This document shows, piece after piece, positions 1 to 30,976 of a stretch of 30,976 nucleotides of DNA. The stretch lies in IMG/VR virus record IMGVR_UViG_3300030444_000240. The stretch is one strand, 5' to 3'. Made by a program: the position numbers and the translations under genes. This DNA is from a virus (Duplodnaviria > Heunggongvirae > Uroviricota > Caudoviricetes). The notes under the pieces are model-generated. The model ran no database searches, was not told where the DNA came from, and saw only the letters and a list, made by a program, of their open reading frames with translations. Within the stretch, counting starts at the first letter, position 1. The number at the start of each line of letters is the position of its first letter.

Positions 1-3000
1 TTTCTCGGTGCCATGACGGAGGATGATGCCCGTCCTGAGGCACTGCGCCGTTTTGAACTGATGGTGGAAGAGGTGGCGCGTAACGCGTCCGCGGTGGCAC
101 AGAACACGGCAGCCGCGAAGAAGTCAGCCAGCGATGCCAGCACATCAGCCCGTGAGGCGGCAACCCATGCGACTGATGCTGCAGGCTCAGCACGCGCAGC
201 CAGCACGTCAGCCGGACAGGCTGCTTCGTCGGCTCAGTCAGCGTCTTCCAGCGCAGGAACGGCATCAACAAAGGCCACTGAAGCATTAAAAAGTGCTGCC
301 GCTGCAGAGTCCTCAAAAAGCGCGGCGGCTACCAGTGCCGGTGCGGCGAAAACGTCAGAAACGAATGCGGCAGCGTCACAACAATCAGCAGCCACTTCTG
401 CATCCACCGCGACCACGAAAGCGTCAGAAGCAGCCACTTCAGCACGGGATGCGTCGGCTTCAAAAGAGGCGGCAAAATCATCAGAAACGAACGCATCATC
501 AAGCGCCAGTAGTGCCGCTTCCTCGGCAACGGCGGCAGGAAATTCCGCGAAGGCGGCAAAAACGTCCGAGACGAACGCCAGGTCTTCTGAAACGGCAGCG
601 GGACAGAGCGCCTCGGCTGCGGCAGGCTCAAAAACAGCGGCTGCATCATCTGCCAGCGCCGCGTCAACAAGTGCCGGGCAGGCCTCAGCCAGTGCCACCG
701 CTGCCGGAAAGTCGGCAGAAAGTGCCGCATCGTCTGCTTCAACAGCCACAACGAAGGCTGGCGAAGCCACTGAGCAGGCCACGGCAGCAGCGAGGTCTGC
801 TTCCGCAGCGAAGACATCCGAAACGAACGCAAAAGCGTCGGAAACCCGTGCAGAATCCTCAAAAACGGCAGCGGCATCGTCCGCCAGTTCGGCGGCGTCA
901 TCGGCATCATCGGCGTCTGCTTCAAAAGATGAGGCGACCAGACAGGCGTCAGCAGCGAAGGGCAGCGCCACGACGGCATCCACGAAGGCGACAGAGGCTG
1001 CTGGCAGTGCGACGGCAGCAGCTCAGAGCAAAAGTACGGCGGAATCTGCAGCAACGCGCGCTGAGACAGCGGCAAAACGGGCAGAGGATATTGCATCCGC
1101 CGTGGCGCTTGAGGATGCGAGCACGACGAAAAAGGGGATAGTACAGCTCAGTAGTGCGACTAACAGCACTTCCGAGTCACTGGCGGCAACACCAAAAGCC
1201 GTTAAGGCCGCGTATGACCTGGCTAACGGGAAATACACCGCACAGGATGCAACGACAGCACAGAAAGGGATAGTTCAGCTAAGCAGTGCGACCAACAGTA
1301 CGTCTGAAACGCTGGCGGCAACGCCAAAGGCAGTAAAATCAGCCTATGACAATGCAGAGAAACGTCTGCAGAAAGACCAGAACGGCGCTGATATACCCGA
1401 TAAGGGACGCTTCCTGAACAACATTAACGCGGTCAGTAAAACAGACTTTGCTGATAAGCGTGGTATGCGTTATGTGCGGGTTAACGCTCCTGCAGGTGCA
1501 ACATCTGGAAAATATTACCCTGTTGTTGTTATGCGTTCTGCTGGCTCAGTAAGCGAACTGGCATCAAGGGTCATTATCACCACGGCAACGCGAACCGCAG
1601 GCGATCCGATGAATAACTGCGAGTTTAACGGATTTGTTATGCCTGGTGGCTGGACTGACAGGGGGCGTTATGCTTATGGAATGTTCTGGCAATATCAAAA
1701 CAATGAACGAGCCATCCACTCAATAATGATGAGTAATAAGGGCGATGATTTGCGCTCTGTGTTCTATGTTGATGGCGCAGCTTTCCCTGTTTTTGCGTTT
1801 ATCGAAGATGGCCTGTCAATATCCGCACCTGGTGCTGATCTCGTTGTTAATGATACGACCTATAAGTTTGGGGCAACAAATCCAGCGACTGAATGTATCG
1901 CGGCGGACGTTATCCTTGATTTTAAGAGTGGGCGTGGTTTTTATGAGTCTCATTCGTTAATCGTTAACGATAACTTGTCATGCAAAAAACTTTTTGCCAC
2001 AGACGAAATTGTAGCGCGTGGTGGTAATCAGATTCGAATGATAGGTGGGGAGTATGGTGCATTATGGCGTAATGATGGCGCTAAAACTTACCTGCTGCTT
2101 ACCAATCAAGGTGATGTTTATGGTGGCTGGAATACATTAAGACCGTTTGCTATTGATAACGCAACCGGCGAACTGGTTATTGGAACCAAACTGTCCGCAA
2201 GTCTGAACGGTAATGCATTAACAGCAACAAAGCTGCAAACGCCAAGACTGGTTTCTGGTGTTGAGTTTGATGGTTCCAAAGATATTACTTTAACCGCCGC
2301 GCATGTGGCTGCTTTTGCCAGAAGGGCAACGGATACATATGCCGATGCGGATGGTGGCGTTCCCTGGAATGCCGAATCAGGCGCTTACAATGTCACCCGC
2401 TCTGGCGACAGCTATATTCTGGTTAACTTCTATACCGGAGTCGGAAGTTGCCGGACCCTGCAGATGAAGGCGCATTACAGAAATGGTGGTCTGTTCTACC
2501 GTTCTTCAAGAGACGGTTATGGTTTTGAGGAAGGCTGGGCAGAAGTTTATACCTCGAAAAATCTTCCACCAGAAAGCTACCCAGTCGGCGCACCAATCCC
2601 GTGGCCATCAGATACCGTTCCGTCTGGTTATGCCCTGATGCAGGGGCAGACTTTTGACAAATCTGCCTACCCGAAACTTGCAGCCGCTTATCCGTCAGGC
2701 GTGATCCCTGATATGCGTGGCTGGACGATTAAGGGCAAACCCGCCAGTGGTCGTGCCGTATTGTCTCAGGAACAGGACGGCATTAAATCGCACACCCACA
2801 GCGCCAGCGCATCCAGTACGGATTTGGGTACGAAAACCACATCGTCGTTTGATTACGGCACTAAATCCACGAATAACACCGGGGCGCATACCCATAGTTT
2901 AAGTGGCAGCACGAATGCAGCTGGTAATCACAGCCATAGAGATGGCCGTCGATTTAACCCCAGTGTTTTTAAAGATACTTATCAATATGGTTATACAAGC

Positions 3001-3267
3001 TCAGGTCAAAATACCTGGGATGTACAAGGCTCAGTAGGTATGTCTACGGGGTGGTTAGCTAATACCAGTACAGATGGTAATCATAGCCACTCACTGTCCG
3101 GCACAGCAGCATCTGCAGGTGCACACGCGCATACTGTCGGTATTGGTGCTCATACGCACTCTGTTGCGATTGGCTCACATGGACACACCATCACCGTTAA
3201 CGCTGCTGGTAACGCGGAAAACACCGTCAAAAACATCGCATTTAACTACATTGTGAGGCTTGCATAA
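1..3267 (+). CDS. stf: Side tail fiber protein, lambda Stf-like (5' partial; frame open from window position 1)
   Basis: Translation begins [24 protein letters not shown], then a long Ala/Ser/Thr-rich segment with KTSETNA repeats, and ends with PIPWPSD...[10 protein letters not shown] and His-rich GAHTHS/GSHGHT repeats and [11 protein letters not shown], matching the lambda Stf architecture as recalled. The central part (about 1380-2550) is a different, non-repetitive domain, and there is a tandem repeat of a [28 protein letters not shown] unit at about 1129-1350. Confidence 0.9.
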
Positions 3268-3838
3268 TGGCATTCAGAATGAGTGAACAACCACGGACCA
3301 TAAAAATTTATAATCTGCTGGCCGGAACTAATGAATTTATTGGTGAAGGTGACGCATATATTCCACCTCATACAGGTCTGCCTGCAAACAGTACCGATAT
3401 TGCACNNNNNNNNNNNNNNNNNNNNNNNNNNNNNNNNNNNNNNNNNNNNNNNNNNNNNNNNNNNNNNNNNCATCTCGTTGAAGATCATCGGGGTAAAACG
3501 GTTTATGACGTGGCTTCCGGCGACGCGTTATTTATTTCTGAACTCGGACCGCTACCGGAAAATGTTACCTGGTTGTCGCCGGGAGGGGAATATCAGAAGT
3601 GGAACGGCACAGCCTGGGTGAAGGATACGGAAGCAGAAAAACTGTTCCGGATCCGGGAGGCAGAAGAAACAAAAAACAGCCTGATGCAGGTAGCCAGTGA
3701 GCATATTGCGCCACTTCAGGATGCTGTAGATCTGGAAATCGCAACGGAGGAAGAAATCTCGTTGCTGGAAGCATGGAAGAAGTATCGGGTGTTGCTGAAC
3801 CGTGTTGATACATCAACTGCACCTGATATTGAGTGGCC
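3141..3838. repeat. Direct repeat copy 1 (stf 3' end plus tfa), about 700 bp, nearly identical by eye to 27794-28482
   Basis: Aligned by eye: tattggtgctcatacgcact... through ...gatattga(g/a)tggcc, with scattered substitutions. Copy 1 contains the N gap. Confidence 0.8.
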
Positions 3839-3860
3839 GATAATTCCTGTAACATCATAG
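3267..3860 (+). CDS. tfa: Tail fiber assembly protein (Tfa), copy 1; interrupted by an N gap
   Basis: [46 protein letters not shown] ... matches lambda Tfa as recalled; the ATG overlaps the stf stop (TAATG). Residues across 3406-3470 are unknown. Confidence 0.85.
3406..3470. other. Assembly gap or masked bases (65 N)
   Basis: Run of n characters in the sequence. Confidence 1.
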
Positions 3861-3972
3861 TCATTATTTATTTGTTTTGCTGACATGTTGTATACGACAA
3901 CGTGTCAGCAGTTTGACTGGTATTATAACGAATATATTGTAATGTTTTCTGGTGTTATTAATTGTTGTTTTA

Positions 3973-4926
3973 TTACCATATATCTATGGGTTTTGTTTTC
4001 TGCTCATCTAAACAAAATGCACAGATGTAAGCCCCCTTACTTCGGTTGTACTGAACCGTTTCTAAAGCAGAGTCAAGATGTTTACTATCAAAGTTCCAGC
4101 TTTTTTCCATAACAGAAACACATTTTCTGCAATAGAAACTTTCTTTTGAGTTAGTATCTCCTGAATCATTTTTAGTGTAGCCAAAGAATTTTTTTGCTGA
4201 TTCCTTTGAACATGCGGAAATGGCTGCAGTGAACTCATAATGAGTTTGAAGCATAGCCCATACAATACCTGAAAATTCTTCATCCTCGTCTTCATCTAAT
4301 CCTATATTAATGCCGCCAGAGGAATGTATTGCTTTATATTTATACCTATGCCATATCCAGTGTGCTGATTCAGTATTTAGATAGTTGTGAGCACGTACAA
4401 CTGATGTGAAAATTAGCTCTGGCATTATATCTGTTTTTTTATCAACCGTATGCATAAAACGATTTCTTAGAATGCGCATACTATTAAACCAAGTAATAAA
4501 GTCATCAGGCAGTGATTTAGAGGCGAAAGTATTATATACTTTAATTAAATCTTGGGCGTCTAATGTGTGGAAGTCTGAAAATGAAATGTTACCTTCACTA
4601 TCAGGTTTAGGTGTATTGCGAGTTGCATTCGTGATAAGTAGATAAGGTGATATTTCGACGATAAGTCCTTTTAGTCTGAATTCAATAGATTGAAGTATCA
4701 AATTAAAAGATGTAATCAATTTTGGTCTAGCAAATAACCAATAATGCTCTAAATTTTTAATATCTGATTCTGTATAGAATTCAGACGTTTTACAATAACT
4801 ATTCCAAAGGTTTATATCTCTGTAATCATAAGCTAAATCGGCAATTTTTTCCCAAGCCTCATTTACCATGTGGTCAGCCATTGTATAAAAATCAGTCTTT
4901 GTTGGAATGTCAGTTATCATTATCAA
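3973..4926 (-). CDS. Hypothetical protein with HEPN-like Rx4H motif and C-terminal CxxC...CxxC zinc-ribbon-like motif (candidate Abi-type protein)
   Basis: 317-aa ORF in AT-rich DNA just downstream of tfa. Contains RNRFMH (R-x4-H) in the middle and CRKC...CAFC near the C-terminus. No confident family assignment. Confidence 0.5.
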   Translation of the reverse strand: MIMITDIPTKTDFYTMADHMVNEAWEKIADLAYDYRDINLWNSYCKTSEFYTESDIKNLEHYWLFARPKLITSFNLILQSIEFRLKGLIVEISPYLLITNATRNTPKPDSEGNISFSDFHTLDAQDLIKVYNTFASKSLPDDFITWFNSMRILRNRFMHTVDKKTDIMPELIFTSVVRAHNYLNTESAHWIWHRYKYKAIHSSGGINIGLDEDEDEEFSGIVWAMLQTHYEFTAAISACSKESAKKFFGYTKNDSGDTNSKESFYCRKCVSVMEKSWNFDSKHLDSALETVQYNRSKGAYICAFCLDEQKTKPIDIW

Positions 4927-5157
4927 TCTACCTTTGGGTCTTTATTGTTGTCTATCAAGATATAATATTCAGGCTGGAGTGGCTAATGTTGATCTACTTA
5001 TTTTCTCCCGGTAAGTCAGTTTATCGCGATATAAGCCGCATTTGATTTTGGCGACTATGGTCGTGTTAGGTATGTATCTGGCGTGTTACTGCGCCAGATT
5101 AAATATAAACCAATAATATTAAAGGGTGTTACTCTCTTGACAGATTTAGGGAACAAA

Positions 5158-5393
5158 TCACTCGTCAGCTGACTCCCAAGTATCTTTCAGAGTTTCCTGA
5201 ACAAAAGTTTTAGCTGAATCTTTATCGGCGGTGCGCCTAACAGAAAAACCATCGTTGCTGGTGGCTTTTACGATCATCTCCACATCGTCATAATGCTCGC
5301 CAATGTATTGGGTTAATTCTTCCTTTAATGCGTCTACAGCGCCGTTTGGCATTTGGTCATTTTGTCTTTGGCTATGGAGATCTCAATACGCAT
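5158..5393 (-). pseudogene. dinI: DinI-family protein gene, apparently frameshifted near its 5' end
   Basis: ORF 5158-5352 ends ...[12 protein letters not shown] (DinI-like C-terminus). An upstream ATG at 5393 in another frame encodes [11 protein letters not shown] (DinI-like N-terminus) before a stop. A LexA box lies immediately upstream. Confidence 0.5.
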
Positions 5394-5406
5394 AACATTT
5401 CTTTTG

Positions 5407-5426
5407 TACTGCGTTTGTAGACAGTA
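5407..5426 (-). promoter_or_regulatory. Putative LexA (SOS) box upstream of the dinI-like gene
   Basis: TACTGCGTTTGTAGACAGTA fits CTG-N10-CAG with palindromic TACTG/CAGTA ends, 13 nt upstream of the ATG at 5393. Confidence 0.5.
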
Positions 5427-5634
5427 TTATTCTTATCTGTGTAAATAAACAGTATCAAGACTTCGTTTTAGCTGCATAAGAAAAAAGAGATGGATACATT
5501 CGGAAAGATTTTGATGGTGGTAGGCTAAGTGAATAGCCTAAAGGTGTTTTACCCCAATTATTCCCCGGTATTTCTCCGCATAAAAAACAATCATAAAAAC
5601 AACAGCCATAATAGGCTGGTTCTTAAGGGATTTT

Positions 5635-5674
5635 TGGTCCACGAGAGAATTTGAACCTCCGACCCCCGACACCC
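5635..5674 (-). other. tRNA 3'-end-like fragment (tRNA-Pro-like T-arm and acceptor, ending CCA); possible att remnant
   Basis: Reverse complement reads GGGGTCGGAGGTTCAAATTCTCTCGTGGACCA, resembling a tRNA T-loop and acceptor 3' end. No D-arm or anticodon arm upstream, and the T-stem pairing is imperfect. Confidence 0.3.
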
Positions 5675-5696
5675 CATAATGGTGTAATTAATCAGG

Positions 5697-6065
5697 TTAA
5701 ATATTTAGCAGATCCTCTACAATATCATTAAACCCAGATGCCTGTTTAGATACAGAATTGAATAAGTCTCTAAGTGCTTGTGTTTGCTCAAAAGTTTCCC
5801 AAAGTGTTTTATAACTTGGCGTTACAATTGCTAATACTAAGCCTTCCGCCCATGACCATTCATGTTCATCAAAATAGTAGCGATATTTTCTGCTGTATAT
5901 AACAAAATCCTTTTCCTTATATTTAGCATGAAACACAACTTGAATTATATCCTGTGTACCATTAACAAGGTTTTCAGGCGCATCAATTGCCATCCAATTT
6001 ATCATTTTTTGGACAGTTAACTTATTTAATGAAACAATTAGCTTTGTGGTTTTATCGTTATGCAT
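5697..6065 (-). CDS. Hypothetical protein (122 aa), second gene of a two-gene operon
   Basis: ORF in AT-rich DNA; its ATG lies 2 nt after the stop of the upstream ORF (TAAttATG). No recognisable motifs. Confidence 0.5.
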   Translation of the reverse strand: MHNDKTTKLIVSLNKLTVQKMINWMAIDAPENLVNGTQDIIQVVFHAKYKEKDFVIYSRKYRYYFDEHEWSWAEGLVLAIVTPSYKTLWETFEQTQALRDLFNSVSKQASGFNDIVEDLLNI

Positions 6066-6067
6066 AA

Positions 6068-6529
6068 TTAGTCCAGTTGCATATCTTTCACAATTTCGTT
6101 AACTCTTGAGTTGAGTATACTCAACTTCTCATAGAGCTTCCAGGCTTGGTCTTGGTCATTGATATTAATGGAGATTTCTTTTCTTCGAAAGATTCCTTTG
6201 GGTTTGACTTCATCAAAAAATATATCAATCTTTGAGCGTTCCTTGGTTGGAAGCCTGCTGAAAAGGCTTTCAGTTAGCACTGCACACTCAGTAAACTCCT
6301 TACGTATAAATTCTTTCTGAGTAACCCAGTCTCCAATAGCATCATTTATCAATGAGGCTTTTTTTTGAAGATTGCTATGGATTTCAGGTATTCGAACCTT
6401 GTTTCTGAGAGTGGCCTTCAATGAACGCGTCGTAAAAAAAAGTTTTACAGTTACAACAAAACCGACAATACCCGCTAGGGAGGATATGTCAGTTACCGTC
6501 TGTGATAGGGGCCAAGTCAGGATATCCAT
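6068..6529 (-). CDS. Hypothetical protein (153 aa) with one predicted N-terminal transmembrane helix, first gene of a two-gene operon
   Basis: Hydrophobic stretch SSLAGIVGFVVTVKLFF near the N-terminus; tightly coupled to the downstream ORF. Confidence 0.5.
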   Translation of the reverse strand: MDILTWPLSQTVTDISSLAGIVGFVVTVKLFFTTRSLKATLRNKVRIPEIHSNLQKKASLINDAIGDWVTQKEFIRKEFTECAVLTESLFSRLPTKERSKIDIFFDEVKPKGIFRRKEISININDQDQAWKLYEKLSILNSRVNEIVKDMQLD

Positions 6530-6559
6530 GATGAAAAATCCAATGCTTAAGTTGATACG

Positions 6560-6585
6560 AAAAAACCCGCATATGCGGGTTTTTT
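6560..6585 (-). terminator. Intrinsic terminator-like hairpin (bidirectional)
   Basis: A-run, cccgc-atat-gcggg stem-loop, T6 run. Confidence 0.5.
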
Positions 6586-6711
6586 CGTCGCTCGGGAGCC
6601 GCGGCTCCTTTGCGTATCCTTTTTTGTCTCCTCACCGTCTGGTCGGTGTCCTGCTGAGACTGCTAACTTCCTGTTTTTGTTGGTGTTGTCCTTACACCGT
6701 CCAATCATGAT

Positions 6712-6744
6712 TGGTGGAGCTGGCGGGAGTTGAACCCGAGTCCG
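6712..6744 (-). other. tmRNA (ssrA) 3'-end-like fragment; probable attachment-site core remnant
   Basis: Reverse complement GGACTCGGGTTCAACTCCCGCCAGCTCCACCA closely matches the E. coli ssrA 3' end as recalled (one mismatch). No tmRNA body upstream. Confidence 0.5.
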
Positions 6745-6816
6745 TATTTTTATAATTAGCTGAAATAAAACGATTAATACTAACCATTTTATTCTGCGGA
6801 TCTTTTGCGGCTCCTT

Positions 6817-7716
6817 TTATGTCTGGATGTGGTCGTCAACACATCCTCTTTTAAATACAGGCGCTTTTACCTTAGTTGGATCATCTGTTTTAAAGATTTT
6901 CAATCGTTCACTGAAGAACATTACCTCAGATCCTTTGTACCGATCTTGAGCACTGTAGTTTATTCCATATACTAATGATGATGTCTTATACATAGCTTGG
7001 ATCTCAGGAGTGTTATCGTAAGAAACAATCCAAGGTGTTTTAATATTATTCTGTACGACTTTTGCAACCCTAACATGATCATCATGATTATAATGGTTGA
7101 TATATAAACCTTTACCTTTTATGTAATAAGGTGGATCCAAATATGTTAATGAGTTTTGTGGCAATTGAATAACTATTTTTTTAATGAAATCAATTGCATC
7201 CATGTTATATAAATCTATTCTGTGACGATTTTCTGATATTTTATGGATTCGAGAAATCAAATCACTCTTATTATAGCGAGCGTCAAGCTTCCATTTCCCT
7301 TCTTGATTTTTACCGCCAATTACTCCACCTTTTAATATTCCAGAACGATTTGTTCTATTGAGAAAAAAGGTTGAGAAACCAATTGTTAAAAGATCATGGT
7401 CTTTAGGATTATTAATTATATCTTTCTGCCTAAACCATTCATCCATTGTAACTTCAGTTCTTTCAATTAAAGAACATAATTGATCTGCATGATTTAATAC
7501 ACTGTGCCAAAAAGCATAAACAGAAATATTAATATCATTAAGGATGATTTTTTCAGCTGCATTTAGATGTAACAGTTTCAATGCTAAACCAGCACCCCCA
7601 GCATATGGTTCGGCATAATGTATAGGCGAAAGATTATTTTCTTCAATAAGCCGAAGCATGAAATTTGCAAGCTTGCCTTTACCGCCAGGATAGCGAAGTG
7701 GGGTGTTAAAACGCAT
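6817..7716 (-). CDS. DNA N6-adenine methyltransferase, Dam/D12 class
   Basis: N-terminal RYPGGK, EPYAGGAG (AdoMet-binding motif I-like) and DPPY catalytic motif; 299 aa. Confidence 0.8.
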   Translation of the reverse strand: MRFNTPLRYPGGKGKLANFMLRLIEENNLSPIHYAEPYAGGAGLALKLLHLNAAEKIILNDINISVYAFWHSVLNHADQLCSLIERTEVTMDEWFRQKDIINNPKDHDLLTIGFSTFFLNRTNRSGILKGGVIGGKNQEGKWKLDARYNKSDLISRIHKISENRHRIDLYNMDAIDFIKKIVIQLPQNSLTYLDPPYYIKGKGLYINHYNHDDHVRVAKVVQNNIKTPWIVSYDNTPEIQAMYKTSSLVYGINYSAQDRYKGSEVMFFSERLKIFKTDDPTKVKAPVFKRGCVDDHIQT

Positions 7717-7750
7717 ATGATACCTCTAAATGTCAGATCTAAAGTATATC

Positions 7751-7789
7751 AAAAAAAGGGCTTTGTGGCCATCACATAAAGCCCTTTTT
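7751..7789 (-). terminator. Intrinsic terminator between the OLD-like gene and the MTase gene
   Basis: gggcttt-loop-aaagccc hairpin flanked by an A7 run and a T5 run; on the minus strand the stem is followed by a T-run. Confidence 0.6.
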
Positions 7790-7795
7790 AATCAA

Positions 7796-9529
7796 TTAGT
7801 TATCTGACAGATATGATGAGATGGTAGCAGAATCGACACCATGTCCACTTGTCATAATAACTTTAAGACTCTTTATTAGTTCATTCTTGAAGCTATCCGA
7901 TTGCACAGGATTTTTCTCGACCCAATATCGATATGGGTTATCTTTAACTCGCCCTTTTACTTGGGCCTGAAATTGAGTCGTATGTGCAAAATCTTTAAAC
8001 AGTTTTCTAACTATCCCGCCATGGTTTTTGTTAACTTTTTTATAATTATCTATAAGGATTTTTAAATCAATCGGAGCGTTACCAATCTTTAGCGTTGCAA
8101 TTATGTCTTTAGCTGTTTTCATAAAAACAGCTTTTGTAAATTTATTTTTATTTTCCCAATATGCATCATCAGGTGGTAAATTATATAAAAACTCAAAAAT
8201 CATTTGGTCTGGAGGTAAGGTGCTTGGAAGCAAACATAAGTTTTTTTCTTTTTTGGCTTTTTTTGCATTAGCACTATTGTCGTGAACAACATCACCGTCT
8301 AAGACGATCAAGCTTTTAGCTGTAAATTCTGGTATTTTTCTTGCCATTAAGTCAAGCATGGCAGAGCAGCTAATATTTATATTCCCTAATGGATTTAATA
8401 TTTTATTTATTTTTCGATCTGTTATCAATTGTTTGAAAAAGTCGAAACCTTCTTTGTCTTCAAAATATACATTTGCCTTTGGAAGACAAATGTCATCATT
8501 AATTTTTACAGTTTCAACATGTAAATCAGCGTGGATATCTGTCCATGAAAGATTATTCTTTGTTTTAATATCTCCATATGTGTCTGTAAGATATATTGTT
8601 TTAAAGCTATCACTATCTTGTTTTGAACGATTATAGATATCCTCTATTATTAATGGAGAGTGCGAGGTCATGATTATTTGCAGATCGTATTGTTTTGCTG
8701 CTTTAGTTAGAATATTAATTAGCTCTAACTGTGCAGCAGGGAAAAGACCTGCATCGGCTTCATCAATTAACAATATTCCGCCATGATAATCAGAATAAGT
8801 TTCCTTCAATCTTTTAAATGAAAAAATTGCTTGGATTAATTGTCCAACATTATCTTCACCAACAGATACTGATTGGTGATCATAATTGTCACCATGGACA
8901 ACCATTGAATCGATAGTACCTTTTGTTGCTGTTACTGAGCTTCCATTGTTTTTTAGTAAGAGTTGGTTACTCATCATTCTAATTTCATCAGAATTTTCAT
9001 TGATGTACTGAACATCCCGTGTTGAGTAATCAGTCCTTAATGTAATAGGAAGAAGTCGTGCTAAGCTTAAAAAAATAACAGGATGAGTAACGTTTCTACT
9101 TTGGTTTTTTTCCGGTATTGAATCATTTCCCCTGACTACAGGCCTTGATTTATCTCTGTCACTGTAGCTGTATAAACCTAATGTTAGTTTTTCAAGATGT
9201 TTGTTCGATGCACCATCATAGACACTAATTTTGACGTCCATTGAACCAGGAACATCAAATTGTTCTGAAAGCCTAAAATGTTCGCTGAAAGCTGACTTGA
9301 AGCTGCCATTTGTTAATGTTTTATATTGTGTTAAATCAGTCTCAGGGTTTTTGGTAAAGTCCTTTGTAAAGCTAAATATTTGGGCGATAATGCCAAGAAT
9401 TGTGGATTTAGATGTGCCATTTTTACCACAAATAACAGTTAGGCGAGAACCAAACTCGATGTTTATATTTTTCAGTCCGCGAAACTTCACAACATTTATA
9501 TTTTTTAGTTTGGTAATTTGATTTGCCAT
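7796..9529 (-). CDS. OLD-family ATP-dependent nuclease-like protein (ABC ATPase plus C-terminal Toprim-like domain)
   Basis: Walker A ICGKNGTSKST, Walker B ILLIDEAD, TSHSP motif, then C-terminal VYFEDKEGFDFF and LIVLDGD (DxD). Start chosen at MANQITKL (9529), which has a GGAG 9-13 nt upstream and a palindromic hairpin beyond it; the ORF track extends to 9580. Confidence 0.7.
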   Translation of the reverse strand: MANQITKLKNINVVKFRGLKNINIEFGSRLTVICGKNGTSKSTILGIIAQIFSFTKDFTKNPETDLTQYKTLTNGSFKSAFSEHFRLSEQFDVPGSMDVKISVYDGASNKHLEKLTLGLYSYSDRDKSRPVVRGNDSIPEKNQSRNVTHPVIFLSLARLLPITLRTDYSTRDVQYINENSDEIRMMSNQLLLKNNGSSVTATKGTIDSMVVHGDNYDHQSVSVGEDNVGQLIQAIFSFKRLKETYSDYHGGILLIDEADAGLFPAAQLELINILTKAAKQYDLQIIMTSHSPLIIEDIYNRSKQDSDSFKTIYLTDTYGDIKTKNNLSWTDIHADLHVETVKINDDICLPKANVYFEDKEGFDFFKQLITDRKINKILNPLGNINISCSAMLDLMARKIPEFTAKSLIVLDGDVVHDNSANAKKAKKEKNLCLLPSTLPPDQMIFEFLYNLPPDDAYWENKNKFTKAVFMKTAKDIIATLKIGNAPIDLKILIDNYKKVNKNHGGIVRKLFKDFAHTTQFQAQVKGRVKDNPYRYWVEKNPVQSDSFKNELIKSLKVIMTSGHGVDSATISSYLSDN

Positions 9530-9551
9530 GTTTCTATCTTGCTCCGTAAAA

Positions 9552-9570
9552 TGGCCACAAATTGTGGCCA
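9552..9570. other. Perfect 9+1+9 palindrome between the int 3' end and the OLD-like start
   Basis: tggccacaa-a-ttgtggcca; on the minus strand it is followed by ATTTTA. Could be the int terminator or a recombination or regulatory site. Confidence 0.4.
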
Positions 9571-9587
9571 ATAGTTTCATGCTTGGA

Positions 9588-10754
9588 TTATATTGTTATC
9601 TTCTTCAAGCTTGTTTGTCCATCATATTCCTTCAGATATGAGCCATAGTGCCTGAAAAGCATCTCAGGCCCTTTATGCCCCATTTGAGCTGCAAGCCAAA
9701 ACAGGTTTGCTCCCCGGCTGATATGTCTGGTGGCGAATGTATGCCTGGTTTGATATGGGTTTCTGTAACGAATACCTGCTTTTCGCAATGTTGGCACCCA
9801 TGCTTTTTTCCTAATTGCATCAGCACTTGCCCAGGGTTTATTGGTCTTTGGATCTTCAAAGACAGTAGCATCCTTCATGAATGTAAATGGCTTCTGGTTT
9901 ATCAACGCCAACATTGCTTCTTCAGTCAGTTCAACTTTACGGGTACCGGCTTTTGTCTTTGTTCCTTTGATAACTCCGACAACACTTGCGCTCTGAACAT
10001 GGGCTGTTTTTCCAACAAAGTCGATATCATGCCATCGTAGGGCACATAATTCAGAACTACGCAGGCCTGTATGTATGGCGAACCGGAACAGATTTTCCCA
10101 TTGTTTGTTTCCGGCTGCTGCTAGTAATGCATCAACTTCTGCTGGTGATAGCGGATCAACCACATAGCTGCTTTCTGCTTCTGACTTATCACTTTGGTAG
10201 CGCGAAGCAGTTACCAACGATACGGGGTTAATTTGAAGTACCCCATCGGTTACGGCTTCATCAAGTGCTGACCGCAGGAAAGATAACTGGTTGCGAATTG
10301 TTTTTAAGGTCGTTTTCTGGCTTTGAATCCACGCTTTCAGGATTGCTGGTGTTAATTCACTTGCAGGGCAAATGTGGAGTGAGGCTAACGCACTACGGCA
10401 TTTTTTATAACCACCAATCGTAGATGGTGAAAGTTTTCTCGTTTCGCAGATTTCAAGGTATTCGTCCAGGTACATTTTTACCGTTTTGCCTGCAGCAGCA
10501 TTACCAAAAATTTTCAAACGAGCAGAACGGGGAAAATATTCCGCATAAATGAATGTTCCCCTTTCGATCTTATTATGAATTTCGCCGAGTGTGCGCTCGG
10601 CGTATTTAATGTTCTTTGGTGTTACTTCCAGATTGGAAAGAGGCTCACGACATTTAACGCCTTTGTAGGTGAAAGTTATATTGATCGTTTCGCCCTGGCG
10701 GTGTTTCCTGATTGTTACGCCGCGCGGTAGTTTGAGCAGTTTTGTCTGGCCCAT
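9588..10754 (-). CDS. int: Tyrosine site-specific integrase
   Basis: 388 aa; C-terminal catalytic region with RHTFATRH (HxxR) and LFWLAAQMGHKGPEMLFRHYGSY (catalytic Tyr); N-terminal arm-binding-like segment. Confidence 0.9.
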   Translation of the reverse strand: MGQTKLLKLPRGVTIRKHRQGETINITFTYKGVKCREPLSNLEVTPKNIKYAERTLGEIHNKIERGTFIYAEYFPRSARLKIFGNAAAGKTVKMYLDEYLEICETRKLSPSTIGGYKKCRSALASLHICPASELTPAILKAWIQSQKTTLKTIRNQLSFLRSALDEAVTDGVLQINPVSLVTASRYQSDKSEAESSYVVDPLSPAEVDALLAAAGNKQWENLFRFAIHTGLRSSELCALRWHDIDFVGKTAHVQSASVVGVIKGTKTKAGTRKVELTEEAMLALINQKPFTFMKDATVFEDPKTNKPWASADAIRKKAWVPTLRKAGIRYRNPYQTRHTFATRHISRGANLFWLAAQMGHKGPEMLFRHYGSYLKEYDGQTSLKKITI

Positions 10755-10933
10755 TTTGCAACCTCACTAAGATCAATCCACCTCTCCTTAACGCCTTCAA
10801 CCTTTAAAACCTGAACACCTTCACGCCAAACACCGCGCTGTACACGTTTGTTTATTGCTTCAGGAGTTTCGCCAGTTTCTTTGCAATAAGTTGAGATAGG
10901 AACACAATCGAGGTTCAGCATATGTTTCTCCAC
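10715..10933 (-). CDS. xis: Excisionase-like small DNA-binding protein
   Basis: 72-aa ORF overlapping the int start on the same strand, as in lambdoid xis-int; basic, W-rich small protein. Confidence 0.55.
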   Translation of the reverse strand: MEKHMLNLDCVPISTYCKETGETPEAINKRVQRGVWREGVQVLKVEGVKERWIDLSEVAKWARQNCSNYRAA

Positions 10934-10980
10934 TTAGCCCGCTGCACATGGGCAGTAATATCAAATTCCAGTCCTGATAA

Positions 10981-11196
10981 TTAATTTTGTTCTCTGGTTG
11001 CTACTTGTTTTATTGGCCTGATGCTGTCCAGGAGCAGACGGCGGCGCATGTTTGGCGCGCCCCAACGGTAACCAGTCTTTTTGTCGTAGGATTCACAACG
11101 TCCGACAACCCAGGAGGTTTCAGTGGAATGTAATTTCATCCGCTTTTCACCGTCTCGGGTGATAACAATTCCTGTATGAGTTTTTATCACGCTCAT
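10981..11196 (-). CDS. Hypothetical phage early protein (71 aa)
   Basis: ORF in the leftward early operon; start overlaps the upstream gene stop. Confidence 0.4.
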   Translation of the reverse strand: MSVIKTHTGIVITRDGEKRMKLHSTETSWVVGRCESYDKKTGYRWGAPNMRRRLLLDSIRPIKQVATREQN

Positions 11197-11555
11197 TTTT
11201 TATTCTCCGGTGCTTTCGGCATTACTGCCCAGTGGGTAATATTGACGTTTTCAAGGTCCCCGACCTGAAATGTCCACTGCCATTCTCCGGTTTCTTTTTG
11301 CCCCCATGTGTACCAGAGAGAACGCCAGCCAATCAGCCAGCCTTCTCCATTAGCATCAAATAACAGAACACTTTCATGTGCTGGCGGCAGTTCAGCTGAC
11401 ACTGGTATTACTTTGTTTTCCAGTGCTGCACATTTAGCTTCAAGCGCATCGAATTTACGTATCAGGTATTCAGCATCCGTTTCATTCACTTTCAGATCTC
11501 GCGGTACACATTTCCCGCGAAGAAACCCTTCCATTTCGAAAACATTCATGCGCAT
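11193..11555 (-). CDS. Hypothetical phage early protein (120 aa)
   Basis: ORF in the leftward early operon, translationally coupled to its neighbours. Confidence 0.45.
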   Translation of the reverse strand: MRMNVFEMEGFLRGKCVPRDLKVNETDAEYLIRKFDALEAKCAALENKVIPVSAELPPAHESVLLFDANGEGWLIGWRSLWYTWGQKETGEWQWTFQVGDLENVNITHWAVMPKAPENKK

Positions 11556-12082
11556 TTGCGTAACTCCGATAACTCGTTGAAGCGCTCAATAAACATCCCG
11601 TAGGCATGGCTCGGTGCCAGTGGAATCACGTTGAACATCTCTGTTGCCGGGATACCTTCCAGTACAGGCCAGAAAGAGCCATCATCAAGCCCGAGATCGC
11701 GGCGTTCGGTTGCCAGCATGATGAGATCGGCATATTTCACAGGCGTGCTCATAACCGTGGGTAACCCGTATTTCTCACGGATTACGGCGTCTATTTTTTC
11801 TTCCATCCGTTTATAGTCGGGAAGAAGGCGTTTCAGTGGCGCGGGGATGTCCTGGCAATACGCTTCTGTCGCATCATGCATTAACGCTTCAAAAGCAAAT
11901 TCCTGCGGTACCAGCTGGCTGCAAAGCACCGCATGTTGGGCGACGCTGTAGAAGTGTGAAAGATGGCCGGCAAAGCGACAGATATTTGAAAGGGAAACCG
12001 CGATATCGTTAATATCGATGTTGTCTTTATTTATCCTGTCATAATAAAAATGCTTCCCGGAAAAAGTTTTAATAAATGACAT
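11546..12082 (-). CDS. HD-domain phosphohydrolase-like protein
   Basis: FAGHLSHFYSVAQH ... HDATEAY resembles H...HD metal-dependent phosphohydrolase motifs. Start set at MSFIKTF (GGAG RBS); the ORF track extends to 12142. Confidence 0.55.
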   Translation of the reverse strand: MSFIKTFSGKHFYYDRINKDNIDINDIAVSLSNICRFAGHLSHFYSVAQHAVLCSQLVPQEFAFEALMHDATEAYCQDIPAPLKRLLPDYKRMEEKIDAVIREKYGLPTVMSTPVKYADLIMLATERRDLGLDDGSFWPVLEGIPATEMFNVIPLAPSHAYGMFIERFNELSELRKCA

Positions 12083-12627
12083 TTTGTTCTCCACGTTATA
12101 TGCGCTGCACCGCGCTGAATTCGGGTAAAAGGAAGCCCTCACCGTCCGGCGATTATTGAGTCAATTACATTTCCATAAATGCCCCCGTAGGGGCGGTTAG
12201 TTTCTCCACAAAACAGAGAAGAACACCTGCGGTGGCAGCCGCCCGGATGGATTGGGTTATGAGCCCGTCGTCCGATGATGCTCTTCTCTGTTTTGTAAAA
12301 AGGACGGTACCAGCCGGAAGCAAGGGTACAAGCTGGTACCGCCAAGACAACACACAGCATAAAGTTGTGGTGCCGGGTGCCTCCCGGTGCCTGGCGAAGG
12401 TTGTACACCAGACGGGTGGGTATCCACAGAAGGTCGACTGTCAGCCTTAACCTTAACCCGCGTGCGCTGAGCCGCATTCACCACAACGCTAAGGATTCTC
12501 TCTGGTTGAAAATACTTAGCTGTTATGTGCCTGCTTTTAGCCACATCAGGCGAGGTGGACCTGGTTATTCCCCAACAACAAGGATTCGGTATAATCTGGA
12601 TATCCCAACAACAGGTAGGAAGGAAAT

Positions 12628-12711
12628 ATGTACGTAGATAGCAATGAAAAATTTCATGTTCCGGTAAATCAGAGACCAGCACCGATCCCTGAGCCGAAAC
12701 CTGAAATGTAA
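12628..12711 (+). CDS. Small ORF (27 aa) preceding the membrane protein gene
   Basis: TATAAT at 12590-12595, AGGAAGG RBS, ATG at 12628; encodes MYVDSNEKFHVPVNQRPAPIPEPKPEM. Speculative. Confidence 0.3.
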   Translation: MYVDSNEKFHVPVNQRPAPIPEPKPEM

Positions 12712-12721
12712 GGGAATAGAG

Positions 12722-13201
12722 ATGACTCGAGACGATCTAGCATTCGATATTCATTATTCTTTCTTTCTTGAGAAAATGAATTACACCCTTTTAAATCGGA
12801 TAGACAAGAGCATAACTCTTGTTCTCATTGTCTTGGGCTTTTCTGTTTTTGCGCCATATAGCAATATGTTTATTTTTGGCGCATCTGTAGCTATTTTGTC
12901 GGTGCTTCAATTGGTATACCAATTTGGGCAGGAAGCTGGCTTATCAAAGGAACAGATGCGACAGTATAAAAGGTTGATTGTTGAGTTTTCCTCCCTTTCT
13001 GATGACGAACTACGCACTCGGTTTTTAAAGGTTCAAGACGCTGATAGTAATCCATGGAGATCTTTACAAGATGCTGCGTTCAAACGGACCTGTATTGCGC
13101 TGGGACGTGTTGATGAGTCAGAAATATCATTCATGCATAGCGTTATCGCATGGTTTGCTGGAGATTTGCCTCGGTCAAAAAGGTGTAATAATGACAAATA
13201 G
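12722..13201 (+). CDS. Membrane protein of unknown function (two predicted TM helices), convergent with cI
   Basis: 159 aa; hydrophobic segments ITLVLIVLGFSVFAPY and IFGASVAILSVLQLVY. Lies in the immunity region on the strand opposite the repressor, with its own putative promoter. Confidence 0.55.
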   Translation: MTRDDLAFDIHYSFFLEKMNYTLLNRIDKSITLVLIVLGFSVFAPYSNMFIFGASVAILSVLQLVYQFGQEAGLSKEQMRQYKRLIVEFSSLSDDELRTRFLKVQDADSNPWRSLQDAAFKRTCIALGRVDESEISFMHSVIAWFAGDLPRSKRCNNDK

Positions 13202-13431
13202 AATTCCCATAATCCCTAACCATGTACCTCCAAAGCCCAGACCACCATCACCAAAGTCACACAGGCTTTATGAGTATGAATTAATAATGGATTCTATATT
13301 GAGATGACCAAATGAATGCATTTATATATACATGGAAAGAGGATCATATACCCTTAAAACCTCGTCCTTCACCGCCAGAACCGAAGCCAAAATCCCGTTA
13401 AGTGTTGGGGATCTCCAGATTGTTAAAGAGC

Positions 13432-13456
13432 GAAGCGTCCTATAGGGCGCTTTTTT
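13432..13456 (+). terminator. Possible intrinsic terminator (imperfect hairpin plus T6)
   Basis: gcgtcc-tata-gggcgc followed by tttttt. Confidence 0.35.
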
Positions 13457-13573
13457 GTTGCTAACGAATCATCCTGGACTTCATATGCCCCAGGCGGCTA
13501 CTTCGTGGGCGTCCTACCTGTTCGTTGTTTCTCTTGGGTACATTATGTATCTCAAAGGTACATTGTCAAGTAT

Positions 13574-13595
13574 AAAAAAACCTGCCGAAGCAGGT
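13574..13595 (-). terminator. Intrinsic terminator directly downstream of the repressor gene
   Basis: acctgc-cgaa-gcaggt hairpin followed on the minus strand by a U7 run; 14 nt from the cI stop. Confidence 0.6.
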
Positions 13596-13608
13596 TCATA
13601 AACATTGA

Positions 13609-14283
13609 TTAGGCTTTGATTTTGTATCTTCTTGGTTTTCCTGAGAAAATCACTGTACCAATTATAGAGCAATTACCGTTGATCTTAATGTAAGGTTCAG
13701 GCCAGTTTGGGTTTAATGCTTTGAGGTAACGCTGTGTTCCATCTTCTATCAACCGCTTGAAGGTGGTTTCGCCTGTATCGTGCATCAATGCAATAACGTC
13801 GTCACCGTGGCAGGCAGGGACTTCAGGATCAACAAAAATCATGTCTCCCGGGCGGTACTCATCAATCATTGAATCACCAATCACCCGCAAGATATAAGTC
13901 ATTTCGCCACAGGGTACAGGGCAGGGGTAAGTTTCTGCTGTGCTCAAATCAACCTCAGAATAGCCAACTTCTTTCCATGCTCCGGCCTGTACCCATGATA
14001 TGACAGGGACTAACGTTATTTGTTTGTTAGTGATTGAAACATCAGGTTTTTTTGTGATGTTCGTGGTCTGGTGTTCTTGATCAAGCCATCCGACAGGCAG
14101 GTCGAAACATTTTTCGATGTGCCGCGCCATGCTGTCACCGATATTTTTAGTAGCACCATCTCCCATAAACCTGCTGGTCTGGGTTGGCTCGCGATCAATC
14201 ATAGTGGCAAAGGAAGAATTCCCGCCAACACCATCTCTCAGTTTTCTGGCGTTAGACCGCCGGATGTCATGGATTGTTTTCAT
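13609..14283 (-). CDS. CI-like prophage repressor with S24 (LexA-like) autopeptidase domain
   Basis: 224 aa; C-terminal ILRVIGDSMIDEYRPGDMIFVD ... FKRL resembles the S24 Ser/Lys dyad region. Divergent from a Cro-like gene, with palindromic operators between them. Confidence 0.85.
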   Translation of the reverse strand: MKTIHDIRRSNARKLRDGVGGNSSFATMIDREPTQTSRFMGDGATKNIGDSMARHIEKCFDLPVGWLDQEHQTTNITKKPDVSITNKQITLVPVISWVQAGAWKEVGYSEVDLSTAETYPCPVPCGEMTYILRVIGDSMIDEYRPGDMIFVDPEVPACHGDDVIALMHDTGETTFKRLIEDGTQRYLKALNPNWPEPYIKINGNCSIIGTVIFSGKPRRYKIKA

Positions 14284-14298
14284 AACGAAATTAAAACC

Positions 14299-14368
14299 CT
14301 TGTACCGTTAAGGTACAAGTATCTTGAAGGTTCATTTCAATCATGTAATATGTACACCGGAGGTACAT
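14299..14368. promoter_or_regulatory. Operator and promoter region between cI-like and cro-like genes
   Basis: Two palindromes sharing TGTAC/GGTACA half-sites: CTTGTACCGTTAAGGTACAAG (14299-14319) and ATGTACACCGGAGGTACAT (14350-14368). Confidence 0.55.
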
Positions 14369-14373
14369 ATTGT

Positions 14374-14574
14374 ATGAAAGCGTATTGGGACTCTTTAACC
14401 AAAGAACAGCAGGGCGAGTTGGCCGGAAAAGTTGGCTCAACACCTGGCTACTTACGGCTGGTTTTCAATGGCTATAAAAAAGCCAGTTTTGTGCTGGCTA
14501 AAAAACTTGAGCAATGCACGTCAGGTGCAATTACGAAATCTGACTTAAGACCGGATATCTATCCGAAAGATTAA
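14374..14574 (+). CDS. Cro-like (YdaS-type) small HTH regulator
   Basis: 66-aa ORF starting immediately after the operators (MKAYWDSLTKEQQGELAGKVGSTPGYLRLV...). The track ORF 14071-14574 overlaps cI and is an over-extension. Confidence 0.6.
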   Translation: MKAYWDSLTKEQQGELAGKVGSTPGYLRLVFNGYKKASFVLAKKLEQCTSGAITKSDLRPDIYPKD

Positions 14575-14605
14575 CAGAACACCTTCAATTTTTAACCACA
14601 GAACG

Positions 14606-15169
14606 ATGAGGCTAACCGTGGGTAAGTATCACTGGAAAGTAGAAAAACAGCCTGAGTGGTACGTGAAAGCTGTCAGAAAAACTATCGCAGCGTTGCCGGG
14701 TGGTTACGCTGAAGCAGCTGACTGGCTGGATGTAACAGAGAACGCATTATTTAACCGCCTTCGTGCCGATGGCGATCAGATTTTCCCGCTGGGATGGGCA
14801 ATGGTTTTACAGCGCGCGGCTGGCACTCACTACATTGCGGATGCTGTCGCACAGTCTGCTGGTGGGGTGTTCGTATCGCTTCCTGAAATTGAGGAAGTAG
14901 AGAACGCCGATATAAACCAGCGCCTGCTGGAAGTCATCGAACAGATCGGGAATTACTCAAAGCAGATTCGTTCGGCAATCGAAGATGGGGTCGTGGAGCC
15001 ACACGAGCAGACAGCAATTAATGATGAGTTGTATCTGTCAATTTCGAAGCTCCAGGAACATGCAGCACTGGTCTACAAAATCTTTTGCGCTCCAGAAAAG
15101 AGTGACGCCCGCGAGTGTGCAGCTCCGGGCGTCGTGGCGTTTTGTGTCTGTGGAGAAACTAACGCATGA
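14606..15169 (+). CDS. Phage early regulatory protein (CII/YdaT-like position)
   Basis: 187-aa ORF following the cro-like gene; family assignment is uncertain. Confidence 0.45.
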   Translation: MRLTVGKYHWKVEKQPEWYVKAVRKTIAALPGGYAEAADWLDVTENALFNRLRADGDQIFPLGWAMVLQRAAGTHYIADAVAQSAGGVFVSLPEIEEVENADINQRLLEVIEQIGNYSKQIRSAIEDGVVEPHEQTAINDELYLSISKLQEHAALVYKIFCAPEKSDARECAAPGVVAFCVCGETNA

Positions 15170-16002
15170 ACAGTTTAACGGCAAATAACCGTTTGTCGCA
15201 ACAGCTGGTGGTCAGTGTCGCTGAACACCTGTTGTTACGGCATGAATGCAGATTACCAAATCTCCTGGCTGTAAGTAACCACAGAGAACTTTACCTGACT
15301 GTGGGGGGCGAGTTGTGCAGGAACTTAACCGCTGGTTTCGTGACGGAAGAGGACTTTATGTTCATGTTATTCGTTGGGAGCCAGAAACACAGCGCGTTAT
15401 CTATCTTCGCAAAGACTACCCGCATGAGTGCTTTAGTCCTTTGTGGAAATTCAGGCGTGATTTTGTTGAGTGTGAAGGACCACCAGCACATTGATTCTGC
15501 CATTCCGGGACGTTACACTGTTCAGGCACCTTATAAAGCGGGTGCCGGGATTGGCGTCCTGGAATTGATCAAGGCGATATATGACGCGCCAGCGTCTTTT
15601 TTATCGTCCGCATTTGCTCACATCAAAGTTATGGTGGGCTGGGCGGGGGCATCGAAAGATGCGCCGGTTTCCTTGATCACCGGTTACGCCAACCCCGTTC
15701 AGTTCACCACCAGCGAAATTGGCGTTTCCGGTGGTGGAAGTATTTCACCGATCAAGGAGGCTGCCATCATGGCTACTGTCCCAGCCCTCACTCGTCTGAA
15801 TGATGAAGACTTACATAAACTCAGTTATGTAACAACTGCACTACGTGCTCTGCGCAAGGTAACTCTTTCGGATCCGCAGGCACATCAGGTTCTGGTAGAA
15901 ACCCTTCTTAACTTGCAAGCTGAACGTATTCGTCTGGCGGATAAGGCTAATTTTCATATTCACCGTCTCCTGAATATCAGCGGAGGGCATCGTCATGCTT
16001 AA
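15166..16002 (+). CDS. Hypothetical early ORF, possibly a composite of several small genes or frameshifted
   Basis: A 278-aa ORF, but a protein-like alternative frame runs through 15309-15480 after a G6 tract (15303-15308), and there is an internal RBS-ATG at about 15769 (AAGGAGG ... ATGGCTACT). Confidence 0.3.
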   Translation: MNSLTANNRLSQQLVVSVAEHLLLRHECRLPNLLAVSNHRELYLTVGGELCRNLTAGFVTEEDFMFMLFVGSQKHSALSIFAKTTRMSALVLCGNSGVILLSVKDHQHIDSAIPGRYTVQAPYKAGAGIGVLELIKAIYDAPASFLSSAFAHIKVMVGWAGASKDAPVSLITGYANPVQFTTSEIGVSGGGSISPIKEAAIMATVPALTRLNDEDLHKLSYVTTALRALRKVTLSDPQAHQVLVETLLNLQAERIRLADKANFHIHRLLNISGGHRHA

Positions 16003-16231
16003 TCCGTTGATCCTCAATATTTGCCGTTTGCTTCAGCGTAAAAAAACATCAATTCCTACAGTTGGGCAGTGGTACACCACGCCTGCAGGGCATGTTCTAC
16101 GTGTTAGCCTGGTTGACCGTGAATGCCAGAAGGTGATTTGTGAACCGCTGGGCCGTAATTACCGCGTCAGTATGCCGCTTATAGCCTTTCGCTCCGGAAA
16201 AAACATGAAGCATCTCGGAGGTGCAGCATGA
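15995..16231 (+). CDS. Hypothetical small protein (78 aa)
   Basis: ORF translationally coupled to its neighbours in the early-right operon. Confidence 0.4.
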   Translation: MLNPLILNICRLLQRKKTSIPTVGQWYTTPAGHVLRVSLVDRECQKVICEPLGRNYRVSMPLIAFRSGKNMKHLGGAA

Positions 16232-17046
16232 GTATGGAGCTGATGGTTAAAGCGATGAAAATTCGAGTGGGTAATCCATTGCGAAAACTGGTTCTGATCA
16301 AGCTGGCTGATAATGCCAGCGATCAGGGTGAGTGCTGGCCCAGCTACCAGCATATTGCTGACCAGTGCGAAATTAGCAAACGTTCTGTGATGAATCATAT
16401 TGCGGCCCTTTGTGAGTCCGGGCTGGTAAAAAAAGTCACCCGGAAAGGTGAAAAAGGTAACTCAAGTAATATCTATCTCCTTCATCTGGATGGTGCAGGA
16501 GATTCACTAGGGGGTAGTGCAAATAATTCACTATCTGGTGCAGCAAATTCACCAGGTAGTGCAGGAGTTGCACCAGGGGGTAGTGCAGGAGATTCACCCA
16601 GAACCAGTCACTCTTTTGAACCAGTCAAAGAACCAGTCAATGAACCAATAGCTGTTGGTGCATCTGCTGATGAGTCTGTGCGAGTTCGTTCAAACCGACC
16701 GGAATACTCTCCGGAGTTTGAGCAGGCATGGCTGGCATACCCCAAACGTGCTGGTGGCAATTCAAAATCTGCAGCCTTCAAAGCCTGGAAAGCCCGTTTG
16801 AATGAGGGGGTAAAACCCGAAACCATGCTGGAAGGTGTGAAACGCTACGCGGGCTGGGTATCTGCGATGGGTAACAGCGGCACACAATTTGTGAAACAGG
16901 CTGTCACGTTCTTTGGCCCGGATCGTCATTTCGAAGAGTCCTGGGAAGTTCCTGCGGTATCTGCAGCCAGACGCGAGGACCCGTACTTCAAAGCCAGTTA
17001 CGACAACGTGGACTACAGCCAGATCCCGGCAGGATTCAGGGGGTGA
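16228..17046 (+). CDS. Replication initiator-like protein (N-terminal winged-helix/HTH) with embedded iteron-like repeats
   Basis: N-terminal LVLIKLADNASDQGECWPSYQHIADQCEISKRSVMNHIAAL resembles replication-protein HTH domains; a central low-complexity linker is encoded by tandem DNA repeats. Confidence 0.6.
   Translation: MSMELMVKAMKIRVGNPLRKLVLIKLADNASDQGECWPSYQHIADQCEISKRSVMNHIAALCESGLVKKVTRKGEKGNSSNIYLLHLDGAGDSLGGSANNSLSGAANSPGSAGVAPGGSAGDSPRTSHSFEPVKEPVNEPIAVGASADESVRVRSNRPEYSPEFEQAWLAYPKRAGGNSKSAAFKAWKARLNEGVKPETMLEGVKRYAGWVSAMGNSGTQFVKQAVTFFGPDRHFEESWEVPAVSAARREDPYFKASYDNVDYSQIPAGFRG
16491..16598. repeat. Iteron-like tandem direct repeats (candidate origin of replication)
   Basis: About five imperfect copies of GGT(A)GTGCA-N-ATTCAC(T/C) within the initiator gene, analogous to ori lying inside lambda O. 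Confidence 0.45.
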
Positions 17047-17534
17047 TCATGAGTCTGTTAAATGACGTTCAGAAATTCATTGAAGCCCATCCGGGGTGTA
17101 CTTCCGGAGACATTGCGGATGCTTTTGCAGGTTACTCACGGCAGCGCGTTCTGCAGTCAGCAAGCAAGTTACGTCAGAGTGGGCGTGTGGCTCACCGTTG
17201 TGAAGGAGATACACGCAGACATTTCCCACGCCTGACTGAGAGAGCGCAGGAGCCGGAACCACAACCAGTTCGTGAAACCAGACCTGTGCGCAATTTCTAT
17301 GTCGGCACTAACGATCCCCGGGTGATTTTGTTGACCCGCCAGGCGGAAGAACTGGAGTCCAGGGGCTTATACCGTCGTGCTGCAACGGTGTGGATGGCGG
17401 CATTCCGTGAAAGCCACTCCCAGCCAGAACGAAACAATTTTCTGGCGCATCGTGAGCGGTGCTTACGGAAAAGCAGCAAGCGCGCTGCATCGGGTGAAGA
17501 GTGGTATCTGTCAGGGAATTACGTGGGGGCTTAA
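17043..17534 (+). CDS. Hypothetical protein; C-terminal region resembles PerC/ANR-type regulators
   Basis: 163 aa; ELESRGLYRRAATVWMAAF resembles the PerC-family core as recalled. Low confidence. Confidence 0.4.
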   Translation: MIMSLLNDVQKFIEAHPGCTSGDIADAFAGYSRQRVLQSASKLRQSGRVAHRCEGDTRRHFPRLTERAQEPEPQPVRETRPVRNFYVGTNDPRVILLTRQAEELESRGLYRRAATVWMAAFRESHSQPERNNFLAHRERCLRKSSKRAASGEEWYLSGNYVGA

Positions 17535-18187
17535 TGAGTAATAAATATTGCCAGGCGCTGGTGGAGCTGCGGAACAAACCAGCCCATGAACTGAAGGAAG
17601 TGGGCGATCAGTGGCGCACGCCGGACAACATTTTCTGGGGAATTAACACCCTGTTTGGCCCGTTTGTTCTGGATCTGTTTACTGATGGTGATAACGCCAA
17701 ATGTGCCGCTTATTACACTGCGGAAGACAACGCGCTGGCGCATGACTGGTCAGAACGTCTTGCGGAGCTTAAAGGTGCTGCCTTTGGTAATCCCCCGTAC
17801 AGCCGCGCCAGTCAGCATGAGGGGCAATACATCACCGGCATGCGTTACATCATGAAACATGCCAGTGCTATGCGTGATAAAGGCGGGCGCTATGTTTTCC
17901 TGATCAAAGCTGCCACCAGCGAAGTGTGGTGGCCGGAAGATGCAGACCATATTGCTTTTATTCGCGGGCGTATTGGTTTTGAACTGCCAGCCTGGTTTAT
18001 CCCGAAGGACGAGAAGCAGGTGCCGACAGGCGCTTTCTTCGCTGGTGCTATTGCTGTTTTCGACAAGACCTGGAAGGGACCGGCAATCAGCTACATCGGG
18101 CGCGATGAACTTGAGGCATGTGGTGAGGCCTTTCTGGTGCAGGTTCGCCAGCAGGCGGAAAAACTGGTCAGGGAGATGGCGGCATGA
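17534..18187 (+). CDS. Phage-type DNA N6-adenine methyltransferase
   Basis: FGNPPYSRA (NPPY catalytic motif). Start set at MSNKYCQ, whose ATG overlaps the upstream stop (TAATG); the track ORF starts at 17501. Confidence 0.8.
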   Translation: MSNKYCQALVELRNKPAHELKEVGDQWRTPDNIFWGINTLFGPFVLDLFTDGDNAKCAAYYTAEDNALAHDWSERLAELKGAAFGNPPYSRASQHEGQYITGMRYIMKHASAMRDKGGRYVFLIKAATSEVWWPEDADHIAFIRGRIGFELPAWFIPKDEKQVPTGAFFAGAIAVFDKTWKGPAISYIGRDELEACGEAFLVQVRQQAEKLVREMAA

Positions 18188-18507
18188 CGACATTAACTCA
18201 ATGCCAGCAGCAGGTGCTGGATATGCTGATTTCTTACCAGAAAGAACGTGGCTTCCCGCCAACCAATCAGGAGGTGGCAACCATGCTGGGATACCGTTCA
18301 GTGAATGCAGCAGTGGAGCATCTTCGCGCACTGGAGAAAAAAGGCGTCATCACGATAAAGCGTGGCGTGGCCCGGGGGATAACGCTTCATACCGCGGTGA
18401 AGGACGACAGCGAGGCGGTCGGGATTATCCGCTCACTGCTTGCCGGTGAGGAAAACGCAAGGCTGCGTGCAACCCACTGGTTACATGAGAGAGGCCTGAA
18501 AGCATGA
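18184..18507 (+). CDS. LexA-family N-terminal DNA-binding domain protein
   Basis: 107 aa: QQQVLDMLISYQKERGFPPTNQEVATMLGYRSVNAAVEHLRALEKKGVI resembles the LexA winged-helix domain; no peptidase domain. Confidence 0.6.
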   Translation: MTTLTQCQQQVLDMLISYQKERGFPPTNQEVATMLGYRSVNAAVEHLRALEKKGVITIKRGVARGITLHTAVKDDSEAVGIIRSLLAGEENARLRATHWLHERGLKA

Positions 18508-18893
18508 AGCTGATCCTGCCTTTTCCGCCCAGCGTGAACACGTACTGGCGACACCCCAACAAAGGGGCGTTTGCAGGTAAGAGCCTGATAAGCGCGGCGG
18601 GGCGAAAATTCCAGAGCGCGGCGTGTGCAGCAATAGTTGAGCAGTTACGTCGTCTGCCAAAACCAACGTCGGCACCTGCTTCAGTGGAGATCGTGTTGTT
18701 TCCTCCGGATAACCGGATCCGCGATCTGGACAACTATAACAAGGCGCTGTTTGACGCCCTGACCCACGCGGGTGTGTGGGAGGACGACAGTCAGGTGAAA
18801 AGAATGCTGGTGGAGTGGGGACCGGTTATCCCGGAAGGGAAGGTCGAGATCACTATCAGTAAGTACGAGAAAACGGCGGGTGCAGCCGCCTGA
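18504..18893 (+). CDS. rusA: RusA-like Holliday junction resolvase
   Basis: 129 aa; PPSVNTYWRH ... DLDNYNKALFDALTHAGVWEDDSQV matches the RusA pattern with conserved acidic residues. Confidence 0.8.
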   Translation: MKLILPFPPSVNTYWRHPNKGAFAGKSLISAAGRKFQSAACAAIVEQLRRLPKPTSAPASVEIVLFPPDNRIRDLDNYNKALFDALTHAGVWEDDSQVKRMLVEWGPVIPEGKVEITISKYEKTAGAAA

Positions 18894-18912
18894 TTAAGAG
18901 GAGAAACGAAGT

Positions 18913-19722
18913 ATGAATAATCTGATGGTCATTGATGGTATTGAAGTTCGTCGTGATGCTTATGGGCGTTACAGCCTGAACGATCTGCATCGCGCAGCAG
19001 TAGCATCTGGTGCAAATGCCAGAACCAAGGAGCCGGGAAAGTTTCTTTCCAGCCAACAAACTGTTGAGCTTGTTCATGAATTGACCAACACCCAGAATTT
19101 GGGTGTTGACCCGGTGAGTGTGATTCATGGGGGAAATGAACGGGGAACGTATGTCTGCAAGGAACTGGTGTATGCCTATGCAATGTGGATCAGCCCGTCA
19201 TTCCATCTGAAGGTGATCCGTACTTTCGATATGGTAACCAGCGCACCGGAAAAATTATCCGGACAGGCTGCTGACAAGATGCAGGCTGGCGTGATCCTGC
19301 TGGACTTTATGCGCCGGGAGTTAAACCTGTCTAACTCTTCAGTGCTTGGTGCCTGTCAGAAACTCCAGGAGGCTGTTGGCTTACCGAATCTGGCACCGCG
19401 CTATGCCATTGATGCTCCTGCTGATGCACACGATGGCTCAAGTCGCCCGACACTGTCACTGAGTGCACTGCTGAAACAGTATGGTATCCGCCTGACGGCT
19501 AATCAGGCATATCACCAGATGGTGAAACTGGGGATCGTCGAGCAGCGCGAACGATACAGCCGTACCGCGATTAACAACATCAAAAAATTCTGGTCGCTGA
19601 CAGCGAAAGGTTGCATGTTCGGCAAGAACATCACCAGTCCCGCAAATCCGCGCGAGACGCAGCCGCATTTCTTCGAATCCCGATTCCCTGAGCTGTTAAA
19701 GCTGCTCGATACCGTTCATTGA
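18913..19722 (+). CDS. KilA-N domain protein
   Basis: N-terminal MNNLMVIDGIEVRRDAYGRYSLNDLHRAA is typical of KilA-N; C-terminal domain unassigned. Confidence 0.65.
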   Translation: MNNLMVIDGIEVRRDAYGRYSLNDLHRAAVASGANARTKEPGKFLSSQQTVELVHELTNTQNLGVDPVSVIHGGNERGTYVCKELVYAYAMWISPSFHLKVIRTFDMVTSAPEKLSGQAADKMQAGVILLDFMRRELNLSNSSVLGACQKLQEAVGLPNLAPRYAIDAPADAHDGSSRPTLSLSALLKQYGIRLTANQAYHQMVKLGIVEQRERYSRTAINNIKKFWSLTAKGCMFGKNITSPANPRETQPHFFESRFPELLKLLDTVH

Positions 19723-19723
19723 G

Positions 19724-20719
19724 GTGACCGTGAGAGCACTACTGACCCCTGAAATTGCCCCGCGTATGGGGATCGTATTGTTCAGGCCAGGTTCAGAGCT
19801 GATGCCCCTGTTTATGCAGGGGCGTGTCCTGCTGGAGCCTGAGCCGGAGCGTTATTCATCTTTCGCCAGTGGTGCCGTTCCGGCGGCATCACAACCGCTG
19901 GCGGATGATCCTGCCGTTCGGGCCGTGTTCCGCAATGAGGCAGTGATCCGTCGTGCTGGTGGCGTGGAATGTCTTGAAAGCTGGTTACTTCGTGAAAAAG
20001 GCTGCCAGTGGCCTCATTCCGACTGGCACAGCGAGAACATGACCACAATGCGACACGCTCCGGGTGCAATCCGTCTGTGCTGGCACTGCGATAACCAGCT
20101 GCGCGATCAGTTCACGGAACGGCTGGAATCAATGGCAACGGATAACTGTGCCCGCTGGGTGTTGTCTGTTGTGCGTCGGGATCTCGGTTTTGATGACAGT
20201 CACGTTGTGACAATGCCGGAACTGTGCTGGTGGCTGATTCGTAATGATCTGGCGGATGCCTTACCGGAAAGTGCAGCCCGTAAGGCACTGAGATTACCGA
20301 AGCCTGTTGTGCCGTCTGTTACCCGGGAAAGTGACCTTGTGCCTTCGGTTCCTGCCACCAGCATCATCCAGGATAAGGCGAAAAAGGTGCTGGCGCTGAA
20401 AGTGGATCCGGAGTCGCCGGAGTCTTTTATGTTACGCCCAAAACGTCGCCGCTGGGTTAATGAAAAGTACACGCGCTGGGTTAAGACGCAGCCGTGTGCA
20501 TGTTGTGGAAAGCCCGCCGATGATCCCCATCACCTGATAGGCCACGGTCAGGGTGGAATGGGTACAAAAGCGCATGACCTTTTTGTGTTGCCTTTGTGCA
20601 GAAAGCATCACGACGAGCTGCATGCGGATACCGTGGCATTTGAAGAGAAGTATGGCTCCCAGCTGGAGCTGATATTTCGTTTTATCGATCGTGCGCTGGC
20701 GATTGGTGTGCTGGCCTGA
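19724..20719 (+). CDS. DUF968-like phage protein with C-terminal Cys/His (HNH-like) motif
   Basis: 331 aa; C-terminal [18 protein letters not shown] ... CRKHHDELH. Sits upstream of Q, as DUF968 genes do in lambdoid prophages. Confidence 0.6.
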
Positions 20720-20736
20720 TTTTGTGGAGAAAGTTG

Positions 20737-21114
20737 ATGCGTGATATTCAGATGGTTCTGGAGCGTTGGGGAGCATGGGCGGCTAATAATCATGAAGATG
20801 TGACCTGGTCGTCCATTGCCGCCGGTTTTAAGGGATTAATTCCTTCAAAAGTAAAATCTCGCCCGCAATGTTGTGACGATGACGCGATGATCATTTGCGG
20901 GTGCATGGCCCGTCTGAAAAAGAACAACAGCGATTTGCACGATTTATTGGTGGACTATTATGTCGGCGGCATGACTTTTATGGCGCTTGCACGTAAGCAT
21001 GGGCGATCTGATTGTTGGGTTGGCAGGATGCTCCAGAAAGCTGAGGGCGTAGTGGAGGGTATGCTGATGGTGTTGGATCTCCGATTGGAGATGGATGCTG
21101 ATTGTTCGAAATAA
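20737..21114 (+). CDS. Late-gene antiterminator Q-like protein
   Basis: Last gene of the early-right operon, immediately followed by a tR'-type terminator; Cys-rich ([12 protein letters not shown]). Start set at the ATG (MRDIQ); the track uses a TTG at 20722. Confidence 0.7.
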
Positions 21115-21212
21115 TTAAAGGAAAAGTTGCTGTCTGATTCTCATTAGTCTAACATTTTAAATGTTGGAATCGCAACGTAGTTATTATCATATAACAGCTT
21201 GTTTCCTGATTT

Positions 21213-21241
21213 AGCCAGCCTCCCCAAAGGCTGGTTTTTTT
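21213..21241 (+). terminator. tR'-like intrinsic terminator downstream of Q
   Basis: ccagcc-tccccaaa-ggctgg hairpin followed by a T7 run. Confidence 0.6.
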
Positions 21242-21269
21242 CTAATAAGTATTATTTCGGGTAGGGATT

Positions 21270-21794
21270 TTATTGTTTAACCCATAATAATTCATTGACA
21301 TTGAATCCCAACTTTTGAGCGGTTCGCACATAGTCTGCTTTTACTTTATCTGGAATAGTTGGGGTCCTTGCCAGAATCCATAGGTATTCTCTGTTCGGAC
21401 CACTGACAAGAGCATACTTATACTCATCATCCAGTTTGATTACATTATAGCCACCATAGAAGGGGCCAAAAAACGAAACCTTCAACGCTGCAGTTTTAGT
21501 ATCTCCAGTAAAGTATGCTTTACCTTCGCTCTCGCTCCATTTATTTTTCGTTGGATCGTATCCACGGTTAAGTACACGAATCCCTCCGTCGTTCCGTTTT
21601 CCATAAGTAGCGCTGACCTGTTCCAGACCACGTTCGAACCGGTTCTCGAGGCGAGCTATTTCATACCACTTTCCGAGGTAGCGGTTGGCGTCAAAATTTG
21701 TAATCGGCTGCACACCTTTAGGTGGTGTCGGGGCCTTACATGCTATAAGAGTGAAAGAGAGTGCAATGCCAGTCAACACAGGCCATAACTTCAT
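21270..21794 (-). CDS. blc: Bacterial lipocalin (Blc-like) outer-membrane lipoprotein
   Basis: Signal peptide with lipobox (LIAC); NFDANRYLGKWYEIARLENRFERG and KVSFFGPFYGGYNVI match Blc as recalled. Confidence 0.85.
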   Translation of the reverse strand: MKLWPVLTGIALSFTLIACKAPTPPKGVQPITNFDANRYLGKWYEIARLENRFERGLEQVSATYGKRNDGGIRVLNRGYDPTKNKWSESEGKAYFTGDTKTAALKVSFFGPFYGGYNVIKLDDEYKYALVSGPNREYLWILARTPTIPDKVKADYVRTAQKLGFNVNELLWVKQ

Positions 21795-21986
21795 AATAAA
21801 TCCTGTACTTTTGATAGTTGAGAGTAAGTATGAAAGATAGATGATTACGACCGATCACTTAAAGAACTTTCATACTATATTAGGAATAGTCCATAACAGA
21901 AAAATTGTCAGTGATGACGCCAGAAAGGCAATTTATTCCGTGCACTACACAGTTTATGTGTTAATGAATTAGTCAAGGGGGAGGAT

Positions 21987-22946
21987 ATGATAAAAAAACC
22001 TGTGATTGGAATCAGCGGTTGTCTGGCCGGTTCTGCTGTTCGTTTTGATGGTGGTCACAAAAGAGCTGACTTTTTAATGGACAAATTAGTGGAATGGGTA
22101 ACATTCAGACCAGTATGTCCGGAAATGGCTATAGGGCTGCCAGTTCCGCGTCCTGCTCTACGTCTTGTGCGCTCGACGCAAGGAAATATTCGGATGTGTT
22201 TCAGCCACGACCAGAATGAGGATGTGACAGAGAGAATGACAGAGTTTAGTCGTTCTTATATGGACAAATTAAAGGATGTATCGGGGTTTGTGGTTTGTGC
22301 TAAATCTCCCAGCTGTGGCATGGAGCGCGTGCGTGTCTATGATGAAAATGGTAATCGAGGTCGTAAAGATGGAGTGGGACTATTTACGAGCACTTTGATG
22401 GAAAAGTTTTCCTGGCTACCGGTTGAAGAGGATGGGCGATTACATGATCCAGTGCTTCGTGAGAATTTTGTTGAAAGAGTTTTTGCTTTGCATGAGCTCA
22501 ATCACCTTTACAAGGAGAAATTATCAAGAAGAGAGTTATTAGCTTTTCATAGTCGTTATAAGCTTCAGTTGTTGGCGCATAGTCAGGCAGGCTATAAAGA
22601 TATGGGACCATTTGTGGCTGCAATACACGAGTGGGCGGACCTTGAATCATACTTTGAGGTGTATCGTGATAAGCTGATGGCGATTCTCAGAAAACCTGCA
22701 TCACGTAAAAATCACACGAATGTGCTGATGCATATACAGGGGTATTTTAGTAACTACTTAAGTACACGCCAGCGTAAAGAGTTGAGCGAGGTTATACTTA
22801 ACTATCGTTCTGGCACATTACCTCTTCTTGCGCCGTTGACTCTGCTGAAGCATTATCTGGGTGAGTATCCTAATGATTACTTGCTTACACAGAATTACTT
22901 CGATCCCTATCCGGACGAACTGGCTCTAAGACTGATGGTAAATTAA
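21987..22946 (+). CDS. DUF523/DUF1722 fusion protein (YbbK/YbgA-like; DUF523 resembles TudS-type desulfidases)
   Basis: 319 aa with N-terminal Cys residues (GISGCLAG, VCPE, SCGMERV); GGAGG RBS upstream. Family assignment from memory. Confidence 0.6.
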   Translation: MIKKPVIGISGCLAGSAVRFDGGHKRADFLMDKLVEWVTFRPVCPEMAIGLPVPRPALRLVRSTQGNIRMCFSHDQNEDVTERMTEFSRSYMDKLKDVSGFVVCAKSPSCGMERVRVYDENGNRGRKDGVGLFTSTLMEKFSWLPVEEDGRLHDPVLRENFVERVFALHELNHLYKEKLSRRELLAFHSRYKLQLLAHSQAGYKDMGPFVAAIHEWADLESYFEVYRDKLMAILRKPASRKNHTNVLMHIQGYFSNYLSTRQRKELSEVILNYRSGTLPLLAPLTLLKHYLGEYPNDYLLTQNYFDPYPDELALRLMVN

Positions 22947-23297
22947 TTGTATGCGATATCATCCAAAAGGATGAGTTCCTGCATGCAGGATATTTACAAT
23001 CGTAAAAACTACACTATGATACCCAGAGTGTCAGTTTGTATAAAAACTCTGTTTACGCTGAAGAAACCATTGAGATGCAACTTAAAGTTGGTAAACATGC
23101 CAGTCAAAATATATAATATTATGATTCCACGCAGCTATATATAATATAACAGATTGGTTTAATAATTTGTCTTTGTGAGTTAAATACATAATTTTATACT
23201 TGTGATGCAATGAGATTTTCCTTATTGTTGAACTGGCGAATATTGATTTTCCACCTATACTTACCTGGTGTAACCCCAATGATATCAGGTGGATAAT

Positions 23298-24024
23298 ATG
23301 CCATACATATGTTCTATCATTTTGGTGTTGAACTCGTTTGATGTCCGAATTGGTAAAGAAGATATTTTATTTAAAAAAGGAAGTGCTGTTCTCATTGATT
23401 ACAATTTAAAAGATTTTTTTTTCATCAAATATAGATCATGCAATGATCGTAGATGTTGAAGAGAAAACAGTTAATGATTTCTTTAAAAGCAACACACTCT
23501 CACCTTTTTCTGTAAGAAGGTTTTATCCGGCATACTTGATGGTGGAATGTGAAGATTTTTCATTGTTAAAGAACTTGATTGCATGCTTGAATTGTGATGG
23601 CAGAACTGTGGATTTTGTTAGAAATCAAATATCACTTGCATGTCTTGCTATCTTATCTTCAGAGAAAATAGTGCAAAGTTTTTTATTTGGATGTCTTAAT
23701 AGTTTAGGAAGTAAAGTTAAGGCTATTATTCACACGGATATATCTGCAGCATGGAGACTTTGTGATATATCTTCAAGACTGTATCTGAGTGAAAGTCTGT
23801 TAAAAGGAAAATTAAAGCACGAAGGCTTATCATTTAGTAAGTTAATTCTTGAAGAGCGAATGGTGATGGCGGAAAGGTTATTAAGCTACAATTTATATTC
23901 TGTTGGAAAAGTTACTGAGATATGCGGTTATGAAAACACGTCATATTTTGTAAGTGTTTTCAGAAGATATTTTGGTGTTCCTCCCCATCAATATTCATCA
24001 AGATTTTTTTTAGAAAAGACATGA
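23298..24024 (+). pseudogene. AraC-family regulator gene interrupted by a frameshift at a T9 tract
   Basis: N-terminal frame (23298-23453) MPYICSIILVLNSFDVRIGKED... and C-terminal frame (23443-24024) with an AraC HTH region (FRRYFGVPPHQY) align to the intact paralog at 29997-30749; the frames meet at T9 (23414-23422), and T8 would restore one ORF. Confidence 0.6.
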
Positions 24025-24217
24025 TGTAACGTGATGCGTTTTAATGATTTTGTAATTTTCGTATTTGATAATTGTATGATGCTTTCAGCTACGCCAGAAT
24101 AATCGCTGGCGTTTTTCTTTTTGAATAGATGTTCAAGCCTTACGCTAATGTAACTTCTATACCTTTCCTCTTCGTTCCGAACCGTGTACACCATCCGTTA
24201 TTTGCGGAGGTGAGGCT

Positions 24218-24433
24218 ATGAAATCCATGGATAAGTTAACAACGGGCATTGCCTACGGCACCTCCGCAGGCAGTGCTGGCTACTGGTTTTTACAGCTGCT
24301 CGATAAAGTCACGCCCTCACAGTGGGCAGCAATAGGTGTGCTGGGTAGCTTGGTATTTGGCCTGCTGACGTACCTGACAAACCTTTATTTCAAGATTAAA
24401 GAAGATAAGCGCAAGGCTGCACGGGGAGAGTAA
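24218..24433 (+). CDS. Phage-21-type class II holin (pinholin, S21-like)
   Basis: [26 protein letters not shown]...[19 protein letters not shown] closely matches S21 as recalled, including the dual-start MKSM motif. Confidence 0.85.
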
Positions 24434-24437
24434 TTCA

Positions 24438-24752
24438 ATGACTCAAAACTATGAACTGATTGTGAAAGGGATCCGCAATTTTGAGAATAAAGTTACGGTA
24501 ACTTTAGCGTTACGGGACAAAAAACGCTTTGACGGTGAAATTTTTGACCTGGACATCTCGCTGGACCGTGTTGAAGGTGCCGCGCTGGAGTTTTATGAGG
24601 CAGCAGCCAGAAGGAGCATCAGACAGGTCTTCCTGGATGTTGCTGCCGGGTTATGTGAAGGGGACGAGCTGTTGCCAGAAACGCGCCCCTGTTCAGAGGC
24701 GCGGTATACCATAAAAATTAACAGTTCAGATAACTCGATTACGGGTTGTTAG
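24438..24752 (+). CDS. Hypothetical protein (104 aa) inserted between holin and endolysin
   Basis: ORF with no recognisable motif; its position is unusual for a lysis cassette. Confidence 0.45.
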   Translation: MTQNYELIVKGIRNFENKVTVTLALRDKKRFDGEIFDLDISLDRVEGAALEFYEAAARRSIRQVFLDVAAGLCEGDELLPETRPCSEARYTIKINSSDNSITGC

Positions 24753-24988
24753 CCTTTTGTTTCAGTTGGTTTTCCAATATCTTTCATTGGTAGCAACATT
24801 TCCAGATTGCTTTTGATATATGGATTATTTACATGTTCATTTAATTGATGAATGATTCCATTTTTTTCATTCTGGTCCAATACGGTAAATATTACTGTAA
24901 TCATATATTTAAGAGCTTCAATTTCTTTTGCTGTTGATGCAGGAGATGAGCAGTCAGCTGTAATATTGATAAAAACTTCTTTTTGCAT
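24749..24988 (-). CDS. Hypothetical protein (79 aa), AT-rich, antisense to the lysis operon
   Basis: ORF only; low-GC by eye. Confidence 0.3.
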   Translation of the reverse strand: MQKEVFINITADCSSPASTAKEIEALKYMITVIFTVLDQNEKNGIIHQLNEHVNNPYIKSNLEMLLPMKDIGKPTETKG

Positions 24989-25122
24989 ATCAAATCCTCA
25001 GATGGGGTAGCCCAGCCTGCATCCCCCATAATCCTTAACCAGAGCGCCAGTGTCCTACCACTGACGGGCTGAATGCTTAACATATCCAGGGTTCAGAAAC
25101 CGATAAATCCTGATAAATATCC

Positions 25123-25656
25123 ATGAACGTAAAAATCAGATACAGCCTGTCGGCTGCTGTTCTGGCACTGATTGCCGCCAGTGCTCCTGCACCTGACATT
25201 CTCGATCAGTTTCTTGATGAAAAAGAGGGGAATCACACCACTGCATACCGCGATGGCTCCGGCGTATGGACCATCTGTCGGGGAGCAACGATGGTGGACG
25301 GTAAACCTGTTATTCCGGGAATGAAACTGTCGAAGGAAAAATGCGCCCAGGTTAACGCCATTGAGCGGGATAAGGCGCTGGCATGGGTGGAGCGCAATAT
25401 AAAAGTTCCACTGACCGAGCCACAGAAAGCCGGTATCGCGTCATTCTGTCCCTATAACATTGGCCCTGGTAAGTGTTTTCCGTCGACGTTTTATAAGCGG
25501 CTTAATGCCGGTGATCGTAAAGGCGCATGCGAGGCGATTCGCTGGTGGATAAAGGACGGTGGACGTGATTGCCGTATTCGTTCAAATAATTGTTACGGTC
25601 AGGTTATTCGTCGTGACCAGGAGAGTGCATTAACCTGCTGGGGGATAGACCAGTGA
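25123..25656 (+). CDS. SAR endolysin (lysozyme-like, R21-type)
   Basis: N-terminal Ala-rich signal-anchor-release segment [15 protein letters not shown]; E-x8-D-x5-T catalytic triad spacing ([16 protein letters not shown]). Confidence 0.85.
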
Positions 25657-26156
25657 GCCTGTGCTCCCAGCTTATTGTTGCCGCGGTACTAGTGACCAGT
25701 GCGTTTATCGCTGGAAATATATGGTGTAGCCGCGGTTGGGAAAAAAAGTGGGCGGAACGTGACAGCGCGGAATCATCGCAAACAGCGAACGCGCAGACCG
25801 CAGCCCGCATGATTGAACAAGGGCGCATAATTGCCCGTGATGAGGCTGTAAAAGATGCACAAGCACAAGCAGCTAAATCTGCTGCCACTGCTGCTGGCCT
25901 GTCTGCCACTGTTAACCAGCTGCGCACCGAAGCAACAAAGCTTGCCGCCCGCCTGGACGCCGCAAAGCACACCGCAGATCTTGCCGCTGCCGTCAGAAGC
26001 AAAACAGCCGGAGCCGACGCCGCAGTGCTCGCCGACATGCTCGGCCGCCTTACAGAAGAAGCTCGATATTATGCTGAGCGATCTGACGAAAGCTACCGGG
26101 CTGGAATGACGTGTGAGCGCGTTTATGAGTCGGTGAGGACATCAAATTACAATTGA
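25653..26156 (+). CDS. Rz: Rz-like i-spanin
   Basis: N-terminal TM helix, Ala/Gln-rich coiled-coil-like body; start overlaps the endolysin stop. Confidence 0.7.
25855..26109 (+). CDS. Rz1: Rz1-like o-spanin lipoprotein embedded in the +1 frame of Rz
   Basis: Signal peptide with lipobox LLTSC followed by a Pro-rich mature region; nested in Rz as expected. Confidence 0.6.
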
Positions 26157-26251
26157 GTATATAAAGGATATACTTTACATTTTTTCTCTACGTCAATGAT
26201 TTGTAACATGGCCGGTTTAAATAGATTACCTGCCATGTTACTTAATCATTA

Positions 26252-26944
26252 TTATTCAATGGCATCTAAAATTTCATATGCTTCATTAACAAAATCTCTT
26301 ATTTCTTTTAGACATAACTCTACAAAAGGAATGACCTCATAATCTGTACCGTGGAATCTTATTTTTTTCTCTTCGGTTATGTTAATATTGATGGGGATTC
26401 CGTTCCCTGATTTTTCAACTTTACCATTTTCAATGGTGAAGTCTTCAATTCTCTGTCCATTGGTGAAATTATCTCTGAAAATGATTTTTGATGTAGCATC
26501 TGTCTTAATTAATCCAAACCCATTGATATTAACATCTATTCCTCGAACAATACTATCTTCACTCAATGGGATTGGTTTCCTATGTTTTACTTCGTTCGTG
26601 AGGTTACACATCATTCCAAGCCAGTTATTACCAGTTTGATAGTCTTGGATTGAAACAAAAACTGCATATAATGGAGATAATTCAGGTTGCTGGCAGTTTA
26701 ATTTTTTAATAAAGAAAGCATCTAAAAATTTTTTCTCGCCGTATGGGAAATAAATTTTTGGCCGAGGGGTTGATTGGTTAGTGGTATGTTTTTCATAACT
26801 ATCATTCGCAACGTATTCTAATGCGCTTCTTAAATTTTCAAGTATTGATTTAACCTTTACTGGTTTTATTTGTTGCGTATCTTTTAATATTTCAACGGTT
26901 TCTTCAACTTCTTGCAATAAATCTAACGTTCCTTCTCTGGACAT
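26252..26944 (-). CDS. Hypothetical protein (230 aa), AT-rich moron between the lysis cassette and cos
   Basis: ORF of unknown family in low-GC DNA, opposite in orientation to the flanking phage genes. Confidence 0.5.
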   Translation of the reverse strand: MSREGTLDLLQEVEETVEILKDTQQIKPVKVKSILENLRSALEYVANDSYEKHTTNQSTPRPKIYFPYGEKKFLDAFFIKKLNCQQPELSPLYAVFVSIQDYQTGNNWLGMMCNLTNEVKHRKPIPLSEDSIVRGIDVNINGFGLIKTDATSKIIFRDNFTNGQRIEDFTIENGKVEKSGNGIPININITEEKKIRFHGTDYEVIPFVELCLKEIRDFVNEAYEILDAIE

Positions 26945-27059
26945 TCTTAGTCTCCGTTAAGGTTTTGGGGCAAGTTTTTATAACTATTAGATTATCAATT
27001 AAATATTATGCCATATGCTTGCATGTAGTTGAACAGCCAACAAGAAAACAACAAAGCAT

Positions 27060-27287
27060 CTCATTTACGGGTCCTTTCCGGCGATCCGGGCTGTTACGGG
27101 GCGGCGACCTCGCGGGTTTTCGCTATTTATGAAAATTTTCCGGTTTAAGGCATTTCCGTTCTTCTTCGTTGTAACTTAATGTTTTTATTTAAAATACCCC
27201 CTGAAAAGAAAGGAAACGACAGGTGCTGAAAACGAGCTTTTGGGCCTCTGTCGTTTCCTTTCTCTGTTTTTGGCCGTGGAATGAACA
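27060..27287 (+). other. Lambda-type cos site (cosQ-cosN-cosB); cohesive-end sequence GGGCGGCGACCT at 27099-27110
   Basis: ACGGGTCCTTTCCGG...GTTACGGGGCGGCGACCTCGCGGGTTTTCGCTATTTATGAAAATTTTCCGGTTTAAGGC matches the joined lambda ends as recalled, directly upstream of the Nu1 start. Confidence 0.8.
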
Positions 27288-27908
27288 ATGGAAGTCAACA
27301 AAAAGCAGCTGGCTGACATTTTCGGTGCGAGTATCCGTACCATTCAGAACTGGCAGGAACAGGGAATGCCCGTTCTGCGAGGCGGTGGCAAGGGTAATGA
27401 GGTGCTTTATGACTCTGCCGCCGTTATAAAATGGTATGCCGAAAGGGATGCTGAAATTGAGAACGAAAAGCTGCGCCGGGAGGTTGAAGAACTGCGCCAG
27501 GCCAGCGAGGCAGATCTCCAGCCAGGGACTATTGAGTACGAACGCCATCGACTTACGCGTGCGCAGGCCGACGCACAGGAACTGAAGAATGCCAGAGACT
27601 CCGCTGAAGTGGTGGAAACCGCATTCTGTACTTTCGTGCTGTCGCGGATCGCAGGTGAAATTGCCAGTATTCTCGACGGGATCCCCCTGTCGGTGCAGCG
27701 GCGTTTTCCGGAACTGGAAAACCGACATGTTGATTTCCTGAAACGGGATATCATCAAAGCCATGAACAAAGCAGCCGCGCTGGATGAACTGATATTGGTG
27801 CTCATACGCACTCCGTTGCGATTGGTTCACATGGACATACCATCACCGTTAACGCTGCTGGTAACGCGGAAAACACCGTCAAAAACATCGCATTTAACTA
27901 TATTGTGA
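27288..27908 (+). pseudogene. nu1: Terminase small subunit Nu1, 3'-truncated and fused out of frame to the 3' end of a tail fiber gene
   Basis: MEVNKKQLADIFGASIRTIQNWQEQGMPVLRGGGKGNEVLYDSAAVIKWY... matches lambda Nu1 to about residue 169 (AAALDELI); from about 27794 the DNA matches the stf 3' end read in another frame. Confidence 0.8.
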
Positions 27909-28482
27909 GGCTTGCATAATGGCATTCAGAATGAGTGAACAACCACGGACCATAAAAATTTATAATCTGCTGGCCGGAACTAATGAATTTATTGGTGAAG
28001 GTGACGCATATATTCCGCCTCATACAGGTCTGCCAGCAAACAGTACCGATATTGCACCGCCAGATATTCCGGCAGGCTTCGTGGCTGTTTTCAACAGTGA
28101 TGAGGCATCGTGGCATCTCGTTGAAGATCATCGGGGTAAAACGGTTTATGACGTGGCTTCCGGCGACGCGTTATTTATTTCTGAACTCGGTCCGTTACCG
28201 GAAAATGCCACTTGGTTATCCCCGGAAGGGGAGTTTCAGAAGTGGAACGGCACAGCCTGGGTGAAAGATGCAGAAGCAGAAAAACTATTCCGGATCCGGG
28301 AGGCGGAAGAAACAAAAAACAGCCTGATGCAGGCAGCGAATGAGCATATTGCGCCACTTCAGGATGCTGTAGATCTGGAAATCGCAACGGAGGAAGAAAA
28401 CTCGTTGCTGGAAGCCTGGAAAAAGTATCGGGTGTTGCTGAACCGTGTTAATACAACAACTGCTCCGGATATTGAATGGCCA
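27794..28482. repeat. Direct repeat copy 2 (stf 3' end plus tfa), nearly identical by eye to 3141-3838
   Basis: See copy 1; the junction with Nu1 is at about 27794-27796. Confidence 0.8.
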
Positions 28483-28500
28483 GTAGCACCTATAGGGTAA
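27919..28500 (+). CDS. tfa: Tail fiber assembly protein (Tfa), copy 2, intact
   Basis: 193 aa, [74 protein letters not shown]...; nearly identical to copy 1 until the C-terminal tail. Confidence 0.9.
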
Positions 28501-29358
28501 ATTCGTAATGATTACCTAAATACGTTATTCTTTTGTTCAAAAAGTGATTTTGCTATAGGTAGGGAGTATGTTCTTGGATTAAGAATAAAAATCGCCATGA
28601 AAGAGCTTCATGGCGAGTACATAAACGTACAAAATGTGATGAAAGTAGAGTGGCGTAAGCCACTATATTAAGATGTGACAATAGCGAACAAAAGTAAATA
28701 ACATTTTATGGACGTTTAATTGTTAATTATAAAAACTAGAGTGCCCGATATTGTTTATCTTGCTTTAAAATAATGTACTCAAACCAAATTTTTGAGCTAA
28801 AAGCTCAAATAATATAAATGCAATGATAATGTTTAATAAGACAATTAGCTTGCTTTGTATTTTCATTTCGGAATACTGTTAAGTAACTTTGATGACCCTA
28901 ACAATAGATCGGAATTTTCTTAGAGTCAATGGTCACTGTTTTTGTTTGCAAAGCAAATGTTTTGGTGGTTATAAGTTGTCTTAATATAGTCACGCATGCA
29001 ACTTGTTCCATGCGGAGATTAAAGATTGGAATATAACGCGAAGATGGAATTAAATTACATTTGCAATAATCAATTTATTATTACTCAATAATTACCGATA
29101 TTATTATTGTAAATTAATCATTAGAGTGCAAAAAGAAATGTAACGGCAAAATAAGAGGACGATAGCTGAGAAAAAAGCGTGCTTTCCCAATCTGGGGCAA
29201 ATCACGTCTGAATGACACCTGAAAACAGGTAGTAGCCTCAAGAAGGCTTGGAATATTCTTCTTTAATGTTATGTAATTCATTGATTTTTCGTGTACGATT
29301 TTAAGACATTTATTCCAAGAAAAATTTTTAACTCTTTGATTTTTCGACTCTGTATCAT

Positions 29359-29420
29359 CGGTCTCGAAAACCGGAGTAGGGGCAACTCTACCGGGGGTTC
29401 AAATCCCCCTCTCTCCGCCA
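29359..29420 (+). other. 3' 62 nt of tRNA-Ser(CGA) (serU-like): anticodon arm through CCA; prophage att core, not a complete tRNA
   Basis: CGGTCTCGAAAACCGGAGTAGGGGCAACTCTACCGGGGGTTCAAATCCCCCTCTCTCCGCCA has anticodon loop CTCGAAA, a long variable arm and a T-arm; there is no matching acceptor 5' strand or D-arm upstream. Confidence 0.7.
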
Positions 29421-29438
29421 CTTTATCAATGACTTATC

Positions 29439-29491
29439 NNNNNNNNNNNNNNNNNNNNNNNNNNNNNNNNNNNNNNNNNNNNNNNNNNNNN
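29439..29491. other. Assembly gap or masked bases (53 N)
   Basis: Run of n characters 18 nt after the tRNA fragment. Confidence 1.
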
Positions 29492-29996
29492 GAAGGGTTA
29501 GATCGTCACTGTTTTCTGTTCGATACTGTGACATTCAGCACTTGATTCGCTATGGATCTGACAGGAAGGTTTTGAGCGAAAATTTGCAGTTATTCAGTCG
29601 TTTTCTTATCGGTCACCATTATTCTTTTAGACATTGATCCTACAAAGCTGCCGCAAAGTTGGTGGTAGGAACTGAAGTTGCGTAGAGAAGGGGTCAATAC
29701 CCGGAGGCAAACATGGGCTGGCAAAAGTGTAGCGGTATTAGGCGCAGCTATTTAGCCTAGTTATGTTTTATGAAAACTTGATATCATATAAGTGTCTTAC
29801 TTATTGGCTGTAAATAAGTTTTTCCTAAGGAATTGTTTCTTGAGTATCATTTGTAACTGTAACGGAATTTATAATCCTTTGCTTTATTGTTACGGTATTT
29901 TTTATCACACCCTATTTTTTATGTGGTTTTTTATACTGAAGTTTGGCAAAGTGAACTTTATATGCATATACTTCATCCTGGTTTCAGTTAAGTTGG

Positions 29997-30749
29997 GTGG
30001 ATGATATGGCAACTACATGTTCAGTTATATTGATTTTGGAGTCCTTTGATGTTTATTTCGGAAAAGAGAGTGTGTTTCTGGAGAGAGGTTCATCTGTACT
30101 TGTCGACTCTAGCTCTAGAGATTTTTTCCTGACATATCCTGAAAGAGTGATAGTGGCGGATTTTGGCGCTGAGTTTATTAGTCGCTATTTGAAAGCTAAT
30201 AACTTAAGGGATATTTCTGATTGTAGGGAATATCCATCTTATTTAAAAATAAACTTTGCTGACTTCAGTTTAATTAAAGGATTAATTAGTTGGGCTAATC
30301 ACTGTGCTGAATACATAGAAATTTTTGATGAGTCTATTGCTTTTACATGTCTCTCTGCATTTTCTTCTGAAAAACAATTTGGAGTATTTCTGTTTGAATG
30401 TTTGAAAAGCACAGGGGCTAAAGTTAAAACGATTATTCATACGGATTTATCTGCACCATGGCGTCTTAAGGATATATCATCAAGATTATATCTCAGCGAA
30501 AGTTTACTAAAGAGGAAATTGAAAGAAGAGGGGGTATCATTCAGTAAGATCATACTTGATGAGAGGATGCAAATGGCTGAATATTTACTCTGCACTCGTT
30601 GTTATCCTATTAGTAAAGTAGCTAAGGTCTGTGGTTATGCCAGTGTCTCATACTTTACTTATGTATTTAGACGTTATTTTGGTGTTTCTCCAAGTCAATA
30701 CTCTCAGAGGAGTTCAGAAAGTAAAATTCTTACTCACCAGGGAATCTGA
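29997..30749 (+). CDS. AraC-family transcriptional regulator (AppY/EnvY-like)
   Basis: 250 aa; C-terminal HTH region WRLKDISSRLYLSESLLKRKLKEEGVSFSKIILDERMQMAEYLL ... YFTYVFRRYFGVSPSQY. Confidence 0.8.
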   Translation: MDDMATTCSVILILESFDVYFGKESVFLERGSSVLVDSSSRDFFLTYPERVIVADFGAEFISRYLKANNLRDISDCREYPSYLKINFADFSLIKGLISWANHCAEYIEIFDESIAFTCLSAFSSEKQFGVFLFECLKSTGAKVKTIIHTDLSAPWRLKDISSRLYLSESLLKRKLKEEGVSFSKIILDERMQMAEYLLCTRCYPISKVAKVCGYASVSYFTYVFRRYFGVSPSQYSQRSSESKILTHQGI

Positions 30750-30753
30750 TCAT

Positions 30754-30976
30754 TGTTCTTGCCCCCTTATTTCCAGACAGGGGGTGTATCTTAAGTTAAC
30801 GTTACCCGCTGACGTCGATATTCTCGCGGAGAGCGATAACCCAACGCACTGTGCGGATGGTTTTCATTGTAATGTTCGATCGCCACTGCAAGATTATGCA
30901 ATGCCGTTCTTACATTCGGTTTCGGCATGAACGCGATGTAGTCTTCCTTCATCGTTTTCACGAACCTTTCTGCCAT
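30754..30976 (-). mobile_element. IS3-family (IS2-like) element, partial: terminal inverted repeat and transposase C-terminus; continues beyond the window
   Basis: The minus-strand ORF ends ...[55 protein letters not shown], like the IS2 InsD C-terminus as recalled; flanking DNA (...GCCCCCTTATTTCCAGACA..., ...GAGCGATAACCCAACGCACTGTGCGGATG...) resembles the IS2 end. Confidence 0.7.

What the first reader, a model, noticed from the sequence alone, without database searches (positions are those of the whole stretch)
21270..24024. Moron cluster in the Q-to-lysis interval (the slot that carries stx in Stx phages)
Between the tR'-like terminator and the holin are a Blc-like lipocalin lipoprotein (minus strand), a DUF523/DUF1722 protein with conserved cysteines (plus strand, strong RBS) and a frameshifted AraC-like regulator, in visibly AT-rich flanking DNA. 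Plus-strand morons here would be under Q-dependent late transcription and so induced with the prophage. A lipocalin and a possible thionucleobase-modifying enzyme are unusual phage cargo.
Basis: partly seen in the sequence, partly recalled or inferred. Interest (0 to 1): 0.55.

Follow-up and report, generated by a model that had tools for sequence, protein, structure and literature searches.

The report
Known prophage cargo: lipocalin, tRNA desulfidase, regulator
Between the late-gene activator Q and the lysis genes of a defective E. coli prophage sits a common, already described three-gene cargo cassette: an outer-membrane lipocalin, the tRNA 4-thiouridine-removing enzyme RudS, and an acid-resistance-type regulator that is broken here by a one-base slip.

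Summary
Between Q (20737-21114) and the holin (24218-24433) lie three genes.

- **Blc-type lipocalin lipoprotein** (minus strand).
- **TudS(DUF523)+DUF1722 fusion** (plus strand). It is 93.4% identical to RudS_vir of phage 1H12, which has been shown experimentally to lower tRNA 4-thiouridine.
- **YdeO/PatE-like AraC regulator**, frameshifted by T9 where intact genes have T8.

The cassette is not unusual. The blc-rudS pair is in about 19-21% of 5426 complete E. coli genomes, always chromosomal, and in 12 isolated lambdoid phages. blc was already listed as a frequent lambda moron.

The cassette is composite. The blc-rudS pair comes from a conserved enterobacterial chromosomal locus (blc / MerR-type regulator / transthyretin-like / rudS). 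The AraC gene is a separate, AT-rich moron that also occurs alone behind other Q types.

Q-dependent read-through of rudS and araC is plausible from the layout but untested, and this prophage has lost its structural genes.

One new detail concerns the T-tract in the regulator. It is T7 in 235 genomes, T8 in 253 and T9 in 1, and T7 lies on several haplotypes, so frameshifting is recurrent.

Verdict: real, ordinary, largely known.

The parts
20737..21114 (+). Antiterminator Q. Distantly Q21-like; closest to the Q of DLP12/ev243-type phages.
   Evidence: Pfam Phage_antitermQ E 2.5e-51. PDB Q21 E 1.9e-8. Homology with the porin-carrying phage ev243 ends at 21096.
21213..21243 (+). tR'-like intrinsic terminator. 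It lies downstream of the presumed late promoter, which could not be located with confidence in 21086-21160.
   Evidence: 9-bp stem with 5 GC pairs plus a T7 run. The 91-nt stretch 21160-21250 containing it folds at -26.2 kcal/mol, z = -4.5. Conserved in the 1H12 and IdasGreatGrand alleles.
21270..21794 (-). Blc-type outer-membrane lipocalin lipoprotein (174 aa), antisense to late transcription.
   Evidence: It is 97.1% identical to 1H12 gp65. dN/dS is 0.06 against the 1H12 allele.
21795..21986 (.). Divergent blc/rudS intergenic region (192 nt, GC 0.34). Promoters are presumed but not mapped.
   Evidence: The same head-to-head adjacency is seen in Citrobacter sedlakii L013. No remnant of the MerR-type or transthyretin-like genes was found.
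21987..22946 (+). RudS: a TudS/DUF523 [4Fe-4S] desulfidase domain fused to DUF1722. It is a tRNA 4-thiouridine (s4U) desulfidase.
   Evidence: It is 93.4% identical to RudS_vir (1H12 gp66), which lowered tRNA s4U when overexpressed in E. coli (PMC11417400). dN/dS is 0.10.
22947..23297 (.). AT-rich junction between the blc-rudS module and the AraC module. It contains promoter-like sites at 22993-23020 and 23088-23117.
   Evidence: Only 58.5% identical between the two cassette alleles, against 87-95% for the genes. Promoter scan.
23298..24024 (+). YdeO/PatE-like AraC-family regulator. Here it is a pseudogene or truncated gene: a +1 frameshift in a T-tract (T9 at 23414-23422, intact = T8). A 193-aa ORF restarts at 23443.
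   Evidence: The intact gene is 241-243 aa in S43 and in phages. Tract counts.
24091..24123 (+). Second intrinsic terminator, between araC and the holin. It would insulate the lysis genes from moron transcription.
   Evidence: 7-bp stem with 5 GC pairs followed by TTTTTCTTTTT. The hairpin is conserved in 1H12 and in the paralogous slot of L072.
24218..24433 (+). Holin (P21 S / EssD type). It marks the right boundary of the slot.
   Evidence: Pfam Phage_holin_2_1 E 2e-35. Homology with ev243 resumes at 24207.

Best explanation
This is a composite lysogenic-conversion (moron) cassette in the exchangeable Q-to-holin slot of a lambdoid prophage. It is made of two separately acquired modules.

Module 1 is a head-to-head blc/rudS pair. 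It was captured from a conserved enterobacterial chromosomal locus (blc / MerR-MlrA-type regulator / transthyretin-like gene / rudS), and in the phage copy it has lost its regulator.
- RudS uses a [4Fe-4S] cluster held by Cys12, Cys44 and Cys110 to convert 4-thiouridine in tRNA back to uridine.
- Because s4U8 is the near-UV chromophore that cross-links tRNA and triggers growth delay, a lysogen expressing RudS should be less sensitive to near-UV.
- Blc is an outer-membrane lipocalin that binds lysophospholipids and fatty acids. I infer that it helps the envelope under the same kind of stress.

Module 2 is an AT-rich PatE/YdeO-like AraC regulator with its own terminator. Members of this family are known to switch on host acid-resistance genes. 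In this window module 2 is inactivated by a +1 slip in a T8 tract.

Because rudS and araC are co-oriented with the late operon, downstream of tR', Q-modified RNA polymerase should also read through them on induction, as happens for stx.

Shown: gene identities, synteny, distribution, purifying selection, and the enzymatic activity of a 93% identical orthologue. Inferred: expression pattern, benefit to the lysogen, and targets of the regulator.
For: - Domain and family hits.
- Identity to published phage 1H12 gp65, gp66 and gp67: 97%, 93% and 82%. RudS_vir is from that phage, and all tested RudS proteins, including it, lowered tRNA s4U in vivo. RudS_KT shortened UVA growth delay (PMC11417400).
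- Slot behaviour: the same Q and holin flank a porin in ev243-type phages, with homology breaks at 21096 and 24207.
- Chromosomal origin: 41 of 62 non-E. coli Enterobacteriaceae rudS loci have blc upstream on the opposite strand. 35 of them have the full blc / MlrA-like / transthyretin-like / rudS order. Citrobacter sedlakii (L013) and Citrobacter sp. JGM124 (L058) have blc and rudS directly adjacent, as in the phage. None has Q, holin or this AraC.
- AraC module: paralogues at 64% and 55% identity sit alone between other Q types and the same holin. The gene is 51% identical, and about 70% in the DNA-binding domain, to the AraC gene at 30006-30749. That gene is 99.3% identical at the DNA level to the O157:H7 gene in the CP-933H-like remnant, where PatE (z0321) is reported.
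- Moron anatomy: GC 0.32-0.44 against about 0.5 for the phage; a terminator after araC.
- Purifying selection between the two cassette alleles: dN/dS is 0.06 for blc, 0.10 for rudS and 0.27 for araC, compared with 0.085 for Q and 0.05 for holin.
- Prevalence.
Against: - There are no expression or phenotype data for any lysogen carrying the cassette. Promoters are only weak consensus matches, and the scan found no more of them than in shuffled sequence.
- RudS_vir was among the less active RudS proteins when overexpressed.
- A functional link between Blc and RudS rests on synteny alone.
- The regulator's targets are inferred from a 51% identical paralogue. It scores far below the YdeO equivalog cut-off (123 against 348 bits).
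- The regulator is frameshifted in nearly half of the genomes that carry this allele. This argues that it is often dispensable.
- The prophage here is defective, so any benefit to a phage is moot for this locus.
Confidence: 0.75

Rival explanations
1. Phage-benefit (auxiliary gene) model. rudS is kept because Q-antiterminated late transcription delivers it in the UV-induced cell. There it strips s4U from host tRNA and prevents near-UV cross-linking and stringent arrest, securing late protein synthesis and burst size. Benefit to the lysogen would be secondary.
For: - rudS is the first sense-strand gene after tR', with no plus-strand terminator before it.
- The phage copy has lost the MerR-type regulator that accompanies chromosomal rudS, so control must come from elsewhere.
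- The cassette occurs in viable, plaque-forming lambdoid phages.
- The repressor is a LexA-like S24 protein, so induction is DNA-damage linked.
- RudS overexpression shortens UVA growth delay (PMC11417400).
Against: - Sister phages with the same Q, holin and backbone do without it and carry a porin instead.
- The pair is retained under purifying selection in many defective prophages, including this one. That favours a host-side benefit.
- RudS removes sulfur from intact s4U. It is not known to repair existing cross-links, and late expression may come too late.
Confidence: 0.15
2. Local-regulator model. The AraC-like protein controls the neighbouring blc and rudS genes, replacing the lost MerR-type regulator, so the three genes form one regulated unit.
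For: - AraC-family regulators often act on adjacent genes.
- The three genes travel together in 980 genomes.
- Promoter-like sites lie in the AT-rich spacers.
Against: - Close paralogues occupy the same slot alone, without blc or rudS.
- The rudS-araC junction is the least conserved part of the cassette, at 58.5%.
- The regulator is frameshifted in 235 of 533 genomes while blc and rudS stay intact in the loci examined.
- The characterised paralogue PatE acts on distant host genes.
Confidence: 0.07
3. Decaying passenger DNA. The cassette in this cryptic prophage has no selected function and merely persists.
For: - The prophage has lost its structural genes.
- araC is frameshifted.
- IS insertions and truncations of blc or rudS occur in some genomes.
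Against: - The blc and rudS ORFs are intact here and in more than 1000 genomes.
- dN/dS of 0.06-0.10 is as low as for Q and the holin.
Confidence: 0.03

Closest known systems
Escherichia phage 1H12 (Jouyvirus) gp65-gp67, and identical cassettes in Lambda_ev087 and related phages; phage IdasGreatGrand
   Same: Same gene order between the same type of Q and holin. Blc is 97% identical, RudS 93% and AraC 82% to 1H12. All three are 97-99.7% identical to IdasGreatGrand. RudS_vir, the assayed enzyme, is 1H12 gp66.
   Different: In the window the regulator carries a +1 frameshift, and the host element is a defective prophage rather than a viable phage.
Chromosomal rudS loci of Enterobacteriaceae (e.g. 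Enterobacter cloacae blc / MerR-MlrA-like / transthyretin-like / rudS; Salmonella SPI-2 ORF319 = RudS_ST with a MerR-family regulator)
   Same: The protein is 319 aa (RudS_ST is named ORF319), and the three Cys positions listed for RudS_ST and RudS_vir are 12, 44 and 110, as here. blc is divergently upstream in 41 of 62 species.
   Different: Only 66-77% (RudS) and 69-82% (Blc) identical. The phage copy lacks the MerR-type regulator and the transthyretin-like gene. Its GC is 0.435, against 0.47-0.62 for every chromosomal orthologue sampled.
PatE (z0321) and the PsrA/PsrB prophage-encoded AraC-like regulators of EHEC; YdeO/GadX
   Same: About 245-aa two-domain AraC proteins carried by prophages. 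The best NCBIfam match is YdeO over the full length. The gene is 51% identical to the probable PatE orthologue in the same window. A low-confidence model resembles Rns/CsvR/ToxT.
   Different: Below every equivalog cut-off. The targets are untested. The relationship to PsrA and PsrB could not be checked because no sequences were available. The gene is frameshifted here.
Other cargo of the Q-S slot: stx operons, and nmpC/ompD porin genes (DLP12, ev243)
   Same: Same position downstream of Q/pR'/tR' and upstream of the holin. The cargo is exchangeable between otherwise similar phages.
   Different: Different genes. The porin and blc are antisense to late transcription, whereas stx, rudS and araC are sense.

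Membership tests
RudS (TudS-DUF1722 tRNA s4U desulfidase) | N-terminal TudS/DUF523 domain fused to C-terminal DUF1722 | tested here: met
   PF04463 covers residues 7-149 (E 3e-40) and PF08349 covers 192-309 (E 2e-40).
RudS (TudS-DUF1722 tRNA s4U desulfidase) | Three Cys that ligate the [4Fe-4S] cluster, plus catalytic Glu and Ser | tested here: met
   Cys12, Cys44 and Cys110 match the positions listed for RudS_vir and RudS_ST. Glu46 and Ser107/109 sit in the CPE and SPSC motifs (table in PMC11417400).
RudS (TudS-DUF1722 tRNA s4U desulfidase) | Lowers tRNA 4-thiouridine in vivo | not testable with these tools
   Shown by overexpression for RudS_vir, which is 93.4% identical. Not shown for this protein or at native expression levels.
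Bacterial lipocalin Blc | Lipocalin_2 fold and Blc subfamily score above the curated cut-off | tested here: met
   PF08212 E 7e-44. NF007786 scores 316 bits against a cut-off of 267. 64% identical to the solved E. coli Blc.
Bacterial lipocalin Blc | Lipoprotein signal peptide with lipobox; sorted to the outer membrane | tested here: met
   MKLWPVLTGIALSFTLIAC/K: lipobox LIAC with Lys, not Asp, at +2. Read directly from the sequence. Localisation itself was not tested.
AraC/XylS family, YdeO/PatE-like subgroup | C-terminal double helix-turn-helix domain | tested here: met
   HTH_18 E 1e-12 and HTH_AraC E 2e-8. The DNA-binding domain is modelled at pLDDT 74-94 and matches AraC-type DNA-binding domains.
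AraC/XylS family, YdeO/PatE-like subgroup | Intact full-length reading frame including the N-terminal beta-rich domain | tested here: not met
   T9 instead of T8 at 23414-23422 breaks the frame after about codon 41. In the model the lost part contains the first four beta strands.
AraC/XylS family, YdeO/PatE-like subgroup | Equivalog-level match to YdeO or GadX | tested here: not met
   The intact S43 protein scores 123 bits against YdeO (cut-off 348) and 82 bits against GadX (cut-off 500). It is a related but distinct family.
Moron (phage accessory cassette in the sense of Juhala/Hendrix) | Present between core genes in some phages and absent from close relatives | tested here: met
   ev243-type phages share Q and the holin but carry a porin in the slot. 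The breaks are at 21096 and 24207.
Moron (phage accessory cassette in the sense of Juhala/Hendrix) | Own promoter and terminator; atypical base composition | tested here: inconclusive
   The terminator at 24091-24123 and the low GC (0.32-0.44) are clear. Promoters are only consensus-level matches, no more frequent than in shuffled sequence.
Q-dependent late-operon cargo (stx-like) | Sense orientation between tR' and the holin, with no other barrier to antiterminated polymerase | tested here: met
   Met for rudS and araC. blc is antisense.
Q-dependent late-operon cargo (stx-like) | Transcript level rises on induction in a Q-dependent way | not testable with these tools
   No expression data were found.

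The most novel reading that the evidence does not exclude
RudS is placed as the first sense gene behind tR' so that a UV-induced prophage floods the cell with a tRNA 4-thiouridine eraser. [quoted passage not shown] It would be a phage-encoded epitranscriptome eraser acting as an auxiliary gene for induction in sunlight. Alongside it, the PatE-like regulator would be toggled on and off by slippage in its T8 tract.
Probability: 0.15. Interest if true: 0.6.

Novelty: already known. Interest (0 to 1): 0.27.

Why it matters
The cassette itself is documented: blc is listed as a lambda moron, RudS_vir has been assayed, and PatE-type regulators have been characterised.

Three modest points may still be useful.

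1. The RudS paper states that E. coli lacks RudS. In fact about one in five complete E. coli genomes carries it on a prophage. Strains may therefore differ in tRNA s4U content and near-UV response, which is relevant to UVA and solar disinfection and to s4U-based methods.
2. The phage pair derives from a conserved chromosomal blc-rudS locus. This points to a shared, probably light- or oxidative-stress, role for the lipocalin.
3. The regulator carries a slippage-prone T-tract that is broken in nearly half of the carriers, on several haplotypes. This is a cheap natural on/off polymorphism to test.

Tried and rejected
- **SPI-2 hypothesis.** I asked whether the whole cassette equals Salmonella SPI-2 orf70-orf319-orf242. 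This is rejected for the regulator. The RudS paper calls the Salmonella regulator MerR family, and the regulator next to rudS in Enterobacter is a 241-aa MlrA-like MerR protein, not AraC. Only rudS is shared.
- **Remnants of lost genes.** I searched the phage intergenic regions for remnants of the MerR-type or transthyretin-like genes and found none.
- **RNA families.** The Rfam scan of 20700-24500 gave only sub-threshold terminator-like hits.
- **Repeats.** A 20-nt direct repeat (21185 and 23140, 85% identical) hinted at a duplicated pR' leader. Comparison with paralogous slots showed no extended homology, so it is probably chance.
- **Defence systems.** PADLOC gave no hit for any cassette gene.
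- **phiv142-3 orf10.** The primer sequences from PMC7724020 do not match the window.
- **PsrA/PsrB.** I tried to link the regulator to PsrA or PsrB. The paper is not held and I had no sequences, so this is unresolved.
- **Source genome.** No record in the complete-genome set covers more than 58% of the window; it is a mosaic.
- **First frameshift count.** My first count with 80-81-nt probes suggested T9 in 1 of 582 genomes and everything else intact. This was misleading because a nearby SNP masked T7. I redid it with SNP-free 60-62-nt probes.
- **AlphaFold model of the regulator.** It is only moderate (pLDDT 64.5, with residues 67-133 below 50), so full-length fold matches are weak evidence.
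- **Late promoter.** pR' could not be pinned down. The candidates (21086-21115 from the scan, and a manual TTGCTG-17-TAACAT at 21127-21155) are weak.
Full report
**Observation**

- 21270-21794 on the minus strand (174 aa);
- 21987-22946 on the plus strand (319 aa);
- a split plus-strand gene, 23289/23298-23459 and 23443-24024.

Profile searches confirm each assignment.
- The first is a Lipocalin_2 protein (E 7e-44). It passes NCBI's Blc subfamily cut-off, 316 against 267 bits.
- The second has a 2-thiouracil desulfurase (DUF523/TudS) domain at residues 7-149 and DUF1722 at 192-309, both near E 1e-40.
- The third has the AraC double helix-turn-helix, and its best full-length match is YdeO.

The flanks are phage genes. 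Upstream are DUF968 and a Q antiterminator (PF06530, distantly Q21-like). Downstream are a P21-type holin, YdfR, a lysozyme and an Rz-like protein. A strong intrinsic terminator follows Q at 21213-21243, and a second one lies at 24091-24123 just before the holin. GC falls from 0.52-0.58 in the early region to 0.44 for blc and rudS and 0.32 for araC.

**The frameshift**

Alignment with E. coli S43 and with two phages shows one extra T in a homopolymer: T9 at 23414-23422 against T8. The intact gene encodes 241-243 aa.

**Context**

The window holds a lambdoid prophage running from the integrase (9588-10754) to a tail-fibre assembly gene (27919-28500). The ORF at 27288-27908 begins as Nu1. In the near-identical S43 locus it is annotated as a truncated packaging gene abutting a truncated tail-fibre gene. 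All head and tail genes are therefore deleted, and the element is cryptic.

**What the genes are**

The cassette is present at 88-98% DNA identity in isolated lambdoid phages: IdasGreatGrand, 1H12, Lambda_ev087 and relatives, 12 records in all.

Relative to 1H12, Blc is 97.1% identical, the TudS-DUF1722 protein 93.4% and the regulator 81.5%.

Phage 1H12 gp66 is RudS_vir, studied by Jamontas et al. (NAR 2024, PMC11417400).
- TudS-DUF1722 fusions are tRNA 4-thiouridine desulfidases.
- All six tested, including RudS_vir, lowered tRNA s4U when overexpressed in E. coli, by 4.7- to 26-fold. RudS_vir was at the weaker end.
- RudS_KT shortened UVA-induced growth delay.
- The cluster-binding Cys12, Cys44 and Cys110 listed for RudS_vir are present here, as are Glu46 and Ser107/109.

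The lipocalin is 64% identical to the crystallised E. coli Blc and has a lipobox, LIAC. Mathieu et al. (Nat Commun 2020, PMC6969025) already listed blc as a moron present in more than half of their gut lambda phages. All three genes have PHROG families of unknown function.

**Prevalence**

- The full Q-to-holin cassette is found at 80% or more coverage in 980 of 5426 complete E. coli genomes.
- The blc-rudS pair is found in 1047 genomes at 80% or more coverage and in 1151 with any match. Of 1208 matched places, 1206 are chromosomal.
- The RudS paper's remark that E. coli lacks RudS holds for K-12 but not for the species.
- Among 50,697 phage records, full-length RudS occurs only in the 12 E. 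coli lambdoid phages.

**Slot behaviour**

Phages such as ev243 share the Q gene (84% amino-acid identity) and the holin but carry an OmpD/NmpC-type porin between them. Homology with the window stops at 21096, inside the 3' end of Q, and resumes at 24207, 11 nt before the holin start. The exchangeable unit therefore includes the end of Q, the late promoter and terminator region, and the cargo.

**Origin**

A scan of one genome per species found rudS in 62 non-E. coli loci, almost all Enterobacteriaceae (Citrobacter, Enterobacter, Kluyvera, Klebsiella, Leclercia, Lelliottia; also Pectobacterium and Dickeya). Identity is 66-77%.

- In 41 of them a blc gene (69-82% identical) lies upstream on the opposite strand.
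- In 35 the order is blc(-), an MlrA-like MerR regulator, a transthyretin-like gene, then rudS.
- In Citrobacter sedlakii (L013) and Citrobacter sp. JGM124 (L058), blc and rudS are directly head to head, as in the phage.
- None of these loci has Q, the holin or the AraC gene.

The pair was therefore taken as a block from a conserved chromosomal locus, and the regulator was lost. No remnant of the lost genes remains in the phage spacers. The phage rudS has GC 0.435, below every chromosomal orthologue sampled (0.47-0.62).

**The regulator**

The regulator has a different history.
- Its family is narrow and confined to E. coli.
- Paralogues at 64% and 55% identity sit alone between lambda-type (PF03589) or PF06323-type Q genes and the same holin.
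- The rudS-araC spacer is the least conserved part of the cassette, at 58.5%.
- It is 51% identical to a second AraC gene in the window (30006-30749).
- That second gene is 99.3% identical at the DNA level to the gene at 312980-313723 of O157:H7 TW14359. There it lies at the end of a small CP-933H-like remnant, the location reported for PatE (z0321), an activator of gadE and hdeA acid-resistance genes. I inferred this orthology from position and did not verify it by locus tag.
- A moderate AlphaFold model (pLDDT 64.5) has a beta-rich N-terminal part and a confident DNA-binding domain. Its full-length matches are Rns, CsvR and ToxT. This is weak support only.

**Selection**

Between the two cassette alleles, dN/dS is 0.06 for blc, 0.10 for rudS and 0.27 for araC. 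For comparison it is 0.085 for Q and 0.05 for the holin. blc and rudS are as constrained as core phage genes. The regulator is less so.

**The T-tract**

I probed complete genomes with SNP-free 60-62-nt probes. Of the 533 genomes that carry this allele:
- 235 have T7;
- 253 have T8;
- 1 has T9 (NCTC11023).

PGAP marks the T7 genes as frameshifted.

A SNP table over 2.2 kb for 14 sequences places T7 on at least three haplotypes. Two of these are locally identical to T8 haplotypes. The window's T9 sequence has no substitutions relative to S43, which has T8. The tract has therefore slipped several times independently.

The 1H12-type allele has no tract at this position. After either frameshift a 193-195-aa ORF from an internal ATG remains. 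Whether this is neutral decay, selection for loss, or a reversible switch is open.

**Mechanism**

The most likely reading is a two-module lysogenic-conversion cassette.
- RudS removes the near-UV chromophore s4U from tRNA.
- Blc supports the outer membrane.
- The PatE-like protein, when intact, reprogrammes host stress genes.
- The terminator after araC shields the lysis genes from moron transcription.
- On induction, Q-modified polymerase would read through both terminators and raise rudS and araC expression, while running antisense through blc.

The expression pattern, the benefit and the regulator's targets are inferences, and I found no expression data. The main rival is that rudS serves the phage during UV induction. 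It is attractive but untested. It is weakened by sister phages that lack the gene and by conservation of the pair in defective prophages.

**Verdict**

The finding is accurate and the annotation can be sharpened, but the cassette is common and its parts are already described. Interest is low to moderate. The T-tract polymorphism and the prevalence of prophage-borne RudS in E. coli are the only points that go beyond the literature I could read.

Noticed in passing
window 23414-23422 (T-tract in the AraC-like gene): The tract is polymorphic across complete E. coli genomes: T7 in 235, T8 (intact) in 253 and T9 in 1, out of 533 carriers. T7 occurs on at least three haplotypes, so frameshifting is recurrent rather than one clonal pseudogene.
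   Followed up: partly
window 30006-30749 (+): A second AraC-family gene lies at the right end of the prophage. It is 51% identical to the cassette regulator and 99.3% identical at the DNA level to the O157:H7 gene in the CP-933H-like remnant. It is probably the acid-resistance activator PatE.
   Followed up: partly
window 6817-9580 (-): Next to the integrase lie a Dam-like methyltransferase, which matches PADLOC PD-Lambda-5_B (E 5e-124), and an adjacent 594-aa AAA_15/AAA_21 ATPase (PtuA/AriA/GajA-like hits). This is a likely PD-Lambda-5-type defence pair.
   Followed up: no
window 27288-28500: The ORF at 27288-27908 starts as terminase small subunit Nu1 (164 of 164 profile positions). It continues into what the S43 annotation calls a tail-fibre C-terminus, followed by a tail-fibre assembly gene. 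All head and tail genes are deleted, so the prophage is cryptic.
   Followed up: partly
window 26252-26944 (-) and 24749-24988 (-): Two more minus-strand ORFs in AT-rich DNA (GC 0.32-0.40) interrupt the lysis/packaging region. One is 230 aa (phrog_13652) and the other 79 aa (phrog_21218). Both are of unknown function with no Pfam, NCBIfam or PADLOC hit. They are probably further morons.
   Followed up: no
window 13-3860 (+): A 1084-aa tail-fibre gene and a tail-fibre assembly gene lie upstream of the integrase. They suggest the end of a neighbouring prophage, giving a tandem or mosaic arrangement.
   Followed up: no
L059 and L064 (contigs of a MAG labelled Candidatus Nanosynbacter sp. D148_maxbin.008): These short contigs carry the E. 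coli prophage cassette. Blc, the regulator and the holin are 98.6-99.4% identical at the protein level, the matched part of Q is 100% identical, and the intergenic DNA is 100% identical. This is almost certainly binning contamination of the MAG.
   Followed up: no
window 21185-21204 and 23140-23159: A 20-nt direct repeat (85% identical) lies downstream of Q and upstream of araC. No extended homology to paralogous slots was found, so it is probably chance.
   Followed up: yes
window 24000-24024 (3' end of araC): A second T8 run is followed by an A-run of 4 or 5. This changes the last residues of the regulator between alleles...EKT* here and in S43, against ...EKEMM*...EKGKM* or ...EKDMM* elsewhere.
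   Followed up: no

What the first reader, a model, noticed from the sequence alone, without database searches (positions are those of the whole stretch)
23298..23453. T9 homopolymer frameshift splitting an AraC-family gene
The N-terminal and C-terminal parts of an AraC-like protein both align to the intact paralog at 29997-30749 but are in different frames that meet at T9 (23414-23422); T8 would give one intact ORF of about 242 aa. This is either slipped-strand phase variation, a pseudogene, or a homopolymer sequencing error.
Basis: seen in the sequence. Interest (0 to 1): 0.4.

Follow-up and report, generated by a model that had tools for sequence, protein, structure and literature searches.

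The report
Real T9 frameshift in prophage regulator
One extra T in a run of eight T's has split a prophage-borne AraC-type regulator gene of E. coli; the change is a real, inherited mutation rather than a sequencing error, and it is an ordinary gene-inactivating slip at a mutation-prone spot.

Summary
T9 lies at 23414-23422. The N-terminal frame (23298-23459) and the C-terminal frame (23443-24024) overlap only at 23410-23456. Removing one T gives a 241-aa AraC/XylS protein that aligns without gaps, at 51% identity, to the paralog at 29997-30749, which is a 99% ortholog of the Sakai PatE locus.

T9 is not a sequencing error. The same split allele, with identical flanks, was read in 18 fetched places (at least 13 distinct records): NCBI genomes, ENA gut metagenomes and a Logan run.

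The same allele also exists intact with T8 (E. coli S43, WP_073528140.1). Four of these loci match the window over 2.5-3.7 kb except for that one T.

Among 5426 complete E. coli genomes the tract is T8 in 254, T7 in 292 and T9 in 1. T6 also occurs. T7 and T9 each sit on at least two haplotypes. Diverged alleles have an interrupted tract, and the eight sampled showed no length change.

Secondary lesions occur only on frameshifted copies: a nonsense codon in 50 T7 genomes and none with T8, plus an IS1 in T9 strain NCTC11023.

Best reading: a recent, heritable T8-to-T9 slippage mutation at a hotspot, giving a null or weakened allele. Classical phase variation is not supported. Partial rescue by transcriptional slippage on U9, as in Shigella mxiE, remains possible but untested.

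The parts
23298..23459 (+). N-terminal fragment ORF: 53 aa, of which 41 are native residues (MPYICS...NLKDF) and 12 are out of frame (FFIKYRSCNDRRC region), ending at TGA.
   Evidence: The exact 53-aa product is annotated in other genomes (P0054). A Shine-Dalgarno-like AGGTGGA lies at 23287-23293.
23414..23422 (+). T9 homopolymer covering codons 40-42 (GAT TTT TTT TCA in the intact T8 allele). This is the site of the +1 insertion.
   Evidence: T8 twins of the allele differ from the window only here.
23410..23456 (+). The only stretch where both reading frames are open. Any frame-correcting event, in DNA or in mRNA, must happen here.
23443..24024 (+). C-terminal fragment ORF of 193 aa, equal to residues 49-241 of the intact protein. 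[quoted passage not shown] No Shine-Dalgarno sequence precedes its ATG.
   Evidence: PF12833, PF00165; GadX DNA-binding domain 3mkl
24004..24016 (+). Second pair of variable runs at the 3' end: T8 at 24004-24011 and A4 at 24013-24016 (A5 in most alleles). They change the last residues from EKDMM* to EKT*.
24091..24122 (+). Intrinsic-terminator-like hairpin followed by a T run, downstream of the gene.
23372..23380 (.). The 9-bp target site that is duplicated around an IS1A insertion in the T9 allele of strain NCTC11023. The window itself has no IS1.
20722..22946 (.). The rest of the cargo cassette in which the gene sits: Q antiterminator (20722-21114, +), lipocalin Blc-like (21270-21794, -) and YbgA-family protein (21987-22946, +). 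The holin essD follows at 24218-24433.
   Evidence: The same cassette is present in isolated lambdoid phages.
29997..30749 (+). Intact paralog (ATG at 30006), a 99% ortholog of Sakai ECs_0287, which is the PatE locus of prophage Sp1 / O-island 8.
   Evidence: PMC10877973

Best explanation
The window carries a genuine, heritable +1 frameshift allele (T8 to T9) of an uncharacterised prophage cargo gene. The gene encodes an AraC/XylS regulator of the PatE/PsrA/YdeO/AppY type. The mutation arose by strand slippage in a run of eight T's formed by the codons GAT TTT TTT TCA. It cuts the protein after residue 41. The DNA-binding half is left in a second frame with no ribosome-binding site of its own. 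The allele is therefore a recent pseudogene, null or at best strongly weakened. The tract is a mutational hotspot that has broken this gene repeatedly in E. coli. It does not behave like a programmed on/off switch. Shown here: the frameshift itself, that it is real, that it is inherited, that an identical T8 twin allele exists, and that the tract has changed length repeatedly. Inferred: loss of function, and slippage as the mechanism.
For: 1. The frame structure and the homology of both halves are established.

2. The change is real. The exact 193-aa C-terminal ORF is indexed in 53 blocks, on 23 contigs. All 18 fetched places (at least 13 distinct records) have T9 with flanks identical to the window. 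They come from NCBI drafts, complete genome NCTC11023, ENA gut metagenome assemblies and a Logan run.

3. It is a one-step mutation. The exact T8-restored protein exists (P0027, WP_073528140.1, 55 contigs, 117 blocks; strain S43). T8 loci L026, L028, L029 and L030 differ from the window over 2.5-3.7 kb only by the one T.

4. It is inherited rather than flickering. NCTC11023 has T9 plus a later IS1 insertion. In the prophage background where T9 is commonest (L032, L034, L037, L038, L040) no T8 copy was seen. The T8 copies read were all in another background.

5. The tract is a hotspot. In 5426 complete genomes, exact-match counts are T8 254, T7 292 and T9 1. T6 occurs in L008. T7 lies on two different haplotypes, and a second T9 occurs in L011.

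6. Decay follows the frameshift. The nonsense change TAC to TAA occurs with T7 in 50 genomes and with T8 in none.

7. There is no sign of selection for the repeat. Diverged alleles and the paralog have interrupted runs (GATCTTTTTTCA, GTTTTCTTTTCT, GATTTTTTCC), and the eight sampled rows of the interrupted-tract group showed no length change.

8. The intact gene is a real gene. dN/dS between intact alleles is 0.22-0.27. Nine residues within the first 41 are invariant across the family. The gene is intact in isolated phages.

9. Indel rates in E. coli rise exponentially with homopolymer length (PMC8510543).
Against: The same allele exists in both T8 and T9 states with no other difference, and T9 occurs in at least five prophage backgrounds. 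Recurrent switching would produce this pattern as readily as one event followed by recombination. A run of nine T's is long enough for RNA polymerase slippage in E. coli (PMC1088944, PMC5009743), so the allele may not be fully null. No read-level, expression or phenotype data were available. The exact-match counts cover only the tract and 29 flanking bases, so 'T8' does not guarantee that the whole gene is intact.
Confidence: 0.75

Rival explanations
1. Leaky 'pseudo-pseudogene'. The T8-to-T9 change creates a run on which E. coli RNA polymerase slips. A fraction of transcripts then carry U8 or U11 and encode full-length protein of 241 or 242 aa. On this reading T9 is an attenuated allele rather than a null one, as in Shigella mxiE, an AraC-family gene read through a run of U's. 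This is compatible with the best explanation for the DNA event and differs only in the consequence.
For: The T9 tract lies exactly in the 47-nt overlap of the two frames. T8 and T11 both restore the ORF. Baranov et al. 2005 describe E. coli frameshift alleles in which A8 became A9 and argue that slippage still yields functional product; the same paper describes mxiE (PMC1088944). Atkins et al. 2016 state that slippage is efficient in vivo on runs of 9 A's or T's and adds up to 6 nucleotides (PMC5009743).
Against: Restoring the frame needs -1 or +2, not the commonest +1 product. The split architecture is not conserved: T9 was found in 1 of 5426 complete genomes, and most carriers have T8 or T7. 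NCTC11023 then acquired an IS1 in the T9 copy, which suggests little selection to keep it. No RNA or protein data exist.
Confidence: 0.3
2. Contingency locus. The T tract is a reversible, high-frequency slipped-strand switch that turns the regulator on (T8) and off (T7, T9) within clonal populations.
For: Tract lengths T6, T7, T8 and T9 all occur in the species. T7 and T9 each lie on more than one haplotype. The identical allele exists as T8 and as T9. More than half of the complete genomes carrying this allele group are out of frame.
Against: The tract is short for a mismatch-repair-proficient E. coli. It is not conserved in diverged alleles or in the paralog. The 50 T7 genomes with the nonsense codon have no T8 counterpart, so the tract stayed put while that clade expanded. 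All 18 places read for the T9 lineage are T9, with none at T7 or T10, although those lengths would yield the same 193-aa ORF. No T8 was seen in the main T9 background. Out-of-frame copies accumulate second lesions.
Confidence: 0.1
3. Homopolymer sequencing or assembly error: the true sequence is T8 and the gene is intact.
For: Homopolymers are a classic error site. The window contains runs of N, so it may come from a draft or masked record.
Against: T9 with 100% identical flanks was recovered in all 18 fetched places, from at least 13 distinct records and several sources, including a complete genome. In the same collections T8 is assembled for the twin allele.
Confidence: 0.02
4. The 193-aa C-terminal ORF is expressed on its own, by re-initiation at ATG 23443 (14 nt upstream of the N-fragment stop codon). 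It would then act as a truncated regulator that keeps the DNA-binding domain but lacks residues 1-48.
For: The HTH domain is complete and confidently modelled (pLDDT 84-92 over residues 150-220; Pfam hits). The start codon lies close to the upstream stop. The ORF is called as a gene in many records.
Against: No Shine-Dalgarno sequence precedes ATG 23443. The missing 48 residues hold nine family-invariant positions and four predicted beta strands of the N-terminal domain. Frameshifted copies go on to acquire nonsense and IS lesions.
Confidence: 0.1

Closest known systems
PatE (z0321 / ECs_0287), the prophage-encoded AraC-like activator of acid-resistance genes in E. coli O157:H7
   Same: Both are about 240-250 aa with an AraC/XylS C-terminal HTH domain and the same conserved N-terminus (M..CS.IL.L.SFD). 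The alignment is gapless at 52% identity. Both are prophage-borne and AT-rich. The window carries a 99% PatE ortholog at 29997-30749.
   Different: This is a distinct paralog: 52% identity, and it sits between Q and the lysis genes rather than after the tail-fibre genes. Its function has not been tested. Here it is frameshifted.
PsrA/PsrB (ECs_1087 / z1789, z2104), prophage-encoded secretion regulators acting through GadE
   Same: It belongs to the same family, with 47% identity over the C-terminal 159 aa. It sits in the same place in a lambdoid prophage, just downstream of the Q antiterminator.
   Different: There is no detectable DNA similarity. The neighbouring cargo differs: tRNAs in Sakai, against lipocalin and YbgA here. 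psrA is intact: its annotated 195 aa is only a conservative start call, because the frame stays open upstream.
Shigella flexneri mxiE, an AraC-family gene expressed by transcriptional slippage
   Same: An AraC-family activator gene made of two overlapping ORFs that meet at a run of T's. Slippage by RNA polymerase can fuse them (PMC1088944).
   Different: In mxiE the split form is the conserved, functional state, and one added nucleotide fuses the frames. Here the split form is a rare derived allele of an otherwise intact gene and needs -1 or +2. Slippage has not been tested.
E. coli 'pseudo-pseudogenes' of Baranov et al. 2005, where an A8-to-A9 frameshift makes a slippage-prone run
   Same: The DNA event is the same in kind: a one-base expansion of an 8-mer to a 9-mer homopolymer that both breaks the frame and creates a run on which RNA polymerase slips.
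   Different: This gene is not among the cases I could see in that paper, and rescue here is only an inference.
Homopolymer contingency loci of Neisseria, Haemophilus, Campylobacter and Bordetella
   Same: A coding homopolymer whose length varies between strains and determines the reading frame.
   Different: The tract is shorter, is not conserved among orthologues, shows no evidence of reversibility, and its out-of-frame copies decay further.

Membership tests
AraC/XylS transcription regulators | C-terminal double helix-turn-helix DNA-binding domain (Pfam HTH_18 / HTH_AraC) | tested here: met
   PF12833 scores 47.7 bits (cutoff 33.6) and PF00165 scores 34.0 bits (cutoff 26.6) on the restored protein. 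The GadX DNA-binding domain 3mkl matches at E 1.8e-19. Foldseek TM-score to 3mkl is 0.85, normalised to the target.
AraC/XylS transcription regulators | Two-domain build with an N-terminal regulatory or dimerisation domain, as in Rns, CsvR and ToxT | tested here: inconclusive
   Full-length Foldseek hits to CsvR, Rns and ToxT reach E 1e-8, but TM-scores are only 0.4. The N-domain model confidence is low (pLDDT 50-74).
YdeO (NCBIfam NF007407 equivalog) | Score above the curated cutoff of 348 bits | tested here: not met
   The score is 122.9 bits, although the alignment is end to end (1-235 against 1-233 of 253). The protein is a relative of YdeO, not YdeO.
PatE/PsrA/PsrB group of prophage AraC-like acid-resistance and type III secretion regulators | Sequence relatedness and prophage location | tested here: met
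   52% identity to ECs_0287 and 47% to ECs_1087, with location in a lambdoid prophage downstream of Q. That ECs_0287 is PatE is inferred from the O-island 8 / Sp1 location given in PMC10877973.
PatE/PsrA/PsrB group of prophage AraC-like acid-resistance and type III secretion regulators | Activation of gadE/hdeA-type promoters, acid-resistance phenotype | not testable with these tools
   No experimental data exist for this paralog. The literature searches returned only PatE, PsrA, PsrB and AppY.
Pseudogene (heritable inactivating lesion) | ORF disrupted relative to intact orthologues, and the disruption is real | tested here: met
   Intact T8 alleles exist. T9 was read in all 18 fetched places, at least 13 distinct records. 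PGAP marks such copies 'frameshifted'.
Pseudogene (heritable inactivating lesion) | Further decay after the first lesion | tested here: inconclusive
   The window has none: it is identical to its T8 twin apart from the tract. The T9 copy in NCTC11023 gained an IS1, and 50 T7 genomes gained a nonsense codon.
Phase-variable contingency locus | Repeat-length polymorphism between strains | tested here: met
   T6, T7, T8 and T9 were all observed.
Phase-variable contingency locus | Repeat tract conserved among orthologues or alleles | tested here: not met
   The run is interrupted in the 90% and 86% DNA alleles and in the paralog.
Phase-variable contingency locus | Reversible, high-frequency switching within a clone | not testable with these tools
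   No read-level or culture data were available. Indirect evidence points the other way: no T8 among nonsense-bearing copies, and T9 uniform in its lineage.
Programmed transcriptional slippage gene (mxiE, dnaX of Thermus, IS elements) | A run of at least 9 A's or T's at the junction of two overlapping ORFs | tested here: met
   T9 lies inside the 47-nt frame overlap.
Programmed transcriptional slippage gene (mxiE, dnaX of Thermus, IS elements) | Split architecture conserved among homologues | tested here: not met
   T9 is present in 1 of 5426 complete genomes, while the intact T8 form is common.
Programmed transcriptional slippage gene (mxiE, dnaX of Thermus, IS elements) | Heterogeneous mRNA and a full-length product | not testable with these tools
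   This needs cDNA sequencing and a Western blot.

The most novel reading that the evidence does not exclude
Tract length acts as a three-level dosage setting for a PatE-like regulator: T8 gives full expression, T7 gives none, and T9 gives low-level expression through RNA-polymerase slippage on U9, as in Shigella mxiE. On this reading the T9 allele, which has spread into at least five prophage backgrounds and is common in gut metagenomes, is a selected attenuated variant rather than a dead gene.
Probability: 0.12. Interest if true: 0.55.

Novelty: new member of a known kind. Interest (0 to 1): 0.28.

Why it matters
Prophage AraC-like regulators such as PatE, PsrA, PsrB and AppY plug into the E. 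coli acid-resistance and virulence circuits. This uncharacterised paralog is carried by roughly a fifth of complete E. coli genomes (1040 of 5426). In its commonest allele group more than half of the copies are knocked out at one eight-T run. This matters practically for annotation: the 193-aa 'HTH protein' calls are fragments. It also matters for strain comparisons of acid-resistance regulation. If the T9 form proved leaky through transcriptional slippage, it would be a natural chromosomal E. coli counterpart of mxiE. As it stands, this is an ordinary hotspot frameshift.

Tried and rejected
1. I first read the two residues that set the window apart from most alleles (R to G at 23806, A to T at 23914) as decay after inactivation. 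This is rejected, because the intact T8 protein with exactly these residues exists on 55 contigs.

2. Sakai psrA is annotated at 195 aa, the same size as the fragment here, so I suspected that PsrA is itself a split gene. This is rejected. The frame stays open upstream and encodes the usual N-terminus; the annotated start is simply conservative.

3. L011 has T9 together with a 1-nt deletion 20 nt upstream, which looked like a compensating frameshift. This is rejected, because the shifted stretch runs into a TGA created by an A-to-G change.

4. I tried to find the source genome or a full-length twin of the window. No complete genome covers it. The best hit stops at window position 21023, so the window's prophage mosaic is not in that collection.

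5. The primary PatE and PsrB papers (PMC3416394, PMC4288888) are not held. I relied on reviews and on the Sakai sequence instead.

6. The promoter scan found no more sigma-70-like sites than in shuffled sequence (6 against 6.9), so no promoter claim is made.

7. The structure model is only moderate (pLDDT 68). I used it for domain layout and nothing finer.

8. The exact-match counting separates tract lengths well, but it cannot tell whether the rest of each gene is intact.

Full report
**What is in the sequence**

Positions 23414-23422 are nine T's, the longest homopolymer in the window. An ORF begins at ATG 23298, preceded by AGGTGGA at 23287-23293. It passes through the tract and stops at 23457-23459. 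It encodes 53 aa, of which the last 12 are out of frame.

A second frame is open from 23410. Its first ATG is at 23443, and it runs to 24024, encoding 193 aa. The two open frames overlap only at 23410-23456, a 47-nt stretch that contains the tract.

Replacing T9 by T8 gives one ORF of 241 aa. T11 also restores the frame, with one extra Phe. T10 does not.

The restored protein aligns without gaps over 235 residues to the ORF at 29997-30749 (51% identity, E 2e-83). It aligns end to end to the NCBIfam YdeO model, below that model's cutoff. It carries the Pfam AraC HTH domains above threshold.

**What the gene is**

The window is an E. coli lambdoid prophage. The split gene lies in the cargo slot between the Q antiterminator (20722-21114) and the holin essD (24218). 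A lipocalin gene (21270-21794, minus strand) and a YbgA-family gene (21987-22946) share that slot. The same Q, lipocalin, YbgA, AraC, holin cassette, with an intact AraC gene, is present in isolated phages: IdasGreatGrand at 98.8% DNA identity with T8, and a set of lambda-like phages carrying an 86% allele.

The prophage here is defective. The small terminase gene abuts a tail-fibre assembly gene, and no head or tail genes lie between them.

The paralog at 29997-30749 is 99% identical to Sakai ECs_0287, the only AraC-like gene of prophage Sp1 / O-island 8. A review places PatE (z0321) on O-island 8 (PMC10877973), so I infer that ECs_0287 is PatE. The split gene is 52% identical to it. It is 47% identical over the C-terminal 159 residues to PsrA (ECs_1087), which occupies the equivalent position downstream of Q in Sakai prophage Sp4.

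PatE, PsrB and AppY activate the gadE/hdeA acid-resistance circuit (PMC10877973; PMC10057817). This paralog has no published characterisation that my searches found. Its homologues are essentially confined to Escherichia.

Between intact alleles dN/dS is 0.22-0.27, so the gene is normally under purifying selection. Nine of the first 41 residues are invariant across the family. The nearest solved structures are the GadX DNA-binding domain, CsvR, Rns and ToxT.

**Is T9 real?**

Yes. The exact 193-aa C-terminal ORF of the window is indexed in 53 blocks of the public collection, on 23 contigs. I read 18 fetched places, covering at least 13 distinct records. They came from NCBI draft genomes, the complete genome of NCTC11023, ENA gut-metagenome assemblies and a Logan assembly of an SRA run. 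Every one has T9, with flanks identical to the window.

In the same collections the twin allele is assembled with T8, so the data sets do resolve the difference. Sequencing error is therefore excluded for practical purposes.

**How old and how stable is it?**

The exact protein obtained by restoring T8 in the window exists. It is P0027 (WP_073528140.1), found for example in E. coli S43, on 55 contigs in 117 blocks. T8 loci L026, L028, L029 and L030 are identical to the window over 2.5-3.7 kb apart from the one T. T9 is thus a single-step, recent derivative of a functional allele. My earlier idea that two unusual residues were post-inactivation decay was wrong.

NCTC11023 carries the same T9 allele, with one mismatch in 3988 nt downstream. 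It also carries an IS1A inserted at 23372-23380, so T9 was inherited and the copy then decayed further.

T9 occurs in at least five prophage backgrounds. In one of them (L039, L041) it is identical in structure and sequence to the T8 group. In the background where it is commonest (L032, L034, L037, L038, L040) no T8 copy was seen. All T8 copies read were in the L042-type background or in L050. The simplest account is one T8-to-T9 event followed by module exchange and deletions. Repeated independent slippage cannot be excluded.

**The tract at the species level**

I ran exact-match searches with 11 nt, then the T run, then 18 nt, against 5426 complete E. coli genomes. The results were T8 in 254, T7 in 292 and T9 in 1, which is NCTC11023.

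| Tract state | Complete genomes (of 5426) | Source |
|---|---|---|
| T8 (in frame) | 254 | |
| T7 | 292 | |
| T9 | 1 (NCTC11023) | |
| T7 plus TAC-to-TAA nonsense at 23402 | 50 | |
| T8 plus the same nonsense | 0 | |

A haplotype table of 12 loci shows the following:
- T7 on two different SNP backgrounds: L002/L003, which share the derived 23441C with the window, and L005-L007.
- T8 on backgrounds close to each of these.
- T6 in L008.
- A second T9 in L011, together with other lesions.

A nonsense change (TAC to TAA at 23402) is found with T7 in 50 genomes and never with T8. It therefore arose inside an already frameshifted lineage, and the tract did not move while that clade expanded. The derived 23441C clade holds 57 genomes, of which at least 51 are inactivated.

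Diverged alleles and the paralog have interrupted runs: GATCTTTTTTCA, GTTTTCTTTTCT and GATTTTTTCC. The eight sampled members of the interrupted-tract group showed no length change.

The T8 run is therefore an accident of codon choice (GAT TTT TTT TCA) that happens to be mutable. This fits the exponential dependence of E. coli indel rates on run length (PMC8510543). It is not a conserved switch.

**Mechanism and consequence**

Three things are shown:
- A +1 insertion in a homopolymer splits the gene.
- The N-fragment keeps 41 native residues.
- The DNA-binding domain lies in a frame whose first ATG has no Shine-Dalgarno sequence.

Two things are inferred. The insertion arose by replication slippage, and the allele is null or strongly weakened.

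Two routes to residual activity remain open. First, nine T's are long enough for RNA-polymerase slippage in E. coli. Baranov et al. describe 8-to-9 expansions that should still yield product, and mxiE, an AraC-family gene, is normally read this way (PMC1088944; PMC5009743). Here the frame needs -1 or +2, not the commonest +1. Second, ribosomes terminating at 23457 could re-initiate at ATG 23443, giving a truncated regulator that lacks the first 48 residues. That truncation removes four predicted beta strands and nine invariant residues. Neither route could be tested.

**Comparison with known systems, and novelty**

[quoted passage not shown] It is a relative, not an equivalog, of YdeO. It is a paralog of PatE, PsrA and PsrB.

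The lesion is an ordinary homopolymer frameshift of the kind PGAP flags as 'frameshifted' in hundreds of genomes. It fails two defining tests for a contingency locus or a programmed-slippage gene. The tract is not conserved, and the split architecture is not conserved either.

It is a new member of a known kind. The modest points of interest are the very high fraction of out-of-frame copies at one site, and the formal resemblance of the T9 allele to mxiE.

**Verdict**

- Observation: confirmed.
The lesion is a real, inherited slippage frameshift (a pseudogene). It is not an error, and it is not shown to be phase-variable.
- Confidence in the best explanation: 0.75.
- Interest: about 0.28.

Noticed in passing
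window 29997-30749 (ATG 30006): The intact paralog is 99% identical to Sakai ECs_0287, the AraC-like gene of prophage Sp1 / O-island 8, where the acid-resistance activator PatE (z0321) is encoded. This non-O157 prophage remnant therefore carries a PatE ortholog after its tail-fibre assembly gene.
   Followed up: partly
window 6817-9580, minus strand: A D12-class N6-adenine methyltransferase (6817-7716) matches PADLOC PD-Lambda-5_B at E 5e-124. It sits next to a 594-aa AAA ATPase (7796-9580) with PtuA-, GajA- and AriA-like hits, directly beside the integrase (9588-10754). This is probably a PD-Lambda-5-type defence pair. Three neighbouring ORFs (3973-4926, 5697-6065, 6068-6529) have no Pfam or PADLOC match.
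   Followed up: partly
window 24004-24016: Two more variable runs lie at the 3' end of the same gene: T8 (T7, or C followed by T7, in other strains) and A4 (A5 in most alleles). They change the C-terminal tail from EKDMM* to EKT*. This shows that other homopolymers in this AT-rich gene also drift.
   Followed up: partly
window 27288-28500: The small terminase gene (nu1-like, 27288-27908) is followed directly by a tail-fibre assembly gene (27919-28500). The head and tail genes are missing, so the prophage is a deletion remnant. Related loci show different deletion end points and IS1 insertions.
   Followed up: partly
window 3406-3470 and 29439-29491: There are runs of N, 65 and 53 bases long. 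One lies inside a tail-fibre assembly gene (3267-3860). These are masked or unresolved stretches.
   Followed up: no
window 3267-3860 and 27919-28500: Two closely similar tail-fibre assembly genes (tfa) lie about 24 kb apart in direct orientation. They are potential substrates for recombination or deletion.
   Followed up: no
window 13-3267: The large tail-fibre protein has a long, highly repetitive Ala/Ser/Thr-rich N-terminal half. This produces long spurious ORFs in other frames (234-1141).
   Followed up: no
L015 (Sakai NC_002695.2) 23640-24391: The annotated start of psrA (ECs_1087, 195 aa) looks too far downstream. The frame is open further upstream and encodes the family-typical N-terminus MVVVCSVIMVCSPINIF..., which would give a protein of about 240 aa.
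   Followed up: partly
window 23298-24024 versus the whole window: The gene has 31.8% G+C, against 44.3% for the window and 43.5% for the neighbouring ybgA-like gene. This is typical of horizontally acquired, H-NS-silenced regulators.
   Followed up: no

What the first reader, a model, noticed from the sequence alone, without database searches (positions are those of the whole stretch)
24438..24988. Extra ORFs inserted between the pinholin and the SAR endolysin
Phage-21-type lysis cassettes, as I recall, have S directly followed by R. Here a 104-aa ORF (same strand) and an AT-rich 79-aa antisense ORF separate them by about 690 bp. A gene co-transcribed with the holin could modulate lysis timing or be a late-expressed moron.
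Basis: partly seen in the sequence, partly recalled or inferred. Interest (0 to 1): 0.5.

Follow-up and report, generated by a model that had tools for sequence, protein, structure and literature searches.

The report
Known ydfR gene in lysis cassette
The two "extra" genes between the phage's membrane-hole protein and its cell-wall enzyme are an already catalogued E. coli prophage gene (ydfR, present in about 80% of complete E. coli genomes, function still unsettled) and a rarer small swap-in gene on the opposite strand, so the layout is ordinary.

Summary
S21-type pinholin 24218-24433, a 104-aa ORF 24438-24752 (+), a 79-aa AT-rich ORF 24749-24988 (-), then the SAR endolysin 25123-25656, Rz and Rz1.

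The 104-aa ORF is YdfR (Pfam DUF1327, E 5e-39). This is the gene between essQ and rrrQ in the K-12 Qin prophage. The same S-ydfR-R order occurs in plaque-forming phages (Perceval, H-19B, Stx1/Stx2c phages; mEp460, from memory), in 101 of 438 phage records with this holin type, and ydfR DNA is in 4348 of 5426 complete E. coli genomes. It is an optional, known component, not a new insertion.

Its function is unsettled. A 2026 paper reports that K-12 YdfR residues 1-72 (82% identical here) bind the RNase E catalytic half and co-purify with RNA.

The 79-aa ORF is a real but orphan gene (phrog_21218; dN/dS 0.21; 103 of 5426 genomes). It lies in a recombinational cargo slot between ydfR codon 84 and the last ~80 nt before R. 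Four DNA-unrelated cassettes can fill this slot, and each carries one antisense small ORF. mEp460-type cassettes are deletion derivatives.

Low novelty. The cargo slot is the only modestly new point.

The parts
24218..24433 (+). S21-type pinholin gene (71 aa, dual start Met1/Met4, two hydrophobic segments, basic C-terminal tail). It is 99% identical to DLP12 EssD.
   Evidence: PF04971 E 2.2e-35; phrog_20/9876 holin; 70/71 identical to EssD.
24423..24430 (+). Shine-Dalgarno sequence GGGGAGAG inside the last codons of S. It serves whichever gene follows S: ydfR here and in Qin, R in the S-R direct cassettes.
   Evidence: Junction alignment: S stop + 4 nt + ATG in the window, Qin and Stx2a_F723. 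Its function as a ribosome-binding site is inferred.
24438..24752 (+). ydfR (DUF1327), 104 aa, acidic (pI 4.85), no membrane segment. Codons 1-84 (24438-24689) are the conserved domain. Codons 85-104 (24690-24752) are a swappable tail.
   Evidence: PF07041 E 5.1e-39; phrog_2735 E 3.5e-55; 69% identical to K-12 YdfR overall and 59/72 in residues 1-72; identical to RefSeq WP_000193273.1 'YdfR family protein'; AlphaFold2 model of three strands plus one long helix, with the tail disordered; hydropathy.
24690..25044 (.). Variable cassette 'A' in the ydfR-R cargo slot. It holds the YdfR tail codons, the antisense 79-aa gene and the 56 nt upstream of that gene. It is replaced by unrelated DNA in other phages and is largely deleted in mEp460-type cassettes.
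   Evidence: Shared breakpoints at window 24689 on the left and 25045-25113 on the right. The mEp460 deletion spans roughly 24796-25107. Window 24678-25124 recurs at 88% identity upstream of a different lysis cassette (L010-L012).
24749..24988 (-). 79-aa orphan gene (phrog_21218), 30% G+C, soluble, predicted to be helical. It is convergent with ydfR (overlapping stop codons) and divergent from R. GAGGA lies 6 nt before its ATG.
   Evidence: phrog_21218 E 9.1e-57; RefSeq hypothetical protein WP_032264896; 8 protein clusters, all E. coli; dN/dS 0.21, specific to this frame; low-confidence three-helix model, pLDDT 62; no Pfam, NCBIfam, PADLOC or PDB match.
24989..25122 (.). Spacer between the antisense gene and R. 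The R-proximal ~80 nt (25045-25122) is conserved wherever an upstream cassette is present. mEp460-type phages lack all but the last 16 nt, so it is dispensable for R. It possibly holds the leftward promoter and leader of the antisense cargo genes.
   Evidence: Alignments. No promoter reached consensus threshold. Folding is no better than shuffles. No Rfam hit. The promoter role is inferred only.
25123..25656 (+). SAR endolysin of the RrrQ type (177 aa, 8 Cys, E35/D44/T50). It is not the R21/RrrD type.
   Evidence: PF00959; 92% identical to RrrQ and 35% to RrrD; N-terminal hydrophobic peak at residues 9-27.
25653..26156 (+). Rz-type i-spanin (DUF2514), with the Rz1-type o-spanin lipoprotein gene embedded at 25855-26109 in the +1 frame.
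   Evidence: PF10721 E 1.2e-47; phrog_312 and phrog_11621 Rz-like spanins; same layout as rzpQ/rzoQ.

Best explanation
This is the standard 'Qin-type' lysis cassette of E. coli lambdoid prophages. Its order is S21-type pinholin, YdfR (DUF1327), an optional cargo slot, RrrQ-type SAR endolysin, then Rz/Rz1.

Shown:
- The 104-aa ORF is a YdfR orthologue under purifying selection.
- It always starts 4 nt after the holin stop codon and takes over the ribosome-binding site that R uses in S-R direct cassettes. It is therefore made from the Q-dependent late transcript together with S.
- It is an acidic soluble protein with a three-strand-plus-helix core (residues ~1-75). That core is the only constant part.
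- It is dispensable for lysis as such, because most phages with this holin lack it.

Inferred mechanism: YdfR is a late-expressed cytoplasmic accessory factor that acts on host RNA metabolism. Like K-12 YdfR, it binds the catalytic half of RNase E and/or RNA through the conserved N-domain. It is not a part of the hole-forming or wall-degrading machinery.

The 79-aa ORF is a separate gene. It is the cargo of one of at least four interchangeable, DNA-unrelated cassettes that recombine between ydfR codon 84 and the last ~80 nt before R. Each cassette carries one small soluble ORF transcribed against late transcription. It is probably expressed on its own, moron-style. What it does is unknown.

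The identity and architecture are near certain. The RNase E/RNA mechanism deserves about one chance in three.
For: Identity:
- Pfam and PHROG hits.
- 100% DNA match to annotated E. coli S43, which names 'YdfR family protein' and 'hypothetical protein'.
- 69% identity to K-12 YdfR.
- The Qin gene order.

Ubiquity:
- 4348 of 5426 genomes, 8603 places.
- 101 of 438 phage records with this holin.
- The carriers include H-19B, BP-4795, Stx2-86, mEp460 and Perceval.

Fixed position: in about 90 loci YdfR lies 4 nt after an S21-type holin and before an RrrQ-type endolysin. The exceptions are an IS insertion, a deletion fusion, one locus with another holin family, and a few loci with no holin or no endolysin hit, some of them at contig ends.

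Late-gene behaviour: in LF82, the Perceval YdfR gene (PERCE_61) is near background like S and R, and it rises with them in macrophages.

Selection: dN/dS is 0.25-0.45 for codons 1-72.

Fold and solubility.

Cargo slot.

orf79 as a real gene.
Against: The RNase E data come from overexpression and two-hybrid assays with the K-12 cryptic-prophage copy. In that study, overproduced YdfR changed few transcripts, and the authors could not exclude that a contaminant retained the RNA. Nothing has been tested in a phage infection.

The strict coupling of ydfR to one holin type and one endolysin type argues for a lysis-linked role as much as for an RNA role.

For the antisense gene, no promoter reaches consensus and no expression data exist, because the ORF is not in the LF82 table. 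Most cassettes with this YdfR tail have lost it, so it is dispensable.
Confidence: 0.6

Rival explanations
1. YdfR is a lysis-timing modulator. As a soluble cytoplasmic protein made with the pinholin, it binds the basic cytoplasmic tail of S21 (or the membrane-tethered SAR endolysin) and delays or sharpens triggering. This would work like the cytoplasmic antiholin partner RIII of T4 or LydB of P1.
For: - There is a fixed 4-nt junction with an S21-type holin in nearly all of about 90 loci, always upstream of the RrrQ-type endolysin.
- The gene is optional, as lysis regulators typically are: 101 of 438 records.
- YdfR is acidic (net charge -4.5) while the holin is basic (+3.5, tail [13 protein letters not shown]).
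- A Keio ydfR mutant scored in an envelope-integrity screen, as cited by PMC13232886.
- Inserting ydfR moves R from a strong ribosome-binding site to one with no visible Shine-Dalgarno sequence. That by itself could change the S:R ratio.
Against: - There is no sequence or profile similarity to any known antiholin or lysis regulator.
- One locus pairs YdfR with a different holin family, PF16080.
- Overproducing YdfR in K-12 gave no growth phenotype.
- The Keio phenotype may be a polar effect of the kan cassette on the downstream SAR endolysin rrrQ (my inference).
- The S21 family already has its own antiholin, from the dual start.
Confidence: 0.25
2. ydfR and the antisense ORF form a polymorphic two-gene module, analogous to colicin / antisense-immunity / lysis operons. 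The variable C-terminal part of YdfR would be an effector released at lysis. The antisense small protein, made constitutively in the lysogen, would be its cognate neutraliser.
For: The layout is a conserved N-domain, a variable C-terminus and an adjacent variable small gene on the opposite strand, followed by lysis genes. Four cassette types pair a particular tail with a particular antisense ORF: 104 aa + orf79, 114 + orf92, 183 + orf88, 268 + orf104. The tail and orf79 travel together into another phage context.
Against: No toxin, immunity or defence domain is found in any tail or antisense ORF. The window tail is only 20 residues and is predicted to be disordered. The commonest form (mEp460 type) keeps the tail but has deleted the antisense gene without apparent harm. 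The Qin and Stx1 types have no antisense ORF. The tail/ORF pairing is fully explained by physical linkage within one cassette.
Confidence: 0.05
3. The 79-aa antisense ORF is not a gene. It is an open frame in AT-rich filler DNA between ydfR and R that annotation pipelines call by default.
For: - It has no family with a known function, and only 8 protein clusters, all from E. coli.
- No promoter match was found.
- The structure model is low-confidence.
- It is truncated to 48 aa in one lineage and deleted in most cassettes.
- 2% of shuffles give an equally long open frame.
Against: - dN/dS is 0.21 against a copy with dS 0.59. It is the only one of six frames free of stops in both copies, with an excess of third-position changes.
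- Full length is kept at 78-97% amino-acid identity in several lineages.
- A good GAGGA ribosome-binding site lies 6 nt before the ATG (sequence).
- Three other unrelated cassettes in the same slot also carry one antisense ORF each, each with its own PHROG family.
Confidence: 0.12

Closest known systems
Qin cryptic prophage lysis cassette of E. coli K-12 (essQ-ydfR-rrrQ-rzpQ/rzoQ)
   Same: The gene order and families are the same: holin 93% identical, YdfR 69% overall (82% in residues 1-72), endolysin 92%, and Rz with an embedded Rz1. The S stop + 4 nt + ATG junction is also the same.
   Different: In Qin, ydfR (103 aa) has a different tail and its stop overlaps the rrrQ start, so there is no cargo cassette and no antisense ORF.
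Escherichia phage Perceval (active prophage of AIEC strain LF82)
   Same: It is the only phage record that covers the whole S-ydfR-orf79-R stretch (94.9% nucleotide identity). YdfR is 100% identical and orf79 99%. It produces virions and plaques (PMC9928086).
   Different: Perceval is a complete phage with porin and bor morons around the cassette. The window copy lies in a prophage whose structural genes are deleted. The antisense ORF is not annotated in the Perceval record.
Phage 21 / DLP12-type cassette (S21-R21-Rz21; essD-rrrD-rzpD)
   Same: The pinholin family is the same (EssD 99% identical), it has the dual start, and Rz/Rz1 are embedded.
   Different: S is directly followed by R (1-nt overlap) and there is no ydfR. 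The endolysin is the 165-aa R21/RrrD type, only 35% identical to the one here. The phage 21 record itself was not retrieved; DLP12 and Stx2a_F723 stood in for it.
Antisense morons beside lambdoid lysis genes (for example bor downstream of Rz)
   Same: It is a small gene on the strand opposite to late transcription, with atypical composition, present or absent between otherwise similar phages.
   Different: bor lies outside the cassette, after Rz, and has a known product (a lipoprotein). orf79 lies inside the cassette, between ydfR and R. It has no signal sequence or lipobox, and no expression data exist.
Phage proteins that target RNase E (T4 Srd, T7 gp0.7, phiKZ Dip) - from my own knowledge
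   Same: If the K-12 result carries over, YdfR would be another phage-borne binder of RNase E. Like Srd, it would bind the N-terminal catalytic half (for YdfR).

Membership tests
YdfR / DUF1327 (PF07041) | Match to the family profile above the curated cut-off, over the full domain | tested here: met
   132.8 bits against a cut-off of 25; residues 1-96 align to profile positions 1-90 of 93. phrog_2735 E 3.5e-55.
YdfR / DUF1327 (PF07041) | Genomic position: directly after an S21-type holin gene and before an RrrQ-type endolysin gene in a lambdoid late region | tested here: met
   Window order; Qin; about 90 loci.
YdfR / DUF1327 (PF07041) | Small soluble protein with a conserved ~75-85-residue N-domain and a variable tail | tested here: met
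   Alignment; model with strands at 5-14, 18-27 and 34-43 and a helix at 50-73; maximum 19-residue hydropathy 0.75.
YdfR / DUF1327 (PF07041) | Binding to the N-terminal half of RNase E and to RNA (reported for K-12 YdfR only) | not testable with these tools
   PMC13232886. The window protein is 59/72 identical over the binding fragment.
Pinholin / SAR-endolysin lysis cassette (phage 21 type) | Class II holin of the S21 family with a dual-start motif | tested here: met
   PF04971 E 2.2e-35. The sequence begins MKSMDK, with Met1 and Met4.
Pinholin / SAR-endolysin lysis cassette (phage 21 type) | Endolysin with an N-terminal signal-arrest-release segment and the E-8-D-5-T lysozyme triad | tested here: met
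   Residues 9-27 are weakly hydrophobic and Ala/Ser-rich. E35, D44 and T50 were read from the translation. PF00959. Export and release were not tested.
Pinholin / SAR-endolysin lysis cassette (phage 21 type) | Endolysin orthologous to R21/RrrD, and S immediately followed by R | tested here: not met
   The endolysin is 35% identical to RrrD and 92% to RrrQ. S and R are separated by 689 nt holding two genes.
Moron (autonomously expressed prophage cargo gene) - for the 79-aa ORF | Atypical composition, and presence or absence between otherwise homologous phages | tested here: met
   30% G+C against 47-51% for neighbours. It is replaced or deleted in related cassettes. It is in 103 of 5426 genomes, against 4348 for ydfR.
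Moron (autonomously expressed prophage cargo gene) - for the 79-aa ORF | Own promoter and terminator; transcription in the lysogen independent of the lytic programme | tested here: inconclusive
   No sigma-70 consensus match on the minus strand of 24989-25122. The only weak candidates are TTTATC-17-TATGTT and AGGACA-17-GATTAT, found by eye. The ORF is absent from the LF82 expression table.
Moron - for ydfR | Transcription in the lysogen well above the prophage background | tested here: not met
   PERCE_61 and the Tritos ydfR are near background, like S and R, and are not in the paper's moron list (data from PMC9928086).
Known antiholins / lysis regulators; anti-phage defence systems | Profile similarity to a described family | tested here: not met
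   Neither ORF has any Pfam, NCBIfam, PHROG 'lysis' or PADLOC match. Neither has a PDB sequence match or a significant fold match.

The most novel reading that the evidence does not exclude
YdfR is a phage-encoded RNase E/RNA-binding factor deliberately placed between holin and endolysin. There it tunes processing or translation of the lysis mRNA, and hence lysis timing and, in Stx phages, toxin release. The adjoining slot, with its four unrelated antisense small genes, would be a dedicated exchange site for lysogen-expressed partners or modulators of that factor.
Probability: 0.1. Interest if true: 0.6.

Novelty: already known. Interest (0 to 1): 0.22.

Why it matters
As a finding, it mainly corrects a recollection. 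S-R adjacency holds for DLP12 and the Stx2a phages (phage 21 itself from memory). The S-ydfR-R form is at least as familiar in E. coli, including K-12.

What is still open is the function of a gene carried by about 80% of E. coli genomes and by most Stx1a and Stx2c phage records here. It sits immediately downstream of stx and next to the genes that release the toxin. The recent RNase E/RNA-binding report makes that function testable in a phage for the first time.

The cargo slot between ydfR and R is a small addition to the map of where lambdoid phages keep exchangeable genes.

Tried and rejected
- RNA element in the insert or spacer. There are no tRNA or tmRNA genes. There is no Rfam match apart from a chance-level RsaJ hit at E 0.84. 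The spacer folds no better than shuffles on either strand. Rejected.
- Defence system. PADLOC gave no hit for YdfR, orf79, the other antisense ORFs or the long YdfR variants. Rejected as far as 2023 models can tell.
- Homology among the four antisense ORFs. They share 13-22% identity and fall in four separate PHROG families. No evidence of common origin.
- Giant repeat proteins that hit YdfR in the representative search (P0157, P0167). They are Ig/cadherin-repeat proteins and were treated as composition or repeat artefacts.
- Distant YdfR relatives outside Enterobacteriaceae. Only 60 representatives were found in 1.84 billion proteins. Only 8 species-level genome loci were found, all Escherichia or Shigella apart from two evident bin contaminants.
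- The 143-aa protein of L010 as a divergent YdfR. The profile match covers only the helix and the shared tail. Not accepted.
- Literature searches on essQ/b1555 and the Stx-phage lysis-cassette papers gave nothing on ydfR. The envelope screen cited for ydfR does not mention it in its main text.

Full report
**Observation**

- 71-aa holin: 24218-24433 (+).
- 104-aa ORF: 24438-24752 (+).
- 79-aa ORF: 24749-24988 (-). Its stop codon overlaps the stop of the 104-aa ORF.
- 177-aa endolysin: 25123-25656 (+).
- Rz: 25653-26156, with Rz1 embedded at 25855-26109.

The S stop and the R start are 689 nt apart. The flanking identifications hold:
- The holin matches PF04971 (phage 21 holin S, E 2e-35) and has the Met1/Met4 dual start.
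- The endolysin matches PF00959. It has a weakly hydrophobic Ala/Ser-rich N-terminus and the E35-D44-T50 spacing.

The antisense ORF is a 30% G+C island in a 47-51% background.

**What the 104-aa ORF is**

It matches Pfam DUF1327 at 132.8 bits against a cut-off of 25, and phrog_2735 at E 3.5e-55. The stretch 24150-25700 is 100% identical to the chromosome of E. coli S43. There RefSeq annotates 'phage lysis protein EssD', 'YdfR family protein', 'hypothetical protein', 'lysozyme' and 'DUF2514 protein'.

The K-12 Qin prophage has the same order, essQ-ydfR-rrrQ-rzpQ/rzoQ. The window protein is 69% identical to K-12 YdfR, and 59/72 identical over residues 1-72.

**How common it is**
- DNA of the conserved part of ydfR is found in 4348 of 5426 complete E. 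coli genomes, at 8603 places.
- In the phage collection, 438 records encode this holin type and 101 of them encode YdfR.
- The carriers include H-19B, where the ORF lies unannotated in the 400-nt 'gap' between S and R.
- They also include BP-4795, Stx2-86, mEp460, 2H10 and Perceval.
- Perceval has an identical YdfR and a 99% identical antisense ORF. It is an active prophage of strain LF82 that yields virions and plaques (PMC9928086).
- The family is narrow. There are 260 clusters at 90% identity and 60 representatives at 50% identity among 1.84 billion proteins. It is essentially confined to Escherichia/Shigella, with an occasional Salmonella member.

**Is 'S directly followed by R' the norm?**

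It is one of two common forms.
- In DLP12, essD and rrrD overlap by one base.
- In Stx2a phage F723, S and an RrrQ-type R are 4 nt apart.
- In the window and in Qin, the gene 4 nt after S is ydfR instead.

In all three junctions the purine-rich GGGGAGAG/GAGGAGAG sits inside the last codons of S. So ydfR takes over the ribosome-binding site that R uses in the direct form. R then starts after ...GATAAATATCC, with no visible Shine-Dalgarno sequence.

The window holin is 99% identical to EssD. The endolysin, however, is the RrrQ type (92% identical), not the R21/RrrD type (35%).

In about 90 loci from genomes and viral contigs, YdfR lies 4 nt after an S21-type holin and upstream of an RrrQ-type endolysin. 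The exceptions are:
- an IS insertion (L026);
- a deletion fusion (L067);
- one locus in which the holin belongs to PF16080;
- a few loci with no holin or no endolysin hit, some of them at contig ends.

**Anatomy of the ydfR-R interval**

Pairwise comparison of ten versions gives a clear pattern.
- Constant: ydfR nucleotides 1-252 (codons 1-84; window 24438-24689) and the last 19-81 nt before the R start codon.
- Variable: everything in between, which is swapped or deleted.

Four cassettes have no DNA similarity to one another:

| Cassette | Example | YdfR length | Antisense ORF | PHROG family |
|---|---|---|---|---|
| A | window | 104 aa (20-codon tail) | orf79 | phrog_21218 |
| B | L092 | 114 aa | orf92 | phrog_2411 |
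| C | 2H10 | 183 aa | orf88 | phrog_2572 |
| D | Stx2-86 | 268 aa | orf104 | phrog_1853 |

Each antisense ORF starts about 100-135 nt from the R start.

Shorter forms have no antisense ORF (mEp460, vB_EcoS-689R5, Stx1 phages, Qin). The mEp460 form keeps 45 nt of the 3' end of orf79 next to a 312-nt deletion. It is therefore derived from the window form, not ancestral to it. It is also the majority form among cassettes with this YdfR tail.

Cassette A is mobile. Window 24678-25124 recurs at 88% identity upstream of a Phage_holin_8 / holin_3_7 / Peptidase_M15_4 lysis cassette. There orf79 is cut to 48 aa, and the same 20-residue tail ends an otherwise different 143-aa protein.

**Is the 79-aa ORF a gene?**

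Probably yes.
- A copy with 79% nucleotide identity (L009) keeps the full frame.
- dS is 0.59, dN is 0.12 and dN/dS is 0.21.
- It is the only one of the six frames without stops in both copies.
- The differences fall 13/7/21 at codon positions 1/2/3.
- GAGGA lies 6 nt before the ATG.
- Only 2% of shuffles give as long an open frame.

It is nevertheless an orphan.
- It has 8 protein clusters, all from E. coli, and is in 103 of 5426 genomes.
- It has no Pfam, NCBIfam, PADLOC or PDB match.
- The three-helix model is low-confidence (pLDDT 62) and has no structural neighbour.
- No promoter reaches consensus, and the spacer has no unusual RNA structure.
- The LF82 expression table does not include it, because it was not annotated.

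**What YdfR may do**

The protein is acidic (pI 4.85) and has no membrane segment. The AlphaFold2 model has three antiparallel strands and a long helix over residues 5-73 (block-mean pLDDT 72-89), followed by a disordered tail. Codons 1-72 are under purifying selection, with dN/dS 0.25-0.45.

In LF82 lysogens, both ydfR copies (Perceval PERCE_61 and the Tritos ydfR) are near background, like S and R. They rise together with S in macrophages, and they are not among the morons the authors list. This fits a late gene.

The only direct functional data are from Gopel et al. 2026 (PMC13232886).
- K-12 YdfR residues 1-72 were recovered in a two-hybrid screen.
- The full-length protein signals with RNase E(1-597).
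- RNase E(1-598) co-elutes with Strep-YdfR.
- DNase-resistant nucleic acid co-purifies.
- However, overproduction changed few transcripts, and the authors do not exclude a contaminant for the RNA.

I therefore commit, at about one chance in three, to a late cytoplasmic accessory factor that acts on RNase E/RNA. The main rival, at about one in four, is a lysis-timing modulator acting on the pinholin or endolysin.

The envelope phenotype of the Keio ydfR mutant is cited in that paper from Paradis-Bleau et al. 2014; the gene is not mentioned in that paper's main text. The phenotype may simply reflect read-through from the kan cassette into the SAR endolysin rrrQ. That is my inference.

**Context**

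The cassette lies in a defective prophage. A Q antiterminator is at about 20722-21114. It is followed by three cargo genes (antisense lipocalin, YbgA-family, AraC-type regulator) and a terminator-like hairpin just before S. After Rz come an antisense AT-rich 230-aa gene, then a truncated DNA-packaging gene fused to a truncated tail-fibre gene. The morphogenesis genes are therefore gone. All lysis-cassette reading frames are intact.

**Verdict**

It is wrong in treating the arrangement as unusual.

The feature is already known and annotated. Its function is an open but modest question. The only addition here is the description of the ydfR-R interval as a recombinational cargo slot with four unrelated antisense small genes.

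Noticed in passing
window 21270-24217: The Q-to-S interval carries three cargo genes: an antisense lipocalin (21270-21794), a YbgA-family DUF523+DUF1722 / 2-thiouracil-desulfurase-like gene (21987-22946), and an AT-rich AraC-type HTH gene (23443-24024). The AraC-type gene is 193 aa here, against 241 aa annotated in strain S43; reading from the S43 start gives 2 stop codons in the window.
   Followed up: partly
window 24091-24122: A strong terminator-like hairpin (ACGCCAG...CTGGCGT followed by a T-run) lies about 100 nt before the S start codon. Late transcription into the lysis cassette would have to read through it, as expected for Q-modified polymerase.
   Followed up: no
window 26252-26944 (-): An antisense 230-aa gene with 32% G+C and unknown function (phrog_13652, E 1e-106) sits directly after Rz, where bor sits in DLP12, Perceval and Stx2a_F723. 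It has no Pfam or defence-model match beyond a chance-level BrxC hit.
   Followed up: partly
window ~27100-27900 (S43 annotation, L001 9139-9707): A truncated DNA-packaging gene is fused to a truncated tail-fibre gene, so all head and tail genes of this prophage are deleted while the lysis cassette stays intact. The left part of the window (1-19400) does not match S43 and resembles other prophages (tail fibre, integrase).
   Followed up: partly
phage collection: YdfR presence tracks the Stx phage type. Of records with this holin type, YdfR is in 41 of 47 'Stx1a-converting', 15 of 17 'Stx2c-converting' and only 2 of 124 'Stx2a-converting' records. This is confounded with phage lineage, but it concerns the genes that release the toxin.
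   Followed up: no
window 25108-25125 versus 24423-24440: R in this cassette has no visible Shine-Dalgarno sequence. ydfR occupies the strong site embedded in the 3' end of S that R uses in S-R direct cassettes. Carrying ydfR may therefore lower R translation relative to S, whatever YdfR itself does.
   Followed up: partly
L010-L012 (E. coli prophages), 2860-3667: Cassette A (YdfR-type tail, truncated orf79 and the R-upstream spacer) lies upstream of a completely different lysis cassette (Phage_holin_8, Phage_holin_3_7, Peptidase_M15_4). The 143-aa gene that ends in the shared tail matches the YdfR profile only over the helix and tail (hhalign probability 95.8).
   Followed up: partly
proteins P0010, P0013, P0055, P0110: A few database proteins combine the holin domain PF04971 and DUF1327 in one chain (139-175 aa). 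They are either S-YdfR fusions made by small deletions at the 4-nt junction, or sequencing or annotation errors.
   Followed up: no
L009 (Logan SRR25569688 contig), 2337-3978: This is a divergent copy of the whole module (YdfR 65%, orf79 79%, endolysin 70% identical). It follows a holin of another family (PF16080, 102 aa) after a 121-nt gap, and is the only case seen where YdfR is not coupled to an S21-type holin.
   Followed up: partly

What the first reader, a model, noticed from the sequence alone, without database searches (positions are those of the whole stretch)
26252..26944. AT-rich 230-aa gene of unknown function between Rz/Rz1 and cos
It is oriented opposite to the flanking phage genes, has low GC and no recognisable domain, and sits in the slot where lambdoid phages often carry morons (bor-type) or defense genes.
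Basis: inference. Interest (0 to 1): 0.5.

Follow-up and report, generated by a model that had tools for sequence, protein, structure and literature searches.

The report
Stand-alone prophage gene, likely anti-phage defence
This is a real, well-conserved but unnamed single gene carried backwards in the 'bor slot' of a decayed lambda-like prophage; its protein looks like a HEPN-type RNA-cutting fold with an unusual active-site motif and is most likely a one-protein anti-phage defence, which nobody has yet tested.

Summary
A 230-aa ORF at 26252-26944 (-) has GC 0.32 against flanks of 0.50-0.61. It is antisense to the late genes and lies between Rz/Rz1 and cos (27099-27110). Pfam, NCBIfam and PADLOC give no usable match.

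It is a real gene: pN is about 0.2 while synonymous sites are saturated, and dN/dS is about 0.1. It belongs to an unnamed family of at least 672 clusters at 50% identity, spread across several phyla.

In enterobacterial prophages it sits in the same place: antisense between the lysis and packaging modules in 26 of 31 IMG/VR contigs. DLP12 carries bor in that slot. No partner gene is conserved. In Vibrio parahaemolyticus a homologue is a one-ORF integron cassette.

The exact protein (WP_073528137.1) is listed by DefensePredictor as a predicted novel defence gene (log-odds 10.4). I found no experimental test.

Best reading: a self-contained sensor-effector defence protein with an atypical HEPN-like core. 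Defence is about 0.55-0.6 likely. RNase chemistry is about 0.3.

The parts
26252..26944 (-). Coding sequence for a 230-aa (26.5 kDa, pI 5.1) soluble cytoplasmic protein, identical to WP_073528137.1. Predicted layout: helix 1 residues 3-23, helix 2 28-53, helix-rich linker 54-107, helix 3 108-120 ending in N117-x2-K120-H121, beta insert 122-200, helix 4 204-228.
   Evidence: ORF. Annotated CDS in E. coli S43. AlphaFold2 model with pLDDT 89.3. No transmembrane segment or signal peptide (maximum Kyte-Doolittle 19-residue score 0.64, acidic N-terminus). Purifying selection.
26945..26955 (-). Ribosome-binding region: GGAG at 26955-26952, 7 nt before the ATG at 26944.
   Evidence: Read from the sequence. 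A purine-rich GGAG/GGTG/AGGAG box lies just upstream of the ATG in homologous loci.
26977..27033 (-). Candidate promoter region carried with the gene. A TAGTTATAA box (26986-26978) has TATAAA as a -10-like hexamer. A second, window-specific candidate is TTCAAC-17 nt-TGgCATAAT (27033-27005). Neither has been mapped.
   Evidence: TAGnTATAA(A/C/G) is conserved about 30 nt upstream of the ribosome-binding site in the window and in E. coli, Enterobacter and Cronobacter loci from different phages. The strict consensus scan listed no site upstream of the start codon.
26203..26241 (.). Strong hairpin directly after the stop codon, between the convergent Rz and this gene. It looks like a terminator, possibly working in both directions.
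   Evidence: 14-nt arms, 93% complementary. RNA fold -23.8 kcal/mol, z = -5.2, and 0 of 200 shuffles fold as well.
26157..27060 (.). The low-GC accessory ('moron') cassette, filling the gap between the Rz stop codon and the conserved cos/Nu1 leader.
   Evidence: GC profile. Thousands of E. coli genomes match only from window position 27061 onwards, and only 5 of 5426 match the cassette. In DLP12 the equivalent interval carries bor, ybcV, ybcW and ylcI.
27099..27110 (+). cos cohesive-end sequence. It is context only and marks the right edge of the slot.
   Evidence: Exact GGGCGGCGACCT match.
25653..26156 (+). Rz-type spanin (DUF2514) with the embedded Rz1-like ORF at 25855-26109. It is context only and marks the left edge of the slot.

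Best explanation
The ORF is an intact, self-contained accessory gene (a moron). It has its own ribosome-binding site, promoter-like box and terminator hairpin, and it is inserted antisense in the lysis-to-cos slot of a defective lambdoid prophage.

Its product is a soluble cytoplasmic protein that works alone. The core is a HEPN-like four-helix bundle. A conserved polar site is formed by helix 2 (K32, E36, R39, S40, E/D43, Y44, D48), by the helix 2-3 linker (F66-P67-Y68, Q100) and by the end of helix 3 (N117, K120, H121). A fast-evolving beta module of 58-106 residues is inserted right after that motif.

Most likely mechanism: a single-protein anti-phage defence of the abortive-infection type.
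1. The protein is made in the lysogen and rests inactive.
2. The variable beta module, or a surface of an oligomer, recognises a phage-made trigger.
3. The conserved site, probably completed across a dimer as in other HEPN enzymes, then cuts an essential RNA such as a tRNA anticodon loop, mRNA or rRNA. No metal is needed.
4. Translation stops and the infection fails.

Shown here: the gene is real and under purifying selection. Its slot is conserved. It has no conserved partner. It moves as a single gene, including as an integron cassette. The predicted fold is HEPN-like and the motif sits at the HEPN active-site position.

Inferred: expression in the lysogen, the defence phenotype, RNase chemistry, oligomerisation and the sensing role of the beta insert.
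For: Gene and selection:
- Real ORF; dN/dS about 0.1 against saturated synonymous sites.

Slot:
- Antisense between lysis and packaging genes in Enterobacter, E. coli, Cronobacter and Raoultella prophages with Nu1/GpA, DUF1441/GpA or HNH+Terminase_4 packaging modules.
- The same arrangement in 26 of 31 IMG/VR contigs.
- The slot is equivalent to that of bor.
- The surrounding prophage is decayed (truncated nohA, a tail-fibre fragment, IS elements) yet the gene is intact.

Solo unit:
- Neighbours in more than 20 distant genomes are unrelated housekeeping, phage or defence genes, with no recurring partner.
- The V. parahaemolyticus homologue is a single-ORF integron cassette bounded by attC-type repeats at L045 7862-7984 and 8718-8838. 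The same chromosome holds two copies.
- At least one third of the mobile-integron cassettes of unknown function tested by Kieffer et al. conferred phage resistance.

Fold:
- AlphaFold2 pLDDT 89.3.

Motif:
- H121 is invariant, K120 is present in 200 of 201 sequences and N117 in 191 of 201.
- The motif lies at the end of helix 3. Anantharaman et al. place Rx4-6H there, usually with N after the R, and note inserts between helices 2 and 3, a conserved acidic residue in helix 2, a family that 'lacks R but H is conserved', and a beta hairpin right after the motif in Csx1.

Architecture:
- Helices 2 and 3 are the most conserved parts (1.8 bits entropy). The beta insert is the most variable (3.05 bits, length 58-106).

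Independent prediction:
- WP_073528137.1 is listed in DefensePredictor Table S10 as 'Predicted novel defense gene', mean log-odds 10.38 (range 8.4-12.9). The strict cut-off is 4, the overall validation rate was 45% and it rose with score.

Precedent:
- HepS is a solo prophage HEPN protein that senses a phage protein and cuts tRNA.
Against: - No experiment exists. I found no family member among the validated DefensePredictor proteins.
- PADLOC has no model for it.
- No sequence or profile search reaches any HEPN family.
- The defining arginine of Rx4-6H is absent in all 201 sequences examined; position 116 is T in 164 of them. The domain could therefore be non-catalytic.
- The helix-2 acid/base pair is spaced E-x2-R, not E-x3-[KR].
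- The very low GC could mean H-NS silencing rather than steady expression (my own knowledge, not tested).
- Many distant members sit among housekeeping genes. In Neisseria one sits inside a transporter operon. That placement is not typical of defence islands.
Confidence: 0.45

Rival explanations
1. A non-catalytic HEPN-like binding protein. The conserved polar face binds a nucleotide, an RNA or a phage or host protein. It would act by sequestration or regulation, for example superinfection exclusion, blocking a phage assembly or packaging step, or repressing translation, rather than by cutting RNA.
For: - The catalytic arginine of Rx4-6H is missing throughout the family.
- HEPN domains that have lost the motif are documented as substrate-binding or regulatory modules, for example those fused to nucleotidyltransferases and MtlR.
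- The gene lies next to the packaging module in prophages.
Against: - An invariant histidine, with an invariant neighbouring lysine and a conserved asparagine at the exact HEPN catalytic position, fits chemistry better than binding alone.
- The same gene works as a lone integron cassette and in non-phage contexts, so it cannot depend on a specific resident phage partner.
Confidence: 0.2
2. A stand-alone toxin or stress-response effector, or a selfish addiction-type gene, kept on mobile elements for reasons unrelated to phage infection. Examples would be growth arrest under stress or stabilising the element.
For: - It spreads horizontally as a single gene into prophages, integron arrays and chromosomal sites across phyla.
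- Integron arrays are rich in toxin-antitoxin genes; a ParE toxin cassette lies next door in L045.
- The fold is HEPN-like, as in HepT and RnlA toxins.
Against: - No antitoxin-sized partner ORF is conserved. The cassette space is filled by the single ORF, and the upstream gaps in prophages are as short as 88-110 nt. An unguarded, constitutively active toxin could not be maintained.
- DefensePredictor scores it as defensive.
Confidence: 0.12
3. A phage-benefit gene, either a counter-defence protein or a lysogeny or late-stage accessory factor that serves the prophage rather than the host.
For: - It is conserved in one slot of many prophages.
- It belongs to PHROG 13652.
Against: - It is antisense to the late operon, with its own promoter-like box and terminator. 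It stays intact in a prophage that has lost its head and tail genes.
- Homologues live outside phages, in integrons and chromosomal loci.
- tblastn found no match in 50,697 deposited phage genomes.
Confidence: 0.08

Closest known systems
HepS (STM14_3211) of Salmonella prophage Gifsy-1, the 'HEPN Solo' abortive-infection protein (Sargen et al., Nature 2026, PMC13043305)
   Same: - A single prophage-encoded cytoplasmic protein of similar size class (standalone homologues were limited to 250 aa or fewer) with no partner or antitoxin gene.
- It sits in an accessory-gene slot of a lambdoid prophage.
- Proposed logic: inactive at rest, triggered by a phage protein, cuts tRNA.
   Different: - HepS has a canonical R100-x4-H105 motif; this family has T-N-x2-K-H with no arginine.
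- The slot differs: replication-to-antirepressor for HepS, lysis-to-cos here.
- This family has a large beta insert after the motif.
- HepS has been tested experimentally; this gene has not.
HEPN superfamily variants described by Anantharaman et al. 2013 (PMC3710099): Parep1/8 ('lacks R but H is conserved') and Csx1 (beta hairpin right after the motif)
   Same: - A four-helix bundle with an insert between helices 2 and 3.
- A conserved histidine at the end of helix 3.
- Conserved charged residues in helix 2.
- A precedent for losing the arginine while keeping the histidine.
- A precedent for a beta element inserted directly after the motif.
   Different: - No profile-level similarity to any Pfam HEPN family.
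- The beta element here is a whole module of about 80 residues, not a hairpin.
- K120 next to the histidine is invariant, which is not described for those families.
Bor, the serum-resistance lipoprotein of lambda and DLP12
   Same: It occupies the same slot, directly after Rz/Rz1, transcribed antisense to the late operon as an independently expressed moron.
   Different: - Bor is a 97-aa secreted lipoprotein.
- This protein is 230 aa, acidic and soluble, with no signal peptide or lipobox.
- There is no sequence similarity.
Integron-cassette phage-defence genes (BRiCs of mobile integrons, Kieffer et al.; Vibrio superintegron cassettes, Darracq et al., Getz et al.)
   Same: The V. parahaemolyticus homologue is a bona fide-looking single-ORF cassette flanked by attC-type repeats. 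Its array also holds a SduA_C (Shedu-type) cassette, a ParE cassette and a T5orf172 cassette. Such cassettes often confer phage resistance.
   Different: None of the papers I could read names or tests this family. Getz et al. 2025 and Darracq et al. 2025 are not in the library.

Membership tests
HEPN superfamily | Up-down four-helix bundle of about 100-120 core residues, often with an insert between helices 2 and 3 | tested here: met
   - AlphaFold2 model, pLDDT 89: helices 3-23, 28-53, 108-120 and 204-228, with a helix-rich linker at 54-107.
- This rests on a predicted structure, not a solved one.
HEPN superfamily | Rx4-6H motif at the end of helix 3 or the start of the helix 3-4 loop, usually with N, D or H after the R | tested here: not met
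   - The histidine (H121, 201 of 201 sequences) and the asparagine (N117, 191 of 201) are at that position.
- The arginine position (116) is T in 164 of 201 and never R. No R lies 4-6 residues before H121.
- The motif is therefore only partly present (H and N), as in the 'lacks R but H is conserved' Parep1/8 family.
HEPN superfamily | Second conserved acidic residue in helix 2, typically E-x3-[KR] | tested here: inconclusive
   Helix 2 carries conserved E36 (179 of 201), R39 (194), E/D43 (200) and D48 (179), but the spacing is E-x2-R.
HEPN superfamily | Sequence or profile similarity to an established HEPN family | tested here: not met
   - No Pfam or NCBIfam hit for the protein at E<=1.
- No HEPN family among the 25 most-matched families listed when 53 members were scanned at E<=0.1.
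- No HEPN chain in PDB sequence or profile searches at E<=10.
- HHpred-type profile-profile searches against Pfam or the PDB could not be run.
HEPN superfamily | Metal-independent RNase activity from a composite dimer active site | not testable with these tools
   This needs biochemistry or a multimer model. The structure tool takes single chains only.
HepS family (solo HEPN Abi of Gifsy-1) | Homology to STM14_3211 with R100-x4-H105 | tested here: not met
   - The canonical motif is absent.
- I could not retrieve the HepS sequence itself: the LT2 Gifsy-1 record holds no ORF with R100/H105.
Anti-phage defence system (functional class) | Measured protection against phage when expressed | not testable with these tools
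   I found no experiment. There were no matches to family motifs or accessions in the DefensePredictor supplementary tables held, which include the validated proteins. Some of those tables were cut when stored.
Anti-phage defence system (functional class) | Recognised by defence predictors | tested here: inconclusive
   - PADLOC-DB 2.0: only a 12-bit BrxC match, E 0.007, judged spurious.
- DefensePredictor (published table): predicted_defensive TRUE, mean log-odds 10.38, 'Predicted novel defense gene'; the strict cut-off is 4.
Anti-phage defence system (functional class) | Resides in mobile-element accessory hotspots or defence-rich arrays | tested here: met
   - Prophage lysis-to-packaging slot in 26 of 31 viral contigs.
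- Vibrio superintegron cassette next to a SduA_C cassette, a ParE cassette and a T5orf172 cassette.
- Many distant members, however, lie among housekeeping genes.
Type II toxin-antitoxin module | Adjacent co-oriented partner (antitoxin) gene conserved with the toxin | tested here: not met
   - No recurrent neighbour across more than 20 loci from different taxa.
- The single ORF fills the integron cassette.
- Only 88-110 nt lie upstream in several prophages.
Bor-type lipoprotein moron | Signal peptide with lipobox; small outer-membrane lipoprotein | tested here: not met
   Acidic N-terminus, maximum hydropathy 0.64, 230 aa. Only the genomic slot is shared.

The most novel reading that the evidence does not exclude
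This is the founding, so far unnamed, member of a new catalytic branch of HEPN-like enzymes. The classical arginine has been replaced by a different constellation: N-x2-K-H at the end of helix 3, plus R39, S40 and E43 from helix 2 and Q100 from the linker. A hypervariable beta module inserted right after the motif serves as the phage sensor. The family would be a widespread one-protein immune gene that moves between phyla as a prophage moron, an integron cassette and a lone chromosomal insertion.
Probability: 0.3. Interest if true: 0.7.

Novelty: new variant of a known kind. Interest (0 to 1): 0.55.

Why it matters
- If the prediction holds, this is a compact single-gene immune protein of about 26 kDa. 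No database names it, and defence annotators based on known models (PADLOC here) miss it.
- It occurs in about 2% of complete E. coli genomes, in many Enterobacter, Citrobacter, Cronobacter and Vibrio strains, and in distant phyla.
- Its motif would show how HEPN-type chemistry can work without the signature arginine.
- The conserved core with a variable beta module makes a simple model for how a lone protein both senses a phage and kills the infection.
- It gives a concrete, testable case for the idea that the lysis-to-cos slot of lambdoid prophages is a defence hotspot.
- It links prophage morons with integron cassettes as carriers of the same gene.

Tried and rejected
- PADLOC gave only BrxC at 12 bits over 45 residues, which I treated as spurious.
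- tblastn against 50,697 deposited phage genomes found nothing, although IMG/VR prophage contigs do carry the gene.
- PDB sequence and profile searches gave only chance hits.
- Foldseek against the PDB gave nothing significant. The papillomavirus E2, NusG and DUF1312 matches have E>0.1.
- BFVD gave one unnamed viral protein, A0A514TZW7 (E 3e-4), which I could not follow up.
- The afdb50 library was unavailable.
I used a degenerate DNA pattern for W-L-x2-[LM]-C-x-L-T-N-x2-K-H instead. Of its 30 hits, 25 proved to be family members.
- Looked for a partner gene by clustering neighbours. Only same-genus Neisseria synteny appeared.
- Looked for informative domain fusions. The only finds were a sub-threshold DUF6941 tail on one 370-aa member and probable mis-called N-terminal extensions.
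- Tried to fetch HepS from the Gifsy-1 (LT2) record for a profile comparison. No matching ORF was present.
- Brenes & Laub 2025 and Getz et al. 2025 are not held. I therefore cannot exclude that a homologue was tested there.
- The idea that it is a Bor-like surface protein was rejected on sequence grounds.

Full report
**1. Observation**

The window holds a 693-nt ORF at 26252-26944 on the minus strand, with an ATG start and a 230-aa product. GC is 0.31-0.35 across it. The lysis genes to its left have 0.50-0.61 and Nu1 to its right has 0.46-0.56.

All flanking phage genes are on the plus strand:
- holin 24218-24433
- a YdfR-like gene 24438-24752
- lysozyme 25123-25656
- Rz (DUF2514) 25653-26156, with an embedded Rz1-like lipoprotein ORF at 25855-26109
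- a Nu1/nohA-like gene 27288-27908
- a tail-fibre assembly gene 27919-28500

The lambda cohesive-end sequence GGGCGGCGACCT lies at 27099-27110. Pfam and NCBIfam give nothing at E<=1. PADLOC gives only a 12-bit BrxC match. PHROG 13652 ('unknown function') matches end to end.

**2. Where the window comes from**

The 1.2 kb around the gene is 100% identical to E. coli S43 and NCTC11023. There it is annotated 'hypothetical protein' (WP_073528137.1) inside a decayed lambdoid prophage. That prophage has a truncated DNA-packaging gene, a tail-fibre fragment, IS elements and no head or tail genes.

Only 5 of 5426 complete E. coli genomes carry this allele. In one of them the match is split by an IS1 element, and a truncated 170-aa cluster member is recorded on a contig of that chromosome's length. 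A further 98 genomes carry an allele about 69% identical in DNA. That makes 103 genomes (1.9%), always chromosomal, single-copy and annotated as hypothetical.

Thousands of genomes match only from window position 27061 onwards, which is the cos/Nu1 leader. The accessory cassette is therefore roughly 26157-27060.

**3. It is a real gene under selection**

Homologues form 66 clusters at 90% identity in Enterobacteriaceae. A profile search of 1.84 billion representatives finds 672 clusters at 50% identity with E<=1e-3, nearly all 220-250 aa.

Between enterobacterial alleles, synonymous sites are saturated (pS 0.69-0.79) while pN is 0.16-0.23. dN/dS is about 0.1 where it can be computed. All alleles keep GC 0.32-0.34.

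**4. Local anatomy**

- A GGAG box lies 7 nt before the ATG.
- A TAGnTATAA(A/C/G) box about 30 nt upstream of the ribosome-binding site is conserved in four loci from different phages and genera. It is a plausible -10 element carried with the gene. The strict consensus scan listed no site upstream of the start codon.
- Directly after the stop codon is a strong hairpin at 26203-26241 (-23.8 kcal/mol, z = -5.2). It sits between the convergent Rz and this gene.

These features fit an autonomously expressed moron. Expression itself was not shown.

**5. Conserved slot**

In Enterobacter, E. coli, Cronobacter and Raoultella prophages the gene is always a lone antisense gene between the spanin or endolysin and the packaging module. 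That module may be Nu1/GpA, DUF1441/GpA or HNH+Terminase_4/TerL.

Among 31 IMG/VR contigs with a family member, 26 have a packaging-side gene on the 5' side and a lysis gene on the 3' side. All of those neighbours are on the opposite strand. In some loci the neighbour is another moron, a 485-aa glycosyltransferase (PHROG 1579).

In a DLP12-type prophage the same interval holds bor, ybcV, ybcW and ylcI. The 'bor slot' reading is correct.

**6. The gene works as a single unit and travels widely**

A degenerate DNA pattern for the conserved motif, confirmed by hmmsearch, found members in:
- Bacteroidota, Neisseria, Marinobacter, Oceanobacter, Rheinheimera and Shewanella
- Acinetobacter, Deinococcales, a Faecalimonas (Firmicutes) MAG and a Pontiellaceae MAG
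- a Woesearchaeota MAG

Profile hits add Vibrio, Photobacterium, Aeromonas, Providencia and a Thermoleophilia MAG. All are 'hypothetical protein' without Pfam domains.

Their neighbours are unrelated to one another: ABC transporter and AMP-binding enzyme genes, amidohydrolase, SpoU methylase, methylmalonyl-CoA mutase, DnaG, a Mu-like prophage, a P2-type scaffold gene, and a few defence-type genes. No partner recurs.

In V. parahaemolyticus the 239-aa homologue (339 contigs) is a one-ORF cassette of the chromosomal integron. It is bounded by attC-type repeats of about 120 nt at L045 7862-7984 and 8718-8838, and it occurs twice in one chromosome. Neighbouring cassettes include SduA_C, ParE, T5orf172 and acetyltransferases. 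The literature I could read reports that at least a third of the mobile-integron cassettes of unknown function tested confer phage resistance.

**7. The protein**

It is acidic (pI 5.1) and soluble, with no signal peptide or membrane segment. The AlphaFold2 model built on 33 homologues has mean pLDDT 89.3. It shows helices at 3-23, 28-53, 108-120 and 204-228, a helix-rich linker at 54-107, and a beta module at 122-200.

Over 201 family sequences, these residues are invariant or nearly so:
- K32, E36, R39, S40, L42, E/D43, Y44 and D48, along one face of helix 2
- F66-P67-Y68 and Q100 in the linker
- W108, C113, T116, N117, K120 and H121 at the end of helix 3

Helices 2 and 3 are the least variable parts (1.8 bits). 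The beta module is the most variable (3.05 bits, length 58-106 residues).

**8. Comparison with the HEPN definition**

Anantharaman et al. 2013 give these features:
- The residue after R is usually N, D or H.
- Inserts between helices 2 and 3 are typical.
- A conserved acidic residue in helix 2 lies next to the motif.
- Parep1/8 'lacks R but H is conserved'.
- Csx1 has a beta hairpin right after the motif.

Here T116-N117-x2-K120-H121 is in register with R-N-x3-H at exactly that structural position. There is a linker between helices 2 and 3, a charged helix 2, and a beta element after the motif. The arginine is never present.

No sequence or profile search reaches any HEPN family. I therefore describe the protein as HEPN-like in fold and in motif placement. 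I do not file it as a proven member.

**9. Literature**

DefensePredictor (Science 2026) lists this exact accession in its table of predictions for 3,000 E. coli strains. It gives a mean log-odds of 10.38 (minimum 8.37, maximum 12.92) and the label 'Predicted novel defense gene', with no known-defence homologue. The strict cut-off is 4. 45% of cloned predictions protected against phage, and the rate rose with score.

I found no family motif or accession in the supplementary tables held, which include the validated proteins. Some of those tables are stored truncated.

HepS of Gifsy-1 is the closest functional precedent. It is a solo prophage HEPN protein, inactive at rest, activated by siphovirus tail-tip proteins, and it cuts tRNA anticodon loops. 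HepS has a canonical R100-x4-H105 and I found no detectable relationship to this family.

**10. Interpretation**

The evidence best fits a self-contained, horizontally mobile, host-benefit gene. Its most likely role is single-protein anti-phage defence, with a conserved HEPN-like effector site and a variable beta module as sensor.

My estimates:
- defence role: about 0.55-0.6
- RNase mechanism: about 0.3
- combined statement: 0.45

Rivals are a non-catalytic binding or exclusion protein (0.2), a phage-unrelated toxin or stress effector (0.12) and a phage-benefit or counter-defence factor (0.08).

**11. Novelty and score**

The family has no name, no Pfam model and no experimental data. Solo HEPN defence proteins are a known kind. 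This would be a new variant, with an atypical motif and a new inserted module.

Interest is 0.55. That is solid for a defence-systems specialist and directly testable, but it is not a categorical surprise. The prediction that it is a defence gene is already in a published supplementary table.

Noticed in passing
window 24749-24988 (-): A second low-GC (about 0.32) antisense ORF of 79 aa lies between the YdfR-like gene and the lysozyme. It is annotated hypothetical (WP_032264896.1) and matches PHROG 21218 (unknown function) full length. It may be another small moron inside the lysis cassette.
   Followed up: partly
window 23299-24024 (+) and 29997-30749 (+): Two low-GC (0.31-0.36) AraC-family regulator genes. 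One sits between the Q antiterminator region and the holin; the other lies beyond the tail-fibre assembly gene. Their C-terminal halves look like paralogues of each other (both contain '...KTIIHTD(I/L)SA(A/P)WRL.DISSRLYLSESLLK...').
   Followed up: no
window 29341-29420 (+) and 29460-29491: A sequence resembling the 3' two-thirds of a tRNA-Ser (…GGTCTCGAAAACCGGAG…GGTTCAAATCCCCCTCTCTCCGCCA) with no 5' half. ARAGORN calls no tRNA in the window. It is followed by a run of 32 N. It is probably a prophage attachment-site remnant next to a masked stretch.
   Followed up: partly
window 27288-27908 (+) and 27919-28500 (+): The Nu1-like ORF runs straight into unrelated sequence and is followed directly by a tail-fibre assembly gene. 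All of the terminase large subunit, head and tail genes are missing. In S43 the corresponding genes are annotated as incomplete. The window also differs from S43 by about 63 bp in this stretch, so it comes from a different but close strain.
   Followed up: partly
L002/L003/L004 6455-7912 (-) and 5381-5971 (-): In Enterobacter prophages the slot next to the family gene also holds a 485-aa glycosyltransferase (PHROG 1579) and a 196-aa glucosyltransferase (PHROG 854), both classed as morons. There is also an unannotated gap of about 1.3 kb (8690-10001) between the family gene and the spanin.
   Followed up: partly
L013 2439-3152, L030 2238-2951, L039 2224-2934 (all -): In Neisseria the family gene sits between an AMP-binding enzyme gene and an ABC-transporter ATPase gene on the same strand. 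Its end overlaps the ATPase start by 4 nt, as if it were embedded in an operon. That is an odd setting for a defence gene.
   Followed up: partly
L044 and L045 (CP045794.1, 1.92-1.96 Mb): The same V. parahaemolyticus chromosome carries two identical copies of the family cassette about 15 kb apart in its superintegron. In L044 one is next to a SduA_C (Shedu-type) cassette. In L045 one is next to a ParE toxin cassette.
   Followed up: partly
L006 15139-16488 (-): The E. coli prophage carrying the 62%-identical allele also encodes a 449-aa protein with AF_1680 and weak DUF4145 hits, near a hok/gef gene. It may be a second defence-type accessory gene in the same prophage.
   Followed up: no
window 30791-30976 (-): The window ends inside an IS3-type integrase-core fragment, annotated as incomplete in S43.
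   Followed up: no

What the first reader, a model, noticed from the sequence alone, without database searches (positions are those of the whole stretch)
27060..27919. Intact cos site, but Nu1 is fused to a tail-fiber 3' end: the whole morphogenesis region is deleted
The cos region and the first roughly 169 codons of Nu1 match lambda as recalled. At 27794-27796 the sequence switches to the last about 120 nt of stf and then tfa, with only a 2-nt microhomology (TA), suggesting an illegitimate-recombination deletion of terminase large subunit, head and tail genes. The prophage is therefore defective for particle production but keeps regulation, replication and lysis genes and a packaging site. 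The K-12 cryptic prophages show a similar Nu1-homolog next to tail-fiber remnants, as I recall.
Basis: partly seen in the sequence, partly recalled or inferred. Interest (0 to 1): 0.6.

Follow-up and report, generated by a model that had tools for sequence, protein, structure and literature searches.

The report
Gutted lambda-like prophage, recurrent Nu1 breakpoint
This is a lambda-like prophage in E. coli that has lost about 22 kb of virus-particle genes, which is ordinary, but the cut lies at one exact nucleotide of the small-terminase gene where at least 45 other independent deletions in E. coli prophages also start.

Summary
Window 27061-27794 is lambda cos plus Nu1 codons 1-169 (97.7% identical to lambda). 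From 27795 the sequence is the last 125 nt of a side-tail-fibre gene (stf), then an intact tfa. The two parents share only TA at the joint. Full-length relatives show about 21.9 kb is missing: the Nu1 3' end, A to J, lom and most of stf. The junction is not an assembly artefact. The exact 206-aa junction ORF occurs on at least 8 other contigs from other samples with the same chromosomal flank. The "fusion" is out of frame.

The new point is that the left breakpoint is not random. Nu1 nt 507 (...CTGATA|CCGGGG) is also where K-12 Qin nohA loses lambda homology. It is also joined to at least 45 different partners across the late region and beyond. Of 38 partners with a readable parent, 32 have TA just left of the break, against 3% expected. 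Three complete E. coli genomes with this locus carry two other Nu1::stf junctions in 100%-identical flanks. The stf acceptor positions are themselves reused.

I read this as a recurrent, sequence-directed break followed by short-homology joining. The enzyme is unknown. I found no published description.

The parts
27069..27110 (+). cosQ-like heptamer GGGTCCT (27069-27075) and cosN; the 12-nt cohesive end GGGCGGCGACCT is at 27099-27110
   Evidence: Alignment with lambda and Qin: cosN identical, five substitutions between cosQ and cosN. Element names and positions are from established lambda knowledge.
27150..27264 (+). cosB region (R3, R2, R1 Nu1-binding repeats)
   Evidence: one substitution at the start of R3; R2 and R1 identical to lambda.
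27288..27794 (+). Nu1 (small terminase) codons 1-169, truncated after ...GATGAACTGATA
   Evidence: PF07471, 334 bits, profile 1-164/164.
27793..27794 (.). Junction: the TA shared by the Nu1 and stf parents. This is the recurrent Nu1 nt-507 breakpoint.
27795..27919 (+). Last 125 nt of a side-tail-fibre gene (stf), including its stop codon
   Evidence: 96.8% to window 3143-3267; 100% to S43 and NCTC11023.
27288..27908 (+). Junction ORF, 206 aa: Nu1 1-169 plus 37 aa read out of frame through the stf remnant
   Evidence: Exact sequence on at least 8 other contigs.
27919..28500 (+). Intact tail-fibre assembly gene tfa
   Evidence: (PF02413, 146 bits).
24218..26156 (+). Lysis cassette: holin, DUF1327, lysozyme, Rz-like DUF2514
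   Evidence: Same cassette as in the full-length relatives TK3889 and ETEC1738.
26252..26944 (-). 230-aa ORF of unknown function (phrog_13652) between Rz and cos; a marker of this prophage lineage
6711..10754 (-). Left end of the prophage: ssrA-3'-end-like att core (about 6711-6745), PD-Lambda-5_B-type methyltransferase, AAA ATPase with weak partial matches to defence ATPases, and integrase
13..3860 (+). Intact stf (1084 aa) and tfa of a different, upstream prophage. This is the internal comparison copy of the acceptor sequence; the acceptor TA lies at 3141-3142.

Best explanation
Window 6711 to about 28500 is a defective lambda-family prophage sitting in the E. coli mmuM/afuC to yagP/pao region. 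It keeps integrase, repressor, replication initiator, Q, lysis genes and a lambda-type cos. After Nu1 codon 169 it jumps to the last 125 nt of stf and an intact tfa. About 21.9 kb is gone: the Nu1 C-terminus, terminase A, all head and tail genes, lom and most of stf. It therefore cannot cut cos or build particles. The joint was made by illegitimate, short-homology joining at a shared TA (shown). The left breakpoint is a recurrent, sequence-determined one (shown). The top strand ends at ...CTGATA-3' (Nu1 nt 507) in at least 45 independent alleles. The partner is chosen by a few bases of imperfect identity to that end, with TA nearly obligatory. My inferred mechanism is as follows. A DNA break or nick recurs at this site (G-R-T-A|N-N-G-G-like). 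DNA to its right is lost, and the 3' end anneals at a TA-containing microhomology and is sealed or extended. For this locus the most economical history is one large ancestral deletion (Nu1 nt 507 to stf -1821) followed by second breaks at the same site. Those second breaks gave the window allele, the NCTC11023 allele and the S43/MB06022 allele. The enzyme that makes the break is not identified.
For: Anatomy. Missing block defined against full-length relatives. Junction real. Same Nu1 breakpoint as Qin. Other partners at the same nucleotide: metagenome contigs L018/19, L021, L022, L025; viral contigs L087, L088, L091, L094, L097-L099, L103; protein clusters. Among the best 120 Nu1 homologues, 36 lose lambda homology after aa 169, against 0-2 at any other codon between 145 and 168. 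Several alleles lie on 4.6-5.4 Mb contigs. 32 of 38 partners have TA left of the break, against 3.06% background. Nu1's other GATA (nt 460-463, GGGATA|TC) is not used. The site is also used in DLP12, which lacks a functional terminase A. Polarity: no reciprocal alleles in viral contigs, against 9 contigs carrying non-Qin left-fixed junctions. Locus alleles with 100%-identical flanks. Reuse of the stf acceptor at window 1402 by Nu1 nt 507 (L099), essD (CFSAN061772) and Nu1 nt 72 (NCTC11023). Reuse of the window's own stf acceptor by a J donor ...GCGATA|CC.
Against: No nuclease, recombinase or IS element accounts for the site. The motifs I tested all fail: Chi, the gyrase consensus, Din/hix, the lambda Int core, a cosN half-site, GajA TNNNS|RGGNNA and HNH AC|CGR. 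The local hairpin is not better than shuffles (z = 0.06). The survey is centred on Nu1 and ranked by score, so breakpoints far upstream in Nu1 are under-sampled. The proposed ancestral allele at this locus was not found in 5,426 complete genomes. Five or six partners lack TA. Selection for a Nu1(1-169) product cannot be excluded as a contributor. Function of the retained cos is untested.
Confidence: 0.85

Rival explanations
1. The junction is an assembly artefact: a repeat-induced misjoin between the Nu1 repeat and the second stf/tfa copy, with intact late genes really lying between them.
For: stf/tfa occurs twice in the window, and cos-Nu1 is repeated in most E. coli genomes.
Against: The parents share only 2 nt at the joint. 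The identical junction ORF is on at least 8 other contigs from different samples and naming schemes, with the same flank. Sister alleles at the same locus in complete genomes also lack late genes.
Confidence: 0.02
2. The event was an ordinary one-off microhomology deletion, and the coincidence with Qin and the other alleles is chance or shared descent.
For: A 2-nt microhomology is typical of illegitimate recombination. Qin's second junction (J'::stf') uses an unrelated CAGCC microhomology. The S43 junction uses GGAA.
Against: At least 45 different right partners map to A, B, C, E, FI, FII, Z, V, K, I, J, lom, stf, tfa, an integrase, DLP12 ybcY and nfrB. They cannot descend from one junction. 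The window's Nu1 lacks Qin's diagnostic SNPs. There are 36 clusters at aa 169 against 0-2 at neighbouring codons.
Confidence: 0.05
3. Selection, not mutation, focuses the breakpoint. A Nu1 protein that keeps the DNA-binding and self-assembly domains but lacks the gpA-binding tail and gpA is beneficial, for example as a dominant-negative blocker of incoming lambda-type packaging. Only deletions starting in the last ~50 nt of Nu1 survive, and TA-containing microhomologies there are few.
For: The break lies just after the Pfam Nu1 domain (aa 164). The junction ORFs are intact in many genomes. A minor second cluster at aa 176 (...GAATATA|) is the only other ATA in that stretch.
Against: The tails are random (12-143 aa, in or out of frame), so protein-level selection cannot demand single-nucleotide precision. 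GC-rich microhomologies in the same 50 nt are not used. The sister alleles S43 (codon 110) and NCTC11023 (codon 24) persist at this locus. Acceptor sites are reused independently of Nu1.
Confidence: 0.12
4. A site-specific recombinase or transposase acts on pseudo-sites with a TA crossover or target dinucleotide. Candidates are a serine recombinase, a TA-targeting IS transposase using a cryptic end, or IS insertion followed by enhancer-assisted excision-deletion. The DNA between the Nu1 site and secondary sites is excised.
For: One endpoint is fixed with variable partners. TA is near-obligatory at partners (32/38). There is interrupted similarity on both sides of the break (GG at +3/+4 in 12 of 40 partners I tabulated). 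Some joints are to the opposite strand (P0034), as expected from intramolecular transposition or inversion. Precedent, from my own knowledge: Int-promoted lambda deletions anchored at att, and Cin quasi-sites selected by the central dinucleotide.
Against: No allele with an IS or other element at nt 507 was found. There is no match to Din/hix or the lambda Int core. The prophages carry unrelated integrases, and DLP12 and Qin contexts both work. Exceptions without TA keep the Nu1 end fixed, which suits a free 3' end better than a crossover.
Confidence: 0.2
5. The element is a functional helper-dependent satellite. Loss of structural genes with retention of cos, lysis, replication and integrase is adaptive, and the roughly 21.8 kb unit (half a lambda genome) would be packaged as a dimer by a lambda-type helper.
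For: cos looks intact. Int, repressor and replication initiator are present. The distance from att core to tfa end is about 21.8 kb. The same right arm is found attached to different early regions (L010).
Against: Only one att core is present in the window or in 20 kb of S43's right flank. The three complete genomes with this locus (S43, NCTC11023, MB06022) and contig L007 have IS-mediated or other erosion of the early region. No packaging-redirection genes were recognised. There is no evidence of mobilisation.
Confidence: 0.05

Closest known systems
Qin cryptic prophage of E. coli K-12 type (nohA - J remnant - stf remnant - tfaQ - pinQ)
   Same: It has cos and a Nu1 homologue followed by tail-fibre remnants and tfa, with all head and tail genes gone. 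The Nu1 sequence leaves lambda homology at the very same nucleotide (CTGATA|), and the partner has GATA left of the break.
   Different: Qin joins Nu1 to a 300-nt J fragment and then, through a second CAGCC-microhomology junction, to a longer stf remnant. It lies at ydfJ, has pinQ and has lost its integrase. The window joins Nu1 directly to stf -125, lies in the mmuM/yagP region and keeps an integrase. Its Nu1 lacks Qin's SNPs.
DLP12 cryptic prophage (nohD - aaaD - tfaD - ybcY - tfaX - appY)
   Same: It has lambda-type cos and a Nu1 homologue next to tail-fibre-assembly remnants and an AraC-type regulator. Derivatives of DLP12 broken at the same Nu1 nt 507 exist (L091, L025).
   Different: In the K-12 form nohD is complete and the break lies in gene A. 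It sits at a different chromosomal site (argU).
Alternative (microhomology-mediated) end joining in E. coli, and short-homology illegitimate recombination (own knowledge: Chayot et al. 2010; Ikeda laboratory Spi- assays)
   Same: There are 0-6 nt of homology at the joint, kilobase-scale loss on one side, and no need for phage functions.
   Different: Those processes are not known to start from one fixed nucleotide. Here one end is invariant in at least 45 events and TA is nearly obligatory.
Deletions anchored at an enzyme's own site (own knowledge): Int-promoted lambda deletions from att (Davis and Parkinson 1971), and illegitimate recombination at the nick site of M13/pC194 origins (Michel and Ehrlich 1986)
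   Same: The signature is the same: one fixed endpoint, and many variable partners that weakly resemble the fixed site.
   Different: No recombinase core, origin or nickase is known at lambda bp 697. The site lies inside the Nu1/A overlap region.
cos-type phage satellites (PICI-like elements of Gram-negative bacteria)
   Same: They carry a lambda-type cos plus integrase, repressor and replication genes without virion genes.
   Different: This element is visibly a decayed lambdoid prophage with lysis genes and stf/tfa remnants. It has no recognised helper-exploitation genes and no second att site.

Membership tests
Lambda-family prophage with lambda-type cos/terminase module | cosN cohesive-end sequence and cosB Nu1-binding repeats | tested here: met
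   the 12-nt cosN is identical; R2 and R1 are identical and R3 has one change.
Lambda-family prophage with lambda-type cos/terminase module | Small terminase Nu1 (PF07471) immediately right of cos | tested here: met
   334 bits; 97.7% nt identity to lambda; truncated at codon 169.
Lambda-family prophage with lambda-type cos/terminase module | Large terminase A and head/tail genes downstream of Nu1 | tested here: not met
   no such ORFs between 27795 and 30976. They are present in the relatives TK3889 and ETEC1738.
Lambda-family prophage with lambda-type cos/terminase module | Q antiterminator, then holin, endolysin and Rz upstream of cos; integrase and S24 repressor | tested here: met
Cryptic lambdoid prophage of the Qin/DLP12 kind | Nu1 homologue retained, morphogenesis genes deleted, tail-fibre 3' remnant plus tfa retained | tested here: met
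Cryptic lambdoid prophage of the Qin/DLP12 kind | Orthologous locus (Qin at ydfJ; DLP12 at argU/appY/ompT) | tested here: not met
   The right flank is AraC-like, an IS3 remnant, a LysR-type remnant (yagP position by my knowledge of the K-12 map), then paoDCBA and yagU, in S43, NCTC11023, MB06022 and metagenome contigs.
Cryptic lambdoid prophage of the Qin/DLP12 kind | Same junction sequence as Qin (Nu1 nt 507::J fragment) | tested here: not met
   The left breakpoint is the same but the right partner differs.
cos-type phage satellite (PICI-like) | Flanking att repeats allowing excision | tested here: not met
   There is one ssrA-like core at 6716. No second copy is in the window or in 20 kb of S43's right flank. 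One N-masked run (29439-29491) was read in S43 and holds no core.
cos-type phage satellite (PICI-like) | Helper-dependent induction and packaging; packaging-redirection genes | not testable with these tools
   No such genes were recognised by Pfam, PHROGs or PADLOC among the ORFs scanned. Mobilisation needs an experiment.
Enzyme-anchored (site-specific) deletion | One invariant endpoint reused in independent events | tested here: met
   At least 45 partners at Nu1 nt 505-507.
Enzyme-anchored (site-specific) deletion | Conserved short motif at partner sites | tested here: met
   TA in 32 of 38 against 3.06% background. GATA and GGTA are each about 2-fold over the TA-site background.
Enzyme-anchored (site-specific) deletion | An identified enzyme with a matching recognition site | tested here: not met
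   None of the compared sites fits: Chi, the gyrase consensus, Din/hix, the lambda Int core, a cosN half-site, GajA and HNH AC|CGR. The motif comparisons were made by eye against the sequence.

The most novel reading that the evidence does not exclude
Lambda-family prophages of E. coli carry a sequence-determined fragile or recombinogenic site at the Nu1/A boundary (lambda bp about 697, CTGATA|CCGGGG). An unidentified host or prophage enzyme repeatedly breaks it, and the outcome is polar loss of the virion genes with retention of cos and Nu1(1-169). This would be a specific, recurrent route of prophage 'grounding' that produced Qin nohA, variants of DLP12, this element and dozens of others. 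Similar G-R-T-A|N-N-G-G sites in stf, J and essD are reused as partners.
Probability: 0.5. Interest if true: 0.75.

Novelty: new member of a known kind. Interest (0 to 1): 0.55.

Why it matters
As a single locus this is one more decayed lambdoid prophage, and I score that part low. The comparison it triggered matters more. Prophage decay is usually modelled as random deletion filtered by selection. Here one nucleotide in the best-studied phage gene cluster appears as the starting point of at least 45 independent deletions. These include the classical K-12 relic Qin, and the partner-site signature is tight. If this is a true mutational hot spot, three things follow. It identifies a specific molecular route by which E. 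coli disarms lambda-type prophages while keeping cos, lysis genes and a truncated DNA-binding terminase subunit. It predicts an enzyme or structure that can be found with simple genetics in a lambda lysogen. It also warns annotators that 'terminase small subunit' and 'Ail/Lom' or 'tail terminator' calls of 185-312 aa in E. coli are often junction ORFs.

Tried and rejected
1. Mis-assembly: rejected.
2. Derivation from Qin by gene conversion: rejected. The window's Nu1 lacks Qin's SNPs and has no J fragment.
3. Chi-arrested RecBCD end: rejected. There is no GCTGGTGG near the site. The nearest top-strand Chi is at window 25541, and the late regions of lambda and TK3889 are Chi-free. The neighbouring GCTGGATG has two mismatches and the wrong spacing.
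4. Hairpin-directed cleavage or stalling: a 9-bp imperfect stem puts the break at the 3' end of the loop, but the fold is no better than shuffles (z = 0.06). There is no long palindrome.
5. By-eye comparisons that failed: the gyrase consensus (needs T/G|GRYC), a topo I C at -4, Din/hix sites, the lambda Int core CAACTTNNT plus overlap, dif/Xer, Ter, the DnaA box, cosN half-sites (only the flank AACCC..G matches), EcoKI/EcoBI/EcoP15I sites, and |CCSGG restriction enzymes (these fit the cut position but cannot explain its uniqueness or polarity).
6. GajA-type nickase: its motif TNNNS|RGGNNA almost fits but would cut 3 nt away, and GajA's lambda site is elsewhere.
7. HNH AC|CGR nickase: this would cut 1 nt away and does not fit the J donor.
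8. IS or other element sitting at nt 507: none was seen among the right partners identified; L088 was not identified.
9. Reciprocal alleles keeping A with upstream loss: none in viral contigs. The first pattern only recovered natural Nu1 variants.
10. Test of the variant Nu1 allele (GAAATAATA|): 0 junctions, but uninterpretable because hit lists cap at 60.
11. Search for the postulated ancestral allele (Nu1 nt 507::stf -1821) at this locus: not found in complete genomes. L099 has that junction but in another prophage.
12. Exact junction in GTDB representatives: none.
13. Literature: four searches found no description of the breakpoint.
Full report
1. THE OBSERVATION

A megablast against phage records splits window 27000-28600 into two pieces. 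Window 27061-27794 matches cos plus Nu1 of lambda and its relatives (97.7% to lambda over 734 nt). Window 27793-28600 matches the end of a tail-fibre gene plus the tail-fibre assembly gene of phage ev099 (96.5%). The two pieces overlap by two bases.

Aligning the junction with the intact stf/tfa at the start of the window shows what follows Nu1. Window 27795-27919 is the last 125 nt of stf, with 4 mismatches to 3143-3267. After it comes a complete tfa (27919-28500; PF02413). The parents read Nu1 ...GAACTGATA|CCGGGG and stf ...CTGTCGGTA|TTGGTGC, so they share only TA.

The cos region aligns base for base with lambda and Qin. The 12-nt cohesive end is identical. R2 and R1 are identical, R3 has one change, and five changes lie between cosQ and cosN.

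Nu1 is exactly 169 codons and covers the whole Pfam Nu1 profile. The ORF continues out of frame through the stf remnant for 37 codons. "Fused" is therefore true of the DNA but not of the proteins.

2. WHAT IS MISSING, AND IS THE JUNCTION REAL?

Two complete E. coli genomes, TK3889 and ETEC1738, carry the same lysis cassette, the same unusual 230-aa ORF, cos and Nu1. In both, the canonical lambda A-W-B-C-D-E-FI-...-J-lom-stf-tfa block follows. Mapped on TK3889, the window lacks 21,898 bp.

The exact 206-aa junction ORF is called on at least 8 other contigs from different metagenome samples and naming schemes. Where the contig continues past tfa, it carries the same right flank: tfa, an AraC-like gene, an IS3 remnant, a LysR-type remnant, then paoDCBA and yagU (cluster data). 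A misjoin across a 2-nt identity is not a plausible assembler error either. No complete E. coli genome and no GTDB representative has this exact joint.

3. THE ELEMENT AS A WHOLE

From an ssrA-3'-end-like att core at about 6711 the prophage encodes the following:
- a PD-Lambda-5_B-type adenine methyltransferase and an AAA ATPase with weak partial matches to several defence ATPases
- an integrase
- an S24 repressor and CII-like and Ash proteins
- an O-like replication initiator
- PerC, Dam, a LexA-like protein, RusA and KilA-N
- a DUF968/HNH protein and Q
- a lipocalin/YbgA/AraC-like moron block
- holin, lysozyme and an Rz-like protein

Its early region (6711-21023) is 99.7% identical to a prophage of strain KCJ3K291 that has a different, HK97-like late region. 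A metagenome contig attaches the same right arm to a lambda-P/nin-type early region (L010), so the element is a mosaic.

Only one att core is present in the window or in S43's right flank. I infer that it cannot excise. Window 1-6700 is the right end of another prophage.

4. SISTER ALLELES

The three complete genomes with this locus are 99.9-100% identical to the window on both sides of the joint but carry other junctions:
- S43 and MB06022: Nu1 nt 1-330 joined to stf -222 (GGAA microhomology)
- NCTC11023: Nu1 nt 1-72 joined to stf -1821

None can be derived from another. Their common ancestor therefore had at least 507 nt of Nu1 and at least 1.8 kb of stf.

5. THE BREAKPOINT IS RECURRENT

K-12-type Qin nohA leaves lambda homology at the same nucleotide as the window. 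There CTGATA| is followed by a J fragment whose parent reads GTGGATA|ACGGGG.

I scanned metagenome and viral contigs for the 21-mer ending in CTGATA followed by a non-lambda base. This gave further partners:
- in stf (three positions), J (two), capsid gene E, gene A, Z and lom
- in the DLP12 ybcY region and near nfrB
- one partner that I could not identify (L088)

A protein search with lambda Nu1 gave a sharp distribution (analysed). Of the best 120 clusters, 36 lose homology after aa 169. Smaller numbers fall at 170-176, and many of those are the same break with chance identities. Between aa 145 and 168, only 0-2 clusters end at any one codon.

The tails map to B, C, E, FI, FII, Z/U, V, K, I, J, lom, stf, tfa, an integrase and the antisense strand of early genes. 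One 90% cluster alone holds 68 members of 176-209 aa with many different tails. In all I count at least 45 distinct partners. Several lie on 4.6-5.4 Mb contigs, so they are not short-read artefacts.

6. THE SIGNATURE

Of 38 partners whose intact parent could be read, 32 have TA immediately left of the break. TA occupies 3.06% of positions in the late region. Microhomology among the first 30 was 0 nt in 4, 1 nt in 1, 2 nt in 15, 3 nt in 3, 4 nt in 5 and 6 nt in 2.

GATA and GGTA are each about twofold over the TA-site background. Several partners show imperfect 6-10-nt identity to ...GAACTGATA. GG at +3/+4, as in the Nu1 site itself, occurs in 12 of 40 partners I tabulated. Where TA is absent, the Nu1 end is still ...CTGATA or ...CTGAT.

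Nu1's other GATA (GGGATA|TC, nt 460-463) is not used. The site is used in DLP12 derivatives, which have no functional A. Reciprocal alleles, with A retained and upstream DNA lost, were not found in viral contigs, where 9 contigs carry non-Qin left-fixed junctions.

These features point to a top-strand 3' end fixed at nt 507 that pairs by a few terminal bases and is sealed or extended. That step is inference.

7. ACCEPTOR SITES ARE REUSED TOO

The stf position CCCGATA|AGGGACGC (window 1402) is the retained right end in three junctions with different left partners:
- Nu1 nt 507 (L099)
- essD ...TGGTA| (CFSAN061772)
- Nu1 nt 72 (NCTC11023, with a 1-2-nt A overlap)

The window's own acceptor, CGGTA|TTGGTGC, is also used by a J donor ...GCGATA|CCCGC in contig L021.

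This suggests an economical history for the locus. One large deletion (Nu1 nt 507 to stf -1821) came first. Further breaks at the surviving CTGATA| site then produced three outcomes:
- loss to the right gave the window allele
- loss to the left gave the NCTC11023 allele
- loss on both sides gave the S43/MB06022 allele

The postulated ancestor was not found at this locus, so this remains a hypothesis.

8. WHAT MAKES THE BREAK?

I could not identify the cause. Chi is absent. The local stem-loop is not significant. The following motifs do not fit by inspection: the gyrase consensus, topo I, Din/hix, the lambda Int core, Xer, Ter, cosN half-sites and Type I/III restriction sites.

GajA's motif would cut 3 nt away, and phage HNH AC|CGR nickases 1 nt away. 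None of the partners I could identify is an IS or other inserted element. |CCSGG restriction enzymes would cut exactly here, but they cannot explain the uniqueness of the site or its polarity.

Selection for a Nu1(1-169) product may contribute but cannot give single-nucleotide precision with random tails. Four literature searches found no description of the site.

9. VERDICT

As an object this is a new member of a known kind: a Qin/DLP12-like cryptic lambdoid prophage at a different locus.

The added value is the evidence that its left breakpoint belongs to a highly recurrent, sequence-directed class of events. That claim rests on a survey that is centred on Nu1 and ranked by score, and it lacks an enzyme. 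I give it about even odds of reflecting a specific, discoverable mechanism.

Noticed in passing
window 6817-9580 (- strand): A D12-class adenine methyltransferase matches PADLOC PD-Lambda-5_B at E = 5e-124. Next to it is a 594-aa AAA ATPase with weak partial hits to PtuA, GajA, AriA and an ATPase-Toprim model. The pair sits between the att core and the integrase and looks like a prophage-borne PD-Lambda-5-type defence system.
   Followed up: partly
window 6711-6745: The prophage's left boundary is a copy of the 3' end of ssrA (TGGTGGAGCTGGCGGGAGTTGAACCC...), shared with the KCJ3K291 prophage. No second copy was found to the right, and ARAGORN finds no tmRNA or tRNA in the window.
   Followed up: partly
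window 1-6700: This is the right end of a different prophage: a complete 1084-aa stf, tfa, and three minus-strand ORFs (317, 122 and 153 aa) with no Pfam, PHROG or PADLOC hit where tested. The two prophages are adjacent.
   Followed up: no
window 21270-24024: A moron block lies between Q and the holin: a lipocalin (-), a YbgA-family protein and a truncated AraC-like HTH protein. A second, paralogous AraC-like gene lies right of tfa (29997-30749).
   Followed up: no
window 26252-26944 (- strand): A 230-aa ORF sits between Rz and cos, where lambda has bor. It has no Pfam or PADLOC hit and matches phrog_13652 (unknown function). It is conserved in TK3889, ETEC1738, S43 and NCTC11023.
   Followed up: partly
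window 19724-20719: A DUF968 protein (the family of Qin YdfU) matches PHROG 96 'HNH endonuclease' (E = 3e-177) and has a CxxC...HH...CxxHH motif. It is a prophage nuclease of unknown specificity encoded 7 kb upstream of the hot spot. No link to the breakpoint was shown.
   Followed up: no
window 3406-3470 and 29439-29491: These are two runs of N (masked sequence). The first interrupts the upstream tfa. The second lies in the non-coding stretch between tfa and the AraC-like gene; in S43 it reads as ordinary sequence without an att core.
   Followed up: yes
H106, NZ_CP148393.1 (44.6-kb record of strain Z1323HEC0010): This plasmid-sized record is annotated with a ParA-family protein. It shares 61% of window 1-20783 (stf, integrase, DUF968 and others) at 97% identity and may be a phage-plasmid relative.
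   Followed up: no
Nu1 nt about 528 (lambda ...GTGAATATA|TCG), seen in P0009 and P0011: A minor second breakpoint cluster lies at aa 176, again right after an ATA, with partners in J and stf.
   Followed up: partly
L002 (S43), L003 (NCTC11023), L006 (MB06022), L007: In these relatives the early region of the same prophage is progressively eroded by IS1, IS3 and IS30 insertions and adjacent deletions (left boundary at afuB'/fbpC). The right arm stays 99.9-100% identical.
   Followed up: partly
protein hits P0016-P0039, P0030, P0043 and others: Public annotations such as 'Ail/Lom family outer membrane beta-barrel protein' (244 aa), 'phage tail terminator protein' (312 aa) and 'DNA-packaging protein FI' (232 aa) are in fact Nu1(1-169) junction ORFs.
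   Followed up: yes

What the first reader, a model, noticed from the sequence alone, without database searches (positions are those of the whole stretch)
28501..29420. ORF-free AT-rich b-region ending in a serU-type att core, followed by a gap
After tfa copy 2 there are about 850 bp without convincing ORFs, containing a 9-bp-stem hairpin (28592-28616), then the 62-nt tRNA-Ser(CGA) 3' fragment, which marks the prophage or host junction, then an N gap 18 nt later. The boundary is therefore not fully resolved in this assembly.
Basis: partly seen in the sequence, partly recalled or inferred. Interest (0 to 1): 0.4.

Follow-up and report, generated by a model that had tools for sequence, protein, structure and literature searches.

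The report
Prophage end at a relocated serU copy
The tRNA-Ser fragment is a real right-end attachment scar of a serU-specific lambda-like prophage, but it sits at a displaced, decaying copy of the serU 3' end in front of an acid-resistance regulator gene, not at the serU locus, so this is an ordinary kind of feature in an unusual place.

Summary
After tfa (27919-28500) come 858 bp at 31% GC with no credible ORF, then a hairpin at 28592-28616. The exact last 62 nt of serU follow at 29359-29420, then 18 nt, then 53 N.

The DNA to the right is not the serU locus. It is a 278-279 nt copy of the serU-yodB spacer that ends at a fixed breakpoint (29699/29700). An IS630-like scrap, a patE-like AraC gene and an IS scrap follow. 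About 508 complete E. coli genomes carry this serU relic, and so do the viable phages mEp332 and ev099. It began as the right end of an e14-like prophage that sat at true serU.

In two genomes a complete lambdoid prophage lies inside the relic, with matching attL and attR. The relic therefore works as a secondary attachment site. The window preserves only the attR side. Its only integrase is ssrA-type.

The N run replaces an invariant 52-nt interval and hides no tRNA gene. The hairpin is a minus-strand intrinsic terminator that travels with the tfa module. Known kind of feature, modest interest.

The parts
27919..28500 (+). tfa copy 2 (tail fibre assembly gene), the last coding gene before the non-coding stretch
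   Evidence: Pfam Caudo_TAP, E = 6e-43. Annotated as tail fiber assembly protein in S43.
28501..29077 (.). Segment A: AT-rich non-coding module that travels with tfa
   Evidence: GC 0.305. Also found at 95-96% identity behind tfa in prophages at the ydfJ (Qin) site, e.g. WCHEC020032, and in phages mEp332 and PhiR70_1. No protein-family hits for its small ORFs.
28592..28616 (-). Intrinsic (Rho-independent) terminator for leftward transcription: 10-bp stem TCGCCATGAA/TTCATGGCGA, then a U tract on the minus strand
   Evidence: Terminator scan found 11 pairs plus TTTTTATTCT. RNA fold gives -18.2 kcal/mol, z = -5.84, with 0 of 200 shuffles as stable. Invariant in 5 homologues.
29078..29163 (.). AT-rich linker between segment A and the att arm
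   Evidence: GC 0.256. Present in ETEC1734 and mEp332 but not in the ydfJ-site copy.
29164..29358 (+). P arm of a serU-type attP, the phage-derived side of attR
   Evidence: This stretch alone is shared with serU prophages that have unrelated tail genes: AVS0973 next to zinT, and SerU-LTIIb at 93%. One difference from the attR of the intact ETEC1734 serU prophage.
29247..29257 (+). Candidate arm-type integrase site CTTGGAATATT. An inverted copy TATTCCAAG lies at 29311-29319. The direct repeat TTGATTTTTCG lies at 29281-29291 and 29336-29346.
   Evidence: The same 11-mer occurs, with a shorter CTTGGAAT copy 9 nt upstream, in the P' arm next to int in ETEC1734 (L007 6906). Conserved in the Z1323HEC0067 attR arm. 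Binding was not tested.
29359..29420 (+). serU 3' fragment (att core plus the rest of the tRNA 3' half), 62 nt
   Evidence: 62 of 62 identity to serU, from anticodon-stem position 28 to CCA. Carries the host or relic type of variable arm (AGTAGGGGCAACTCTACC), as expected on the attR side.
29421..29699 (+). Relic of the serU-yodB spacer (the B' flank). It includes the N run.
   Evidence: About 96% identical to the native spacer in 5405 of 5426 genomes; best native match 98.6% (SCAID WND2-2021). It ends at ...GGGGTCAATA|CCCGGAGG in every relic copy.
29439..29491 (.). Run of 53 N
   Evidence: The interval is 52 nt, near-identical in sequence (single-base variants in L004 and L011) (TCCCGACTTCCCGCCTTGCTTTTCCTAAACAGAACAATCGTAGAATATTCTT), in 12 gap-free native and relic homologues.
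29700..29754 (.). IS630-family scrap at the relic breakpoint
   Evidence: 55 nt match at 93% to the interior of an IS630-family transposase gene on a plasmid (H85).
29997..30749 (+). AraC-family regulator, PatE-like
   Evidence: HTH_AraC and HTH_18 domains. 245 of 247 aa identical to the AraC gene of the thrW prophage remnant of O157:H7 strain 7636. PatE is described as the CP-933H-encoded AraC-like regulator. The identification rests on position and sequence.
30791..30976 (-). IS2/IS3-family transposase scrap that runs off the window
   Evidence: Annotated 'integrase core domain-containing protein', partial, in S43, and InsD of IS2 in PhiR70_1.

Best explanation
Window 28501-29420 is the non-coding right end of a defective serU-specific lambdoid prophage. 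It has three parts: a tfa-linked AT-rich spacer with a leftward terminator, the P arm of the phage att site, and the 62-nt serU 3' half. In structure it is a true attR (P arm, core, B' flank).

The site it occupies is not serU. It is a pseudo-serU relic made of the serU 3' half plus 278-279 nt of the serU-yodB spacer. The relic arose once, as the right end of an e14-like prophage (pinE, GIY-YIG) sitting at native serU. It was then transplanted, through an IS630-linked breakpoint, to a position in front of patE in a thrW-bounded island of the CP-933H type.

Because the relic keeps the anticodon stem-loop where crossover occurs, serU-type integrases can still use it as a secondary attB. A lambdoid phage integrated there, which gave the junction seen in the window. 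Later deletions (Nu1 fused to the stf 3' end) and replacement of the left end removed the cognate int and attL. The junction is now frozen.

The same block (tfa, b-region, attR, relic, patE) has also been picked up by lambda-att phages.

Shown: the identity of every segment, the single origin of the relic, its use as attB in two genomes, and its presence in viable phages.

Inferred: that the window's own junction arose by integrase-mediated insertion rather than by homologous import; the role of the terminator; the arm-site motifs.
For: - Core and arm: 62 of 62 identity to serU. The P arm is shared by serU prophages with unrelated tails.
- Genuine serU model: ETEC1734 reads mtfA, serU, int ... 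tfa, identical b-region, serU', yodB. Its attL copy of the tRNA carries two compensatory variable-arm changes, which places the crossover 5' of the variable arm.
- Ectopic position: native serU is followed by yodB-zinT. In the window the similarity ends at 29699 and patE follows.
- Island end: S43, NCTC11023 and UK_Dog_Liverpool continue with IS scrap, thrW', yagP', paoD.
- Single origin: the breakpoint is identical in the window, S43, UK_Dog_Liverpool, O157, mEp332 and PhiR70_1, and in 29 IMG/VR contigs.
- Origin of the relic: the e14-type arm joined to serU' lies at native serU next to yodB in 13 genomes, e.g. MB15. The same arm abuts the relic in O157 and in 20 IMG/VR contigs.
- Use as attB: in Z1323HEC0067 and CD45 the e14 arm and core join a P' arm and a serU-type int. 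In Z1323HEC0067 an apparently near-complete prophage carrying nle effector genes (the stretch between the two fetched loci was not examined) follows, then P arm, core, relic and patE. Its attL has the phage-type variable arm and an intact T-loop. Its attR has the relic-type variable arm and the relic's TT-to-GG T-loop mutation.
- Phage carriage: mEp332 forms plaques. Its record starts at the lambda core GCTTTTTTATACTAA and holds the block internally. ev099 has the lambda core 2.3 kb to the right of the relic, next to int.
Against: - The window holds no attL and no serU-type int, so integrase-mediated insertion cannot be shown for this particular lineage.
- The window ends 25 nt before the point where S43-type and mEp332-type sequences diverge, so the real right-hand boundary is not seen.
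- The left half of the window is an ssrA-type phage, so the prophage is a hybrid or the assembly is rearranged.
- Z1323HEC0067 and CD45 share a frameshifted int and may represent one ancestral event.
- The true content of the N run in this genome is unknown. It is 53 N against 52 nt in the homologues.
Confidence: 0.75

Rival explanations
1. One reading: this is the prophage/host boundary at the chromosomal serU locus, left unresolved by an assembly gap.
For: The fragment is serU-derived. The first 278 nt to its right resemble the serU-yodB spacer. Identical tfa, b-region and fragment do sit at true serU in ETEC1734 and other genomes.
Against: The flank carries the relic-specific breakpoint at 29699/29700 and continues into patE and an IS scrap, not yodB-zinT. 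The closest complete genomes place it next to thrW', yagP' and paoD. The gap corresponds to an invariant 52-nt interval.
Confidence: 0.03
2. The junction is internal cargo. The window's prophage descends from a phage like mEp332 or ev099 that already carried the whole block (tfa, b-region, serU', relic, patE, IS scrap) in its b-region. Alternatively, the block was imported by homologous recombination. In either case no integration at the relic happened in this lineage, and the real att lies beyond the window.
For: Three phage records hold the block internally, 2.3 kb from a lambda-type attP. The window is collinear with mEp332 up to its last base. Its left half carries a non-cognate ssrA-type int, which shows that modules have been exchanged. 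Recombination among lambdoid prophages at serU, ssrA and ydfJ is documented (PMC7067040).
Against: The right 1485 nt are closer to S43 (99.93%) than to mEp332 (99.33%). S43-type genomes keep patE, IS scrap and thrW' in the same island position as O157, where no lambdoid phage lies to the left. This fits an in-place island plus an inserted phage.
Confidence: 0.2
3. The 'ORF-free' region encodes a small functional product on the minus strand that ends at the 28592-28616 terminator: a small RNA or a small hydrophobic protein such as the 33-aa ORF at 28765-28866.
For: There is a strong minus-strand terminator and a promoter-like site on the minus strand at 28929-28901. Segment A is conserved at 95-100% across prophages with different att sites. 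Two phage records annotate small hypothetical ORFs here.
Against: No Rfam family reaches threshold. There are no Pfam or PHROG hits. The 33-aa ORF has no Shine-Dalgarno sequence, read directly from the sequence. ORF lengths are within chance expectation. Promoter-like sites are no more frequent than in shuffles. The two phage records annotate different ORFs. There is too little sequence variation to test coding or covariation.
Confidence: 0.12

Closest known systems
attR (P arm, core, B') of tyrosine-integrase phages that insert in the anticodon loop of tRNA genes (the lambda model for arms; the P4/P22/HP1 style of tRNA targeting; from established knowledge)
   Same: The tRNA 3' part is duplicated from the anticodon stem to CCA. 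A phage arm of about 190 bp lies on the side away from int. The intact gene is rebuilt at the int-proximal end. All three are shown in ETEC1734.
   Different: Here the B' side is a transplanted 278-nt relic in another island, and no partner attL or int remains.
SerU-LTIIb prophage (GenBank KU052038) and other lambdoid prophages at serU in STEC and ETEC
   Same: That record annotates the same 62-nt tRNA-Ser pseudogene next to yodB. Its arm is 93% identical over window 29236-29438. serU is a recognised prophage site (PMC7067040).
   Different: Those prophages are at the native locus. The window copy is at the relic in front of patE.
Leftover att duplications at the ends of cryptic prophages (for example the thrW 3' fragment that bounds the thrW island)
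   Same: A short, non-functional tRNA 3' fragment that marks an old integration. The thrW' fragment lies about 1.8 kb to the right of the serU' fragment in S43.
   Different: The serU' relic took host flank with it to a new locus. It is carried by phages and has been reused as an attachment site.
Lambda specialised transducing phages of the bio type, and secondary attachment sites of lambda (classical genetics, from established knowledge)
   Same: Viable phages (mEp332, ev099) carry an attR-type junction plus the DNA that lay to its right. Integration at a non-primary site that contains the core is shown in Z1323HEC0067.
   Different: These are natural isolates. The cargo is a regulator gene with IS scraps. 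The secondary site has a perfect core because it is a copy of the primary one. The capture mechanism is inferred, not shown.
Lambda sib/tI retroregulatory terminator
   Same: A leftward-facing hairpin terminator in the b-region, on the far side of att from int.
   Different: It lies about 740 nt from the core. It travels with tfa into prophages that have other att modules. mEp332 has its own lambda-type tI hairpin in its P arm, read from the sequence.

Membership tests
tRNA-gene attR of an integrated prophage | Exact copy of the tRNA 3' portion at the prophage end away from int | tested here: met
   62 of 62 identity to serU at 29359-29420, directly after the tail-fibre end of the prophage.
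tRNA-gene attR of an integrated prophage | Phage-specific arm next to the core, shared by phages with the same integration specificity | tested here: met
   The 187-nt arm is shared with serU prophages that have unrelated tails. The motif CTTGGAATATT occurs in both the P and P' arms. Protein binding was not tested.
tRNA-gene attR of an integrated prophage | Partner attL with the complete tRNA gene and a cognate integrase at the other end | tested here: not met
   The window has no second core copy and no tRNA. Its only int goes with an ssrA core at 6711-6744. The feature is met in ETEC1734 and Z1323HEC0067.
tRNA-gene attR of an integrated prophage | Flank beyond the core is the chromosomal neighbourhood of that tRNA gene | tested here: not met
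   Only 278-279 nt of the serU-yodB spacer are present, then IS630 scrap and patE. Native serU has yodB-zinT.
Secondary attachment site (attB copy) used by site-specific integration | Reciprocal attL and attR flank one prophage at the secondary site, with markers partitioned at the crossover | tested here: met
   Met in Z1323HEC0067: attL has the e14 arm with the phage-type variable arm and T-loop, and attR has the P arm with the relic-type variable arm and the TT-to-GG T-loop mutation. CD45 has the same attL and int. The window itself shows only the attR half.
Host or island DNA carried in a viable phage genome (specialised-transduction type) | Hybrid att junction plus adjacent non-phage DNA inside a packaged, plaque-forming genome | tested here: met
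   mEp332 forms plaques, and the ev099 record is in the order expected for a packaged genome. Both hold serU', relic, patE and IS scraps between tfa and the lambda attP.
Host or island DNA carried in a viable phage genome (specialised-transduction type) | Origin by imprecise excision (an illegitimate phage/host joint, with loss of genes from the other prophage end) | not testable with these tools
   The joints are with IS scraps. The ancestral phage is unknown.
Assembly gap that hides unresolved sequence | Flanks not collinear in gap-free relatives, or an interval of variable content | tested here: not met
   Both flanks are collinear with 12 gap-free homologues. The interval is an invariant 52 nt against 53 N. 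ARAGORN finds no tRNA in gap-closed S43, mEp332 or ev099.
Lambda sib/tI-type retroregulator | Terminator or RNase III hairpin linked to the int-att module, immediately beyond attP | tested here: not met
   The hairpin is about 740 nt from the core. It co-occurs with tfa in ydfJ-site prophages that have a different att.

The most novel reading that the evidence does not exclude
The pseudo-serU relic is a portable landing pad. It sits in a thrW island and also inside viable lambda-att phages (mEp332, ev099, PhiR70_1). Any lysogen or island carrier therefore gains a second, fully competent attB for serU-specific phages, placed directly upstream of patE. This would allow prophage-in-prophage nesting. 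It would also place effector-carrying phages (nleB2, nleC, nleH and nleF in Z1323HEC0067) next to an acid-resistance and type III secretion regulator. In effect, one phage would spread the attachment site of another.
Probability: 0.3. Interest if true: 0.55.

Novelty: new member of a known kind. Interest (0 to 1): 0.35.

Why it matters
For annotation: a tRNA 3' fragment is not proof that a prophage meets the chromosome at that tRNA locus. Here it would mis-assign the integration site (serU instead of the thrW island) and cut off the element before patE.

For biology: a decaying pseudo-tRNA can still serve as an attachment site and can travel inside phages. That gives a concrete route by which lambdoid prophages stack up and exchange their cargo ends in pathogenic E. 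coli.

Tried and rejected
- Rfam scans of the window and of gap-closed S43 gave only sub-threshold hits over the fragment. The plastid psbI-rps4 hit is antisense to the tRNA-Ser T-arm, and the tmRNA hit covers 18 nt. Nothing was found in the b-region.
- IS009 scores above its gathering threshold, but it lies inside tfa, not in the finding.
- Seven small ORFs in the b-region were scanned against PHROGs and gave no hits. They were not scanned against Pfam.
- An alignment of five homologues of segment A was 98% identical, too uniform to test coding or covariation. No covariance model was built for that reason.
- I first took the N run to be exactly length-matched. A direct count shows 53 N against 52 nt, and 65 N against 56 nt for the other run. 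Whether they are masks or size-estimated gaps cannot be decided.
- I first read the junction as a pure fossil carried as cargo. The chimeric-attL search showed that the relic really is used for integration, so the fossil-only view became a rival.
- An exact-pattern scan of one genome per species found no relic breakpoint.
- A literature search for 'serU' by word start was swamped by 'serum'.
- The PatE paper (PMC3416394) is not held, so the PatE assignment rests on position, 99% identity to the O157 gene, and a secondary citation.
- No complete genome was collinear with the whole window.

Full report
**1. The observation**

The sequence is as described.
- tfa copy 2 ends at 28500 (Caudo_TAP).
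- The next 858 bp have GC 0.31, against 0.48 in tfa.
- They hold only ORFs of 31-55 aa. None has a PHROG hit (they were not scanned against Pfam).
- The longest stop-free run (80 codons) is reached by 13% of shuffles.
- NCBI's PGAP pipeline annotates nothing there in the complete genomes listed.

The hairpin is at 28592-28616. It has a 10-bp stem (11 with a G-T pair), folding energy -18.2 kcal/mol and z = -5.8. It is followed by TTTTTATTCT on the minus strand, so it is a leftward intrinsic terminator.

29359-29420 equals the last 62 nt of serU, from the second base of the anticodon stem to CCA. ARAGORN finds no tRNA gene. Eighteen bases later, 53 N begin (29439-29491). A second N run lies in tfa copy 1 (3406-3470).

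**2. What a genuine serU junction looks like**

Unoccupied serU is flanked as mtfA, serU, 570 bp, yodB, zinT.

ETEC1734 has an intact lambdoid prophage there. The order is serU, int, DUF4224, exonuclease ... stf, tfa, the same b-region, the 62-nt fragment, yodB. The rebuilt tRNA at the int end carries two compensatory changes in the variable arm (A-T to G-C). The fragment at the far end keeps the host version. The crossover therefore lies 5' of the variable arm, in the anticodon stem-loop.

The 187 bp before the core (29164-29350) recur on their own in serU prophages with unrelated tail genes. This marks them as the P arm.

The motif CTTGGAATATT occurs in this arm in direct and in inverted orientation. 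It also occurs, with a shorter CTTGGAAT copy 9 nt upstream, in the P' arm next to int. These are candidate arm-type sites. Binding was not tested.

The first 577 bp after tfa, including the terminator, recur behind tfa in prophages at the ydfJ (Qin) site. That segment belongs to the tail-fibre module, not to the att module. It most likely shields the late genes from converging leftward transcription (inference).

**3. The window is not at serU**

The 278-279 nt after CCA match the serU-yodB spacer at about 96% in 5405 of 5426 genomes. The similarity then stops.

Every non-native copy ends at the same base...GGGGTCAATA|CCCGGAGG (window 29699/29700). This holds for the window, S43, UK_Dog_Liverpool, O157:H7, mEp332 and PhiR70_1. 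Native loci continue differently. The relic therefore arose once.

After the breakpoint come:
- a 55-nt IS630-family scrap;
- an AraC gene, 245 of 247 aa identical to the one in the thrW prophage remnant of O157:H7. PatE is described as the CP-933H AraC-like regulator;
- an IS2/IS3 scrap.

In S43, NCTC11023 and UK_Dog_Liverpool a 40-46-nt thrW 3' fragment follows, then yagP' and paoD. Its window-equivalent position is about 31239, beyond the window end.

About 508 complete genomes carry the relic. Twenty-nine IMG/VR contigs carry its breakpoint.

**4. Where the relic came from**

In O157:H7 and in 20 of the 29 IMG/VR contigs, the relic is preceded by a different arm. That arm belongs to an e14-like element with pinE and a GIY-YIG gene. 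The same arm joined to serU' sits at native serU next to yodB in 13 genomes, for example MB15.

So the relic is the right end of an e14-like serU prophage, together with 278 nt of host flank, moved to a position in front of patE. Many copies have decayed T-loops (TT to GG, or a 1-nt deletion) and one is truncated. mEp332 has a base change in the core. The relic behaves as a pseudogene.

**5. The relic is reused as an attachment site**

I built the predicted chimeric attL: the e14 arm, the core with the phage-type variable arm, then the P' arm of the ETEC1734 phage. It occurs whole in two complete genomes, Z1323HEC0067 and CD45.

Z1323HEC0067 reads in this order:
- pinE, GIY-YIG, then this attL;
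- a serU-type int, DUF4224 and exonuclease;
- terminase, capsid and tail genes, then stf;
- nleB2, nleC', nleH, nleF;
- P arm, core, relic, patE.

Its attL has an intact phage-type T-loop. Its attR carries the relic's TT-to-GG mutation. This partition is what a crossover in the anticodon loop of the relic predicts.

CD45 has the same left end. Both share a frameshifted int, so they may record a single event.

**6. The block also travels in phages**

mEp332 is a plaque-forming lambdoid phage of lambda immunity. Its record is in prophage order and starts at the lambda core GCTTTTTTATACTAA. It holds tfa, b-region, serU', relic, AraC gene and IS scraps just before its lambda P arm.

ev099 is recorded in cos-to-cos order. 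It has the same block, with the lambda core 2.3 kb to the right, next to int and xis. PhiR70_1 is similar.

**7. Reading of the window**

The junction at 29358/29359 is a true attR of a serU-type lambdoid prophage sitting at the relic. The prophage has since been gutted. Nu1 is fused to the last 126 nt of stf at about 27794, and the deletion endpoints differ from those in S43 and NCTC11023.

Its cognate left end is gone. The only integrase in the window (9588-10754) belongs with an ssrA 3' core at 6711-6744.

I cannot show that this lineage acquired the junction by integration rather than by recombination with a phage or prophage that already had it. The right-hand 1485 nt are nearer to S43 (1 mismatch) than to mEp332 (10 mismatches). 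This favours the in-place reading.

**8. The gap**

In 12 gap-free native and relic homologues the interval is 52 nt and near-identical in sequence (L004 and L011 each differ at one base). Gap-closed sequence has no tRNA gene and no extra RNA family hit.

The N run is one base longer than that interval. The other N run is nine bases longer than its homologues. Both lie in sequences that occur more than once per genome. They may be masks or size-estimated gaps. Either way, the comparison gives no sign of a hidden feature.

**9. Verdict**

The feature is an ordinary kind (attR at a tRNA-derived site) in an unusual setting (a portable, reused pseudo-attB next to patE). Interest is modest.

Noticed in passing
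window 6711-6744 (context 3860-10754): A 34-nt ssrA (tmRNA) 3' core lies between the b-region of tfa copy 1 and a D12 methyltransferase, an AAA_15/AAA_21 ATPase and an integrase (9588-10754). The two sides match the two opposite ends of the ssrA prophage of UK_Dog_Liverpool. This is an attP-like or tandem-prophage junction. It means the window's integrase is ssrA-specific, and the prophage that ends at serU' is a hybrid.
   Followed up: partly
window 3406-3470: A second N run (65 N) lies inside tfa copy 1. Four homologues have 56 nt there. The 9-nt excess keeps the reading frame. Both N runs lie in sequences present more than once per genome.
   Followed up: partly
window about 27617-27794: Nu1 (terminase small subunit) is fused to the last 126 nt or so of stf, which removes all head and tail genes. 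S43 and NCTC11023 carry the same prophage at 99.6% identity but have different deletion endpoints. The structural region was apparently lost independently at least three times.
   Followed up: partly
window 29997-30749: A 250-aa AraC-family regulator, 99% identical to the AraC gene of the O157:H7 thrW prophage remnant (PatE by position). It is carried as cargo by phages mEp332, ev099 and PhiR70_1. Best PHROG hit: phrog_1450, of unknown function.
   Followed up: partly
L018 (PSS-10) about 2880-2900 and L019 (CT02) about 2880-2900: Copies of the e14-like pinE/GIY-YIG element at other loci carry CCGGTCTCaAAAACCGc where the serU core would start. This is a near-copy of the serU anticodon stem-loop with two changes. 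About 75 nt of shared sequence follow that is not tRNA. It may be the element's unrecombined attP or a variant specificity.
   Followed up: partly
IMG/VR loci L024, L028, L029, L031, L032, L035, L037, L040 (T-loop TT to GG); L020, L022 (1-nt deletion); L026 (truncated); L013 43818: The tRNA part of the relic is decaying in different ways in different copies. The TT-to-GG variant was nevertheless still used for integration in Z1323HEC0067.
   Followed up: yes
window 28262-28460 and 3619-3817: Rfam IS009 scores far above its gathering threshold (212 and 229 bits) inside both tfa coding sequences. The family model evidently captures conserved tfa sequence.
   Followed up: no
window 15526-15714: isrK (64 bits) and C4 antisense RNA (82 bits) lie side by side, both above gathering threshold, in the early region of the ssrA-type phage. 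This resembles a P1/P7-type antisense immunity module.
   Followed up: no
window 26252-26944 (minus strand): A 230-aa ORF sits between the lysis genes and Nu1. It has no Pfam hit and a full-length match to phrog_13652 (unknown function). It is oriented against the late operon, like an inserted accessory gene (moron).
   Followed up: no
L050 (Z1323HEC0067) 9609-13270: The prophage nested at the relic carries nleB2, nleC', nleH and nleF directly upstream of its attR. This places type III effector genes within 2 kb of patE.
   Followed up: no
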